Assembly (NCBI GenBank): GCA_030390025.1
Contig: CM059431.1
Coordinates: 149,608,001-149,672,000 of the forward strand
DNA: 64,000 nt
DNA from: Squalus acanthias
Taxonomy: Eukaryota
Direction of reading: 5' to 3'
A program made the position numbers and the translations under genes. Under the pieces are notes generated by a model. The model made no database searches. It was not told where the DNA came from and saw only the letters and a program-made list of their open reading frames with translations. Each line of letters begins with the position of its first letter. Positions within the stretch are counted from its first letter, which is position 1. Shown here in pieces: positions 1 to 64,000 of this stretch.

Positions 1-2523
1 GAGGGGTGTATGGTATATCAGAGTGTTACAGTGAGTGGTGTCGGGTATATAAGAGTGTTACATTGAGGGGTGTGGTGAATATCAGAGTGTTAGAGTGAAG
101 GGTGTGGGGTATATCAGAGTGTTACAGTGAGGGGTGTGGGGTATATTAGAGTGTTATAGTGAGGGGTGTGGGATATATCAGTGTGTTACAGTGAGTGGTG
201 TGTTCTATATCAGAGTGTTACAGTGAGTTTTGTGGTCTTTATCAGAGTGTAACAGTGAGTTGAGCGGTCTATATCAGAGTGTTACAGTGACGGGTGTGGA
301 GCAAATCAGAGAATGTTACAGTGAGTGGTGTGGGGTATATCAGTGTTACAGTGAGTGGTGTGGTGTATATCAGCGTGTTACAGGGAGTGGTGAGGTGTAT
401 ATCAGCGTGTTACAGTGAGGGGTGTGGTGCATATCAGAATGTTACTGTGAGTGGTTGGGGTATATCAGAATGTTACAGTGAGGGGTGTGGGGTATATCAG
501 AGTGTTAGAGTGAGGGGGTGTGTTCTATATCAGAGTGTTGCAGTGAGTGGCGTGGTGTATATCAGAGTGTTACAGTGAGTGGTGTGGTGTATATCAGAGT
601 GTTACAGTTAGTGTTGTGGTGTATATCAGAGTGTTGCAGTGAGGGGTGTAGGCTATATCATAGGGTTACATTGAGTGTTGGGGTATATATAAGTGTTACA
701 GTGAGGGTGTGGTGTATATCAGTGTGTTACAGTGAGTGATGTTGGGTATATTAGTGTGATAAAGTGAGGGGTGTGGGGTCTATCATTATGTAACAGTGAG
801 GGGTGTGCGGTATAAGAGATTGTTACAGTGAGGGGTGTGAGTATATCAGAGTGTTATAATTAGCGGTGTGGGGGATATCAAACTGTTACCATGAGGAGTA
901 AGTGGTACATCAGAGAGTGTTCCTGTGAGAGGAGTGGGATATATCAGAGTGCTGCTGGGATGTGGGGTATATCAGTGTGTTACAGTGAGGGCTGTGGTGT
1001 CTATCAGAGGTTGTTACAGTGAGCGGTGCGAGGTATATCAGTATTACAGTGAGTGGTGAGGGGAGTAACAGCCCAGAGTGTGGCATATATCAGAGTTTTA
1101 CTGTGAGTGGTGTGGGGTATATCAGTGTGTCACAGTTAGGGTTCAGGATATGTCAGAGTGATTTAGTAAGTGTTGTGTGGTATATCAGTTATAACAGTTG
1201 GGGTGTGGGGTATATCAGAGTGTTAAATTGAGGGGTGTAGGGTATATCAGACTGTTACAGCGTGTGATGAGGTCTATATAAGAGTTTTACGGGGTGTGGG
1301 ATTAATCAGGGGATTGCACTGAAAGGTTTGGTGCATATCAAAGTGTTACATTTAGCGGTGTGTGGTACATCAGCGTTTTATAGTGAAGAGTGTGTGGAAT
1401 AGCAGTGTGTTATAGTGAGAGGTGCGGGGTATATCAGAGTGTAACAGTGAGGGGAGTGGGGTAAATCAGAGTATTACATTGAGGTGTGTGGGGTAAATCA
1501 GAATGTTACTAGTGAGGTGTGTGGGAAATATCAGTGTTTTACAATGAGTGGTGTGCGGTATATCACTGTGTTATAGTGAGGGTTCTGCGGGACATCAGAG
1601 TGTTACAGTATTGGGTGAGTCGTGTATCAGAGTGTTGCTGTGAGAGGTGTGGGATATGTAAGAGTGCTTCGGGAGTGTGGTGTATATCACAGTGTTACAG
1701 TTATGGATGTGTGGCATATCAGATTGTTACAGTGAGAGGTGTAGCGTATATCAGTGTGTTACAGTGAGGTGTGTGGTTTATATCAGCGTCTGACATTGTG
1801 GAGTATTTCATAGTGTTACAGTGAGCGGTGTGGGGGATATCAGAGTGTTACCATGAGGGGTGTTGGGTATATCAGAGAGCGTTACATTGAGTGGTGTGGG
1901 ATATATCAGACGGTTACTGGGTTGTGGGGTACATCAGATTGTTACAGTGAGCGGTGTGGTGTATATCAGAGTGTTACAGTGAAGACTGTGGGGAATAGCA
2001 ATGAGTTGCAATGAGCGCTGCGGGGTATCTCAGAGTTTTACACTGAGGAGTGTGGGGTATTATGAGTTTTACAGTGTGGGGTGTGCAGAATATCAGGGTG
2101 TTTTTCAGTGTGGGTGTGGAGTATATTACAATGTGTTACAGTGAGTGGTGCGAGGTATATCAGTGTTACAGAGAGTGGAGTGGGATATATCAGAGTGCGC
2201 CAGTGAGAGGTGTGGGGTATAACGGAGTGTTACAGTGAGGTGTGTGGTGTAAATCTGAGTGTAACAGTGAGAGTTGTGCGGGAAATCAGAGTGTTGCAGT
2301 GTCGGGTGGGTAGTGTATCAGAGTGTTGCAGTGAGAGATGTGGGATATGTAAGAGTGCTTCGGGTTTTAGTGTATATCAGAGTGTTACACTCTATAGTGT
2401 GAGGAATAGCAATGTTTAATAATGAGCGCTGTGGGGTATATCAGAGTTTTAAAGTGAGGAGTGAGGGGTATTTCAGAGACTTGCAGTGTGGGGTGTGGAG
2501 AATATCAGAGTGTTTTTCAGTGA
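1..2523. repeat. Satellite A: tandem array of a 32-bp GT-rich unit (TATATCAGAGTGTTACAGTGAGGGGTGTGGGG), running off the window start
   Basis: TATAT recurs at 14 and 46 (period 32). The unit can be followed with substitutions to ~2523. ORFs here only repeat the unit. Confidence 0.95.
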
Positions 2524-2741
2524 GTCATAGAGTCTTAGAATCATAGTGTTATACTGCACAGAAAGATTGCCTTTGGCCCATCGTGTCCGCGCCGGCCATC
2601 AAGCCCTGACTATTCTAATCCCATTTTCCAGCAGTTGGTCCGTAGCCTTGTATGCTATGGCGTTCCAAGTGCTCATCTAAATGCTTCTTGAATGTTGTGA
2701 AGGCTCCTGCATCTACCACCCTTTCAGGAAGTGAGTTCCAG
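2524..2741 (-). mobile_element. CR1 (HER1-like) LINE 3' end; first part of a 5'-truncated copy split by a nested insertion
   Basis: Reverse complement matches the 3' ends at 10835-11002 and 26630-26842 (WNSLPERVVDAGAFTTFKKHLDEHL, 3' UTR, CTATGA-type tail). Confidence 0.9.
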
Positions 2742-5700
2742 AGGAAAAGCAGTGGAAGAGCTATAGTGATAGGGGATTCAATTGTAACGCGAATAGATAG
2801 GCATTTCTGCGGCCGCAAACGAGAGTCCAGGATGGTGTGTTGCCTCCTTGGTGCAAGGGTCAAGGACGTCTCGGAGCGGCTATGGAACATTTTGTAGGGG
2901 GAGGGCGAACAGCCAGTTGTCGTGGTGCACATAGGCATCAACGATAGAGGTAGAAAACGGGATGAGGTCCTAAAAGAAGAATATAGGGAGTTCGGAGGTA
3001 AATTAAAAAAGAGGACCTGAAAGGTATGAATCTGAGGATTGCTACCAGTGCCACGTGCTAGTAAAGTAGAAATAGGAGGATATTTCAAATGAATACGTGG
3101 CTAGAGGAATGGTGCAAGGGGGAGGGATTCAAATTCCTTGGACATTGGAACCGGTTCTGGGGAAGGAGGGACCAGTACAAACGGGACGGTCTGCACCTGG
3201 GCAGGGCCGGGACCGATGTCCTAGGGGGAGTGTTTGCTAGTGCTGTTGGGAGGGTTTAAACTAAAGTGGCAGAGGGTTGGGAACCTGAGCAGGGAGAAAA
3301 GAGGAAGGGAAACAAGGATAAAAGCTAAAGACAGGTAGGAGAAAAACAAAAGTCGAAGGCAAAGAACTCAACGGTTCATATCAAACATGGTCACAGTAAA
3401 TAATAATGCATATAGGACTGAGAGCGTTAAAAAACAAGCCTGAAGGCTTTGTGTCTTAATGCAAGGAGCATTCGGAACAAGGTGGATGAATTAGCTGTGC
3501 AAATAGCGGTAAATTAACACTATTTGATTGGGATTACAGAAACATTGCTCAAGGATGCCAAGGCTGGGAACTCAACATCCAGGGTCATTCAATATTTAGG
3601 AAAGATAGGCATAACAGAAAGGGAGGTGGGGTAGTATTGCTGGTTAAAGATGGGATTAACAAAATTGAAAGGAAGGATATTAGCTCTGATGATGCAGAAT
3701 CTGTATGGGTAGAACTGAGAAATAACAAGGGGCAGAAAACGTTAGTGGGTTGGTATATAGACCTCCAAACAGTAATACGGAGGTTGGGGACGGCATTAAA
3801 AGGGAAATTAGAGAAACATGTAGTAAGGGCACAGCAGTCATCATGGGTGACTTTAATTTACATATAGATTGGGATAACCAAATTAGTAAAAATTCTGTGG
3901 AGGAGGAATTCCTAGAATGTTTACGAGATGGTTTTCTGGAACAATATGTCGAGGAACCAACCAGAGATCAGGCCATCTTAGACAGGGTATTATGTAACGA
4001 GAAAGGATTAATTAGCAATCATGTCGTACGAGGCCCCTTGGGTCAGAGTGATCATAATATGATAGAATTCTGCATTAGGTTGGAGAGTGTAGTAGTTGAA
4101 TCAGAGACTAGGGTCCTGAATTTAAATAAAGGAAACTAAGATGGTATGAGGCGCGAATTGGGTAGTATTGATTGGGGAATGTCACTCAAGGGGTTGACGG
4201 TGGATAGGCAATGGCCAACATTCAAAAACTGCATGGATGAACTACAGAATTTGTTCATCCCAGTGTGGCATAAGAATAAAACAAAAAGGGTGACTCAACC
4301 GTGGCTAACAAGGCAAATTAGGGATAGCATAAGATCCAAGGAGAGGGCATATAAATTGGCCAGAAAAAGCAGTAGCCCTGAGGACTGGGAGCAGTTTAGG
4401 ATTCAACAAAGGAGGACAAAGGGATTAATTAAGAAGGGTAAAATAGAATATGAAAGTAAGCTTGCTGGGAACATAAAAAAACTGACTGTAAGAGCTTTTA
4501 TAGATATGTGAAGAGAAAAAGATTAGTGAAATCAAGTGTAGCTCCCTTGCAGTCAGAAGCGTGGGAAGTTATAATGGGGAACAAAGAAATGACAGACCAA
4601 TTAAATGCATATTTTGGTTCTGTCTTCACAAAGGAGGACAAAAATAACCTCCCAGAGATGTTGGAGAACATATGGTCTGATCAAAGGGAGGAACTGAAAT
4701 AAATCAATATTTGCAGGGAAATGGTGTTAGGGAAATTGACAGGATTGAAGGCCGATAAATCACCAGGGCCTGATTATCTACATCCTAGGGTACTTAAGGA
4801 AGTGGCACTAGAAATAGTAGATGCATTGCTGATCATCTTCCAACATTCGATGGAATCTGCAACTGTACCCATGGATTGGAGGGTAGCTAATGTTGACCCA
4901 CTATTCAAAAAGGGTGGTAGAGAGAAAGCGAGGAATTACAGACCGGTAAGCCTGACATCAGTATTGGGGAAAATGCTAGAGTGCATTATAAAGGATGTAA
5001 TAGCTGAGCACTTGAAAAACAGTGACAGGATCGGACAAAGTCAACATGGATTTACAAAAGGTAAATCGTGCTTGACTAATCTACTGGAATTTTTTGAGGA
5101 TGTATCTGGGAAAATAGATAAGGGAGAACCAGTAGATCTGGTGTATTTAGACTTTCAAAAGGCTTTCGATAAGGTCCCGCATAAGTGATTAGCGTGTAAA
5201 GTTAAGGCACATGGGATTGGGGCAAGATAATGAATTGGACAGAGAACTGGTTGGCGGACTGAAAGCAGAGAATAGGAATTATTGGGTATTTTTCTGAGTG
5301 GCATTCAGTGACTAGTGGGGTACCGCAGGGCCCCAGATATTCACAATATACGTTAATGATCTAGATAACGGAACTAAATATAATATCTCCAAGTTTGCAG
5401 CTGACACAAAGCTGGGTGCGAGTGTGTGCTGCGAGGAAGATACCGAGAAACTCCAGGATGATTTGGACAGGTTGGGTGAGTGGGCAGAAGCGTGGCAGAG
5501 TTTGGATAAGTTCGAGGTTATCCACTTTGGTGTCAAAAATAGAAAGGTAGACTATTATCTGAATGGCAATAGATTGGGAGAAGGGGAAGTGCAACGAGAC
5601 CTGGGTGTCCTTGTGCACCAGTCGCTGAAAGTAAGCATGCAGGTGCAACAGGCGGTGAAGAAGGCAAATGGTATGTTGGCCTTCATAGCGAAAGGGTTTG

Positions 5701-6313
5701 AGTATAGGAACAGGGATGTCCTGCTGCAGTTGTACAGGGCCTTGGTGAGGCACAGCTTGAGTGCTGTCTGCAGTTTTGGTCGCCTTCTCTGAGGAAGGAT
5801 GTTCTTGCCATGGAAGGAGTTCAGCAAAGATTCACCAGGCTGATACCTGGGATGGCAGGAATGACATATGATGAAAGATTGGGTCGATTGGGCTTATACT
5901 CGCTGGAGTATAGAAGAATGAGAGGGGATCTCATCGAAACATATAAAATTCTGACAGGTCTGTACAAACTAGATGCAAGAAGAATGTTCCCGGTGGTCGG
6001 ATAGTCCAGAAACAGTGGTCATAATCTAAGGATAACGGGTAAGCCATTTCGGACAGAAATGAGGAAGAATTTCTTCACCCAGAGTGTGGTGAACCTGTGG
6101 AATTCATTCCCACAGAATGTAGTTGAGGCCAAGTCATTAAATATATTCAAGAATGAGTTAGATATATTTCTTAAAGCTCAAGGTATCAAGGGATATTGGG
6201 AGAAGGCAGGTACAGGAGACTGAGTTTGGATGATCAGCCATGATCTCATCGAATGGCGGAGCAGGCTCGAGGGGCCGAATGGCCTACTCCTGCTCCGATC
6301 ATCTATGTTTCTA
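2742..6313 (+). mobile_element. CR1 LINE, 5'-truncated inside ORF1 (SGNH esterase), with a decayed ORF2 (APE endonuclease and RT)
   Basis: Motifs IVIGDSIV and DGLHL (esterase), YRPPNS/GDFN/SDHN (endonuclease), NYRPVSLTS, QHGF and LDFQKAFDKVPH (RT). Many stops and frameshifts. 3' tail ATCTATGTTTCTA at 6301-6313. Confidence 0.95.
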
Positions 6314-6475
6314 TTCCAACCACCCACTGGGTGAAAATGTTTTTTCTCAAATCCCCTCTAAACCTCCTGCCCATTACCTTGAACCTATCTCCCCTTGTTA
6401 TTGATCCCTCTACTAAGGGGAAAAGTTCCTTTCCATCTACACTATCCATGCCCCAAATACTTTTGCACAACTCTA
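6314..6475 (-). mobile_element. CR1 (HER1-like) fragment continuing 2524-2741
   Basis: GAGTTCCAGA (ends 2741) joined to TTCCAACCAC (starts 6314) restores the reverse complement of the continuous sequence near 26610-26650. Confidence 0.88.
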
Positions 6476-7105
6476 GAGTTCAGTTTGTCACGGAGTGCAG
6501 ATGGGAACAGAGTGTTAAGCTGCGAGTTTGGTGAGTGAGGGAGTGATTCTTAAACGTTAATCTCTTTTTTTATAAAATCTAGTTGTGTGTGATTGCAATT
6601 AGCGTTTAACTTAAATTTAAATTTACTGTTTCAAGTTTTAAGTTTCTTCCAGTCTTGGGCAGGGCGAAGCAAGCTCTGTGCTGGAGAGCAGGTGAGAGTA
6701 ATTAATTAATTAACTGGTCTAATCTTGTTCTGTAACTGCCTGACAGCTCACTTATTTCAATCTCAGCAATATAAACAAGGGAGGATAGAGTGCAGTTCGT
6801 CACGGTGTACAGATCAGAACAGGGTATAGAGCTGCGAGTTTGGTGAGTGAGGGACTTCGGGGAGGGAGGTGATCCTATCTTTGTCTGTCTTTGTCAGCTT
6901 CCAGGAGAGCAGGAGCTAAAAAGCAGCACAAGAGGGGACAGAGAACCAGCGGTGAGTATTTCTACAGTATTTCTACATCCCAGTCGTTAAAGTAAAAGTA
7001 AGGTATCTAGTTTAGAGTAAGTAGTGTTTAAAGCGACCTAAGGTCCTATGTTATTTAATATTCTTTAATTTAAAGGAACTAAACGGAGTAAATTCAGCGG
7101 TGCAC

Positions 7106-8057
7106 ATGGCAGGGCAGCTCGGCAGCGTGGAGTGCTCATCCTGTGCTATGTTGGAAGTAAGCGACACTTTAGCTGTCCAGGGCGAACACGTGCAGCAAGT
7201 GTCTCCAGCTGCAGCTACTCGAAATCCGCATTTCAGAGCTGGAGCTGCGGCTGGAGGCAGTGTGGAGCATCCGCGAAGCTGAGATCTTCGTGGATAGCAC
7301 GTTTAACAAGGTGGTCACACCGCAGGTGAAGATTGCACAGGCAGACAGGAAATGGGTGACCGCCAGACAGAGTAAAAGAACTAGGAACGTTGTGCATGTG
7401 TCCCCTGGGTCCATCTCACTCTCCAATAGATTTTCCGTTTTGGATACGGCTGGGGCAGATGGTTTCTCAGGGGAATGCAGCCAGAGTCAAGTCCCTGGCA
7501 CTACGAGTGGCTCAGCTGCACATGAGGGGAGGACAAAGAGTGGGAGAACATTAGTGATAGGGGATACTATTGTAAGGGGAACAGATAGAGGTTTCTGTGT
7601 CCGCAGAACTGACCCCAGGATGTTATGTTGCCTCCCTGGTGGCAGGGTCAAGGATGCCACTGAACGGCTGCAGGGCATTCTGAAGGGGGAGGGCGAACAG
7701 TCAGAGGTCGTGGTTCACATTGGTACCAACGACATGGGTAGAAAAATGGATAAGGTCCTGCAACAAGAATTTAGGAAGCCAGGTATCAAATTAAAAATCA
7801 GGAACTCAAACGTTGTAATCTCTGGATTACTCCCGGTGCCACGTGCTAATGAGTATCGGAATGGGAGGATCGAACAGATGAATGCGTGGCTAAAAAGTTG
7901 GTGCAGGAGGGAGGGCTTTAGTTTCTGGATCACTGGTCTGCTTCTGGGGAAGTTGGGACATGTACAAGTCGGACGTGTTGCTCCAGAACCGGAATGGGAC
8001 CAACATCCTTGCAGGGATGTTTGCTGGTACTGTTGGTGGTGGGGGTGTGGGGGTTAA
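7106..8057 (+). pseudogene. CR1 ORF1p (CxxC...CxxC zinc finger, leucine zipper, SGNH esterase), frameshifted
   Basis: MAGQLGSVECSSC, then after a frameshift CSKCLQLQLLEIRISELELRLE, then LVIGDTIVRG, VHIGTND and ISGLLPVPRA. Confidence 0.85.
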
Positions 8058-8170
8058 ACTAACTTGGCAGGGGGATTGGATACGGAGTGGAGATATAGTA
8101 GGTGGTGATGCAGAGCCAAATATAGAGTCAGCCTAGAAGGCAAAGCAAATATGTAACGGCACAAGGGAGT

Positions 8171-10962
8171 ATGGCAATGCTGGATGGCATTTATTTTAGT
8201 GCAAGTAGTCTTGCGAGTAAGGCAGATGAATTGAAGGTGTTGATGAACACGTGGCACTATGATATTTTTGCGATCACAGAGACATGGTTGAGGGAGGGGC
8301 AGGACTGGCAGCTCAATATTCCGGGGTATAGAATCTTCAGGCGAGATAGAGGGGTGTGTAAAAGATTAGGGGGTGTCGCAATATTAATCAAGGAGTCAAT
8401 TACTGCTGTAAGGAGGGATGATATCTTAGCAGGTTCCTCTAATGAGGGCATATGGGTAGAACTGAAAAACAAAAAGGGTGCAAGCACTTTGCTGTGAGTG
8501 TACTACAGGCACCCAAACAGTCAGGGGGAGATATAGGAACAGATATGTAGGCAAATCTCAGAGAAGTGTAGAAATAGCAGGGTAATAATAGTAGGGGATT
8601 TAAACTTCCCCAATATTAACTGGGATAGTCAGAGTGTGAAAGGCTTAGAGGGTGTGGAATTCTTAAAGTGCATCCAGGAGAGTTTTTGAGCCAGTATGTC
8701 GAAAATCCTGCAAGAGAAGGGGCGGTCCTGAACCTAATTCTATGGAATGTAGCCGGGCAAGTAGTAGATGTAACATTAGGAGAGCATTAAGGTGACAGTG
8801 ACCATAATTCGGCGGGATTTAAGGTAGTCATGGAAAAGACAAAGATGGACGGAAATAAAGGTTCTAAATTGGGGGAAGGCCGATTTTAATATGATAAGGC
8901 AGGATCTGGCCAAAGTGGACTGGGATCAGCTACTTGTAGGAAAATCCACATCCGTGCAGTGGGAGCCTTTCAGAAAGGAAATAGAGAGAGTACAACGCCA
9001 ACATGTTCCCGTATAGGTCAAGGGTTTGACCAACAAGCCCAGGGAATCCTGGATGTCACGGGATATACAAGAATGGATTAGGAAAAAAAGGGAGGCTTTT
9101 GGCAGAAACAAATGACTAAAAACAGTGTAAGCCCTAGAGGAGTATAGAAAGTGCAGGTGGGTACCTAAAAAAGAAATTAGGAGAGCGTAGAGGGGGCATG
9201 AAAAAACACTGGCATGCAAGATAAAGAAAAATCCCAAGGTGTTTTATAAGTATATTAAGGGCAAGAGGATAACCAGGGAAAGAGTACGGCCCATTAGGGA
9301 AACAATGGCAATCTGTGTGTAGAGCCGGAAGATGTAGGTGAGGCTTTAAATGAATATTTAGCATCTGTGTTCACTATGGAGAAGGACGATGTAGGCATAG
9401 AAATCAAGCAAGGCTATTGTGATATACTTGAACAAATTAGTATTGAGAGGGAGGAGGTACTAGCGGTTTTGGCGGGCTTAAAAGTGTATAAATCCCCTGC
9501 CCAGACGAGAGGTTACCCAGGCTGCTGTGTGAGGCAAGGGAGGAGACTGCAGGGGCTCTGACACAAATTTTCAGAACCTCTCTGGCCACAGGGGAGGTGC
9601 CAGAGGACTGGAGAAAAGCTAAAGTAGAACCATTATTCAAGACGGGTAGTAGGGATAAACCAGGGAATTACAGGCCAGTGAGCCTAACATCAGTGGTAGA
9701 GAAATTATTGCAAAAATTCTGAGGGACCGAATAAGTCTCCAGTTGGAGAGGCAAGAATTAATCAAGGATAGTCAGCATGGCTTTGCCAGGGGGAGATCTA
9801 GTCTGACCAATTTGATTGAATTTTTCGAGGCGATCACTAGATGTGCGGATGAGGGTAGTGCAGTTGATGTGATCTACGTGGACTTCAGTAAGGCTTTTGA
9901 CAAAGTTCCGCATGGGAGACTGATCAAGAAGGTAAGAGCCCATGGGATCCAGGGCAATTTGGCAGATTGGATCTAAAATTGGCTTAGTGGCAGGTGGCAG
10001 AGCGTGATGGGCGAAGGTTGTTTTTTTGACTGGAAGCCTGTGTCCAGTGGTGTACCGCAGGCATTAGTGCTGGGTCCCTTGCTGTTTGTAGTGTACATTA
10101 ATGAATTAGATATGGAAGTAGGAGGCATGATCAGTAAGTTCGCTGATGACACGAAAATTGGTGGAGTGGTAAATAGCGAGGAGGGAAGCCTTAGGCTACA
10201 GGTCGATATAGACGGTTTGGTGAGATGGGCAGAACATTGGCAAATGGAACTTAACACAGTAAAGCGTGAGGTGATGCATTTTGGGAGGACTTTCAATGCA
10301 AGGGAATAAGCTATGAATGGTAGGACCCTAGGATAGACAGAGGATCAGAAAAAAACGTGGTGTGCATGTACGTAGATCTCTGTAGGCAGCAGGACAGGTA
10401 GATAACGTGGTAAAGAAGGCATAGGGGATACTTGCATTCATTGGCCGATGCATAATATATAAGAGCAGAGAGGTTATGATGGAGCTGTACATAATGCAAG
10501 TTTGGCCACAGCTGGAATATTGTGTGCAGTTCTGGTCGACACACTATAGGAAGGATGTGACTGCATTGGAGAGGGTGCAGAGGAGATTCACCAGGATGTT
10601 ACCTGGGCTGGAAAGTTTCAGCTATGAAGAGAGACTGGAAAGGCTGGGGTTGTTTTCCTTAGAGAAGAGGTGGCTGAGGTGTACAAAATTATGAGGGGCA
10701 TAGATAGTGTAGATAGATAGGAACTTTTCCCCTTAGTAGAGGGTTCAATAACCAGGGGGAATAGTTTCAACTTAAGTGGGAGGAGGTGTAGAGGGGTGAT
10801 GAGGAAAAAAAAATCGCCCAGAGAGTGGTTGTAATCTGGAACTCACTGCCTGAAATTTTGGTAGATGCAGGAACCGTCACAACATTCATGAACCAATTAG
10901 ACGAGCACTTGAAACGCCATAGCATACAAGTCTACGGACCATATGCTGGAAAATGGGATTAG
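8171..10962 (+). pseudogene. CR1 ORF2p (endonuclease and reverse transcriptase), disrupted many times
   Basis: ORF-track fragments 8171-8497, 9367-9561, 9743-9976, 10004-10309 and 10476-10694 are collinear CR1 ORF2 pieces. Confidence 0.88.
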
Positions 10963-13900
10963 AATAGATAGGGCTTGATGGCCGGCGCAGACACGATGGG
11001 CCATTAGGGAGAACTTTTATAGTGGCTCACCAAAAGTGAACTCTTTTAAAAAGGCTGTTTCAGCATCAGGGACACACTTTAAAGAGGGAGTGTTTCTATC
11101 AGGGACCACTTTTAATGAGAGAATCTCCCTATTTGAGACTTGTTTTAAAGAGGCTCCTCATCGGCGACCCCGTTTAAAGAGGTTGTTTCAGCATCAGGGA
11201 CTCCTACTAAAGAGAGAATCTCACCATCAGGGACCACTTGTAAAGAGAGAATCTCACCATCAGGGACAACTTGTAAAGAGAGAATCTCACCATCAGGGGC
11301 CACTTGTAAAGAGAGAATCTCACCATCAGGGACCCAATTGAGCAGGAGCCTCACCATCAGGGACACGTTTAAAGAGAGTTTTCTATCAGAGACCCCTTTT
11401 AAAGGGAGTCTCAACCTAGTGGACCCATTTTAAAGAGAGCGACTTTCTATCAGGGACACCTTTTAAAGAGAGAGTCTCTAAACCAGGGAACCCTTTTAAA
11501 GAGGGAGTGTCTCAATCAGGGACACTTTTAAAGAGGGTGTCGCCCCATCATGGACCCCGTTTAAAGAGGGAGTCTCATCAACAGGGACCCCTTTTAAAGA
11601 GGGAGCATGCCCATCAGGTACCCCTTTTAAAAACGGAGCCTCATCATCATGGACCCATTTTAAAGAGAGAGTCTCACCATCAGGGATCCCTTTTACAGAG
11701 GGAGTTTCAGCATCAGGGACTGCTTTTAAAGAGATAGTCACTCCATCAGGGACCCCATTTAAAGAGAGAGTCTCATCATCAGGGACCGCTTTTAAAGAGA
11801 TTTACGCCCGATCAGGGACCCCTTTTAAATAGGGCATCTTAACATCAGGGACCCCTTTTAAAGAGAGAGTCTTTCAATCAGGGCCCCCTTTTAAAGAGAG
11901 AGTATCCACATTAAGGAACCCTTTAAAAGAGGCTCACCTTCAGGGACCCCTTTTAAAGAGGGTGTTTCAGCATCAGGGACTCCAATTAAAGAGGGAGTAT
12001 CATAATCAGGGACCCATTTTAAAGAGAATGCCACACCACCAGGGACCACTTTTAAAGAGGGAGTCTCACCATCAGGGACCCCTTTTAAAGAGGTTCAGCT
12101 TCAGGCACCGCTTTTAAAAAGATAATCTCTCCATCAGGGACCCCTTTTAAAGAGGGAGTTTCATCAACAGGGACCCCTTTTAAAGAGGGAGCATGCCCAT
12201 CAGGTACCCCTTTTAAAAAACGGAGCCTCATCATCATGGACCCATTTTAAAGAGAGAGTCTCACCATCAGGGATCCCTTTTACAGAGGGAGTTTCAGCAT
12301 CAGGGACTGCTTTTAAAGAGATAGTCACTCCATCAGGGACCCCATTTAAAGAGAGAGTCTCATCATCAGGGACCGCTTTTAAAGATTTACGCCCGATCAG
12401 GGACCCCTTTTAAATAGGGCATCTTATCATCAGGGACCCCTTTTAAAGAGAGAGTCTTTCAATCAGGGCCCCCTTTTAAAGAGAGAGTCTCCACATTAAG
12501 GAACCCTTTAAAAGAGGCTCACCTTCAGGGACCGCTTTTAAAGAGGGTGTTTCAGCATCAGGGACTCCGATTAAAGTGGGAGTATCATAATCAGGGACCC
12601 ATTTTAAATAGAATGCCACACCACCAGGGATCACTTTTAAAGAGGGAGTCTCACCATCAGGGACCCCTTTTAAAGAGGTTCAGCATCAGGGACCGCTTTT
12701 AAAAAGATAATCTCTCCATCAGGGACCCCTTTTAAAGAGGGAGTGTCTCAATAACGGATCCCTTTTAAAGAGGGTGTCGACCCATCATGGACCCCTTTTA
12801 AAGAGGGAGTCTCACCATAAGGGACCCCGTTTAAAGAGAGAGTCTCATCATCATGGATCCCTTTTAAAGAGGGATTCTCACCAACTGGGACGCCTTTTAA
12901 AGAGGGATTCTCACCATCAGGGACCAATATTAAAGACACTTTTTCGATCAGGGACACCTTTTAAAGAGAGGGTCTCCTCATTAGGGAACCCTTTTAAAAA
13001 GGGTGGTTCAGCATCAGGGACGCTTTTTAAAGAGGGAGACTTCCTATCAGGGACCGCTTTTAAAGAGAGATTCTCCCCATTAGGGACCCCTTTTAAAGAG
13101 GTTCACCATCAGCGACCCCTTTTAAATAGGGTGTTTCAGCAAAAGGGACTCCTATTAATGAGGGAGTTTCAGCATCAGGGACCGCTTTTAAAGAAATAGT
13201 CACACCATCAGGGACCCCTTTTAAACAGGGTAGATCACCATCCGGGACACCTTTTAAAGAGAGAGTCTCACCATCAGGGGTCTATTTTAAAGAGGGAGTC
13301 TCATCATCAGGGACCCCTTTTAAAGAAGTAGTCTCACCATCAGGTACCCCTTTCAAAATAGAGTCTTTCTATCAGTTGCCCCTTTTAAAGAGAGAGTCTC
13401 TCGACCAGGGACCCCTTTTAAAGAGGGAGCCTCACAATCGGGGACCCCTTTTAAAGAGGGCGATTCAGCTTCACGGACCCTTTTTAAAGAGTGAGTCTTA
13501 CCATCTGGGATCCCTTTTAAAGAGTGAACCTTACCATTAGGCAGCCCTTTTAAAGAGGGAGTCTTTCTATCAGGGAGCCCTTTTAATGAGTGAGTCAGCA
13601 TCAGGGATCCCTTTTAAAAGAGAGAGACTCACACCAGGAATCCTTTTAAAGAGGGAGTGTTTCTATCAGGGACCACTTTTAATGAGAGAATCTCCCTATT
13701 TGAGACATGTTTTAAAGAGGCTCCTCATCGGCGACCCCGTTTAAAGAGGTTGTTTCAGCATCAGGGACTCCTACTAAAGAGAGAATCTCACCATCAGGGA
13801 CCACTTGTAAAGAGAGAATCTCACCATCAGGGACCACTTGTAAAGAGAGAATCTCACCATCAGGGGCCACTTGTAAAGAGAGAATCTCACCATCAGGGAC

Positions 13901-15633
13901 CCAATTGAGCAGGAGTCTCACCATCAGGGACACGTTTAAAGAGAGTTTTCTATCAGAGACCCCTTTTAAAGGGAGTCTCAACCTACTGGACCCATTTTAA
14001 AGAGAGCGACTTTCTATCAGGGACACCTTTTAAAGAGAGAGTCTCTCCACCAGGGACCCCTTTTAAAGAGGGAGTGTCTCAATCAGGGACACTTTTAAAG
14101 AGGGTGTTGCCCCATCATGGACCCCGTTTAAAGAGGGAGTCTCATCAACAGGGACCCCTTTTAAAGAGGGAGCATGCCCATCAGGTACCCCTTTTAAAAA
14201 ACGGAGCCTCATCATCATGGACCCATTTTAAAGAGAGAGTCTCACCATCAGGGATCCCTTTTACAGAGGGAGTTTCAGCATCAGGGACTGCTTTTAAAGA
14301 GATAGTCACTCCATCAGGGACCCCATTTAAAGAGAGAGTCTCATCATCAGGAACCGCTTTTAAAGAGATTTACGCCCGATCAGGGACCCCTTTTAAATAG
14401 GGCATCTGAACATCAGGGACCCCTTTTAAAGAGAGAGTCTTTCAATCAGGGCCCCCTTTTAAAGAGAGAGTATCCACATTAAGGAACCATTTAAAAGAGG
14501 CTCACCTTCAGGGACCCCTTTTAAAGAGGGTGTTTCAGCATCAAGGACTCCGATTAAAGAGGGAGTATCATAATCAGGGACCCATTTTAAAGAGAATGCC
14601 ACACCACCAGGGACCCCTTTTAAAGAGGTTCAGCATCAGGGACCGCTTTTAAAAAGATAATCTCTCCATCAGGGACCCCTTTTAAAGAGGGAGAGTCTCA
14701 ATAACGGGCCCCTTTTAAAGAGGGTGTCGACCCATCATGGACCCCTTTTAAAGAGGGAGTCTCACCATAAGGGACCCCGTTTAAAGAGAGATTCTCATCA
14801 TCAGGGATCCCTTTTAAAGAGGGATTCTCACCATCAGGGACCAATATTAAAGAGAGTTTTTCGATCAGGGACACCTTTTAAAGAGAGGGTCTCCCCATTA
14901 GGGAACCCTTTTAAAAAGTGTGTTTCAGCATCAGGGACACTTTTTAAAGAGGGAGACTTCCTATCAGGGACCGTTTTTAAAGAGAGATTCTCCCCATTAG
15001 GGACCCCTTTTAAAGAGGTTCACCATCAGCGACCCCTTTTAAATAGGGTGTTTCAGCAAAAGGGACTACTATTAATGAGAGAGATTCAGCATCAGGGACC
15101 GCTTTTAAAGAAATAGTCTCACCATCAGGGAGCCCTTTTATACAAGTTATATCACCATCCGGGACACCTTTTAAAGAGAGAGTCTCAAAATCAGGGGTCT
15201 ATTTTAAAGAGGGAGTCTCATTATCAGGGTCCCCTTTTAAAGAGGGAGTCTCAACATCAGGTACCCCTTTCAAAATAGAGTCTTTCTATCAGCTACCACT
15301 TTTAAAGAGAGAGTCTCTCCACCAGGGACCACTTTTAAAGAGGGAGCCCCACAATCGGGGACCCCTTTTAAAGAGGGAGTTTCAGCATCACGGACCCTTT
15401 TTAAAGAGTGAGTCTTACCATCTGGGATCCCTTTTAAAGACTGAGCCTCACCATTAGGCAGCCCTTTTAAAGAGGGAGTCTTTCTATCAGGGAGCCCTTT
15501 TAATGAGTGAGTCAGCATCAGGGATCCCTTTTAAAAGAGAGAGACTCACACTCAGGAATCCTTTTAAAGAGGGAGTGTCACTATCAGAGACCCTTTTAAA
15601 GAGGGATTCATTCAATCGGTCCCCTTTTAACAT

Positions 15634-18121
15634 GAGAAGTCGCACAACAGCAGGTTATAGTCCAACAGTTTTATTTAAAATTAAGAGCTTTCGGAGCTGT
15701 TGCCCCTTCGTCAGGTAAAGGTAAAATGAGGGAATCTATTACACAGTATATATACAAAGAGAGCAATTTGTCTGCAGAGGTACAATCTTTTAGGGAAGCA
15801 TTGCATCAAAGACGCATCAGAGTACAGCTAAGACAATGAAATGGGTCACAGGGGTTCCAACGTGTCAAATCCTGCCGTCTGCAGTTGAGCTTTTAACTTT
15901 TTTTTTTGGGGTGGTTTTTTGTGATTTTTTTTAAAACTGGAAAGACAGACAACGAAGTCGAGTCACGTTCTGTAGCGTGACATGAACCCGAGATCCCTAT
16001 TGAGGCCGTCCTCATGGGTACAGAACTTGGCTATCAGTTTCGGCTCGATTATTTTGCGTTGTCGTGTGTCTCGAAGCCCGCCTTGGAGAACGCTAACCGC
16101 AGATCCGAGGCTGAATGTCCTTGACTGCTGAAGTGTTCCCCGACTGGGAGGTAACAATCCTGCATACCGATTGTTGTGCGGTGTCCGTTCATATGTTGTC
16201 TCAGTGTCTGCATGGTCTCGCCGATGTACCATGCTCCGGGGAATTCTTTCCTGCAACGTATGAGGTAGACAACGTTGGCCGAGTCACAAGATTATGTACC
16301 ATGTACCTGGTGTGTAGTGCCCTCACGTGTGATGATGGTGTCTGTGTTGATGATCTGGCATGTCTTGCAGAGGTTGCTGTGGCAGGGTTGTGTGTTGTCG
16401 TGGTCGCTGTTCTCCTGACAGCTGGGTACTTTGCTGCGAACGATGGTACTTTTGAGGTTAGGCGGCTGCTTGAAGGTGAGTAGTGGAGGCGTGGAGATGG
16501 CCTTAGCAAGGTGTTCGTCGTCATCGATGACATGTTGAAGGCTGCGAATAACATGGCGTAGTTTCTCCGCTCCGGGGAAGTACAGGACGACGTAGGGTAC
16601 TCTGTTGGTTGTGTCCCGTGTTCACCTTCTGAGGAGGTCTATGCGGTTTTTCGCTGTGGCCCGTCAGATCTGTCGATCGACGAGTCGAGCGTCATATCCT
16701 GTTCTTACGAGGGCGTCTTTCATTGTCCGTAGGTGTCCATCGCGTTCCTCCTCGTCTGAGCAGATCCTGTTTATTCGCAGGGCTTGTCCATAGGGGATGG
16801 CTTCTTTAACGTGGTTAGGGTGGAATCTGGAGAAGTGGAGCATTATGAGGTTGTCCGTGGGCTTGCGGTAGAGTGAAGTGCTGAGGTGTTCATCTTTGAT
16901 TGAGATTCGTGTGTCCAAGAATGACACCGATGCTGAGGATTAGTCCATGGTGAGTTTGATGGTGGGATGTAACCTGTTGATGTTATCGTGTAGTCCTTTC
17001 AGTGATCCTTCGCCGTTGGTCCAAAGGAAGAAGATGTCGTAGATGTGTCTTTTGCACAGCGTTGGTTCGAGGTCCTGTGCAGCGATGAAGTCTTGCTCGA
17101 ACTTGTGCATGAAGATGTTGGCGTATTGGGGTGCGAATTTGGTCCCCATGGCTGTTCCGTGTGTTTGCTAAAAAACTGGTTGTCGAAGGTGAAGACATTG
17201 TGGTCAAGGATGAAGCAGTGGAGTTGCAGGATGGCGTCTGGAGATTGGCTGTTGTTGGTGTTGAGTACTGAGGCTGTCGCAGCGGTGCCGTCATCGTGGG
17301 TGATATTGGTGTAGAGTGCCGATACGTCCATCGTGGCGAGGAGTGTTCCTGGTTCAACTGGTCCATGGGTGCTGAGTTTCTGCAAGAAATCTGTAGTGTG
17401 GCGACAGAAGCTGGGGGTTCCCTCTTCGATGGGTTTCAGGAAGGCCTCGACGTACCCAGTGAGTTTCGCACAGAGGGTTCCATTGCCTGATGTGATAGGA
17501 CGTCCAGGTGTGTTGGCTTTGTGAATCTTTGGGAGGCAGTAGAAGTCTCCTACGTGGGGAGTACGTGGGATGAGAGCGCATAGGATGTTTTGAAAGTCTG
17601 GATCGAAGGTCTTGATCAGTCTATTGAGTTGGCGGATGTGTTCTTTGGTCGGATCTGCAGGTAACTCTCTGTAGTGTTCCTGGTTGTCCAGTTGTCTGTA
17701 TGCTTCTTTGCAATAGTCCTTTCTGTTCTGTATGACGATGGCTCCTCCTTTGACCGCTGGTTTGATGACGATGTTGCGGTTGGTCTTGAGAGCGTGGATG
17801 GCGTTGCGTTGTGCTCGGGTGATATTCTGGACTGTCTTGTGAGTGCGGCTGATGAATCTGGCGTTGATGCATTTCCTGACAGCTTGAGCATACATGTAAA
17901 GTTTAGGGTAGCGACCCTCCGGACGGGTCCAATTTGCAGACAAATTGCTCTCTGTGTATATATACTGAGTAATAGATTCCCTCATTGTACCTTTACCTGA
18001 CGAAGGGGCAACAGCTCCGAAAGCTCGTAATTTTAAATAAAACTTTTGGTCTTTAACCTGGTGTTGTGCGACTTCTCATTTTTGTCCACCCCAGTCCAAC
18101 AACGGCATCTCCGCATCATGA
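15634..18121 (-). mobile_element. Penelope-like retroelement (RT plus GIY-YIG endonuclease), 5'-truncated, with an inverted pseudo-LTR
   Basis: PLE RT motifs IVIKPAVKGGAIVI, FYCLPKIHK, PGRPI, LATMDVSALYTNI, MGTKFAPQYANIFM, FLDTRI and TSLYRKPTD. 15634-15778 is an inverted repeat of ~17935-18079. 12-bp TSD CCCTTTTAACAT at 15622-15633 and 18122-18133. Confidence 0.93.
17997..18028 (+). ncRNA. Minimal hammerhead-ribozyme-like motif in the PLE pseudo-LTR; inverted copy at 15685-15714
   Basis: CTGACGA, hairpin GGGGC-AACA-GCTCC, then GAAA-GCT. PLE pseudo-LTRs are known to carry minimal hammerheads. Helix I and the cleavage site were not resolved. Confidence 0.6.
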
Positions 18122-18128
18122 CCCTTTT

Positions 18129-20540
18129 AACATAGAAGCAAAGGAACATAGAAGACAGGAGCAGCAGTAGACCATTCGGTCCCTCGAGCCTGCTCCACCA
18201 TTCAATGCGATCATGGCTGATCATCCAAGTTCAGTACCCTGCCCCTGTTTTCTCCCCATATCCCTTGATGACCTTAGCCTCAAGAAATATATCGAACTAC
18301 TTCTTGAATATATTTAATGAATTGGACTCAACTGTCTTCAGCGGTAGATAATTCCACAGGTTCACCACTCTCTGGGTGAATAAATTCCTCATCTCAGTCC
18401 TAAATGGCTTACCCCTTATCTTTAGACTGTGACCCCTGCTTCTGGACACCCCCGCCATCGGGAACATCATTCCTGCATGTAGTCTGTCTAGTCCGGTTAG
18501 AATTTTATAAGTTTCAATGAGATCCCCTCTTCTTCTAAACTCGAGCGAATACATGCCCAATCGACACAATCTCTCTTCATACATCATTCCTGCCATCCCA
18601 GGTATCAGCCTGGTGAATCTTCGCTGCACTCCCTCCTTGGCAAGAACATCCTTCCTCAGATAAGGCGACCAAAACTGCACACAATACTTAAGGTGTGGTC
18701 TCACCAAGGCCCTGTACAACTACAGCAAGACATCCTTGCTCCTGTACTCGAATCCTCTCGCTATGAAGTCCAACATACCATTTACCTTCTTAACCGTCTG
18801 TTGCACCTGCATGCTTACCTTCAGCGATTGGTGCACAAGGACACCCAGGTCTCGTTGCACTTCCCCTTTTCCCAATCTATTGCCGTTCAGATAATAATCT
18901 GCATTCTTGTTTTTGCCACCAAAGTGGATAACCTCGCATTTATCCACATTATACTGCATCTGCCATGCATCTGCCCAATCACCCCACATGTCCAAATCAT
19001 GCTGGAGTTTCTCTGCATCCTCCTCACAGCACACACGATCACCCAGCTTTGTGTCGTCTGTAAACTTGGAGCTATTACATCTAGTTCCCCCGTCTAGATC
19101 ATTAATATATATTGTGAATAACTGGGGTCCTGGCATCGATCCCTGCGGTACCCCACTAGTCACTGCCTGCCACTTGGAAAAATACCCGTTTATTCCAACT
19201 CTAGGCTTCCTGTTTCCCATCCAGTTTTCTATCCAAATCAGTACTTTACCCCCAATCCCATGTGCTTTAACTTTGCACTTTAATCTCCTATGCGGGACCT
19301 TATCGAAAGCTTTCTGAAAGTCCAAATTCCAAATCATCCACTCGTTCTCCCTTATCTATTCTACCAGTTATATCCTCAAAAAATTCCGATAGATTAGCCA
19401 AGCATGATTTATCTTTTGTAAATCCATGATAACTTTGTCCGATCCTGTCACTTTTTTTAAGTGCTCTGCTATTACATCTTTGAAAATGGACTCCAGCATT
19501 TTCCCCACTACCGATGTCATGCTTACCGGTCTATAATTTCCCATTTTCTCTCTTCCACCTTTTTTAAATAGTGGGGTTGCAGTAGCTACCCTCCAATCCA
19601 TGGGAACTGTTCCAGAGTCGATTGAGTTTTGGAAGATGACCAGCATTGCGTCTACTATTTCTAGGGCCACTTCCTTAAGTATCCTAGGATGTAGATTATC
19701 ATGCCCTGGTGATTTATCAGCCTTAAATCCATTAATTTCCTGAGCACCATTTCCCGACAAATACTGATTTAATTCAGTTCCTCCCTCTCATTAGACCCTA
19801 TTTTCCCCGAGATCTCTGAAAGTTTATTCGTGTCCTCTTTTGTGAAGACAGAACCTAAGTATGTATTTAAATGTTTTTTTACCATTTCTTTGTTCCCCAT
19901 TATAAATTCCCCTGATTCTGACTGCAAGGTACGTACGCTTGGCCTCAACAATGTTTTTTCTCTTCACATATCTATAGAAGCATTTACAGTCAGTTTTTAT
20001 GTTCCCAGAAAGCTTACTCACATACTCTATTTTCCCCCTCTTAATTAAGCCTTTTGTCCTCCTTTGCTGAATCCTAAACTGCTCCCAATCCTCAGGTTTG
20101 CTTCTTTTTCTAGACAATTTATATGTCCTCTCCTTGGATCATATGCTATCCCTAATTTCCCTTGTTAGCCACGGTTGTGTCACCTTTTTATTTTTATTTT
20201 TATGCCAAACAGCGATTAACAAATTCTGCAGTCCATCCATGAGATCTTTCAATGTTTGCCATTGCCTATCCACCATCAACCCTTTAAGTAACGCTCCCCA
20301 AAACACCCTAGCCAACTCGCGCCTCATACCACCGTAGTTTCCTTTATTTAAATTCAGGACCCCAGACTCTGAGTCAACTACTTCACTCTCCATCTTAAAG
20401 AAGAATTCTATCATATTATGATCGCTCCTTACCAAGGGGCCTCGCACAACAAGATTGCTAATTAATCCTTTCTCATTACGTAATACCCTGTCTAAGATGG
20501 CCTGATCTCTAGTTGGTTCCTCGACATATTGGTCCAGGAA
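18129..20540 (-). mobile_element. CR1 LINE, 5'-truncated and decayed (end of the endonuclease plus RT)
   Basis: Minus-strand ORFs with RSDHNMIEF, NYRPVSMTS, LDFQKAFDKVPH, KFTDDTK and YCVQFWSP. TTCTATG-type tail at 18129-18155. Confidence 0.93.
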
Positions 20541-21198
20541 AGAGGGAGAACCAGTGGATGTGGTATATTTGTACCATCAAAAGCCTTTTTATTAAGGTTC
20601 CGCATAAGAGATTAGCGTGTAAAGTTAAGGCACATGGGATTGGGGGCAAGGTATTGACTTAGATAGAGAACTGGTTTGCAGACAGAAAGCAAAGTGTTGG
20701 AATAAACGGGTCTTTTTCCGAGTGGCTGGCAGTGACTAGTGGGGTACCGCAGGGATCGGTCCTTGGACCCCAGCTATTCACAATATATATTAATCATCCA
20801 GACAAGGGAACTAGATGTAATATCTCCACGTTTGCAGACGACACAAAACTGGGTGGGCGTGTGTGCTGCGAGGAGGATGCCGAGAAACTCCAGGATGATT
20901 TGGACAGTTTGGGTGATTGGGCAGAAGCGTGGGAGATGCAATATAACGTGGATAAATGCGAGGTTATCCACTTTGGTGTCAACAACAGAAAGGCAGATTA
21001 TTATCTGAATGGCAATAGATTTGGAGAAGGGCAACGAGACCTGGGTGTCCTTGTGCACCAGTCGCTCAACGTAAGCATGCAGGTGCAGCAGGCGTTTAAG
21101 AAGGCAAATGGTATGTTGGCCTTCATAGCGCGTGGGTTTAAGGACAGGAACAAGGATGTCTTGCTGCAGTTGTACAGGGACTTGGTGAGACCACACCT
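20541..21198 (+). mobile_element. CR1 RT fragment, same subfamily as 2742-6313; its likely 3' end lies at 22268-22340
   Basis: Runs from SGVPQGSVLGP through FADDTKLGG to LVRPHL. Collinear with 5119-5760. Confidence 0.88.
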
Positions 21199-22267
21199 TG
21201 ATCTCATTAAATGTAACATATCAAAGTTTGCAGATGATACAAAGATGGGAGGGAAAGTAGAAAGTGGGGAGGACATAAAAATCCTACAAGGGGATATAAA
21301 CAGGCTGGGTGAGTGGGCGGAGATTTGGCAGATGCAATACAATATTGGAAAATGTGAGGTTATGCCCTTTGGCAGGAAAAATCAGAGAGCAAGTTATTAT
21401 CTTAATGAAGAGAATCTGGAAAGTACTGCAGTACAAAGGTATCTGGGGGTCCTAGTGCAAGAAAATCAAAAAGTTAGTATGCAGGTGCAGCAGGTGATCA
21501 AGAACGCCACCGGAATGTTGGCTTTTATTGCTAGGGGGTTAGATTATAAAAAAACAGGGAGGTATTGCTGCAGTTATTTAAGGTATTGGTGAGACCACAC
21601 CTGGAATACTGCATACAGTTTTGGTGTCCATACTTAAGAAAATACATACTTGCTCTCGAGGCAGTACAAAGAAGGTTCACTCGGGTAATCCCGGGGATGA
21701 AGGGCTGGACATATGAGGAGAGGTTGAGTAGATTGGGACACTACTCCTTGGAGTTCAGAAGAATAAGAGGCGATCTTATTGAAACATATAAGATTGTTAA
21801 GGGGATTGATCGGGTGGATGCGGTACGGATGTTCCCAAGGATGGGTGAAACTCGAACTAGGGGGCATAATCTTAGAATAAGGGGCTGCTCTTTCAAAACT
21901 GAGATGAGGAGAAACTTTTTCACTCAGAGGGTAGTAGGTCTGTGGAATTTGCTGCCCCAGGAAGTTATGGAAGCTACATCATTAAATAAATTTAAAACAG
22001 AAATAGACAGTTTCCTAGAAGTAAAGGAAATTAGCGGTTATGGGGAACGGACAGGTAATTTGACATAAGGCTGTGTTCGGATCGGTCAAGGCCCTGTGGG
22101 TGGCGGAGCGGGCCCTGGGGCTGAGTGGCCGCGTCTTGCTCCTACTTCTTGTGTTCTTTAGATTTGAGGTTAGGATCAGATCAGCCATGATCTTATTGAA
22201 TGGCGGAGCAGGCTCGAGGGCCGATTGGCATACTCCTGCTCCTATTTCTTATGTTCTTATGTTCTTA
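21199..22267 (+). mobile_element. CR1 3' fragment of a different subfamily nested in the preceding copy
   Basis: RT restarts at KCNISKFADDTKMGG and continues to the C-terminus at 22068. Tail (ATGTTCTT)n at ~22250-22267. Confidence 0.88.
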
Positions 22268-22340
22268 AATGGCGGAACAGGCTCGAGGGGCCGAATGGCC
22301 TACGCCTACTCCTATCTTCTATGTTTCTATGTTTGTATGT
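22268..22340 (+). mobile_element. CR1 3' UTR end and tail
   Basis: Matches 6252-6313 and ends TTCTATGTTTCTATGTTTGTATGT. Confidence 0.85.
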
Positions 22341-23609
22341 AGTCTTGCTATTTGGGGAACCTTTTAAAGAGACATAGTCAACATCAGGGACACCTTTTAA
22401 AGAGGGAGTGGCTTCATCATGGACACTTTTTAAAGAGGGTTATCCCCATCAGGGAACACTTTTATAGAGAGAGTCTCATCATCAGGGACTCCTTTTAACG
22501 AGCGAGTCTCACCATCACGGACGTCTTTAAAAGAGAGATCTCATCTTCAGAACCATTTAAAGAGGGAGTCTTTCTATCAGGGAGCGCTTTTAAAGAGGGT
22601 GTCAACATCGGCGACCCATTTTAAAGAGAGAGTACTTCTATCAACGGCATCTTTTAAAGAGAGAGTCTTTTTATCAGGGAACCCATTTAATGAGGGAGTG
22701 TCTCCATCAGGGACACCTTTTAAACAGGGAGTCTCACCATAAGGTACCCCTTTTAAAGAGGGAGACTCAACTTCTGGGATCCCTTTCAAAGAGAGAGTCT
22801 CGCCATCAGAGACCCCTTTTAAAGAAAGAGTCTCCCCATTATGGATCGGTTTTAAAGAGGGAGTCTCGCCACCAGAGACAATTTTAAAAAGGGAGTATTT
22901 CTATCAGGGAGCCCTTTAAAATATGCAGTCTCACCCTTGGGGACCCATTTCAAAGAGAGTGTCTTTCTATCAAGGTCCCCTTTTAAAGAAAGAGGCTTTC
23001 TATCAAGGTCCCCTTTAAAAGAGGGAGTCTCACCAGCAGGGACTCCTTTCAAAGATGGAGTCTCACCATCAGGTACCCCTTTTAAAGAGTGTCACCCCAT
23101 CAGGGTCCCATTTTAAAGAGCGTCTCACTCTAAGGGACCCCTTTTAAAGAGGAGTCTCACAATCAGGGCCCCCTTTTAAAGTGGGAGTGTCGCCTTCAGG
23201 GGCACCTTTTAAAGAGGGAGTCTCACCATAAGGGATCTCTTTTAAAAGGGAGTCTCAGCATCAGTGACCTATTTTAACGATAGAGTCTCCCCATTTGGCA
23301 TCCCATTGATGGATGAAGTCTCACCATCAGGGAACCCTTTTAAAGCGGCAGTCTTTCTATCAGGGGTTCTATTAAGGACGGAGTCTCACCATCAGAGACC
23401 CATTTACAGAAGGAGTATTTCTATCAGGGAGCCCTTTTGAAGTGAGTCTTACTTTCAGGGACCTCTTTTAAAGTGTGAGTGTCACCATCAGAGAATCATT
23501 TTTAGCAATGAGTCTCAAATACAGGGACGCCTTTTAAAGTGAGACTGTCACTATCAGGGACCTCTTTTAAAGTGAGAGTCTCGCCATCAGAGACCCTTTT
23601 AAAAAGAGA

Positions 23610-24112
23610 GGGCTGGATTTTCATTGACCACGATTGTGAAACATGGCAGCAGCACATTTCGATAGCTGACTATCAGCTACAGGTCCACTATTACAACGGA
23701 GATCTGATGAAGGTAATAGTAATATTAGGTCTGAAAGTCAGCTCTGATGCTTCTGCATTGAAGGATCGGAGACTGCCTGACCTTTGCTGTGAGAGAACCT
23801 AGATGCCAAAAAAATCTATCTCTCTCTATCTCTCTCTCTCCAGACATGGAGCTGCTGCTCATTTTGCATCCAGGTCCTCTCACAACAAAGGCCAGGCAGT
23901 CTCTGACCTCCAATGCAGCAGCAATGATGACATCATCAGAGGCGACTGTCAGACAGAAACCACTAATTGGTTCATGGGTTCCCACATGCTGGAACTCAAT
24001 TGCACAATTAGGTGAAAATTGCATCAATCTCCCACATCCAATTGCAGTCGGGTGGATAACACGAAATGCGGATGACACGAACCCAACCAGCCCAAGTATC
24101 AAAATCAAGCCC
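23610..24112. mobile_element. Non-autonomous DNA transposon (MITE, PIF/Harbinger-like), internally shortened copy
   Basis: Terminal inverted repeats GGGCTGGATTTT...AAAATCAAGCCC and 3-bp TSD AGA (23607-23609, 24113-24115). The interior is the reverse complement of 40193-40620. Confidence 0.85.
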
Positions 24113-25418
24113 AGAGTCTTTTAATCAGGGATCCCTTTTAAAGTGAATCTTCCTATTCGGCAAAAATTTTTAAGAGAGAGTCTCACCAACAGGGACACCT
24201 TTTAAAGAGGGAATGTCTCCATCAGGGACATATTTTAAAGAGGGTGTCTCCCTATCAGGAACGATTTTAAATAGAGAGTCTCACCATCAGGGACCCCTTT
24301 TAAAGAGGGTGCCTCACCATCAGGGATCGCTTTTGAGGAGAGAGTCTCGCCATCAGGGACACCTTTTAAAGAGAGAGTCACTCCATCTGGTACCCCTATT
24401 AAAGAGAGAGTCTCACCATCAGGGACCCCTTTTAAAGAGAGAGTCTCACCATCAGGGATACCTTTTAAATAGAGATTCTCTCCATCAGGGATCACTTTTA
24501 AAGAGAGAATCGCACCATCAAGGATCCCTTTTAAGTAGGGAGTCTCACCATCAGGCATCTGTTTTAAAGAGGGCGTCTCAATATCAGGGATCACTATTAA
24601 AGAGAGAGTCTCACCATCAGGGACCCCTTTTAAAGAGGGAGTCTCACCATTAAGGAAACCCCTTTTAAAGAGAGAGTCTCACCATCAGGGACCCTTTTTA
24701 AAGAGGGAGTCTAACCTTCAGGACCCCTTTTAAAGAGGGCGTCTCAACATCAGGGACCACATTTAAAGATGGACTCTCACCATTAGGGACCCCTTTTAAA
24801 GAGGGAGTCTCACCATCAGGGACCTCTTTTAAAGAGGGAGTCCCCCATCAGGGATCCCGTTTAAGGATAGTCTCACCATCAGGGACCCCGTTTAAAGAGG
24901 GAATCTCCCAATTCGGGACCCATTTTAAAGAGGGAGACTCACCATCAGGGACCCTTTCAAAGAGGGTGTCTTTCTATCAGGAAGCCCTTTTAAAGATGGA
25001 GTCACACCCTCAAGGGACCCATTTTAAATTCAGAGTCTTTCTATTAAGAACACCGTTGAAAGAGTGAGCCTTTCTGTCAGGGACGTCTTTTAAAGAGAAT
25101 CTTCCGATTAGGGACACCTTTTAAAGAGAGAGTCTCACCATCAAGAACCCCTTTTAAAGAGGTAGTGTCTCCATCAGGGACACTTTTAAAAAGAGGGTGT
25201 TTCCCCAGCAGGGACCCCTTTTAAAGAGGGAGTCTCACCATCATGGAACATTTTTAAAGAGGAGTCTCACGATCTGGGCCCCTTTTGAAGAGGGAGTATC
25301 CCGATCAGGAAGCCCTTTTAAATAGAGAATCTTTCCACCAAGGACCCCTTTTAACGAGGGAGTCTCACCATTCGGGATCCTGTTTAAAGATTGAGTTTCA
25401 GCATCAGGGACCGCTTTT

Positions 25419-26842
25419 TCCATTATTCAAGAAGGGCAATAGTGATAAACCAGGGAATTACAGGCCACTGAGCCTAACATCAGTGATAGGGAAATTATTG
25501 GATACAATTCTGAGGGACAGAATCAGTCTCCACTTGGAGAGGCAAGAATTAATCAAGGATAGTCAGCATGGCTTTGTCAAGGGGAGAGCATGTCTAACCA
25601 ATTTGATTGAATTTTTCGAGGGGCTGACTAGGTTTGTGGATGAGGATAGTGCAGTTGATGTAGTCTACATGGTCTTCAGTAAGGCTTTTGACAAAGTCTC
25701 GCATGGGAGACTAGTCAAGAAGGTAAGAGGCCATGGGGTCCAGGGCAATTTGGCACATTGGATTTAAAATTTGTTTAGTGGCAGGAGGCAGAGGGTGATG
25801 ATCAAACGTTATTTTTGTGACTGGAAGCCTGTGTCCAGTGGTGTACCACAGGCATCGGTGCTGGGTCCCTTGCTGTTTGTAGTGTACATTAATGATTTAG
25901 ATATGAATGTAGGAGGTATGATCAGTACGTTCGCAGATGACACGAAAATTGTTGGAGTGGTAAATAGCGAGGATGGAAGCCTCAGGCTACATAACAATAT
26001 AGAGAGGTTGGTCAGATGGGCAGAACAGTGGCAATTGGAATATAACCCTGAAAAGAGTGAGGTGATGCATTTTGGGAGGACTAACAAGGCAAGGGAATAA
26101 ACTATGAATGTTAGGACCCTAGGAAGGACAGAGGATCAGAAGGGACCTTGGTGTGCATGTACATAGATCCCTGAAGGCAGCAGGACAGGTAGATAAGGTG
26201 GTTAAGAAACCATTTGGGATACGTGCCTTCATTAGCCGAGGCATAGAATATAAGAACAGGGAGGTTATGATGGAGCTGTACATAACGCAAGTTAGGCCAC
26301 AGCTGGAATACTGTGTGCAGTTCTGGTCGCCACACTATAGGAGGGATGTGATTGCATTAGAGAGGATGCAGAGGAGATTCACCAGGATGTTACCTGGGCC
26401 GGAAAATGAAGAGAGACTGGAGAGGCTGTGGTTGTTTTCCTTAGAGCAGAGATGGCTGCGGGTGGACCTGATGAGGTGTACAAAATTATGAGGGGCATAG
26501 ATAGGGTAGTTAGAAATGAACGTTTCCCCTTAGTAGAGGGGTCAATAACCAGGGGGCATAGTTTCAAGGTAAGGGGCAGGAGGTTTAGAATGGATTTGAG
26601 GAAAATAATTTCACCCAGAGAGTGGTTGGAATCTTGAACTTACTGCCTGAAAGTTTGGTAGAGGCAGGAATACTCACAACATTCAAGAAGCATTTAGATG
26701 AACACTTGAAACGCCACAGCTTACAAGGCTGCGGAACAAATGCTGGAAAATGGGATTAGAGAAAATATTCCCTGACGGCCGGCGCAGACACGATGGGCCG
26801 AAGGGCCTCTTTCTGTGCTGTATAACTCTCTGAATCTATGAC
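25419..26842 (+). mobile_element. CR1 (HER1-like) LINE, 5'-truncated RT with complete 3' end
   Basis: Runs from PLFKKGNSDKPGNYRPLSLTS through FADDTK to LEYCVQFWSPH. Collinear with 9630-11002. Tail CTCTGAATCTATGA. Confidence 0.93.
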
Positions 26843-28291
26843 AATATTTTAACGAGATAGTCTCTCCCTCAGGGACTCCTTTTAAAGAGAGTGTCTCGCC
26901 ATCAGAGACCCTTTTAAAGAGTTTGTCTCAACATCAGGGATACCTTTAAAAGAAAGAGTCTCACAATCAGGGACCCCTTTTAAAGAAAGAATTTCACCAT
27001 CAAGTATCCCATTTAAACAGGGAGTCTCACCATCAGGGGCCCGTTTTAATGAAGGTCTCACCATCAGGGACAAATTTTAAAGAGGGAGTCATCCCATCAG
27101 GGAAACCTTTTAAAGAAAGAGTGTCGCCATCATGGACCCCTTTTAAAGAGGGAGTCTCACTATCAGGAACCCATTTTAAAGAGGCTGTTTCAGCAACAGG
27201 GACCACATTTAAAGAAAGAGTCTCACCATCAAGGGCCCCTTTTAATGAGGGAGTATACCCATCAGGGTCCCCTTTTAAAGAGATAGTCTCACCATCATGG
27301 ACCCCTATTAAAGATAGAGTCTCACCATCAGGGACCCCTTTTAAAGAGGGAATCTTCCCATCAGGGGCCCCCATTAAAGAGGCAGTCTCACTATCAGGGA
27401 CAACTTTTAAAGAGAGAGTCTTTCTATCAGGGACCCCTTTTAAGGAGGGACTCTCACCCTCGGGGACTCTTCTTAAAGAGAGAGTCTTTCTATCAGGGAC
27501 CCCTTTTTAAGAGAGAGTCTCCCCATTAAGGAACCCTTTTAAAGAGGCTCACCATCTTGGACCACTTTAAAGAGGGTGTTTCAGCATCAGGGACTCCTAT
27601 TAAGGATGGAGTCTCAACATCAGGGACCCATTTAAAGAGACAGTCTCAACATCAGGGACCACTTTTAAAGAGAGTCTCAACATTAGGGACCCATTTTAAA
27701 GAGGGAGTGTTACCATCAGGGACAACCTTTAAAGACCGTTTTCTATCAGGGACCCTTTTTAAAGAGGGAGTCACACGGTCAGGGACTCATTTTAAAGAGA
27801 TAGTCTTTCTATCAGGGACCCCATTTAATTGGAGGGTCGCTCCACCAGGGACCCATTTTAAAGAGGGAGTCTCACCATCAGGGACCCTTTTTTAAGAGAG
27901 AGTTTCACCATCACGGATCACTTTTAAACAGGAAGACTCACCGTCAGAGACCCTTTTAAAGAGGGAGTCGTTATAACAGGGACCCCTTTTAAAGAGGGTG
28001 TCTCCCTATCAGGTACCACTTTTAAAGAGGAAGTCTCACCATCAGGGTCTCCTTTTAAAGAGGGAGTCTCATCATGAGTGGCCCTTTTAAAGAGGGAGTC
28101 TCATCATGAGTGGCCCTTTTTAAAGAGTGTGTCTCACCATCAGGGAGCCCTTTTAAAGGTAGTCTTACCATCAGTGTCCCCTTTTAAAGGGGGAGTCTTA
28201 AGATAAGGACCCCTTTTGAAGAGAGAGTCTCACCATCAGGGATCCCTTTAAAAGAGGAAGTCTCACCATCAAGGTTCCCTTTTAAAGAGGG

Positions 28292-28382
28292 ACAAATGTG
28301 AGAAGTCGCAAAACACCAGGTTATAGTCCAACAGCTTTATTTGAAAGCACAAGCTTTCGGAGCGCTGCTCCTTCGTCAGATT
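28292..28382 (-). mobile_element. Solo PLE pseudo-LTR fragment with hammerhead-like core, inserted in satellite B
   Basis: Matches 15634-15714. Minus strand reads CTGACGA-AGGAGCAGCGCTCC-GAAAGCTT at 28351-28379. Confidence 0.85.
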
Positions 28383-30856
28383 GAGTCTCACCATCAGGCT
28401 CCCATTTTAAAGAGAGAGCCTTTCTCTCAGGGCCTCCTTTTGAAGAGGGCGTCTTTCTAGAGAGAGAGTCTCCCCATTAGGGACACATATTAAAGAGGCA
28501 ATCTCTCCATAAGAGAAACCTTTTAAAGAGAGAGTCCAACCATCCGGGTCCCCTTTTAAAGAAGGAGTCTCACCCTCAAGGACCTACTTACAAGGGGGAG
28601 TCATCATTAGAGACCCCTTCTAAAGAGAGAATCTTACTATCAGGGACCCCTTTTAAAATTGGAGTCTCACCCTCGGGGATTATTTTTAAAGAGAGAGTCT
28701 TTCTATCTGGGATCACTTTTATAGATAGAGTCTCCGCATTAGGGACACCTTTTAAAGAGGCTCACCATCAGAGACCACATTTAAAAAGGGTGGTTAAGTA
28801 TCAGAGACCCCTTTTAAAGAGAGAGTCTCACCCTCAGGGACCCCTTTTAAAGAAGGAGACTCACCGCCAGAGACCAATTTAAAGAGGGAGTCTTTCTATC
28901 AGGGACACCTTTTAAAGAGGGAGTCTCAACATCAGGTGCCCCTTTTGAAGAGGGAGTCTCAGCATCAGGGACCCATTTTAAAGAGAGAATCTCTCCATCA
29001 GGGACCCCTTTTAAAGAAATAGTCTCACCATCAGAGACCCTTTCAAAGATAGTCTCACGATCAGGGACCCCTTTTAAAGAGGGTGTTTCTCCATCAGGGA
29101 TCTCTTTTAAAGAGGGAGTCACACGGTCAGGGACTCATTTTAAAGAGATAGTCTTTCTATCAGGGACCCCATTTAATTGGAGGGTCGCTCCACCAGGGAC
29201 CCCTTTTAAAGAGGGAGTCTCACCATCAGGGACCCTTTTTTAAGAGAGAGTCTCACCCTCAGGGACCCCTTTTAAAGAAGGAGACTCACCGCCAGAGACC
29301 AATTTAAAGAGGGAGTCTTTCTATCAGGGACACCTTTTAAAGAGGGAGTCTCAACATCAGGTGCCCCTTTTGAAGAGGGAGTCTCAGCATCAGGGACCCA
29401 TTTTAAAGAGAGAATCTCTCCATCAGGGACCCCTTTTAAAGAAATAGTCTCACCATCAGAGACCCTTTCAAAGATAGTCTCACGATCAGGGACCCCTTTT
29501 AAAGAGGGTGTTTCTCCATCAGGGATCTCTTTTAAAGAGGGAGTCTCACCATCAGGGACCTCTTTTAAAGAGGGAGTCTCACCATCAGGGACCCCTTTTA
29601 AAGAGAGAGTCTTTCTATCAAGGACCCCTTTTAAAGAGGACGTCTTTCTATCAGGGACCCCATAAAGAGAGAGTCACCCCATTAGGGACACTTTTAAAGA
29701 GGCAGACTCACCATCAGGGACCACTTTTGAAGTGGATGTTTCAGCATCAGGTATTCCGATTAAAGAGGGAATCTCACCATCAGTGACCACATTTAAACAG
29801 GGAGTCACACCATCAGGGAGCCCTTTCAAAGAGAGAATTTCACCATCAGGGTCCATTTTAAAGTGGGAGTCTTTCTATGAGCGAGCCCTTTTCAAGTGGG
29901 TATTAGCATCAGGGACCCCTTTTAAAGAGGGAGTGTCTTCTTCAGTGGCTGCTTGTAAAGATGGAGTCTCAACAACAGGGCCCACTTTTTAAGAGGGAGT
30001 CTCCCCAACAGGACCACTTTTAAAGAGATTCTCACCATCAGGCGCCCCTTTTAAAGCGGGAGTCTCACCAAGGGGTGCCTTTTAAGGAGGACGTCTCACC
30101 ATCAGGGAGCCCTTTTAAACGAGAGAGTCTCCATATTAGTCACCCCTTTTAAAGAGTAAGTCTCCCCATTAGAGACATCTTTTAAAGAGAGAATCTCACC
30201 ATTAGGGAGCACATTTAAAGAGGGTGTATCCCATTCAGGGACCACTATTAATGACAGAGTCTCTCTACCAGGGACCCATTTTAAAGAGGGAGTCTCACCA
30301 ACAGGTACCCTTATCAAGACCGTGTCTCAGTATCAGGTACCCATTTAAAGAGGCAATCGTTCTATCAGGGACCCCTTTTAAAGAGGGTGTCTCATCATCA
30401 GGGATCCCTTTTAAAGAGTGAGTCTCAGCCTCGGGGACGCATTTTAAAGAGAAAGTCTATCTATCAGGGACGCCTTTTAAAGAGGGTGTCTTTCTTTTAG
30501 CGAATCATTTTAAGGAGAGATTGCCCCGTATAGGGACACCTTTTAAAGAGGCACTCTCACCATCAGGGAAAACTTTTGAAGCGGGTGTTTCAGCATCAGG
30601 GACTCCTATTTATGAGGGTGTCTCAACATCAGGGAGCCCTTTTAAAGAAAGAGTCTCTCCATCACGGACCACTTTTAAAGAGGATGTGTATCCACAGGGA
30701 CCCCTTTTAAAGAGGGAGTCATTCTAACAGGGAGTCCGTTTAAAGAGGGAGTCTCACCATCAGAGGCCCAATTTAAAATGAGAGTCGCACCATCAGCGAC
30801 CCCTTTTAATGTGGGTGTATCCCCTTCAGGGACCCATTTTAAGGATAGAGTCTCTC

Positions 30857-31399
30857 TGAATCGATAATTACTAGTCCTAGCCCCTTTAGGCCTACCCCGG
30901 ATCAGGCGTTTTCCCCAGACGTTCAATTTCAACTAAAATTTGAGGTAGCCGAATCCTAAAGATGCTTAATTGGGTCTTAAGGACCAAACTGACTATCCCT
31001 AAAGGAAAGGAACAACCTAAAGATGTTACCGTCCGCCAGATAGCACTTTTAATAAGTTTAGCTAGACTTTAACATTCCGGATCTTATGAGGGTCCGGGAA
31101 GCTCCTTCAGAATTCTACAGCTCCTCAGCAGAAAGTGTACAGAGATTCAGTTTGCGAATTTGATACAGAAATAGTATTTGAGACAATTCTAAAAATATAT
31201 AAATTTATTAAAGAACCGACATGTAATTTACAGTTGGTGATTCAATCGCAACATTAACAGTTGCAAAAACAAAAATCTTACAATTCTATTATCAGAGATC
31301 CTTATTCTCAAATCTTAACTTCACTAGTTTTACAGTTCTTAGTTTATTCCAGGATATTCACCAAACTCAAATACAAGTACCTTGATCCCCAAGATACAA
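30857..31399 (-). repeat. Partial 3' LTR (R/U5 portion only)
   Basis: Aligns to 36901-37580 apart from the 37013-37135 insertion. Similarity ends abruptly at CCCCAAGATACAA. Confidence 0.9.
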
Positions 31400-34300
31400 G
31401 CATCGCGTGGAGGAGTCCACGACACCATCTGACTGACTGTCGTCAGTAGTTCGATCGCATCCATTTCCTTTGTCGTGCTCCACGCTGGGTCTTGAAAGAC
31501 AGCGTATTATTCCTCCATTTCGGTATCCCGCAGTACATCTTTTGAGATTATCTATGGAGACAGTTTTAAGAATATGCTTGCCATTCGGCTCATCAATATG
31601 TTTTTTAACTGTTCTTTCGTTAATAACAGCATGCATTTGAGCAGGTTTTTACAACTTCGGTCTTAAACCAGGTTTTTGCTCGAACCTCTTTTCCTGTACC
31701 CATTCTCTTACTAGGGGTTGCCATGCTTTGTTTGTCAATTTTTTCTGCCTATTTGCCTCCCTTATCCTCTGATCAATTTGATGAATCTGCTCTGTTTCTT
31801 CTTTTTTTCAAATCTATCTGTCGCTGTCGGGTCAAGGACTCAGAGTGCAGAGGCAATAAAAGAAGTATGGGTATGCATCTCAACTCCATACATCAGATAA
31901 TATAGAGTTTTAGGGGACACTGTCCCTGATGCAGATGCGGGCAGATTATTAAGTGATATCTGCACCTCCGGAATGAAGGTGGTCCAATTATTTCCCTGAT
32001 TCTCAACAGTTTGACCAATAGCTTTTTTACTTCCTGGATTTTAAGTTCCAGCAGCCCCGCAGATTGCGGATGACATGGCGTGCTGTGCTGTCACCCAATC
32101 CCCCTTCGTTCGCAATAGTCTTTGAAGACCTTGGAAACAAAGGCTCCGCCTTGATCGGAGTGTAAGATTTTGGCTGCACCAGCTACAGTATTTATGTCAG
32201 TAATAGCATTGGCGAGTGCGTTTTCCGAAACAGTTTTTGTGGAGATCAGTCAGGAGAAGGAACTGCATCCATCTACACAATCGAGAACATGTCTATATCC
32301 CAAAGACGGGGCAAGTGGTCCAATAAAGTTAATAAATAATTTTCCGATTAGCTCATCAGCTTTCACAGGAGCCAATGGTGTTGGCTTAATTAGTGATGAG
32401 TTATTGGTTTAATAGCATGGCTCACAATTTGCCACGTATGTTTTACAAGCCTTAAGAATGCCTGGCCACCAATATAAGGGGGTCAATTTGCAGAATGTTG
32501 TTCTGGCACCACAATGTGCTTGACCTATGCGCTCGTGAGCTTCTTTTACAAGTTGTTCTCGTTTATGTATCGGGGGTACTTATCTGGTGCCCTTGGGCAA
32601 CTTAACTAGCACAATACCCATAGGGGTTTCCGAGTCAAATCCTGGTCGATTCTCTTTTGTTGGGTCTAACAGCGGAATCAGTTCCTCATCCTGATGAGCT
32701 GCCCGTTCTGCCCTTGTGATTATACTTATATTGGCAGCCCCCTCTCCAGGGGGTTTCATGCAGACCGAACATTTTGCTTGTTCCTCTGCAAGACTGTTTC
32801 CTTTTGAGTGTACTGCCCCAGTAGTATGCCCGTTTTCATGAATCACCTGACAATTCTGTTTCTCCATTCTCGAATGAAGAATGTCTTCCCACAATGACTT
32901 ATGTTTTATGGGTTAACCCTTATGATTGGTAAAATTTGTTTGTTCGCATAAAACTAGATATTGGTTCTATCCTCTTTTACTGTAGTCACTATCCTTACGG
33001 ATTAGTATGGGTTGAATAGGGTCTGCCTATTCTAAAGCATCCCTTAATGCTGCGGCTTCAGCATATTGCGCTGTCTTATGGCCAAGTGGTATGGACAGTA
33101 ATTCTTCTGGAGAATAAGAATAGGAATCTCGAAAAGTCCCTACTAATATCCCCATCCCAGCTGAGGATAGTTGGGTTGTCCTTTTTGAAACGTCATTGAA
33201 GATCCATCACAGTAAATGATTGACGGTACTCTGTAAGCGGTCTCATAGGTATTTGTCTGATTCCCACATTCGTATCATCATCCTTCATGATGAGGAGATG
33301 CTCTCAGTCCATTTCCGGGGAGAGGAATTTAAAAATGAGTGTAGGATCATTCTTGAACGATGCCCATTTATTATATCGGATGTGTGTGGCTCTTTTTTCA
33401 TCAGAGGCCATCCTCACTACTGATCTTAAATCGGGAATCTCAGTATGGATTGTAATGAGCTATTTCCCTTGAAGGGTCCGTGTCTTGATGAGGCATTGGA
33501 CTGGCATAGTCATGACACTTTCTTTTTTAATGTGCCTCCTTTCGAAATTGGAATATATAAGAATGGAATTGAAGGGCACTATGATCTTTTCATTATAGAA
33601 AACTGCATCTGCCACATTAGGTGATGACCTGAGATGAATATTGAGGGGAAATGGTAAGTCCCTCTTTTCCAGGCCTATGGCTTTCTATACCTCTCGGCAT
33701 AATTGTTGCAATTTTGAGTAATCGTCTGGTGAAAATATGAATGGTCCTTTTGCTGCTTCGCCCACTCTAGCATACAGGGGTGTTGAGAGCTCGGCAAAGA
33801 TTGGCGTAAATGGATCAAGCAAAATTCAGGAGTCCTAAATTTGCTTGAGATTTTTTAGCATTTTAGGATATTGAATGGTGGCTATTGTTCTTTATAGGAT
33901 TGAGTTAACCCTCTAACGTTTCCAGTTATTCGCAGGCCCAGAAAATCTACCTCTTCCCTGACTAGTTGACTCTTTTGTATGTTGATTAAGTACCCAGCAG
34001 TTGTAAGTCTGGATAAAACACTATCAATGGCGTTTAAGTGTTCTTGGAGATTTCCATGTGACAGGTATATATCGTCCACATAAGAATTGACGTTAGGTCG
34101 GTCTTTTAAAAGGTCAATGATGTGGGCTGAATACAGAACGGGACTGTTTTGAAAAACCTGGGGCAATCTGGTCCAGCAATACAGATAAACATCGTGTCAA
34201 TTCATCGCTGTTTTTGACCAATCAGGTTTTTAGTTTGGATGTGGCCAGAAGCCGTTTGCTAGATAAATACAACATTTATATTTTTCCCTCATGATTCCAG

Positions 34301-34990
34301 AGAGAAGGTCTGTGGAATTTTGCTGTTGTGCAGTATGTGGGGCCGTTATCTTATTTAAGGCTGAATAATTGACCACTAATCTCCACATCCCATCTGGTTT
34401 AGCAACACCAAACAATGGTGAATTAGTTCAAGATGCCATTTTGATTAAGACATCTTGTTCTGTTAGTTCTTTGAGTGTTGTTAGGAGATCTATGTTTCCT
34501 TTGTGGTCCTGAATAGGCCACTGTATTTTAAGTTTGTGCCATCCAGCATAAAGTGGGTGGGGTTTGATGTCTATTTTTCCACATTGATTTGGATGATTTG
34601 TAGATAAGGGTAGTATCTATTAAAGAGTTGCTCGAGGAGATCTTTGCATCCCCCCTCTAGGTAACTTTGCTCAAGCTGTGTCCGAAAATATTTTTCCTTG
34701 TCATCCTTGTCTGTGAATGCTTCGACAGGTCTGGTTGAGATTTTAAGGTAATGTTTCATGTCTGGTTGTCCTATTATGAGGGAATAGGTCAATTGTAGTA
34801 CCAGTCCTACATCTAGAGTCATCATGATTACATATATGATAATAGCTATTTTGTAAACATTAATTTGTCTCGAGTGAATCCCCCTAATGGTCTTTTACAA
34901 AAATGGGCTCCCCAAATCTGTCCACCAAGTTTTTATAATTGCAGGATCTATTACAGTGTAATCAGCTCTCGTATCAAACAGGGCCTTCAC
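31400..34990 (-). pseudogene. pol: Foamy-like pro-pol (protease, RT, RNase H, integrase) with many stops and frameshifts
   Basis: Protease ALFDTRAD. RT KPDGMWRLVVNY..LNK, KYKCCIYLANGFWPHP, PQVFQNSP, SYVDDIYLSH. RNase H IYCDGS, HKTAQYAE, HENGH, GNSLAE. Integrase H..H..YWWPG..C..C, HSDQGGAF, HPQSAG, C-terminal INERTV...TVSIDNLK. Confidence 0.92.
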
Positions 34991-36655
34991 TTATTTGTTT
35001 GTGGGCAATGTTGCCAGGGCATAGGTGAATTCAAGAGGCCCTGGCTGGATGCCAGGCCTTAAATCCTGGGATTGTTCATCCTCAGGTTCCTGAGTTTCAT
35101 TTGATGCTTTGTCTTTTATTATTTTGACTGATTTTTGTTCCTCCCTCTTGGGGGTTTCATGTTTTTCAGATCCCTTACGTGGTTTGTCGAACCGTTTATT
35201 ATCTTGACGATCCTCCTGTTGGGGTGAACGTTGGTTCTGCCAGGAAGCCTTTTGATCTCCATTTCGGTTTCCCCGGTATCCTCCCATGGCTCTCTGGCAG
35301 TTTTGACCAGTGTAAATGCTGTCCCCATTGGTAGTCCACTTTCTTTCGCTTTCCTTTCGAGCTCTAGCCCCTCCTCTATCACATCTTTCTGGGGAGAATT
35401 TTTTCATGTAGAGCGGGCGAGTTGGGGGTGTAAACCTTCTGGAATACGCTCTTGGGGGTCCCGAGCCACGAGTTTGTGTCTGGGCGGGGTGTACTTGAGA
35501 CTTGTGTCTGTACAGTCCTTGCTTCTGTGTACCAAAGGTACCATCTCCGGTGTTTTTATGCCTAATTTCTGATCTCATTATAGGTTTAGTTTGGGGTAGT
35601 ACTAAGAGGTCATGATTTAATTGCATAATGCGATTGACATTATCCCATCTTTGTTGGTTATCTCGATAATCGTTTAGAGCACCCTCACAGGCATGTTTGA
35701 GGGCTGTATTTTGGTATTGATTGGCTAGGCAACCTTGGACAATATCACAGTTATCCTGTGTAAGTACTTTGCCTAATCTGTAGGCAGCTACCAGCCCTTT
35801 AGTTGTGGCTGTATTAGTGAGTATTTCCTTGATGGATACCTTTACATGCCCTCCCTGAGTTGCCGTGATAACATAGGCGTATATTTGAACCCAGTTGTTA
35901 CACTTGTTTAATGGGTGAATTAAGTCTGAACTCAGTATCATTTGCATTAGTTGCCTCAGGTGTTGGGCATTCCAATCTTGGCAACAGGTTTCCAATTTAT
36001 CAAGTTTAGTTAGAATCCAGCAGATTTTTTCCCGGCTGGTGTTTCCCGGTCTACCACACATTGTGTAGATAGAGCTCAGGTTTACTTGACCTAGGGGTGC
36101 AATGCGTGGTTGCTGGGGTTGGCTTACTGGACCAGTAATCATTATACCTACAGCATTTAGATAAGATTGAGCTAGTTCCTGTCGGCATTGGTTATAATGG
36201 ATTCTATGCTGTCTATAATTTTCTCGAAGATTCTGGTAATTTATTTCATCATGAGCTTGCCAACTTAATCGGAATCCATGGCCTCGTGGACCATAGGCTG
36301 CACCGGGTCCTACTGTTCGGCCATGGTTGCCAACACCTTTTTATGCACCATTCATTAGGCCTCCCAATTGTGCGGGTGTGCACATTATCATTAAGGAATT
36401 TAGTAGATTTGGAGTAGATGTTTGATTATCCCACCGGATATTCTGTATCCTCTGGTTCTGGGGATCAACATCAAACGTGCCATGAGTTTTAACGGCTCCG
36501 TCGGCATCAAAGCGTTCTATTTGAAAAATTATCACTTGGCTTTGTGGAGGTACAGAGATAGGATTATTTCCCCGAATAAGGCAATCGTTTGAATGTCATA
36601 ATAAAAAGACTTGCTCCATTCGGAGAGGGTTTGCCATTTCGTCAGGATCTAACAT
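34991..36655 (-). pseudogene. gag: Foamy-like gag; one frame from ATG 36655/36637 with two internal stops; 36142-34991 is open (383 aa)
   Basis: Capsid-like segments IYTMCGRPGNTSREKICWI and TKGLVAAYRLGKVLTQDNCDIVQG resemble spumavirus Gag as I recall it. The C-terminal region is Gly/Arg-rich and basic with no CCHC knuckle. Lies between the PBS and the protease. Confidence 0.85.
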
Positions 36656-36880
36656 CGGTTAAGGTTTAACTTGAAATTTATAAGAAATTTCTCGACCTCA
36701 ATGGTATATTGAGCGAGTTCTGATTTAAGTTCCACAAGGCCTGATCAGGTAATTGTCATCTCTAGAGACTTAATTCTGGGTCTTAGTACCACTGTCAGTA
36801 AAACACTCCTTCTATACTTAACAATCTACAAAATGGATATAGATTTAAATATAAGTATAGGCTCTGTATCAACTCGTTAA

Positions 36881-36898
36881 CACACAGGTTGGGCGCCA
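36881..36898 (-). promoter_or_regulatory. Primer binding site, tRNA-Lys1,2 type
   Basis: Minus strand TGGCGCCCAACCTGTGTG versus canonical TGGCGCCCAACGTGGGGC (first 11 nt identical), 2 nt after the LTR end at 36901. Confidence 0.85.
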
Positions 36899-36900
36899 AC

Positions 36901-38321
36901 CGAAGGGATAATTACTAATCCTAGCCCCTTTAGGGCTACACCGGAGAAGGCGTATTCCCCAGATGTTCGCTTTCAACTAAAGTTTGAGGTAACCGAATCC
37001 TTTAGACCCTTACGATAGCAAAATACTGCAGATGCTGGAAATCCGAAAGGTCATCGACCTGAAACGTCAACTCTCTTTCTCTCTCCACGGATGCTGCCTG
37101 GCCTGCTGAGTTTTTCCAGCGTTTTCTGTTGTTATTCCTTTAGACCCTTATTGGGTCTAAAGGTCCAGAGTATCTGTCCCTAAAGGAAAGAAAAAACCTG
37201 AAGATGTTACCGTCCTCTGAATAGCACTTTTAATAAGTTTAATTAGACTGTAACGTTCCGGGTATTATGAGGTTCCGGAAAACTCCCTCAGAATTCTGCA
37301 ACTCCTCACCAAAGAGTGCACAGAGATTGAGTTTGCGAGTGTGATACAGAAGTACTATTTGAGACAATTCTAAAAATATATAGATTTATTAAAGAACCGA
37401 TATGTAATTTACAGTTGATTATTCAATCGCAGCATTAACAGTTCCAAAAACAGAAATCTTACAATTCTATTATCAGAGATCCTTATTCTCAAATCTGAAA
37501 TTCGCTAGTTTTAGAGCTCTGAGTTTATTCCAGTGTATTCACCAATATCAAATACAGGTACCTTTATCCCCGAGATACAAAGAGATGTAGACTTACAGAG
37601 ACTGCCTCTGAAGCCGAGGTTTGCCTAGCCCCTTTACAGCGAATCTATCATCCCATTTGAAAGTCCAATATTTATAACCATTTTCAGTGGTAATTCCTTT
37701 GAAGTTTTCTGCTGATATAAGCTAATTATCTCTAGTCATTTTCCTGTTGACCCGTGCTATTCTTACAGTCAGTTCTACTGGTAGCAAGCAGACTCGTGTC
37801 TCTCCTTTAGGTGTTCGAAGCTTATCATAAAAACGATGTGACCAGCAGGTGCATCTATTTGATGACATTCTTACCAAGGTCTTATATGCAATTCTTAAGT
37901 CACCTCAGCTGGTTGCCACATAGAATCGTGTCTCCTAGGTGTTGATGCCTCCCTCACCTGATCCCATTCCCACGAAGTAATATGTTTCTTAATTTTCTGC
38001 GATTCTTTTGACGTCATTTTTACGAAAGCATATGTGTCTTCTTCTTTTATGTGTATCATTCCAAAGTGTTATTTAAGACACCTTAACAGGGTATACCAAT
38101 GTGTTCTTTCCAAGGCTTCAGACTTCAGGAACCTTTAACCTTCTGTTTCAACAGGGCTATTGATTCAGTGTCAACAACTTATCTTATCTCAATCGCCTGT
38201 ATGGTGAACAGCTTTTCCACTGTCAGTTTTTTTAGGTTTCCATGGACAGTTTGTCATGTTACAAAAACAAGAATATTTCAAAGAATGGTGTATTTTTCTG
38301 ATTATGGCTTATTCCTTCACA
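36901..38321 (-). repeat. 5' LTR (~1.28 kb without the nested insertion); candidate TATAAA 37671-37676, splice donor GTAAGT 37591-37596, AATAAA 37524-37529 and 37385-37390
   Basis: Bounded by the PBS and the TSD. Imperfect terminal inverted repeat TGTGAAGGAATAA...TTATCCCTTCG. Motifs read on the minus strand. Confidence 0.85.
37013..37135. mobile_element. 123-bp PLE-type pseudo-LTR-derived insertion in the 5' LTR
   Basis: 15-bp TSD TCCTTTAGACCCTTA (36998-37012, 37136-37150). Absent from the 3' LTR. Contains AGGTC-ATC-GACCT-GAAAC (half hammerhead-like) and resembles 41301-41420. Confidence 0.8.
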
Positions 38322-40192
38322 TCTCCACGAGGGACCCCTTTTAAAGAGGGAGTCTCACCATCAGCGGTCCCTTTTACAGAGTGAGTCTCATTTTTCAGAG
38401 ATCCCTTTTAAAGAGAGAGTCTCACACTCAGGGACCCGTTTTAAAGAGGGAGTCTCACCATTAGGAACACTTTTAAAGAGGGTGTTTCAGCATCAGGAAC
38501 CCCTTTTAAAGAGGGTGTTTCAGCATCAGGGGGCATTTTTAAAGCCTGTGTCTCGCCATCAGGCTTTCATTTTAAAGATAAAGTCTATCTATCAACGACC
38601 ACTTTTAAAGAGAGAGTGTCACCATCAGGGAGACCTTTTAAAGAGAGAGTCTCAACATCAGGGACCCCTCTTAAAGAAAGAGTCTCAGCATAAGGGACCC
38701 CTTTTAATGAAAGTGTCTCATCATCAGGGAACTCTTTTAAAGAGAGAGTCTCACCATCAGGGAACTCTTTTAAAGAGAGAGTCTCACCATCAGGGAACTC
38801 TTTTAAAGAGAGAGTCTCACCATCAGGGAACTCTTTTAAAGAGAGAGTTTCACCATCAGGGAACCCTTTTAAAGAGGGCGTTTAAGCATCAGGGACCCCG
38901 TTTAAGGAGAGAATCTCACCATCAATGGACCCTATTAAAAATGCAGTCTCACCCTCAGGGTCTCATGTTAAAGAGACAGTTTTTCTATCAGTGACCCCTT
39001 TCAAAGAAAGAGTTCGCAATTAGGGACCCTTTTAAAGAGGGTGCTTCAGCATCTGGGACTCCTAATAAATGGGGAGTCTCACCATCAAGGAACCCTTTTT
39101 CAGGAGGGTTACTCACCATCAGGGACCTCATTTAAACAAGGAGTCTCAACATCACGGACCCCTTTTAAAGCGGGTGTCTCATCAACAGGGAGCACTATTA
39201 AAGAGGGAATCTCATCCTCGGTAACACATTTTTAAGCGAGTTTCTTTCTATCAAGGACCCCTTTTAAAGAGGATGTATTTCTATTAGGGACCCCCTTTAA
39301 AGATAATCTTTATATTAAGCACACCATTTAAAGAAAGATTCTCAACATCAGGGACCCCTTTTAAAGAGGGAGTGTCTCCAGCAGGGAGGCATTTTAAAGA
39401 GGGTGTTTCACCATCAGGGACTACTTTTGAAGAGGGAGTCTCAACATCAGGGACCAGTTTTAAAGAGGGTGAATCAGAATCAAGGACCCTTTTTAAAGAG
39501 AGAATCTCACCATCAGGGGCCCCTTTTAATGAGAGGGTCACTCCACCAGGGATAACTTTTAAAGAGGGTGTCTTTCTTTCCGGGACCCCTTTTAAATAGA
39601 ATCTTCCAACCAGGGACATATTTTAAAGAGAGAGTCTCCCCATTAGGGACCCCTTTTAAAGAGGCAGTCTCATCATCAGGGACTCCTTTTAAAGAGGGTG
39701 TCTCAACATCAGGGAGAACTATTAAAGATCTTGTTTCCTCATCAGTGACCTCTTTTAAAGAGGGAGTCTCAGCATCAGGGACCCCTTTTGAAAAGGGTGT
39801 TTCAGCATCAGGGACTCCTATTAAATGGGGAGTCTCACCATCAGGGCCCCACTTTAAGGAGAATGACTCACCATCAGGGAGCCCTGTTAATCAGGGAGTC
39901 TCCTCATCAGGGACGCCATTTAAAGGGGTAGTCTCACCATCTGGTACCCATTTAAAGAGGAAGTGTCACCATCAGGGGCCACTTTTAAAGAGGGAGTCTC
40001 AACATTAGGGACCCCCTTTAAGAGCGTGTTTCAGCATCAGGGACTCCTATTAATGAGTGTGTCTCACCATCATGGATACCTTTTGAACAGAGAATCTCGC
40101 CATCAGGGACCCCCTTTAAAGAGGGAGTCCCACGATCAGGGACCCCTTTTAAATAGGCAGTCTAACCACCAGGGACCAATTTTAATGAGAGA

Positions 40193-40889
40193 GGGCTGGA
40201 TTTTGATACTGGGGCGGTTTGGGTTCGAGTCATCAGCATTTCGTGTTATCCAGCCGACTGCAATTGGATGTGGGAGATTGATGTAATTTTCACCTAATTG
40301 GGCAATTGAGTTCCAGCATGCGGCAACCCATGAACCAATTAGTGTTTTCAGTCTGAAAGTCGCCCCTGATGATGTCATCATTGCAGGTCAGAGACTGCCT
40401 GGTCTCAGAGATTGCCTGGCATTTGCTGTGAGAGGACATGGATGCAAAATGAGCAGCATCTCAGAGAAAGAGACAGAGAGACAGAGATTTTTCAGCAGCA
40501 TCAGAAGCGACTTTCAGACCTAATAATACTACCTTCATCACATCTCCGTTGTATTAGTGGACCTGCAGCGGATAGTCAGCTATCCACTTGTGCTCCCGCC
40601 AGGTTTCACTGGTGTGTTTCACATCAGGCGTCCTTCGCGTTGGAAAAGGGTTAAACTAGCTAAAGCGTTTCAAAATGGCATTACAGAGCGAATTTAGGGC
40701 TTGTTAAGGGCTTTAATGGCCTCTCCCGCCTCTTGGAGGCGGGAGGGAGTCGGGAACACCGCACACGATTTTATCAAAATTGCGTGGAGGCGGAATGGAG
40801 GTGGTATCAGGTCCACCCGCCAGTTTTCGCAATTTTAACCCCCTACACGCCTCCAATTCAGCATCCACGGCCCGATGAAAATCCAGCCC
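40193..40889. mobile_element. MITE (PIF/Harbinger-like), longer copy, inverted relative to 23610-24112
   Basis: Perfect 12-bp terminal inverted repeats GGGCTGGATTTT / AAAATCCAGCCC and TSD AGA (40190-40192, 40890-40892). Confidence 0.88.
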
Positions 40890-41168
40890 AGAGTCTCCTG
40901 TTGGGGGTGGTGGTTTTGTTGGCCTTTTACAATGGCCTTGACGGTTCGAATCGTCCCACTCCCTCGTTCTGGAGCTTGGAACTATTTGGGGGATGTGATA
41001 GATGTAGGCAGACAATTGTTTGGTGAAGGAACAAATATTTTAGTTTGAAATCGCGCACCACATGAATTAACTGAACAAAACCGCCTACGTAACGGGTACA
41101 GAGGATATGCAGTAAGAGAAAAAATACCAAAACGAAATAAAACCCCCTCCCACCACTTCACTATCTAA

Positions 41169-41703
41169 GGTGGCCTTCAGGACACACGACAACGCAAAAT
41201 CGTCGAGCAGAAACTGATAGCCAAGTTCCGCACCCATGAGGAGAGCCTCAACCGGGATCTGGGTTCATGTGAAGCGACAATGTAACCCCACCTAACGTAG
41301 AGTCATCCAGACTCGAGTGGTCGTTGGCTTGTTTTCTCTACACAGATGCGACCGGACCTGCTGTGATTGCCAGCAAAAAAAGTATTTTGTTTTCCAAACA
41401 GACCCCAGCATCTGCCACATTTTACCCCTTGTGACCCCACCTCATTATCTTTGATGCAATGTTTTCCTGACTGACCTGTTTGGACACCAACCACACCTGT
41501 GATTGCCGTGATCATCTCTCCGCCGAGGTGTGATAAAGGGCAGTTAGAAAGATTAACTGTAATCATCTGGCAGTGTTCTCTGACTATATATGCTGTGCCG
41601 ATATGCATCTCTTCACTTCACCAGACGAAGGAGCAGCGCTCCGAAAGCTTGAGATTTCAAATAAAGCTGTTGGACTATAACCTGGTGTTGTGCGACTTCT
41701 CAC
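41169..41703 (+). mobile_element. PLE 3' fragment (end of GIY-YIG ORF, 3' UTR, pseudo-LTR)
   Basis: GGLQDTRQRKIVEQKLIAKFRTHEESLNRDL matches the end of the 15963-16256 ORF. Pseudo-LTR at 41619-41703. ATCTAA on both sides (41163-41168, 41704-41709). Confidence 0.85.
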
Positions 41704-42719
41704 ATCTAACTAGGTTAGGCTCTGATATTACAGGGACTAGGCTCACCAAAGGACTTCTCCACAGTTTAGACCAGTTACACACTGCTTTCTCTCTCCTCAA
41801 TCTTGTGTTCTCCTTGGCTGGTTGTGGTGTCTTTGGTATTAGAACTGTTCGATGTTTTGATGGTAAACACATTTTTCCTCGAGTCAGCGCTGGACGATGG
41901 TTGATCGTTCAGTGACTCCGAGGCTTCTTGTTGGGTTTTCTTGTTGCGTTGCTGTGACCCCGTGTGGCAAGTTAGATGTTTCAACGCCTGAGTAAAAAAG
42001 CCCAGGGTCCAAGTGCCTTTCCAGCGTGTTCTCATGTACGTTCCTTCTGTTCCGGTGAGTTGCTGCTGCTGCTGCTGCTGCCGGCACTCTCTCCCTTCAG
42101 CCCGTCTGTTCAGCTACTCTTTCGCTACTAGCAAGCCCCCAGTTATACCTGAGAGGCTGCTGAAATTTTGCGCCAAAGCTCGGGTGCACAATTGATTGCA
42201 GATGACTCCCTTTTGTGCGATGTAGGCAGGCTGATCAACTCTGATGCGATCCCTTTATGAGAATTTTGGTGGGCTGATTGAGCATTAGCGTGATACAAGA
42301 TTCCCAAAGGTGTTGATGGGGATTTTGTATGGTGCTGTTAGATTGTAAACAGGTCTTGATACTGTCCATTGTGTGTTTTGCTGATGCCAGGGTTTTTCAG
42401 GACAGCCGTTTTAAGAACCATTAAAATCTGTATTTTTCTGGGTCCCGAGTCAGTGGGCTTTTGTTAGACTGCTAATTTCTCCCTGGGCGACTGCCTCCCA
42501 GGTGGGTTAGCAGCCCTATACGGATTCCCATTTTTGAGTGCAGACCGGCATGTAATATTAAATGTCCAAACTCAATCAATAGGCCCCTTTTTAGTCAAAA
42601 GGCGGCTGATAGTGAGATAGTTCTGTCCACATTTCTCCTCCAAGAGCTCCAACACAGCCCCCATTTAAATTCCAGACACATGTCCAATAAGTAGAGGGTC
42701 CCGGAATTTTGTGAATCCT

Positions 42720-45700
42720 GCACCTCAGTACTGCCCCACCCTCATTACTGCCCCTCAAACAGTGCGCCACTCCCTCAGTACAGCCCCTCCGACAGTGCAG
42801 CACTCCCTCAGTTCTGCCCCTCCGATGGAGCAGCGCTCCCTCAGTACTGACCCCCCGGCACTGCAGCGCTCCCTCAGCACTGACCCTCCGGCACTGCAGC
42901 GCTCCCTCAGCACAGACCCACCGACAGTGCATCGCTCCCTCAGCACTGACCCTCCGACAGTGCAGCGCTCCCTCAGTACTGCCCCTCCAACAGTGCAGCG
43001 CTCCCTCAGTACTGCGCCTCCGACAGTGCAGCGCTCCCTCGGTACTGCCTCTCCGACAGTGCGGTGCCCCCTCAGTACTGCCCCTCCCACAGTGCAGCGT
43101 CCCTTAATACTGCCCGTCCGACAGCGCACGGTTCCCATGGTACTGCCCGTCCGTCATTTAAGCGCTCTCTCAGTACTGCCCCTCCGACAGTGCAGCTCTC
43201 CCTCAGTACTGCAACTCCAACAGTGCGGTGCTCCCTCAGTACTCCCACTCAGCAGTGCAGGTCTACCTCAACACTGACCCTCTGACAGTGCAGCGCTCCC
43301 TCAGTCTGACCCTCTGTCAGTGCAGCACTCCCTCAGTACTGCCCCTCCATCAGTGCAGCTCTCCCTCAGTATTCCCCTCTGAGAGTGCAGTGCTCACTCA
43401 GTACTGCCCCTCCAACAGTGCAGCGATCCCTCAGTACTGACCATCCTAACGCGCAGTGCTCCCTCAGTCTGACTCTCCATCAGTGCAGCGCTCCCTCAAT
43501 ACCTTCCCTCCGAGAGTGCAGTGCTCCCTCATTACCACGACTCCGTCATTGCAGCGCACTCGCAGCACTGCCCCTCCATCAGTGCAGCACTCCATCAGTA
43601 CTGCCCCTCCGACAGAGCAGCGCTCCCTCAGTCCTTCCAGTCCAGAGTGCAGCGCTCCCTCAGTCTGACTCTCCATTAGTTCAGCGCTCCCTTAGTACTG
43701 CCCCTTCGATAGTGCAGCACTCCCTCAGTACTGCTTCTCCGTCAGTGCAGCGCTCCCACATTACTTCCCCTCCAACAGTGCAGCGCTGCCTCAGTACTGC
43801 CCCACCGACAGTGCAGAGCTCCCTTAGTACTGCCCCTCCGACGGTGCAGCGCTCCCTCAGTACTGCCCCTCCGACAGTGCAGATTTCCCTCAGTACTGCC
43901 ACTCCGTCAGTGCAGCACACCCTCAGTACTGACCCTCTGGCAGTGCGCCACTCTCTCAGTACTGCCCATCCAGCAGTGCAGCACTCCCTCAGTTCTGAAC
44001 CTCCGACGGAGCAGCGCTTCCTCAGTACTGCCCCTCCGACAGTGCAGCGCTCCCTCAGCACTGCCCCTCCGACAGTGCAGCGCTCCCTCAGTTCTGCCAC
44101 TCCGACAGTGCAGCGCTCCCTCAGTACTGCCGCTCCAAAAGTGCAGCGTGCACTTAATACTGCCCCTCCAGCAGTGCAACGCTCCCTCAGTACTAACCCT
44201 CCGATAGTACGGCGTCCCGTAATACTGCCCGTCCGACAGTGCAGCGCTCCCTCAGTACTGCCCCTCCAACAGTGCAGCCGTCTCTCAGTACTGCCCCTCC
44301 AACAGTGCGGTGCTCCCTCAGTACTGCCCCTTCCACAGTTCGGCGCTCCCTCAGTACTCCCACTGAGCAGTGCAGCCCTCCCTCAGTACTGCCCCTCCGT
44401 CGGTGCAGCTCTACCTCAGTACTGCCCCTCTGAGAGTTCAGTGCTCCCTCAGTACTGCCCCTCCGATAGTGCAGCGCTCCCTCCGAACTGCCCCTCCGAC
44501 AGTGCAGCACTCCGCAGCACTGCCCCTCCATCAGTGCAGTGCTCCCTCAGTATTTACCCTCCGACAGTGCGGCGCTCCCTCATTTCTTCCAGTCCAACAG
44601 TGCAGCGCTCCCTCAGTCTGACTGTCCATTAGTGCAGCTCTCCCTCAGTAATGCCCCTTCGACAGTGCAGCGCTCCCTCAGTATGGCCCATCCATCAGTG
44701 CAGCACTCCCACATTACTGCCCCTCCAACAGTGCCGCACTCCCTCAGTACTGCCCCTCCGATAGTGCAGTGCTCCCTCAGTACTGACCCTCCGACAGTGC
44801 AGCGCTCCCTCAGTAATGTCCCTCTGACAGTGCGGCCCTCCCTCACTACTGCCCCACCGACAGTGTGGTGCTCCCTCAGTACTGCCACTCTGACAGTGCA
44901 GTGCTCCCTCAGTACTGCCCCTGCGATAGTGCTGCGCTCCCTCAGTACTGCGCCTCCGACAGTGATGCGCTCCCTCGGTACTGCCCATCCGTCAGTGTAG
45001 CGCTCCCTCAGCACTGCACCTCCGACAGTGCAGCGCTCCCTCTTTCCTGCCCCTCCAACAGTGCAGTGCTCCCTCAGTACTGCCCCTCCAACAGTGCAGC
45101 GCTCACTCAGTACTGCCCCTCCGACAGTGCAGCTTTCCCTCAGTACTGCCCCACCGACAGTGCAGCGCTCCCTCAGTACTGCCCCTCCGACAGTGCAGCG
45201 CTCCCTCAGTACTGCCCCTCCGACAGTGCGGCGCTCCGTCGCTACTGCCTCTCCGACAGTGCGGTACTCACTCAGTACTAACCCTTCCACAATGCAGTGT
45301 CCCTTAGTACTGCCCGTCCCACAGTGCAGCGCTCCCTCATACTGCCCCTCCGACTGTGCAGCGCTCCCTCAGTACTGCCCCTCCGACAATGCAGCGCTCC
45401 CTCGGTACTGCCCCTCCGACAGTGCAGCGCTCCCTCAGTACTGCCCCTCTGGCAGTGCGGCGCTCCCTCAGTACTGTCCCTCCAACCGTGCAGCGCTCCC
45501 TCAGTTCTGCATCTCCGACAATGCTTTGCTCCTTCGGTACTGCCCCTCCGACAGTGCAGAGCTCCCGCAGTACAGCCCCTCCGACAGTGCAGCGCTCCCA
45601 GTACTGCCCCTCCAGCAGGGCAGCGCTCCTCAGTACTGCCCCTCCGACAGTGCTGTGCTCCCTCAGTACTGCCCCTCCCACAGTGCAGCGTCCCTTGTTG

Positions 45701-48700
45701 CTGCCCATCCGACAGTGCAGTGCTCCTTTGGTACTGCCCATCCGACAGTTCAGCGCTCCCTCAGTACTGCCCCTCCGACAGTGCAGCGCTCCCTCAGTAC
45801 TGCCCCTCCAACAGTGCGGTGCTCCCTCAGTTCTGTCCCTCCGACAGTGCAGCGTCCCTCAGTACTTCCCGTCCGAAAGTGCGGCTCTCCCTCAGTACTG
45901 CCACTCTGACAGTGCGGTGATCCATCGGAACTGCCCGTCCGACAGTGCACAGCTCCTTCAGTCTGACCCTCTGTCAGTGCAGCGCTCCCTCTGTACTGCC
46001 CCTGCGTCAGTGCAGTGCTCCCTCAGTTCTGCACCTCTGAGACTGCAGTGCTCCCTTAGTACTGCCCCTCCAACAGTGCAGCGATCCCTCAGTACTGACC
46101 AACCCACCGTGCAGTGCTCCCTCAGTCTGACTCTCCATCAGTGCAGCGCTCCCTCAATAGCTTCCCTCCGAGAGTGCAGTGCTCACTCATTACCACGACT
46201 CCATCATTGCAGCACACCCTCAGCACGCCCCCACCATCAGTGCACGCTCCCTCAGTACTGCCCCTCCGACAGTGCGGCACTCCCTCAGTACTGCACGTCC
46301 AACAGTGCAGCGCTCCCTCAGTCTGACTCTGCATTAGTGCAGCGCTCCCTCAGTACTGCCCTTTCGACAGTGCAGCGCTCCCACAGTACTGCCCCTCCAA
46401 CATTGCTGCGCTCCCTCATTACTGCCCCTCCAACAGTTCAGCGCTCCCTCAGTACTACTCCTCCGAAAGTGCAGCGCACCCTCAATACTGTACCTCCGAC
46501 AATGCAGAGCTCCCTCAGTACTGCACCTCCGACAGTGCAGCGCTCCCTCAGTACTACCCTCCGACAGTGCAGAGGTCCCTTAGTACTGCCATACCGACAG
46601 TGCAGCGCTCCCTCAGTACTACCCCTCCAGCAGTGCGGCGCTACCTCAGTACTGCCCCTCCGATAGTGCAGCTCCCCCTCATTACTGCACCTCCGACAGT
46701 GCAGTGATCCATCGGTACTGCCCCTCCAACAGTGCAGAGCTCCCTCAGTACTGCCCCTCCCATACTGCAGCGCTCCCTCAGTACTGACCCTCCAGCTGGA
46801 CAGCGCTCCCTCAGTACTGCCCGTCCGACAGTGCTGTGCTCCCTCAGTACTACCCCTCCCACAGTGCAGCGCCCCTTAGCACTGCCCGTCCGACAGTGCA
46901 GCGCTCCATCGGCACTGGCCTTCCGACAGTTCAGCGCTCCCTCAGTACTGCCCCTTCCACAGTGCAGCGCCCCTCAGTACTGCCCGTCCGACAGAGCGGC
47001 GATCCCTCATCACTCCCACTCCGACAGTGCAGCGCTCCCTCAGTACTGACCCTCTGACAGTGCAGCGATCCCTCAGTACTGACCTTCCCACCGTGCACTG
47101 CTCCCTCAATCTGACTCTCCATCAGTGCAGCGCTCCCTCAATAACTTCCCTCCGAGAGTGCAGTGCTCACTCATTACCCCGACTCCATCATTGCAGCACA
47201 CCCTCAGCACGCCCCCTCCATCAGTGCACGCTCCCTCAGTACTGCCCCTCCGACAGTGCGGCGGTCCCTCAGTACTGCACGTCCAACAGTGCAGCGCTCC
47301 CTCAGTCTGACTCTGCATTAGTGCAGCGCTCCCACAGTACTGCCCCTCCGTCAGTGCTGTGCTCCCTCATTACTGCCCCTCCGACAGTTCAGCGCTCCCT
47401 CAGTACTGCTCCTCCGACAGTGCAGCGCACCCTCAATACTGTCCCTCCGACAATGCAGAGCTCCCTCAGTACTGCACCTCCGACAGTGCAGCGCTCCATC
47501 AGTACTACCCTCCGAAAGTGCAGAGGTCCCTCAGTACTGCCATACCGACAGTGCAGCGCTCCCTCAGTACTAACCCTCCAGCAATGCGGCGCTCACTCAG
47601 TACTGCCCCTCCGACAGTGCAGCTCCCAAGCAGTACTGCCCCTCCGACAGTGCAGAGCTCCCTCAGTACTGCCCCTCCCATAGTGCAGCGCTCCCTCAGT
47701 ACTGCCCCTCCAGCAGGGCAGCGCTCCCTCAGTTCTGCCCGCCCGACAGTGCTGTGCTCCCTCAGTACTGCCCCTCGCACAGTGCTGCCCCCCTTAGTAC
47801 TGCCCGTCCGACAGTGCAGCGCTCCATCGGTACTGGCCTTCCGACAGTTCAGCCCTCCCTCAATACTGCCCCTTCCACAGTGCAGCGCCCCTCAGAACTG
47901 CCCGTCCGACAGTGCGGCGCTCACTCATCGCTCCCACTCCGACAGTGCAGCGCTCCCTCAGTACTGACTCTCTGACAGTGCAGCGCTCCCTCAGTCTGAC
48001 CCTCTGGCAGTGCAGCGCTCCCTCAGTACTGCCCCTCCATCAGTGCAGTGCTCCCTCAGTTCTGCGCCTCTGAGCCTGCAGTACTCCCTCAGTCTGACTC
48101 TCCATCGGTGCGACTCTCCATCAGTGCAGCGCTCCATCAATAACTTCCCTCCGAGAGTGCAGTGCTCACTCATTACCACAACTCCATCATTGCAGCGCAC
48201 CCTCAGCACTCCCCCTCCATCAGTGCACGCTCCCTCAGTTCTGCCCCTCTGAGAGTGCGGCGCTCCCTCAGTACTGCCCGTCCAACAGTGCAGCGCTCCC
48301 TCAATCTGACTCTGCATTAGTGCAGCGCTCCCTCGGTACTGCCCATCGACAGTGTCGCGCTCCCACTGTACTGCCTCTCCGTCAGTGCTGCGCTCCCTCA
48401 TTACTGCCACTCCGACAGTTCAGCGCTCCCACAGTACTGCCCCTCCTACAGTGCAGAGCTCCATCAGTACTGCCCCTCCGGCAGTACAGAGCTCCTTCAT
48501 TACTGCCCATCCGACAGTGCAGCGCTCACTAAGTACTGCCCCTCCGACAGTGCAGTTTTCCTTCTGTAGTGCCCATCCGTCAGTGCAGCACTCCCTCAGT
48601 ACTGACCCAGTGACAGTGCGGCCCACCCTCAGGAATGCCCCTCCGACAGTTCGGCGCTCCTTCAGTACTGCCTCTCTGACAGTGCAGTGCTCCCTCAGTA

Positions 48701-51700
48701 CTGCCGCTCCGACAATGCAGCGCTCCCCCAGTACTGCCCCTCCGACAGTGCGGCGCTCCCTCGGTACTCCCCCTCCGACAGTGCAGCACTCCCTCAGCAC
48801 TGCCCCTCCTACAGCGCAGCGCTCCCCCAGCACTGCCCGTCCGACAGTTCAGCACTCCCTCGCTACTGCCCCGTAAACAGTGCAGCACACCTTCATTTTT
48901 GCCCCTCCAACAGTTCAGCGCTCCCTCAGTACTGCCCCTCTGACAAGGCAGCGCTGCCTCAGTACTGCCCCTCCGAAGTGCGGCGCTCCATCGGTACTGC
49001 CCCTCAGACAGTGCAGAGCTCCCTTAGTACTGCCCCGCCGACAGTGCAGCGCTCCCACAGTACTGCTCTTCCAGTTGTGCAGCGCTCCCTCAACACTGTC
49101 CCTCTGACAGTGCGGCGCTCCCTCCGTACTGCCTCTTCGACAGTGCGGGGCTCACTTAGTAACGCCGCTCCCACAGTGCAGCATCCCTTAGTACTGCCCG
49201 TCCCACAGTGCAGCGCTCCCTCGGTACTGCGCTTCCGACAGTTCAGCGCTCCCTCAGTACTGCCACTCCGACAGTACAACGCTTCCTCAGTACTGCCCCT
49301 CCGACAGTGCAGCGCTCCCTCAATACTGATCCCCCAACAGTGCACCGCTCCCTCAGTACTGCCCCTCCAACAGTGCAGCGCTCCCTTAGTAATGCCCATC
49401 CAACAGTGCAGCGCTCTCTGAGTACTGCCCCTCCGACAATGCGGTGCTCCATCGGTACTGCCTCACCGACAGGGCAGAGCTCCCTCATTACTGCCCCTCC
49501 GAAAGTGCGGTACTCCGTCAGTACTGCCCCTCCCAAAGTGCAGCGTCCCTTAGTACTGCCCGTCCAAAAGTGCAGCGCTCAAACGGGACTGCCCTTCCGA
49601 AAGTTCAGAGCTCCCTCGGTACTGCCCCTCCAATAGTGTGCGCTCCCTCAGTACTGCCCCTCCAACAGTGCATTCTCCCTCTGTACTTCCCCTCCGACAG
49701 TGCAGCGCTACCCTCAGTACTGTCCCTCCGACAGTGCGGTGTTTCTTCGGTACTGCCCCTCCCATAGTGCAGCGCACCCTCAGCACTCCCCCTCCATCAG
49801 TGCACGCTCCCTCAGTTCTGCCCCTCTGAGAGTGCGGCGCTCCCTCAGTACTGCCCGTCCAACAGTGCAGCGCTCCCTCAATCTGACTCTGCATTAGTGC
49901 AGCGCTCCCTCGGTACTGCCCATCGACAGTGTCGCGCTCCCACTGTACTGCCTCTCCGTCAGTGCTGCGCTCCCTCATTACTGCCACTTCGACAGTTCAG
50001 CGCTCCCACAGTACTGCCCCTCCTACAGTGCAGAGCTCCCTCAGTACTGCCCCTCCGGCAGTACAGAGCTCCTTCATTACTGCCCATCCGACAGTGCAGC
50101 GCTCACTAAGTACTGCCCCTCCGACAGTGCAGTTTTCCCTCTGTAGTGCCCATCCGTCAGTGCAGCACTCCCTCAGTACTGACCCAGTGACAGTGCGGCC
50201 CACCCTCAGGAATGCCCCTCCGACAGTTCGGCGCTCCTTCAGTACTGCCTCTCTGACAGTGCAGTGCTCCCTCAGTACTGCCGCTCCGACAATGCAGCGC
50301 TCCCCCAGTACTGCCCCTCCGACAGTGCGGCGCTCCCTCGGTACTCCCCCTCCGACAGTGCAGCACTCCCTCAGCACTGCCCCTCCTACAGCGCAGCGCT
50401 CCCCCAGCACTGCCCGTCCGACAGTTCAGCACTCCCTCGCTACTGCCCCGTAAACAGTGCAGCACACCTTCATTTTTGCCCCTCCAACAGTTCAGCGCTC
50501 CCTCAGTACTGCCCCTCTGACAAGGCAGCGCTGCCTCAGTACTGCCCCTCCGAAGTGCGGCGCTCCATCGGTACTGCCCCTCAGACAGTGCAGAGCTCCC
50601 TTAGTACTGCCCCGCCGACAGTGCAGCGCTCCCACAGTACTGCTCTTCCAGTTGTGCAGCGCTCCCTCAACACTGTCCCTCTGACAGTGCGGCGCTCCCT
50701 CCGTACTGCCTCTTCGACAGTGCGGGGCTCACTTAGTAACGCCGCTCCCACAGTGCAGCATCCCTTAGTACTGCCCGTCCCACAGTGCAGCGCTCCCTCG
50801 GTACTGCGCTTCCGACAGTTCAGCGCTCCCTCAGTACTGCCACTCCGACAGTACAACGCTTCCTCAGTACTGCCCCTCCGACAGTGCAGCGCTCCCTCAG
50901 TACTGATCCCCCAACAGTGCACCGCTCCCTCAGTACTGCCCCTCCAACAGTGCAGCGCTCCCTTAGTAATGCCCATCCGACAGTGCAGCGCTCTCTGAGT
51001 ACTGCCCCTCCGACAATGCGGTGCTCCATCGGTACTGCCTCACCGACAGGGCAGAGCTCCCTCATTACTGCCCCTCCGAAAGTGCGGTACTCCGTCAGTA
51101 CTGCCCCTCCCAAAGTGCAGCGTCCCTTAGTACTGCCCGTCCAAAAGTGCAGCGCTCAAACGGGACTGCCCTTCCGAAAGTTCAGAGCTCCCTCGGTACT
51201 GCCCCTCCAATAGTGTGCGCTCCCTCAGTACTGCCCCTCCAACAGTGCATTCTCCCTCTGTACTTCCCCTCCGACAGTGCAGCGCTACCCTCAGTACTGT
51301 CCCTCCGACAGTGCGGTGTTTCTTCGGTACTGCCCCTCCCATAGTGCAGAGCTCCCTCAGTCCTGCCCCTCCGACAATGCAGTGCTCCCACATTACTGCC
51401 CCTGCAACAGGAAAAAGATCCCTCAGTACTGACCCTCCTACCGTGCAATGCTCCCTCAATCTGACTCTCCATCAGTGCAGCGCTCCCTCAATACCTTCCC
51501 TCCGAGAGTGCACTGCTCCCTCATTACCGCCACACTTTCATTGCAGTGCAGCCGCAACACTGTCCCTCCATCAGTGCAGCGCTCCCTCATTACCGCCCCT
51601 CCGACAGTGCGGCGCTCCATCAGTACTGCCCGTCCAACAGTGCAGCGCTCCCTCAGTCTGACTCTCTATTAATGCAGCGCTCCCTCAGTACTGTCCCTTC

Positions 51701-54700
51701 GACAGTGCAGCGCTCCCTCAGTACAGCCCCTCCGTCAGTGCAGCGCTCCCTCATTACTTCCCCTCCGACAGTGCTGCGCCATCGCAGTACTGCCCCTCCG
51801 ACAGTGCAGAGCTCCCTCAGTACTGCCCCTCCGACAGTGCAGCGCTCCCTTAGTACTACCCCTCCGATAGTGTAGAGTTCACTCATTACTGACCCTCCAT
51901 CAGTGGAGCTCTCCTCGGCACTGATCCTCTGACAGTGCGGTGCTCCATCAGTACTGACCCTCCGACAGTGCGGCGCTCCCTCAGTACAGCCGATCTGACA
52001 GTGCAGTGCTCCCTCAGTACTACCCCTCCGACAGAGCAGTGATCCCTCAGTACTGCCCCTACGACAATGCAGTAGTCCCTCAGCACTGCCCCTCCGACTG
52101 TGCAGCTCTCCCTCAGTACTGCCCCGTAAAGAGTGCAGCGCTCCCTCAGTACTGCCCCTCCAACAGTGCAGCGTTCCTCAGTACTGCCCCTCCGACCGTC
52201 CAGCGCTCCCTCAGTACTGCCCCTCCGACAGTGCGGCGCTTCATCGGTACTGCCCCTCCGACAGTGCAGTGCTTCCTCAGTACCGCCCCTCCAGCATTGC
52301 AGCACTCCCTCAGTATTGCCCCTCCGACTGTTCGGCGCTTCGCTGGTACTGCCTCTCCGACAGTGCGGTGCTCCCTCAGTACTGCCCCTCTGAGACTGCA
52401 GTGCTCCCTCAGTACTGCCCCTCCAACAGTGCAGCGATCCCTCAGTACTGACCATCGACAGTGCCGCGCTCCCACTGTAATGCCCCTCCGTCAGTGCTGC
52501 GCTCCCTCATTACTTCCCCTCCGACAGTGCAGTGCTCCCTCAGTACTGCCCCTCCGACAGTGCAGAGCTCCCTCAGTACTGCCCCTCCGACAGTGCAGAG
52601 CTGCTTCAGTACTGCCCATCCGACAGTGCAGCGCTCACTAAGTACTGGCCCTCCGACAGTGCAGTGTTCCCTCTGTAGTGCGCATCCGTCAGTGCAGCAC
52701 TCCCTCAGTACTGACCCTGTGACAGTGCGGCCCACCCTCAGTACTGCCCCTCCGACAGTTCGGCGCTCCCTCAGTACTGCCTCTCTGACAGTGCAGTGCT
52801 CCCTCAGTACTGCCGGTCCGACAATGCAGCGCTCCCTCAGTACTGCCCCTCTGAGAGTTCAGTGCTCCCTCAGTACTGCCACTCCGATAGTGCAGCGCTC
52901 CCTCAGAACTGCCCCTCCGACAGTGCGGCGCTCCCTCGGACCTGCCCCTCCGACAGTGCAGCACTCCCGCAGCACTGCCCCTCCATCAGTGCAGCGCTCC
53001 CTCAGTATTTACCCTCCGACAGTGCGGCGCTCCCTCATTTCTTCCAGTCCAACAGTGCAGCGCTCCCTCAGTCTGACTGTCCATTAGTGCAGCTCTCCCT
53101 CAGTACTGCCCCTTCGACAGTGCAGCGCTCCCTCATTACGGCCCATCCGTCAGTGCAGCGCTCCCACATTACTGCCCCTCCAACAGTGCCGCGCTCCCTC
53201 ATTACTGCCCCTCCGACAGTGCAGTGCTCACTCAGTGCTGCCCATCCGTCAGTGCAGCAATCCCTCAGTGCTGTCCCTCTGACAGTGCGGCCCTCCCTCA
53301 CTTCTGCCCCTCCGACAGTGTGGCGCTCCCTCAGTACTGCCCCTCTGACAGTGCAGTGCTCCCTCAGTACTGCCCCTCCGATAATGTAGCGCTCCCTCAG
53401 GACTGCCCCTCCGACAGTGATGCGTTCCCTCGGTACTGCGCCTCCGACAGTGCAGCGCTCACTCAGCACTGCCCCTCCGACAGTGCATCGCTTCTGCAGC
53501 ACTGCCCATCCGACAGTGCAGCGCTCCCTCATTTCTGTCCCTCCAGCAGTGCAGTGCTCCCTCAGTACTGACCCTCCTACAGTGCAGCGGTCACTCAGTA
53601 CTGCCCCTCCGACAGTGCAGTGTTCCCTCAGTACTGCCCCACCGACAGTGCAACGCTCTCTCCTGCTGCCCATCCAGCAGTGCAGCGCTCCCTCAGTAAA
53701 GCTCCTCCAAGAGTGGGGCGCTCCCTCGCTACTGCCTCTCCGACAGTGCGGTACTCACTCAGTACTAACCCTTCCACAATGCAGTGTCCATAAGTACTGC
53801 CCGTCCCACAGTGCAGCGCTCCCTCGTACTGCCCCTCCGACAGTGCAGCGCTCCCTCAGTACTGCCCCTCCGACAGTGCAGCGCTCCCTCAGTACTTCCC
53901 CTCCGGCAGTGCGGCACTCCCTCAGTACTGTCCCTCCAACCGTGCAGCGCTCCCTCAGTTCTGCCCCTCCGACAATGCAGTGCTCCTTCGGTACAGCCCC
54001 TCCGACAGTGCAGAGGTCACGCAGTACTGCCCCTCCGACAGTGCAGCGCGCCCAGTACTGCCCCTCCAGCAGGGCAGCGCTCCCTCAATACTGCCCCTCC
54101 GACAGTGCTGTGCTCCCTCAGTACTGCCCCTCCCACAGTGCAGCATCCCTTATTGCTACCCTTCCGACAGTGCAGCGCTCCCTTGGTACTGCCCATCCGA
54201 CAGTTCAGCGCTCCCTCAGTACTGCCCCTCCGACAGTGCAGCGCTCTCTCAGTACTGCCCCTCCGAAAGGTCGGCGCTCCCTCAGTACTCCCACTCTGAC
54301 AGTGCGGTGATCCATCGGAACTGCCCGTCCGACAGTGCAGAGCTCCTTCAGTCTGACCCTCTGTCAGTGCAGCGCTCCCTCTGTACTGCCCCTCCGTCAG
54401 TGCAGTGCTCGTTCAGTTCTGCACCTCTGAGACTGCAGTGCTCCCTCAGTACTGCCCCTCCAACAGTGCAGCGATCCCTCAGTACTGACCTTCCCACCGT
54501 GCACTGCTCCCTCAATCTGACTCCCCATCAGTGCAGCGCTCCCTAAATAACTTCCTCCGAGAGTGCAGTGCTCACTCATTACCACGACTCCATCATTGCA
54601 GCACACCCTCAGCACGCCCCCTCCATCAGTGCACGCTCCCTCAGTACTGCCCCTCCGACAGTGCGGCGGTCCCTCAGTACTGCACGTCCAACAGTGCAGC

Positions 54701-57700
54701 GCTCCCTCAGTCTGACTCTGCATTAGTGCAGCGCTCCCACAGTACTGCCCATCCGTCAGTGCTGTGCTCCCTCATTACTGCCCCTCCGACAGTTCAGCGC
54801 TGCTTCAGTACTGCTCCTCCGACAGTGCAGCGCACCCTCAATACTGTCCCTCCGACAATGCAGAGCTCCCTCAGTACTGCACCTCCGACAGTGCAGCGCT
54901 CCCTCAGTACTACCCTCCGAAAGTGCAGAGGTCCCTCAGTACTGCCATACCGACAGTGCAGCGCTCCCTCAGTACTACCCCTCCAGCAGTGCGGCGCTCA
55001 CTCAGTACTGCCCCTCCGACAGTGCAGCTCCCAAGCAGTACTGCACCTCCGACAGTGCGGTAATCCATCGGTACTGCCCCTACGACAGTGCAGAGCTCCC
55101 TCAGTACTGCCCCTCCCATAGTGCAGCGCTCCCTCAGTACTGCCCCTCCAGCAGGGCAGCGCTCCCTCAGTTCTGCCCGTCCGACAGTGCTGTGCTCCCT
55201 CAGTACTGCCCCTCGCACAGTGCTGCCCCCCTTAGTACTGCCCGTCCGACAGTGCAGCGCTCCATCGGTACTGGCCTTCCGACAGTTCAGCGCTCCCTCA
55301 ATACTGCCCCTTCCACAGTGCAGCGCCCCTCAGAACTGCCCGTCCGACAGTGCGGCGCTCACTCATCGCTCCCACTCCGACAGTGCAGCGCTCCCTCAGT
55401 ACTGACTCTCTGACAGTGCAGCGCTCCCTCAGTCTGACCCTCTGGCAGTGCAGCGCTCCCTCAGTACTGCCCCTCCATCAGTGCAGTGCTCCCTCAGTTC
55501 TGCGCCTCTGAGCCTGCAGTACTCCCTCAGTCTGACTCTCCATCAGTGCGACTCTCCATCAGTGCAGCGCTCCATCAATAACTTCCCTCCGAGAGTGCAG
55601 TGCTCACTCATTACCACAACTCCATCATTGCAGCGCACCCTCAGCACTCCCCCTCCATCAGTGCACGCTCCCTCAGTTCTGCCCCTCTGAGAGTGCGGCG
55701 CTCCCTCAGTACTGCCCGTCCAACAGTGCAGCGCTCCCTCAGTCTGACTCTGCATTAGTGCAGCGCTCCCTCAGTACTGCCCATCGACAGTGCCGCGCTC
55801 CCACTGTACTGCCCCTCCGTCAGTGCTGCGCTCCCTCATTACTGCACCTCCGGTAGTTCAGCGCTCCCACAGTACTGCCCCTCCTGCAGTGCAGAGCTCC
55901 CTCAGTACTGCCCCTCCGGCAGTACAGAGCTCCTTCAGTACTGCCCATCCGACAGTGCAGCGCTCACTAAGTACTGCCCCTCCGACAGTGCAGTGTTCCC
56001 TCTGTAGTGCCCATCCGTCAGTGCAGCACTCCCTCAGTACTGACCCTGTGACAGTGCGGCCCACCCTCAGTAATGCCCCTCCGACAGTGCAGCACTCCCT
56101 CAGCACTGCCCCTCCTACAGCGCAGCGCTCCCCCAGCACTGCACGTGCGACAGTTCAGCGCTCCCTCGCTACTGCCCCGTAAACAGAGCAGCGCTCCCTC
56201 AGTTTTGCCCCTCCAACATTTCAGCGCTCCCTCAGTACTGCCCCTCTGACAAGGCAGCGCTGCCTCAGTACTGCCCCTCCGAAGTGCGGCGCTCCATCGG
56301 TACTGCCCCTCAGACAGTGCAGCGCTCCCACAGTACTGCTCTTCCAGTTGTGCAGCGCTCCCTCAACACTGTCCCTCTGACAGTGCGGCGCTCCCTCCGT
56401 ACTGCCTCTTCGACAGTGCGGGGCTCACTTAGTAACGCCGCTCCCACAGTGCAGCATCCCTTAGTACTGCCCGTCCCACAGTGCAGCGCTCCCTCGGTAC
56501 TGCGCTTCCGACAGTTCAGCGCTCCCTCAGTACTGCCACTCCGACAGTGCAACGCTTCCTCAGTACTGCCCCTCCGACAGTGCAGCGCTCCCTCAGTACT
56601 GATCCCCCAACAGTGCACCGCTCCCTCAGTACTGCCCCTCCAACAGTGCAGCGCTCCCTTAGTAATGCCCATCCGACAGTGCAGCGCTCTCTGAGTACTG
56701 CCCCTCCGACAATGCGGTGCTCCATCGGTACTGACTCACCGACAGGGCAGAGCTCCCTCATTACTGCCCCTCCGAAAGTGCGGTACTCCGTCAGTACTGC
56801 CCCTCCCAAAGTGCAGCGTCCCTTAGTACTGCCCGTCCAAAAGTGCAGCGCTCAAACGGGACTGCCCTTCCGAAAGTTCAGAGCTCCCTCAGTACTGCCC
56901 CTCCAATAGTGTGCGCTCCCTCAGTACTGCCCCTCCAACAGTGCATTCTCCCTCTGTACATCCCCTCCGACAGTGCAGCGCTCCCTCAGTACTGCCCCTC
57001 CGACAATGCGGTGTTTCTTCCGTACTGCCCCTCCCATAGTGCAGAGCTCCCTCAGTCCTGCCCCTCCGACAATGCAGTGCTCCCACATTACTGCCCCTGC
57101 AACAGGAAAAAGATCCCTCAGTACTGACCCTCCTACCGTGCAATGCTCCCTCAATCTGACTCTCCATCAGTGAAGCGCTCCCTCAATACCGCCACACTTT
57201 CATTGCAGTGCAGCCGCAACACTGTCCCTCCATCAGTGCAGCGCTCCCTCATTACCGCCCCTCCGACAGTGCGGTGCTCCATCAGTACTGCCCGTCCAAC
57301 AGTGCAGCGCTCCCTCAGTCTGACTCTCTATTAATGCAGCGCTCCCTCAGTGCTGTCCCTTCGACAGTGCAGCGCTCCCTCAGTACAGCCCCTCCGTCAG
57401 TGCAGCGCTCCCTCATTACTTCCCCTCCGACAGTGCTGCGCCATCGCAGTACTGCCCCACGGACAGTGCAGAGCTCCCTCAGTACTGCCCCTCCGACAGT
57501 GCAGCGCTCCCTTAGTACTACCCCTCCGATAGTGTAGAGTTCACTCATTACTGACCCTCCATCAGTGGAGCTCTCCCTCGGCACTGATCCTCTGACAGTG
57601 CGGTGCTCCATCAGTACTGACCCTCCGACAGTGCGGCGCTCCCTCAGTACAGCCGATCTGACAGTGCAGTGCTCCCTCAGTACTACCCCACCGACAGAGC

Positions 57701-58514
57701 AGTGCTCCCTCAGTACTGCCCCTACGACAATGCAGTAGTCCCTCAGCACTGCCCCTCCGACTGTGCAGCTCTCCCTCAGTACTGCCCCGTAAAGAGTGCA
57801 GCGCTCCCTCAGTACTGCCCCTCCAACAGTGCAGCGCTCCCTCAGTACTGCCCCTCCAACCGTCCAGCGCTCCCTCAGTACTGCCCCTCCGACAGTGCGG
57901 CGCTTCCTCGGTACTGCCTCTCCGACAGTGCGGTGCTCCCTCAGTACTGCCCCTCTGAGACTGCATTGCTCCCTCAGTACTGCCCCTCCAACAGTGCAGC
58001 GATCCCTCAGTACTGACCCTCCGACCGTGCTTTGCTCCCTCAGTCTGACTCTCTGTCAGTGCAGCGCTCCCTCAATACCTTCCCTCCGAGAGTGTAGTGC
58101 TCCCTCAGTACCAAGACTCCGTCATTGCAGCGCACCCGCAGCACTGTCCCTCCATCAGTGCAGCTCTCCCTCAGTACTGACCCTCTGACAGTGCGGCGCT
58201 CCCTCAGTCCTGCACCTCCGACAGTGCAGCGCTCCCTCAGTACTGCCCCTCTGACGGTGCAGTGCTCCCTCAGTACTGACCCATCCGACAGTGCAGCTCT
58301 CCCTCAGTCTGACCCTCCGTTGGTGCAGCGCTCCCACAGTACTGCCCCTCCGTCAGTGCAGCGCTCCCTCAGTGCTGCCCCTCCGACAGTGCTGCGCTCC
58401 CTCAGTTCTGCCCCTCCGACAGTGCAGCGCTCCATCAGTACTTCCTTTCCGACAGTGCAGCCCTCTCTCAGTACGGAGTCTCTGACAGTGCAGCGCTCCC
58501 TCCGTTCTGCCTCT
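42720..58514. repeat. Satellite C: 33-bp C-rich unit CAGTACTGCCCCTCCGACAGTGCAGCGCTCCCT, with higher-order duplications
   Basis: Unit read directly from the sequence. 11-codon period (STAPPTVQRSL) across ~15.8 kb. Confidence 0.96.
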
Positions 58515-58515
58515 C

Positions 58516-58873
58516 GGCTGCCCGAATAGTTTCTGTGGAAGCGAGAGGGATTATGGGATGGAAGTGCCAATCCCGAACGGGCCTGGATCTGCTCCTACAA
58601 CTTTGGGATTTGCCACCAATTTGCCCCGGGGAAGATGGCCATGGTCAGGTTCTGGATGAGTTTAAGGCAGGAGAGGATGATTTCTCGCCGTTGCTTGTTG
58701 TTTCTGGCTGTCAGTGTGCGGCACTGTGTCCAAAAGGAGATGGCCCATCTTCCATTCTGCTGCTCTTCCGAGGCCAGTGACGACTCTGTTTAAACACGGG
58801 GAGTGAAAGACTTGATTTAGATTGTTACATCCAAGGTTCATGAGGAGCAAATGGTGGAAGCGTCCGGCTTGCC
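58516..58873 (-). other. Unidentified decayed coding-like fragment; paralog begins at 63905
   Basis: Minus frame GRWAISFWTQCRTLTARNNKQRREIILSCLKLIQNLTMAIFPGANWWQIPKL*EQIQARSGL. Differences from the 63905-64000 copy are enriched at synonymous positions. Confidence 0.45.
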
Positions 58874-58875
58874 AG

Positions 58876-60200
58876 AGTCAGCATCGAGCGCTCCCAGGGC
58901 AGGTACAGCACGGGTTAGATACAGTGTAGAGCTCCTTCTACATTACCCTGACAGTGTTTCCCCCACTTTATACTCATTGTCAGCATCGAGCGCTCCCAGG
59001 GTAGCTACAGCACGGGTTCGATACAGTGTTGAGCTCCTTCTACATTAGCCTGACAGTGTGTCTCCACTTTATACCTAGTGTCAGCATCGAGCGCACCCGG
59101 GGCAGGTACAGCACGGATTAGATATAGTGTAGAGCTCCCTCTACATTACCCTGACAGCTTGTCTCCACTTTGTACCCAGTGTCAGCATCGAGCGCTCCCA
59201 GGGCAGGTACAGCATGGGTAAGATACAGTGTAGAGCTCCCTCTACATCACCCTGACAGTGTGTCCCCCACTTTATACCAAGTGTCAGCATCGAGCACTCC
59301 CGGGGCAGGAACAGCACGGGTTAGATACAGTGTTGAGCTCCCTCTTCAGTACCAAGACAGTGTGTCCCCCACTTTATACACAGTGACAGCATCGAACACT
59401 ACCAGAGCATGTACAGCACGGGTTAGATACAGTGTTGAGCTCCCTCTAAATTACCGTGACAGTGTGTCCTCCACTGTATACCCAGTGTCAGCATCGAGCG
59501 ATCCCAGGGCAGGTAGAGCACGGATTAGATACAATGTAGAGCTCCCTATACAATACCCTGACAGTGTGACCGACTTTATACCCAGTGTCAGCATCGATCG
59601 CTCCCAGGGCAGGTACAGCACGGGTTAGATACACTGTAGAACTCCATCGGCATTACCCCTACAGTGTGACCCTACTTTATACCCAGTGTCAGCATCGAGC
59701 GCTTCCAGGGCAGGTACAGCACGGGTTAGATACGGAATAAAGCTTACTCTGCACTGACCCATCAATCAGACCCAGTATAGGTACAGCATGAGTTAGATAG
59801 AGAGGAAAGCTCCTTGTAAACTTGCCCATCTAACACTCCCAAAGCAGGAAAAGCACTGGTTAGATACAGAGTATCTATACATTACCCTGACAGTCTGTCC
59901 CCACATTATACACAGTGACAGCATCGAGCACTCCCGGGCATGTACAGCACGGATTAGATACGGAATAAAGCTTACTCTGCACTGACCCATCAATCAGACC
60001 CAGTATAGGTACAGCATGAGTTAGATAGAGAGGAAAGCTCCTTGTAAACTAGCCCATCTAACACTCCCAAAGCAGGAAAAGCACTGGTTAGATACAGAGT
60101 AAAGCTCCCTTCCAAACTGCCCCATCAAACGCTCCCAGGGCAGGTACAGCTCGGGTTAGATACAGAGTAAGTCGCCCTCTACACTGCCCCATCAAACACT
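58876..60200. repeat. Tandem array of a ~102-bp unit (core CTCCCAGGGCAGGTACAGCACGGGTTAGATACAG) grading into ~65-bp units; ~239-bp duplication near 59710-60095
   Basis: GTCAGCATCGAG recurs at 58877, 58979, 59079, 59181, 59283 and onward. Confidence 0.9.
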
Positions 60201-63200
60201 TAAAGCGAAGGGAAAGCAACTTTGACTCCGGACCCACTGAAGACACATACCTTGAGGTTGAGCATGGGCAAGGAACCCTCCTGCTGATTTCCACATACCG
60301 CCCTCCCTTAGCTGATGAATCAGTACTCATCCATGTCGAACACCACTTGGAAGAAGCTCTGAGAGCAGCATGGAAACAGAATGTACTCTGGGTGGGGGAA
60401 TTCAATGTCCATCACCAAGAGTGGCTCGGTAGCTCCACTACTGAACGAGCTGGCCGAATCCTGAAGGACATAGCAGTCTGGGCATGCGACAGGAGGTCAG
60501 AGAACCAACATGAGGCAAACATTTACTTCAACTCGTCCTCACCAATCTGCCTGTCGCAGATGCACCTGTCGCAGATTCATCTGTCCATGACAGCCTTGGT
60601 AGATGTAACCATCGCACAGTCATTGTGGAGACGAAGTCCCGTCTTCACACTGGGGACACCCTCCATCCTGTTGTGCGGCACTACAACCGTGCTAAATGGG
60701 ATAGATTCAGAACCGATCTAGCATCTCAAGACTGGGCATCCTTGAGGCGCGATGGGCCATCAGCAGCAGCAGAATTGTATTCTGTAACCTCATTGCCCGG
60801 CATATCGCTCACTCTACCATTGCCATCAATCCAGGGGACCAATCCTAGTTCAATAAGGATTGTCATGATGTGGAGATGCCGGCGTTGGACTGGGGTGTAC
60901 AAAAATCAGAAGTCGCACAACACCAGGTTATAGTCCATCAGATTTATTTAATTTTACAAGCTTTCGGAGCTGTTCGCTCCTTCTTCAGGTAAGGTAGCTG
61001 TGAGAGAATCTCCCAGAATTCACAATATAAACACAGTAAAAATGTATTCAAATCTTTCCCAACATCAAAGACACACTAAAAGCACAGCCAAGACAATGAG
61101 ATGTGTCCCAGGGGGTCCAACGTGTCAAAACACCTGCTGGCCGCATATCCTCTCCAGTTTTGTCGTGTCAGTCTTTTTAAAACAAAACCTGGAAAGACCG
61201 GCCATGATGTCAAGTCACGTTCTGTATCGTGACATGAACCCGATATCGCGATTGAGGCCATCCTCATGAGTGCGGAACTTGGCTATCAGTTTCTGCTCTA
61301 TGATTTTGCGCTGTCGTGTATCCCGAAGGCCGCCTTGGAGAACGCTTACCCGCAGATCCGAGGCTGAATGCCCCTGACTGCTGAAGTGTTCCCCGACTGG
61401 GAGGCAACCCTCCTACCTGGCGATTGTTGCGCGGTGTCCGTTCATATGTTGTCTCAGTGTCTTCATGGTCTCGCCGATGTACCATGCTCTGGAGCATCCT
61501 TTACTGCAACGTATCAGGTAGACAACGTTGGCCGAGTCACATGAGTATGAACCATGTACCTGGTGGGTAGTGTCCTCACGTGTGATGATGGTATCTGTGT
61601 CCATGATTTGGCATGTCTTGCAGAGGTTGCCGTGGCAGGGTTGTGTGGTGTCGTGGTTGCTGTTCTCCTGAAAGATGGGTAATCTGCTGCGAACGATGGT
61701 ACTTTTGAGGTTAGGCGGCTTGTAGCAGAGCATGCCGGGAGCAGCATCAGGCGCACCTGAAAATGAGGTGCCAACCTGGGGAAGCGGAAACAGCCTGCTA
61801 TAGACAGGGCGAAGCGATCCCACAATCAACGGATCAGATCAAGGCTCTGCAGTCCTGCCACATCCAGTCGTGAATGGTGGTGGACCATCAAACAACTAAC
61901 GTGAGGTTGAAGCTCCTTGAATATCCGCATCTTCAATGATGGTGGAGCCCACGACGTGAGGACAAAAGACAAGGCTCAAGTGTTTGCAACCATCTTCAGC
62001 CAGATCTGCCGATTGGATGACATATCGGCCTCCTCCTGAGGTCCCCACCATCACAGGAGCTAGTCTTCAGCCAATTCGATTTACTCCACGTGACATCAAA
62101 AAATTACTGAGCCCATTGGATAAAACAAAGGCCCCGACAAATCCCGGCTATCGTGCTGAAGACGTGTGATCCAGAACTAGCCGAGCCTCTAGCCAAGCTG
62201 CTCCACTGCAGCAACAACACTGGCATCTATCCGACAGTGTGAAAAACTACCCAGGTATGTCCTGTCCACAAAAAGCAGGACAAATCCAACCCGGCCAATT
62301 ACCGCCCCATCAGTTTACTCTGAATCATCAGCAAAGTGATGGAAGGTGTACTCGACACTGCTATCAAGTGGTACTTACTCACCAATAACCTGCTCACTGA
62401 TGCCCAGTTTGGGATCCGCTAAGACCACTCCTCTTCCGACCTCATTACAGCTTTGGTCCAAACATGGACAAAGTAGATGAATTCCAGAGGTGTGGTGAGA
62501 GTGACTTCCCTTGACATCAAGGCAGCATTTGACCGAGTCTGGCATCAAGGAGTCCTAGTAAAATTGAAGCCATTGGGAATCAGAGGGAAAACGCTCCACT
62601 GGCTGGAGTTATACCTAGCACAAAGTTAGATGGTTGTAGTGGTTGAAGGTCAATCATCTCAGCCCCAGTACTTCGCTGCAGGAGTTCCTCAGTGCAGTTT
62701 CCTCGGCCCAACCATGTTCAGCTGCTTTATCAATGGCCTTCCCTCCAGCATAAGATGAGAAATGGGAATGTTCGCTGATGACTGCACAGTTTTTCTTCCA
62801 CCACAAATCCTCAGATAATGAAGCAGTCCATGCCCGCATGCAACAAGTCCTGGACTACGTTTAGGCTTGGACTGATAAGTGGCAGGTAACATTCACGCCA
62901 CAGAAGTGCCAGGGAATGATTATCTCCAAAAAGCGAGAGTCTAACCACTGCTCCTTGACATTCAACGGCATTGCCATTACCGAATCACCCACCATCAACA
63001 ACTGGGGTTCACCATTGAACAGAAACTTCACTGGACCAGCCACATAAATACTGTGGGAACAGGAGCAGATCAGAGGCTGCGAGTGTCTCAGCTTTGACTC
63101 CCCAAAGTCTTTTCTCCATCTACTTGCCACAAGTAAGGAGTGTGATGGAGATAAACTCCACTTTCCTGGATGAGTGCAGCGCCTACAACACTCAAGAAGC

Positions 63201-63662
63201 TCGACATCATCCAGGACAACGCAACCCACTTGGTTGGCACCCAATCAAAAATCTTAAACGTTCACTCCCTACACCACCGGCGTACCGTGGCTGCAGTGTG
63301 TACCATCTACAAGATGCACTGCAGCAGCTCATCAAGGCTTCTTCGGCAGCACCTCCCAAACCCGTGATCTCTTCCACCTAGAAGGACAAGGGAAGCAGGC
63401 GTATGGGAACACCACCACCTCCAAGTTCATCTCCAAGTCACACATGATCCTGACATAGAAATATATCGCCGATACTTCATCGTCGCTGGGTCAAAACGCT
63501 GGGAATTTCTCCCAAACAGCACTGTGGGAGTACCTTCAGCACATGGACTGCAGCGGTATTAGAAGGCGGCTCACCAACGCCTTCTCGAGGGCAATTATAG
63601 ATGAAGAATAATTGCTGGCCTTTCCAGGGACGCCCAAAGCACAGCAACGAATAAAAAAAAAA
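60201..63662 (+). mobile_element. CR1/L2-group LINE of a distinct family, 5'-truncated and decayed, with an A-rich tail; interrupted by a PLE
   Basis: Endonuclease TYRPP and WVGEFNVHHQEWLGS. RT NYRPISLL, QFG, LDIKAAFDRVWH, GVPQ and MFADD. AATAAAAAAAAAA at 63650-63662. Confidence 0.88.
60862..61724 (-). mobile_element. PLE 3' fragment (GIY-YIG endonuclease and pseudo-LTR with hammerhead-like core at 60958-60988)
   Basis: CHGNLCKTC...VVYLIRCSKGCSRAWYIGET...HR. Collinear with 15634-16470. The LINE sequence resumes at ~61725. Confidence 0.9.
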
Positions 63663-63667
63663 TCATA

Positions 63668-63904
63668 ACGCTCCAACGCTGCAGCGCTCCCTCAGTACTG
63701 CCACTATAACAGAGGAGCGGTCCCTCAATACTGGTCCCTCAGAAAGTGCAGCGCTCGCTCTGTACTGATCCTCCCACAGTGAAGCGCTCCCTCAGTACTG
63801 CTCCACTGACAGTGTGGCGTTCCCTCAGTAACGCCCTTCGACAGTGCGGTGCTCCCTTAATACTGCCCCTCCGACAGTGTGGCGCTCCCTCAGTTCTGCC
63901 CCTT
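63668..63904. repeat. Short second array of satellite C
   Basis: About 7 copies of the same 33-bp unit. Confidence 0.9.
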
Positions 63905-64000
63905 GGCTGCCCGAATAGTTTCTATGGAAGGGAGGTGTTTATGTTAGTGACGTACCAATCCTGATTGGGCTTGGATCTTTTCCTCAACTTTAGGGATTAG

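Follow-up and report, generated by a model that had tools for sequence, protein, structure and literature searches.

Foamy viruses (FVs) make Pol separately from Gag, according to passages of PMC3705263, which also state (citing Heinkelein 2000) that primate FV genomes undergo intracellular retrotransposition in cell culture. A 4-bp target-site duplication (TSD) is described as specific to the genus Spumavirus in a section of PMC2615609. Foamy-like ERVs are already a known kind in cartilaginous fishes, since CmiFLERV/CmiERV from Callorhinchus (excerpts of PMC4422223 and PMC5512871) and ERV-Spuma.0-Sca from the small-spotted catshark (PMC10699275) have both been called foamy-like on Pol. The catshark element is 9220 bp long, with LTRs of 866/869 bp, a gag of 753 aa, a pol of 982 aa and an env of 442 aa, and its authors detected neither a Gag nor an Env domain in it (PMC10699275). 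The salamander element NviFLERV has a tRNA-Asn primer binding site (PBS), and copy numbers of 9 and 23 are termed "high" for foamy-like lineages, both according to the same excerpt of PMC5512871.

The element considered here lies in a window of 64,000 nucleotides from the shark Squalus acanthias (GCA_030390025.1 CM059431.1:149608001-149672000). It occupies positions 30857-38321 on the minus strand; the plus strand begins with TG and finishes with CA. In all probability it is a dead provirus, left by a single integration, from the env-deleted branch of a foamy-like ERV family that would have spread intracellularly after env was lost.

Integration into a satellite and decay of the window copy

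The provirus splits an array of a 33-bp satellite (26847-40193) into two tracts, delimited by TRF at 26847-30854 and 38330-40193. Identical copies of TCTC stand at its two ends (30853-30856 and 38322-38325), and excision of the insert together with one TCTC leaves a satellite unit whose length, exactly 33 bp, is the TRF period on both flanks. Because the TG..CA ends, the identical 4-bp TSD and the restored unit occur together, they point to one integration event, and the intact junctions of the original prediction stand. A 4-bp TSD is also found at a sibling copy (L027). The window copy thus entered the satellite once, through an integrase making 4-bp duplications.

The 5' LTR (36901-38321, minus strand; 1421 bp) starts with TGTG, and its outer 741 bp are repeated in the genome (45 scored matches). 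An unrelated short high-copy repeat has later been inserted into it at about 37007-37146 (limits approximate, from sibling alignment). This insertion of 137 bp is private to the window copy; the repeat yields 996 first-look genome candidates, many of them 98-100% alike, and has no match in Rfam. The 3' LTR remnant (30857-31399, minus strand; 543 bp) consists of the R/U5-side part only, ends in TTCA and aligns to 36902-37580 of the 5' LTR with 87% identity (K2P 0.147 over 542 positions). An LTR of about 1.3 kb had been proposed, which fits the 5' LTR once the insertion is subtracted (about 1.28 kb) but not the truncated 3' LTR.

Alignments with siblings end at 31397 and restart within the LTR, marking a private deletion junction at 31374-31399 (minus strand). 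The missing 1.2-1.4 kb or so comprises about 0.5 kb of post-pol tail, in which the polypurine tract lay, plus roughly 741 bp from the start of the 3' LTR. Four stops in Gag-PR and at least 15 in pol (about 20 in total) are accompanied by at least four frame changes. The window copy is a dead, old provirus. After integration a single deletion took away its post-pol tail together with 741 bp on the outer side of the 3' LTR, and the copy gained the LTR repeat, the stops and several frameshifts besides.

The PBS, TGGCGCCCAACCTGTGTG (36881-36898, minus strand), is of tRNA-Lys(CTT) type as judged by complementarity to the 3' end of the host tRNA. Counting the added CCA, the contiguous match extends over 11 bases in the window copy and 14 in siblings. 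The host's own tRNA-Lys(CTT) was confirmed as the partner at four of four tRNA loci, in agreement with the Lys1,2-type PBS proposed earlier.

Gag, Pol and the foamy affinity of the family

The pro-pol remnant (31397-35059, minus strand) encodes protease, reverse transcriptase (RT), RNase H and integrase, recognized from motifs and from Pfam matches of sibling ORFs (Spuma_A9PTase, RVT_1, RT_RNaseH, RNase_H, Integrase_H2C2, rve and SH3_11). The protease active-site motif reads DTRAD in the window copy (34961-34975, minus strand), and the A9-type foamy protease profile (Spuma_A9PTase, PF03539) scores 32 and 30.1 bits in siblings against a cut-off of 21. The predicted RT motifs were located, YVDD at 34071-34082 and LANGFW at 34245-34262 (both minus strand), the former also supported by an RVT_1 match in the window copy (E=4e-14 on 33882-34196). 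The motif TVSIDNLK (31541-31564, minus strand) aligns with the same motif in the C-terminal SH3 domain of PFV integrase. It had been taken as the end of integrase, but the Pol frame runs about 50 codons beyond it, so the end does not lie there. No dUTPase was found in seven ORF pieces covering the protease to the end of pol.

The gag remnant (35063-36637, minus strand) starts with MANPL, has two in-frame stops and matches the central domain of Spumavirus Gag (Gag_FV_central, PF20672). This profile scores 43.3 bits (E=4e-11) in the window copy and 49.4 bits in a sibling, above the cut-off of 30 but weaker than the 102 bits of a salamander protein. Gag also matches PDB entry 5m1h (E=7e-4). A search of Gag for the C-X2-C-X4-H-X4-C pattern found none, as expected from the claim that it lacks a zinc knuckle. 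The tail had further been called Gly/Arg-rich. The C-terminal 145 residues of a sibling Gag contain 16 R, 12 K, 12 G and 16 Q, and a check for GR boxes found runs of three or more G/R limited to GGG and RRG. The tail is thus basic by composition, and Gly/Arg-rich only in a loose sense.

Searches with both parts of Pol favor foamy proteins by a wide margin. Among PDB structures, PR-RT scores 265 bits (1.7e-77) to foamy entries (7ksf/7o0g), 106 to Ty3 and about 65 to XMRV/MLV, while integrase scores 257 bits (2.3e-75) to PFV (3l2q), 59 to Ty3 and 31 to HIV. In a library of 1.84 billion representatives, feline foamy virus Pol was the best of 28,588 proteins matched at E up to 0.001. The named best matches for RT, protease and integrase are simian (SFV), feline (FFV) and New World monkey SFV proteins, at 41-47% identity. 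Integrase scores 229-258 bits to FVs and 18-58 bits to teleost-type elements.

A carefully built RT tree of 52 rows and 247 columns places the family inside the foamy-like clade (100/98), with Gypsy-like rows as the outgroup (99/98). Within that clade the family falls in a group of nine rows with mammalian FVs and elements of the salamander Pleurodeles (98/81), whose sister clade of 16 rows includes frogs and a turtle. Teleost-type elements, one catshark protein and Callorhinchus fall apart from the family. The AU test did not reject a clade of mammalian FVs and salamander elements that excludes the family (p 0.234) and weakly rejected a basal position of the family (p 0.028), for a group named post hoc from the tree. 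As far as sequence comparison goes, the family's genes stand nearer to mammalian foamy viruses than do those of the foamy-like fossils in bony fishes.

ERV-L elements (class III) are env-less, multi-copy mammalian relatives of foamy viruses that have spread within genomes; the kinship is distant, and they are marked by a dUTPase domain in pol and by grouping with HERV-L/MuERV-L. An element of this type, another non-foamy retroelement or Ty3/Gypsy, foamy-like in pol alone, would also be env-less and multi-copy as ERV-L is, or have gag and pol in one frame like many LTR retrotransposons, and the RT tree was built without named ERV-L or epsilonretrovirus rows, as well as without foamy elements from coelacanths, reptiles, birds and caecilians. 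This reading is nevertheless exceedingly improbable. The Gag and protease profiles both exceed their Pfam cut-offs, relatives of the family carry a foamy-type Env, pol lacks a dUTPase in the pieces searched, the PBS is Lys(CTT), feline foamy virus Pol heads the library matches, and Ty3 stays far below foamy proteins for PR-RT and for integrase alike. Ty3/Gypsy identity is rejected by these scores and by the outgroup position of the Gypsy-like rows. Within a comparison that leaves named ERV-L and epsilonretroviruses aside, RT and integrase did not group with Ty3/Gypsy or with structurally solved non-foamy retroviruses. The foamy-like (Spumaretrovirinae-related) assignment, first proposed from motifs, is well supported by the domain profiles, the best PDB and library matches, the RT tree and the Env of relatives.

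The family departs from foamy viruses at the junction of gag and pro. The two regions share a single reading frame, and the boundary is TGA or a sense codon in 18 copies: TTA in the window copy (35060-35062, minus strand, from comparison of copies), and TGA in nine, TGG in four and TGC in four of 17 other distinct copies. No Met occurs in the 28 codons before DTGAD, and no read-through structure stood out at the boundary (fold z -1.32). Separate Pol expression, a foamy trait, is not what this ORF layout appears to provide. Given the common frame of gag and pro-pol and the lack of a Met ahead of the protease, Pol was probably produced as a Gag-Pro-Pol fusion, through TGA read-through or directly.

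Env loss and spread of the family

Env is absent from the window copy. A foamy-type Env (PF03408, up to 87.8 bits) is encoded by relatives within this genome, and these matches adjoin gag/pol sequences 80-94% identical to those of the family. The family therefore descends from a complete gag-pro-pol-env virus with a foamy-type Env. Its env-less members share a two-part deletion, both junctions of which are common to all six env-less siblings examined. A 24-mer spanning the env-deletion junction occurs 369 times in the genome (up to two mismatches), never in the control, and is absent from four of four env-bearing copies, while a 24-mer at the LTR/PBS junction occurs 329 times. In a census of the env N-terminus, 114 of 123 scored rows end by residue 117 and just six loci extend further. 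First-look counts for gag (6629), part of the LTR (3762) and the env N-terminus (610) are unscored candidates and not copies. A two-part deletion removed about 3.2 kb of env from one lineage, which then reached hundreds of copies. The element had been presented as a rarity; the junction 24-mers give the family at least 330-370 copies, of which the window copy is one old member.

No conserved ORF of at least 70 aa is shared by three siblings between pol/env and the end of the LTR, and there is thus no sign of tas/bet in their tail and LTR. In env-bearing copies about 300 bp separate env from the LTR.

The private deletion of the window copy begins upstream of the junction left by the family's env deletion. 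That the window copy was already env-less when it integrated therefore rests on DNA trees and not on direct sight. The same missing junction would suit a copy that still bore env when it integrated and then shed env, tail and U3 at once through one large deletion of its own. Such a history is very unlikely, as DNA trees place the window copy within the env-less clade with SH-aLRT of 100 (integrase region) and 99 (gag region), apart from the four and three env-bearing copies respectively included. The window copy therefore most likely belonged to the env-deleted branch when it integrated.

After env loss, the family would have spread by intracellular retrotransposition within germ-line cells: Gag and Pol would form capsids, reverse transcription would be primed by tRNA-Lys(CTT), and the DNA would return to the nucleus and integrate. 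An alternative is spread in trans, in which particles supplied by an exogenous helper or by env-bearing relatives package the env-less RNA and re-infect germ cells. Aiewsakun and Katzourakis raised this route for fish foamy-like elements (in an excerpt of PMC5512871), it would yield the same pattern of copies, and env-bearing relatives with closely similar gag/pol are present in the same genome. These relatives are few, however (about six loci among the 123 scored rows), and all that were examined are broken, whereas env-less copies retain long gag-pro-pol frames, which is what a need for their own proteins in cis would predict. The retrotransposition described for primate FV genomes (passages of PMC3705263) also weighs against the trans route, which is rather unlikely.

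It is conceivable, although somewhat doubtful, that the family represents an elasmobranch-type foamy lineage, sister to or nested among tetrapod FVs and not one of the basal fish elements, that made a Gag-Pro-Pol fusion (by TGA read-through or directly) and was turned by its env deletion into an intragenomic retrotransposon present in hundreds of copies. In that case, the separate Pol expression that defines foamy viruses either arose late or was lost in this lineage. The family would also be a natural counterpart to the intracellular retrotransposition that foamy genomes show in culture, and could serve as a model of how ERV-L-like env-less families originate.

The family among foamy-related elements

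The mammalian exogenous FVs (prototype/simian and feline) resemble the family in Pol (matches of 41-47%), in a zinc-knuckle-free Gag with the Spumavirus central domain, in the tRNA-Lys(CTT) PBS, the 4-bp TSD and an LTR exceeding 1.2 kb, in GGGTG at the PPT/LTR border (seen in siblings) and in the foamy-type Env of the env-bearing relatives. Unlike them, the family has one gag/pro-pol frame with no Met before the protease, shows no sign of tas/bet in three siblings, and is endogenous, env-deleted and multi-copy. Salamander foamy-like ERVs (NviFLERV; Pleurodeles waltl P0044, P0075 and P0203) share the nine-row RT clade and the Gag central domain, but their RT is 37-39% identical to that of the family, they belong to another host class, and the PBS of NviFLERV differs from the Lys(CTT) type found here.

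The original prediction envisaged an undescribed cartilaginous-fish lineage. Such elements are already published as a kind, and they share the broad host group of this family, but the family looks distinct from the Callorhinchus and catshark elements. The Callorhinchus protein P0028 is 39% identical in RT and lies outside the FV-side clade. ERV-Spuma.0-Sca is set apart by its description, as in the family the LTRs measure about 1.25 kb, Gag about 540 aa and Pol more than 1100 aa.

ERV-L resembles the family in lacking env, in intragenomic spread and in distant foamy kinship. The family differs in still showing both env-bearing relatives and the precise env deletion, in the lack of a dUTPase and in a Gag and protease that match Spumavirus profiles. 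Env-less "superspreader" ERVs, reportedly described by Magiorkinis et al. in 2012, are said to have lost env and then reached copy numbers far above those of env-bearing relatives. The family follows the same course, with many more copies than its env-bearing relatives after env loss, but does so here in a foamy-like lineage.

The window copy and its surroundings

The element in the window is an endogenous retrovirus (ERV) insert of 7465 bp on the minus strand (30857-38321) that starts with TG, ends with CA, and has TCTC on either side. Removal of the insert and one TCTC in silico restores a 33-bp satellite unit exactly, and 33 bp is also the period of the flanking satellite arrays (26847-30854 and 38330-40193). 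The window copy was shown to be one integration event with a 4-bp duplication, a length described as genus-specific for Spumavirus (PMC2615609). The insertion described in the original prediction was thus borne out with corrections (its TG/CA ends, TCTC pair, and restored 33-bp unit all hold), and every sequence motif that it named was found in the copy.

The two LTRs are unequal. In the sense of the element, the 5' LTR lies on the right (36901-38321, minus strand, 1421 bp) while the 3' LTR is a left-hand remnant (30857-31399, minus strand) that aligns with 36902-37580; the pair is 87% identical (K2P 0.147 over 542 positions). Comparison with siblings (env-less copies elsewhere in the genome) shows that a single deletion removed the post-pol tail of ~0.5 kb and the first ~741 bp of the 3' LTR. 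In the 5' LTR, the outer 741 bp is not foreign DNA since it is found repeatedly in the genome at 80-87% identity (45 matches scored of 3762 first-look candidates). Recombination of two proviruses was rejected as the source of the unequal lengths because both flanks carry the same target-site duplication (TSD) and belong to one continuous satellite unit. The 5' LTR also contains a private insertion of ~137 bp (37007-37146) consisting of an unrelated short repeat, which matches nothing in Rfam at E values up to 1. A genome search with this repeat gave 996 first-look candidates, 40 of them scored, many of which were 98-100% alike. The repeat is very abundant, with many copies of ~95 bp that are 98-100% alike and some adjacent inverted pairs. 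Without this insertion the 5' LTR measures ~1.28 kb, in agreement with the LTR of ~1.3 kb originally described, but that length does not apply to the shortened 3' LTR.

The primer binding site (PBS) is TGGCGCCCAACCTGTGTG (36881-36898, minus strand), two bases beyond the LTR. The PBS of the siblings has 14 contiguous bases complementary to the tRNA-Lys(CTT)+CCA end, and host genes sharing that 3' end were tRNA-Lys(CTT) at all four loci checked. The primer site was shown to be of the Lys(CTT) type. The gag (36637-35063, minus strand) and pro-pol (35059 to about 31397, minus strand) remnants are recognisable but broken, with four stops in Gag-protease, at least 15 in pol relative to a foamy Pol, and reading-frame changes of 2-1-3-1-2, and no space is left for env. 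Taken alone, the window copy is an ordinary decayed ERV and a member of an abundant family.

Elsewhere in the window, a second 33-bp satellite, unrelated and G+C-rich, fills about 16 kb (42739-58515), with a GC content of about 0.61 and a strongly negative GC skew. Positions 1-2514 are occupied by a 32-bp satellite, and the AT-richer 33-bp satellite has additional blocks at 11060-15606, 22360-23610, and 24167-25418. Amid the satellite blocks, broken ORFs of 120-358 aa on both strands (16999-22068) look, by eye, like non-LTR (LINE-type) reverse transcriptases.

Single origin and multiplication of the env-less form

A search of the 3.71-Gb assembly (window at G000:C7:149608001-149672000) for sibling copies, suggested in the original prediction, found hundreds. 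With gag as query, 94 candidates were scored out of 6629 from a first look, and they gave 97 matches at mostly 80-85% identity. The LTR/PBS junction word, allowing up to two mismatches, occurs at 329 places genome-wide (control, 0), and a 24-base word spanning an env deletion junction at 369 places with the same tolerance (reversed control, 0). The copy number is at least some 330-370, and the window copy is therefore no rarity in this genome.

Siblings were taken from eight 10-kb loci around gag matches with long open frames, a choice that biases the sample to younger copies. They usually run from an LTR of ~1.25 kb through PBS, gag-pro-pol, and a tail of ~0.5 kb to a second LTR, without env. 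One complete sibling is 8488 bp long with a 4-bp TSD and has a purine run ending in GGGG before the TGTG of its 3' LTR. LTR pairs are 96.5-100% identical in siblings, 94.1% and 96.0% in two env-bearing copies, and 86.7% in the window copy. Because of this difference, the window copy is among the older insertions and the family was active over a long time. If the rate is assumed to be 1-2e-9 per site and year, the LTR distance of the window copy would correspond to roughly 37-73 million years. At one locus (L024), the LTR ends (1-351 and 9650-10000) are identical over 351 bp despite deletions inside the copy and ~3.3 kb of inserted foreign sequence; this identity could reflect recent insertion or gene conversion. 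Sequencing runs under four organism labels yielded 1474, 5336, 5085, and 94 contigs at least 85% alike; because the labels are coded and the contigs short, no conclusion on species range or expression is drawn from them. No run with RNA was listed as carrying the family, and all shares were at most 0.16.

A search with PF03408 (Foamy_virus_ENV), using a stricter first look, gave 11 matches from 13 candidates, all above the cut-off (best, 87.8 bits). The gag and pol adjoining four of these matches have 80-94% protein identity to the family, indicating that complete env-bearing relatives exist, and all four relatives examined are broken. Alignment of env-less with env-bearing copies reveals two deletions, about 1.72 and 1.44 kb long, with a 42-bp env island left between them. 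Both junctions are common to all six env-less siblings that retain the tail; in the remaining two of the eight this region is interrupted. The 24-base junction word is absent from the four env-bearing copies even with up to five mismatches. Additionally, in a search with the Env N-terminal protein, 114 of 123 scored rows (610 candidates) end by residue 117 and only 6 loci are longer. From these counts, nearly all copies descend from one env-deleted ancestor, and the env-less form is shown to have a single origin followed by multiplication. The private deletion of the window copy begins upstream of the family env junction and hides it, but trees built from the DNA of the integrase region and of gag place the copy within the env-less clade (SH-aLRT 100 and 99), on a terminal branch of 0.06-0.07 compared with 0.02-0.03 in siblings. 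One env-bearing relative (L039 and L040, G000:C22:33857500-33877499) is spread over about 15 kb with other elements inserted. With only 75% identity between its two LTR-like ends over 791 bp, it could be composed of two elements.

The env-less form is proposed to have multiplied by intracellular retrotransposition. Primate foamy virus (FV) genomes are capable of intracellular retrotransposition (Heinkelein et al. 2000, cited in the review PMC3705263). Packaging of env-less copies by env-bearing helpers was raised for fish elements by Aiewsakun and Katzourakis (PMC5512871) and would also account for spread without env. However, env-bearing copies are few and the env-less copies retain long gag-pro-pol frames, so that intracellular retrotransposition is the favoured route and helper packaging the less favoured one.

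Relatives and placement of the family

The foamy-like reading is supported by Pfam, solved structures, protein searches, and the reverse transcriptase (RT) tree. The Gag ORF of the window copy matches Gag_FV_central (E 4e-11, 43.3 bits; cut-off 30). Two unaltered sibling ORFs extend this: P0002 (951 aa; Gag, protease, and part of RT) matches Gag_FV_central, Spuma_A9PTase, and RVT_1, and P0001 (a 432-aa integrase) matches Integrase_H2C2, rve, and SH3_11. Further sibling pieces match the RT-RNase H connection and RNase H, and no dUTPase was found in the sibling ORF pieces searched. Among solved structures, protease (PR)-RT matches foamy PR-RT (1.7e-77, 265 bits) far ahead of Ty3 (106 bits), XMRV/MLV (about 65), and HIV (about 60), while the integrase matches that of prototype FV (PFV) (2.3e-75, 257 bits) ahead of Ty3 (59 bits) and HIV (31). 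Gag gives a weak match to the PFV Gag central domain (5m1h, 7e-4).

Of 28,588 matches in a search of 1.84 billion protein representatives, the top one was feline foamy virus Pol (279 bits, 47% identity) and the next in a single stretch was a 1687-aa protein (37%); a Callorhinchus protein reached 39% and teleost proteins 40-41%. In word-based searches, the RT matched simian FV (SFV) Pol with 47% identity and the integrase matched Pol of New World monkey SFV with 43% and 41%; after these came only Ty3/Gypsy-like proteins at 24-32%. For Gag, such a search of 5.8 billion predicted proteins gave no match of 295-942 aa at E<=0.001, a result that argues only weakly for absence. In RT and integrase, P0026, encoded by a Logan contig of 10,956 bp, is closer to the family than any other non-mammalian relative.

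The RT tree (IQ-TREE, 52 rows, 247 columns) was built with rows picked from a 156-row FastTree run, namely the 41 rows of the retrovirus-like clade, 10 Gypsy-like rows as outgroups, and a single env-bearing copy. The comparisons were made without coelacanth, reptile, bird, and caecilian elements and without a named ERV-L or epsilonretrovirus. A foamy-like clade of 23 rows (100/98) contains one clade of 13 rows, with teleost proteins and a Scyliorhinus torazame protein (100/97), and another of 9 rows (98/81) comprising Pleurodeles proteins, mammalian FVs, P0026, and the family; the Callorhinchus row lies outside the latter (86/39). In AU tests, a clade of mammalian FVs and salamander excluding the family is not rejected (p 0.234), and a clade of all bony-vertebrate rows excluding the family, a group defined only after tree inspection, is weakly rejected (p 0.028). 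Integrase scores agree with this (FVs, 229-258 bits; P0026, 216; frog proteins, at most 98; teleost-type proteins, 18-58). With the Spumavirus Gag profile, a salamander protein scores 102 bits compared with 49 bits for the family. Because salamander Gag fits this profile better, and given the tree, AU, and integrase results, the family is read from sequence comparison as sister to tetrapod FVs rather than nested among them. The catshark protein (P0048, S. torazame) sits in the teleost-type clade (100/97), away from the family, suggesting that elasmobranchs may have at least two foamy-like lineages.

Comparison with foamy viruses and published elements

Foamy-like ERVs of cartilaginous fishes are already known. 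Those of Callorhinchus were published by Han (2015) and by Aiewsakun and Katzourakis (2017), and Xu et al. (2018) placed ERVs of three cartilaginous fishes throughout the retroviral tree, including a foamy-related jawed-vertebrate clade. Aiewsakun and Katzourakis regarded 9 and 23 copies as high for foamy-like elements (PMC5512871). The small-spotted catshark element ERV-Spuma.0-Sca was published with 293 elements (PMC10699275). Its consensus has LTRs of 866/869 bp, gag of 753 aa, pol of 982 aa, and env of 442 aa (supplement 2), and its authors reported ZFERV-like RT domains without a Gag or Env domain. By these descriptions, rather than by sequences, it is built differently from the family; the short motifs of the family do not occur in the first 400 characters of each cell of that supplement, which says little. 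Outside subscription journals and repeat libraries, no paper was found that places a foamy-type family of elasmobranchs on the tetrapod side of the tree, reports hundreds of copies of an env-deleted foamy-like lineage, or describes a one-frame gag/pro-pol layout in foamy-like elements. Literature on foamy elements in named shark genera and elasmobranchs likewise held no paper describing such a family, and the accessible parts of an anamniote Env preprint and a 2023 genome-mining paper held nothing on shark foamy elements. These negatives fall short of proving novelty.

FVs serve for dating the origin of retroviruses, and their replication is unusual in that Pol is made separately from Gag, particles contain DNA, and genomes are recycled to the nucleus. 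No forms intermediate to this mode are known. The family, not the window copy, is the object of interest, depending on a fuller phylogeny and on prior cataloguing. It would represent a lineage of a cartilaginous-fish-type host on the tetrapod side of the foamy tree, and a single genome preserves the env-bearing form alongside the amplified, env-deleted form derived from it, with deletion junctions still legible. To these it adds hundreds of dated copies and a gag/pro-pol layout unlike the foamy rule. Because the four features co-occur in one genome, natural sequences make it testable when the foamy mode of Pol production arose and whether a foamy-type virus that loses env becomes a retrotransposon in nature.

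In the family, gag and pro-pol share one frame. The codon at their border in 18 distinct copies is TGA in nine, TGG in four (one env-bearing), TGC in four, and TTA in one, the window copy (35060-35062). It varies amid nearly invariant flanks (L012-L030 and L040, loci with other copies), far above the random decay of a star-like family. No Met occurs in the 28 codons upstream of the protease motif. A Gag-Pol fusion, made by TGA read-through or directly, seems the simplest way to Pol, and Pol from a spliced message starting inside gag is possible. RNA 3' of the TGA lends no support to read-through (MFE -30.8 kcal/mol, z -1.32; 19 of 200 shuffles fold equally well). There is no sign of tas or bet, as no ORF of at least 70 aa 3' of pol is shared by three siblings. 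P0026 is likewise a single frame (1687 aa), with a Gag-like or Gag-sized N-terminal part, which matches no Pfam Gag family, joined to PR-RT-RNase H-IN. In layout, the family is a clear departure from FVs, which according to the review PMC3705263 are alone among retroviruses in forming no Gag-Pol fusion.

Follow-up and report, generated by a model that had tools for sequence, protein, structure and literature searches.

The window analysed here is a stretch of 64,000 nucleotides from Squalus acanthias (contig CM059431.1, positions 149,608,001 to 149,672,000), and all positions below are counted from its first letter. It contains a decayed foamy-like provirus at 30857..38321 on the minus strand, with TG...CA ends and a 4-bp target-site duplication. 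The provirus lies within a 33-bp satellite. Repeat comparison showed that the flanking arrays at 26847-30854 and 38330-40193 are one and the same 33-bp satellite (~70% matches), split by the provirus. A second, different 33-bp satellite, which is GC-rich and has more than 240 copies, begins near 42650. A LINE reverse transcriptase fragment was found in two pieces at 25258-26491 on the plus strand (RVT_1, E 3e-11). We take this fragment to be CR1-like, and it presumably resembles the LINEs of cartilaginous fish.

A foamy-like provirus and its proteins

The 5' LTR of about 1.42 kb (36901..38321, minus strand) was delimited by LTR-LTR comparison. Its segments 37136-37580 and 36907-37012 align with the 3' LTR at 86%, and the identity of the LTR pair is 86.5%. 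The part of the 5' LTR at 37013-37135 has no counterpart in the 3' LTR remnant, which indicates that one LTR gained an insertion or the other lost sequence. In foamy viruses, U3 is where an accessory gene ends. In the 5' LTR, U3 (37600-38298, minus strand) contains a partly open frame, for which a Pfam search in three frames gave no match. Of the 3' LTR, a remnant of 543 bases is left (30857..31399, minus strand), and the LTR match starts directly behind the integrase. Judging from this arrangement, the window provirus is missing the first part of U3, as well as env and the accessory genes, because the 3' LTR remnant adjoins the integrase. A profile search at 31300-31800 found no env family. 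A short broken frame at 31300-31520 on the minus strand, overlapping the integrase end, has no family match and could correspond to the initial codons of the lost env gene. The primer binding site at 36881..36898 (minus strand) was recognized by sequence match as the tRNA-Lys type found in foamy viruses, and its first 11 bases are those of the foamy primer binding site in the available supplement of PMC5512871. Such a primer binding site, a long LTR and a 4-bp target duplication are foamy-type traits, and all three are present in this provirus.

The gag gene (35063..36637, minus strand) starts with the ATG at 36637 and has 525 codons; in the window copy it is interrupted by stops at 36598 and 36343. 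Read from this ATG, it contains the Gag central domain PF20672 (E 5e-11, 42.9 bits at a cut-off of 30). The open frame 36340-34994 alone also matches this spumavirus domain (E 4e-11). Residues 296-591 of the 648 residues of prototype foamy Gag align with residues 177-460 of the window Gag (E 0.0017), and the E values for the foamy Gag chains range from 0.0017 to 0.005. The protease region (34598..35059, minus strand) lies in the gag frame, with the catalytic Asp at 34975. When the part after 35059 was compared with the A9-type protease of foamy viruses (PF03539), with X at stops, the match of this broken copy was weak (E 4.8e-4, 20.7 bits at a cut-off of 21). No match for the protease was found among solved structures. 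The window protease is broken by a TAA, by a change in the catalytic motif that is private to this copy, and by two small private indels near 34899 and 34863. These indels offset each other and account for a stop at 34895-34897.

The reverse transcriptase core with its YVDD motif (33885..34598, minus strand) was identified by a structure-sequence match. It matches the foamy PR-RT 7ksf with E 6e-56, as compared to 1e-17 for Ty3 and 3e-13 for the MLV type. Among 24 solved sequences, five foamy PR-RT chains score 184-193 bits, and the next best scores 68 bits. The identity to foamy virus RT, counted on the alignment, is ~42%. Thus, as judged by score rather than by a tree, the RT of the window element is closest to that of foamy viruses. 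An indel near 34596, which other copies do not have, shifts its frame relative to that of the protease. The strongest folding signal in gag-pol lies where the RT core ends (33847-33880, minus strand), with a perfect inverted repeat and z of about -4 to -4.8. The integrase (31430..32699, minus strand), with stops and frameshifts, contains the zinc finger PF17921 (E 4e-14), the core PF00665 (E 9e-8) and the SH3-like C-terminal domain PF18103 (E 2e-7). By these sequence matches the window element carries foamy-type proteins. Orthoretroviral Gag and RT are absent, both proteins being of the foamy type.

Protein searches for relatives of Gag and of the junction returned 0 of 2,490 candidates, 0, and 0 of 5. 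In the RT search, 18 proteins with 24-31% identity and retrotransposon-type domain sets were found, and none was a foamy Pol. The blank searches carry no information on novelty, because the searched libraries seem to lack the foamy-like group. Viral and metagenome scans gave no locus, and the protein atlas gave sub-0.9 leads only.

The gag-protease junction in the window and in other copies

In the window copy, the minus-strand open frame 36340-34994 of 449 codons ends with EFTYALATLPTNK, followed by a TAA at 34993-34991, and downstream of it the same frame resumes with VKALFDTRADYTVI. From these letters, a sequence-only reading had placed gag and protease in the same frame and taken this TAA as the stop of the junction. 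That reading did not mention that the frame has a further stop at 34897-34895; we do not consider this one meaningful, since it arises from the local indels near 34899 and 34863. The shared frame in a single decayed copy could be due to chance, because the five domain frames of the provirus that were counted contain 11 stops in 1,240 codons and the LTRs are 86.5% alike. Other copies differ from the window copy at 79-92 of 1,201 positions per run. Based on these differences and on the LTR identity, the probability of change per base would be roughly 7%.

Other copies were looked for in contigs of public sequencing runs. Twelve runs, none of them from RNA, shared a small part of the element's words; two of them are fish-gut metagenomes, which provides no evidence of a host. 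Four runs (X1, X2, X6 and X7, from three organisms and four studies) were aligned on 34500-35700, giving 536 contig pieces, with run X1 read to about 55%. The results rest on the 40 of 98 difference rows and the 32 of 540 pieces that were listed. The contigs are short, and no single one spans 34500-35700.

It turned out that the TAA at 34991..34993 is a nonsense change private to the window copy. Position 34993 is covered by 6, 10, 7 and 1 contigs in the four runs, and all 24 differ from the window copy, with 100% of the depth. This codon was therefore rejected both as the junction stop and as a recoding site. Between 34900 and 35700, none of the four runs has an indel with a share of at least 25%. 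Three gap-free contigs, 24 (35415-35675), 29 (35096-35520) and 19 (34919-35129), tile the stretch from 35675 to 34919 and so reach from the Gag domain past the catalytic Asp. Contig 19 is gap-free across the junction and has 37 differing letters in 211, that is, it is ~82% like the window copy. Contigs 2 and 18 also span the junction, with two gaps each at positions outside the listing, and contigs 7, 22 and 30 have gaps farther upstream in gag. Thus, gag and protease share one frame across a multi-copy family. The sharing noted in the window copy was correct and is not due to chance, as other copies have it too. One contig each in X1 and X2 skips 865 bases at 34770-35636, which corresponds to a copy with an internal gag-pro deletion.

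In the gag frame, 102 of 243 codons are one step from a stop. Exactly one of them, at 35060..35062 on the minus strand, coincides with a listed difference row. In the window copy it is a sense codon. At position 35061 the letter that makes a stop, which is not amber, is found in 7, 11, 2 and 3 contigs of the four runs (23 in total), with 99, 100, 92 and 100% of the depth; at least one contig in X1 and at least one in X6 do not have the majority letter. This family stop lies 23 codons upstream of the private TAA. Among the 40 of 98 difference rows listed, this is the only one that puts a stop in frame between gag and the protease motif; within these rows, most copies carry an in-frame gag stop at 35060-35062, and the window copy has lost it. 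The earlier proposal of a Gag-Pol fusion or readthrough holds in that the frame is shared family-wide. Its site was wrong, and a fusion free of stops is unsupported, as most copies have the stop at 35060-35062.

Mammalian foamy viruses express Pol from a separate spliced mRNA with its own AUG, as the earlier reading had stated in agreement with the available text of PMC3705302 and PMC7828637. Here, no pol with its own AUG in a frame apart from gag was found: the frame is shared in all aligned runs, among the 40 of 98 difference rows listed. The window copy has no in-frame ATG between the stop site 35060-35062 and the protease Asp, 29 codons further on. The ATGs at 35100 and 35079 (35077..35100, minus strand) had been proposed as the original start of Pol. 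They exist and are out of frame, closing after 13 and 6 codons in the window copy. We rejected them as the Pol start, since no common indel joins them to the protease frame. The loss of one nucleotide after insertion, supposed to have merged the frames, finds no counterpart among indels with a share of at least 25% in any run, and at that share the contig alignment revealed no extra base after 35079 in other copies.

The stop at 35060-35062 gives a Gag of 525 codons; the Gag of the newt element NviFLERV-2 has 526 aa according to the available part of PMC5512871. Past the aligned stretch, foamy Gag continues for 57 residues and the window Gag for 65. By this alignment, the family stop would end Gag about where prototype foamy Gag ends. 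A GC-rich stem of 8 bp with a 17-nt loop is predicted at 35013..35045 on the minus strand, 14 nt after the stop site, and is a candidate stimulator of readthrough. Gag-pol contains three perfect 8-bp inverted-repeat matches, and this stem is the only GC-rich one. Of 519 windows of 60 nt in gag-pol ranked by fold stability, four of the top seven begin at 35060-35090. When compared to shuffled sequences, the stem gives a modest z of -0.9 to -2.0, and 17 of 173 grid windows attain z -1.78. Much of the predicted fold signal may reflect GC content. A pseudoknot between the stem loop and bases near 34990 was not counted, its 5-base complement being at chance level.

Probable stop-codon readthrough and its alternatives

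Since gag and protease share one frame, the family carries a stop between them and no AUG is seen, Pol was likely made by readthrough. As far as sequence can tell, the family would have produced Pol as a Gag-Pol fusion through occasional readthrough of the stop at 35060-35062, and we regard this as the probable explanation. Most ribosomes would end Gag after 525 codons at this stop, and a few would read through it into protease, RT and integrase. The GC-rich stem downstream probably aids this, if the predicted fold is correct, in the manner of gamma- and epsilon-type retroviruses. In that case, packaging of Pol would depend on Gag and not on the RNA-dependent route of mammalian foamy viruses. 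The gag-stop-protease layout is observed; the readthrough event and the role of the stem we infer from it. Readthrough of stops other than amber has been reported for aquatic retroviruses (PMC13517186, available text), and readthrough has been proposed for the class III element XtERV-S (PMC8278194, available text). An engineered foamy Gag-Pol fusion retains RT activity according to the accessible part of PMC3705302, and a paper cited there obtained infectious virus from such a fusion. The spacer speaks against readthrough: it is 14 nt here, as compared to 8 nt in MLV (PMC13517186, available text).

Pol could also have been translated from a spliced RNA in which an upstream AUG is joined to an acceptor located shortly after the stop, or from a near-cognate start. 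Splicing is the established foamy route (PMC3705302, available text), two CAG sites are present at about 35045 and 35041, and the Pol start of the newt element is marked as uncertain in the accessible part of PMC5512871. However, the pyrimidine share before these sites is 0.56 and 0.50, near the median of 0.44 for 155 YAG sites by this crude score, and each site has another AG just upstream. In addition, foamy viruses have the AUG behind the acceptor and not on the upstream exon (PMC3705302, available text). We consider this route rather unlikely. An in-frame Pol AUG directly after the gag stop, used via a spliced RNA or via stop and restart and decayed in the window copy, appears unlikely. 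A single substitution would turn the codon at 35059 (35059-35057), which precedes the Asp by 28 codons, into AUG, and the available supplement of PMC5512871 shows an overlap of gag stop and pol start in teleost foamy-like elements. The type of difference needed for this AUG was tallied once in X1, once in X2, twice in X6 and twice in X7, outside the listed rows. However, no other type of difference in the table is as rare (each run has it at 1 or 2 places in 1,201 bases), and it has some 250 possible sites. The window copy would also have to lose the stop as well as the AUG inside a stretch of four bases. As for the remaining near-AUG codons, they lie at most 14 codons ahead of the Asp or are not the same in other copies.

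The shared frame might also be a lesion of a founder copy, multiplied with the help of another virus or together with the satellite, while pol lay outside the gag frame in the infectious virus. The window copy does sit inside a satellite array, and short contigs cannot reveal how the copies arose. However, the breaks in the protease region of the window copy are missing from most other copies, which suggests an intact source; the ~82%-alike contig crosses the junction without a gap; and the junction layout is present in three organisms. This makes a founder lesion distinctly improbable. The versions proposed from the window copy alone, namely that the TAA at 34991-34993 was read through, that the Gag-Pol frame had no stop, or that a base was lost after 35079, had in their favour the open frame 36340-34994 and the two ATGs. 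They are very improbable, since this TAA is missing from all 24 contigs that cover it, the stop at 35060-35062 is present in most copies, and 34900-35700 has no common indel.

Comparison with known gag-pol junctions

The window element is like prototype and other tetrapod foamy viruses in its Gag central domain, RT, SH3-type integrase end, primer binding site and long LTR. It differs from them in the expression of Pol: tetrapod foamy viruses use a spliced RNA with its own AUG (PMC3705302, PMC7828637, available text), whereas in the window family pol lies in the gag frame behind a stop. By arithmetic on the coordinates printed in the available parts of the sources, the stork (PMC6955096), tuatara (PMC6669660) and newt (PMC5512871) elements have gag and pol in different frames. 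The junction of the window family has the layout of the readthrough type and lies in a foamy-type genome, which lacks one defining foamy trait. It is possible, and we propose it tentatively, that a true foamy lineage made Pol by readthrough; the spliced, Gag-independent Pol would then have come later, and readthrough would be ancestral and common to the gamma, epsilon and class III groups. If so, the separate spliced Pol, a hallmark of Spumaretrovirinae, is not common to the whole clade. Mapping junction types on a Pol tree makes the question of whether it is ancestral or derived testable. With this family, the list of viral readthrough sites would also gain a foamy-like member. The 2026 review of such sites (PMC13517186) lists none in its available text, where 'foamy' and 'spuma' occur 0 times.

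Layouts of this kind are known outside the foamy viruses. XtERV-S of Xenopus (class III) has one frame with one stop upstream of the protease motif (PMC8278194, available text). Likewise, snakehead retrovirus, SSSV, ZFERV and gamma- and epsilonretroviruses have gag and pro-pol in frame with one stop upstream of the protease (PMC13517186, available text). However, none of these are foamy viruses, and XtERV-S is 'not particularly FV-like' according to its authors (PMC8278194, available text). MLV has an amber stop, an 8-nt spacer and a proven pseudoknot (PMC13517186, available text), whereas the window family has a non-amber stop and a predicted stem only. The accessible portions of PMC5210030, PMC3386198, PMC8227577, PMC12690878 and PMC7947760, and of the preprints 10.1101/2020.12.18.423569 and 10.1101/2024.07.05.601823, contain nothing on a foamy-like gag-pol stop junction. 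A search by title and start of abstract, with most subscription papers outside its scope, found no report of readthrough in a foamy-like virus.

The teleost elements AciFLERV and AliFLERV also have a foamy-like Pol, the same type of primer binding site and a 4-bp target duplication. They differ in that the gag stop and the pol AUG overlap in different frames and the genomes exceed 17 kb, and their non-Pol proteins have no strong likeness to known viral proteins (PMC5512871, available text). The catshark element ERV-Spuma.0-Sca resembles the window element in its annotation, which assigns gag (1538-3796) and pol (3920-6865) alike to frame 3. It differs in its 866-nt LTR and 9.2 kb length, groups with the teleost elements, and no Gag domain was found in it (PMC10699275, available text). 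Among the published elements compared, this unrelated one comes nearest to the junction described here (PMC10699275, available text). The junction motif of the window element was not found in the accessible supplement of PMC10699275, a result weakened by its clipped lines. The available text of this paper offers no comment on in-frame gag-pol or on Pol expression in the catshark and lamprey elements. Two lamprey elements labelled spuma have a single ORF that covers gag and pol (PMC10699275, available text). In the printed sequence of ERV-Spuma.0-Sca, whose lines are clipped so that frames are not countable, a stop is followed nearby by a protease motif, seemingly before the annotated pol start. 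This element possibly contains a second, unremarked junction of the readthrough type.
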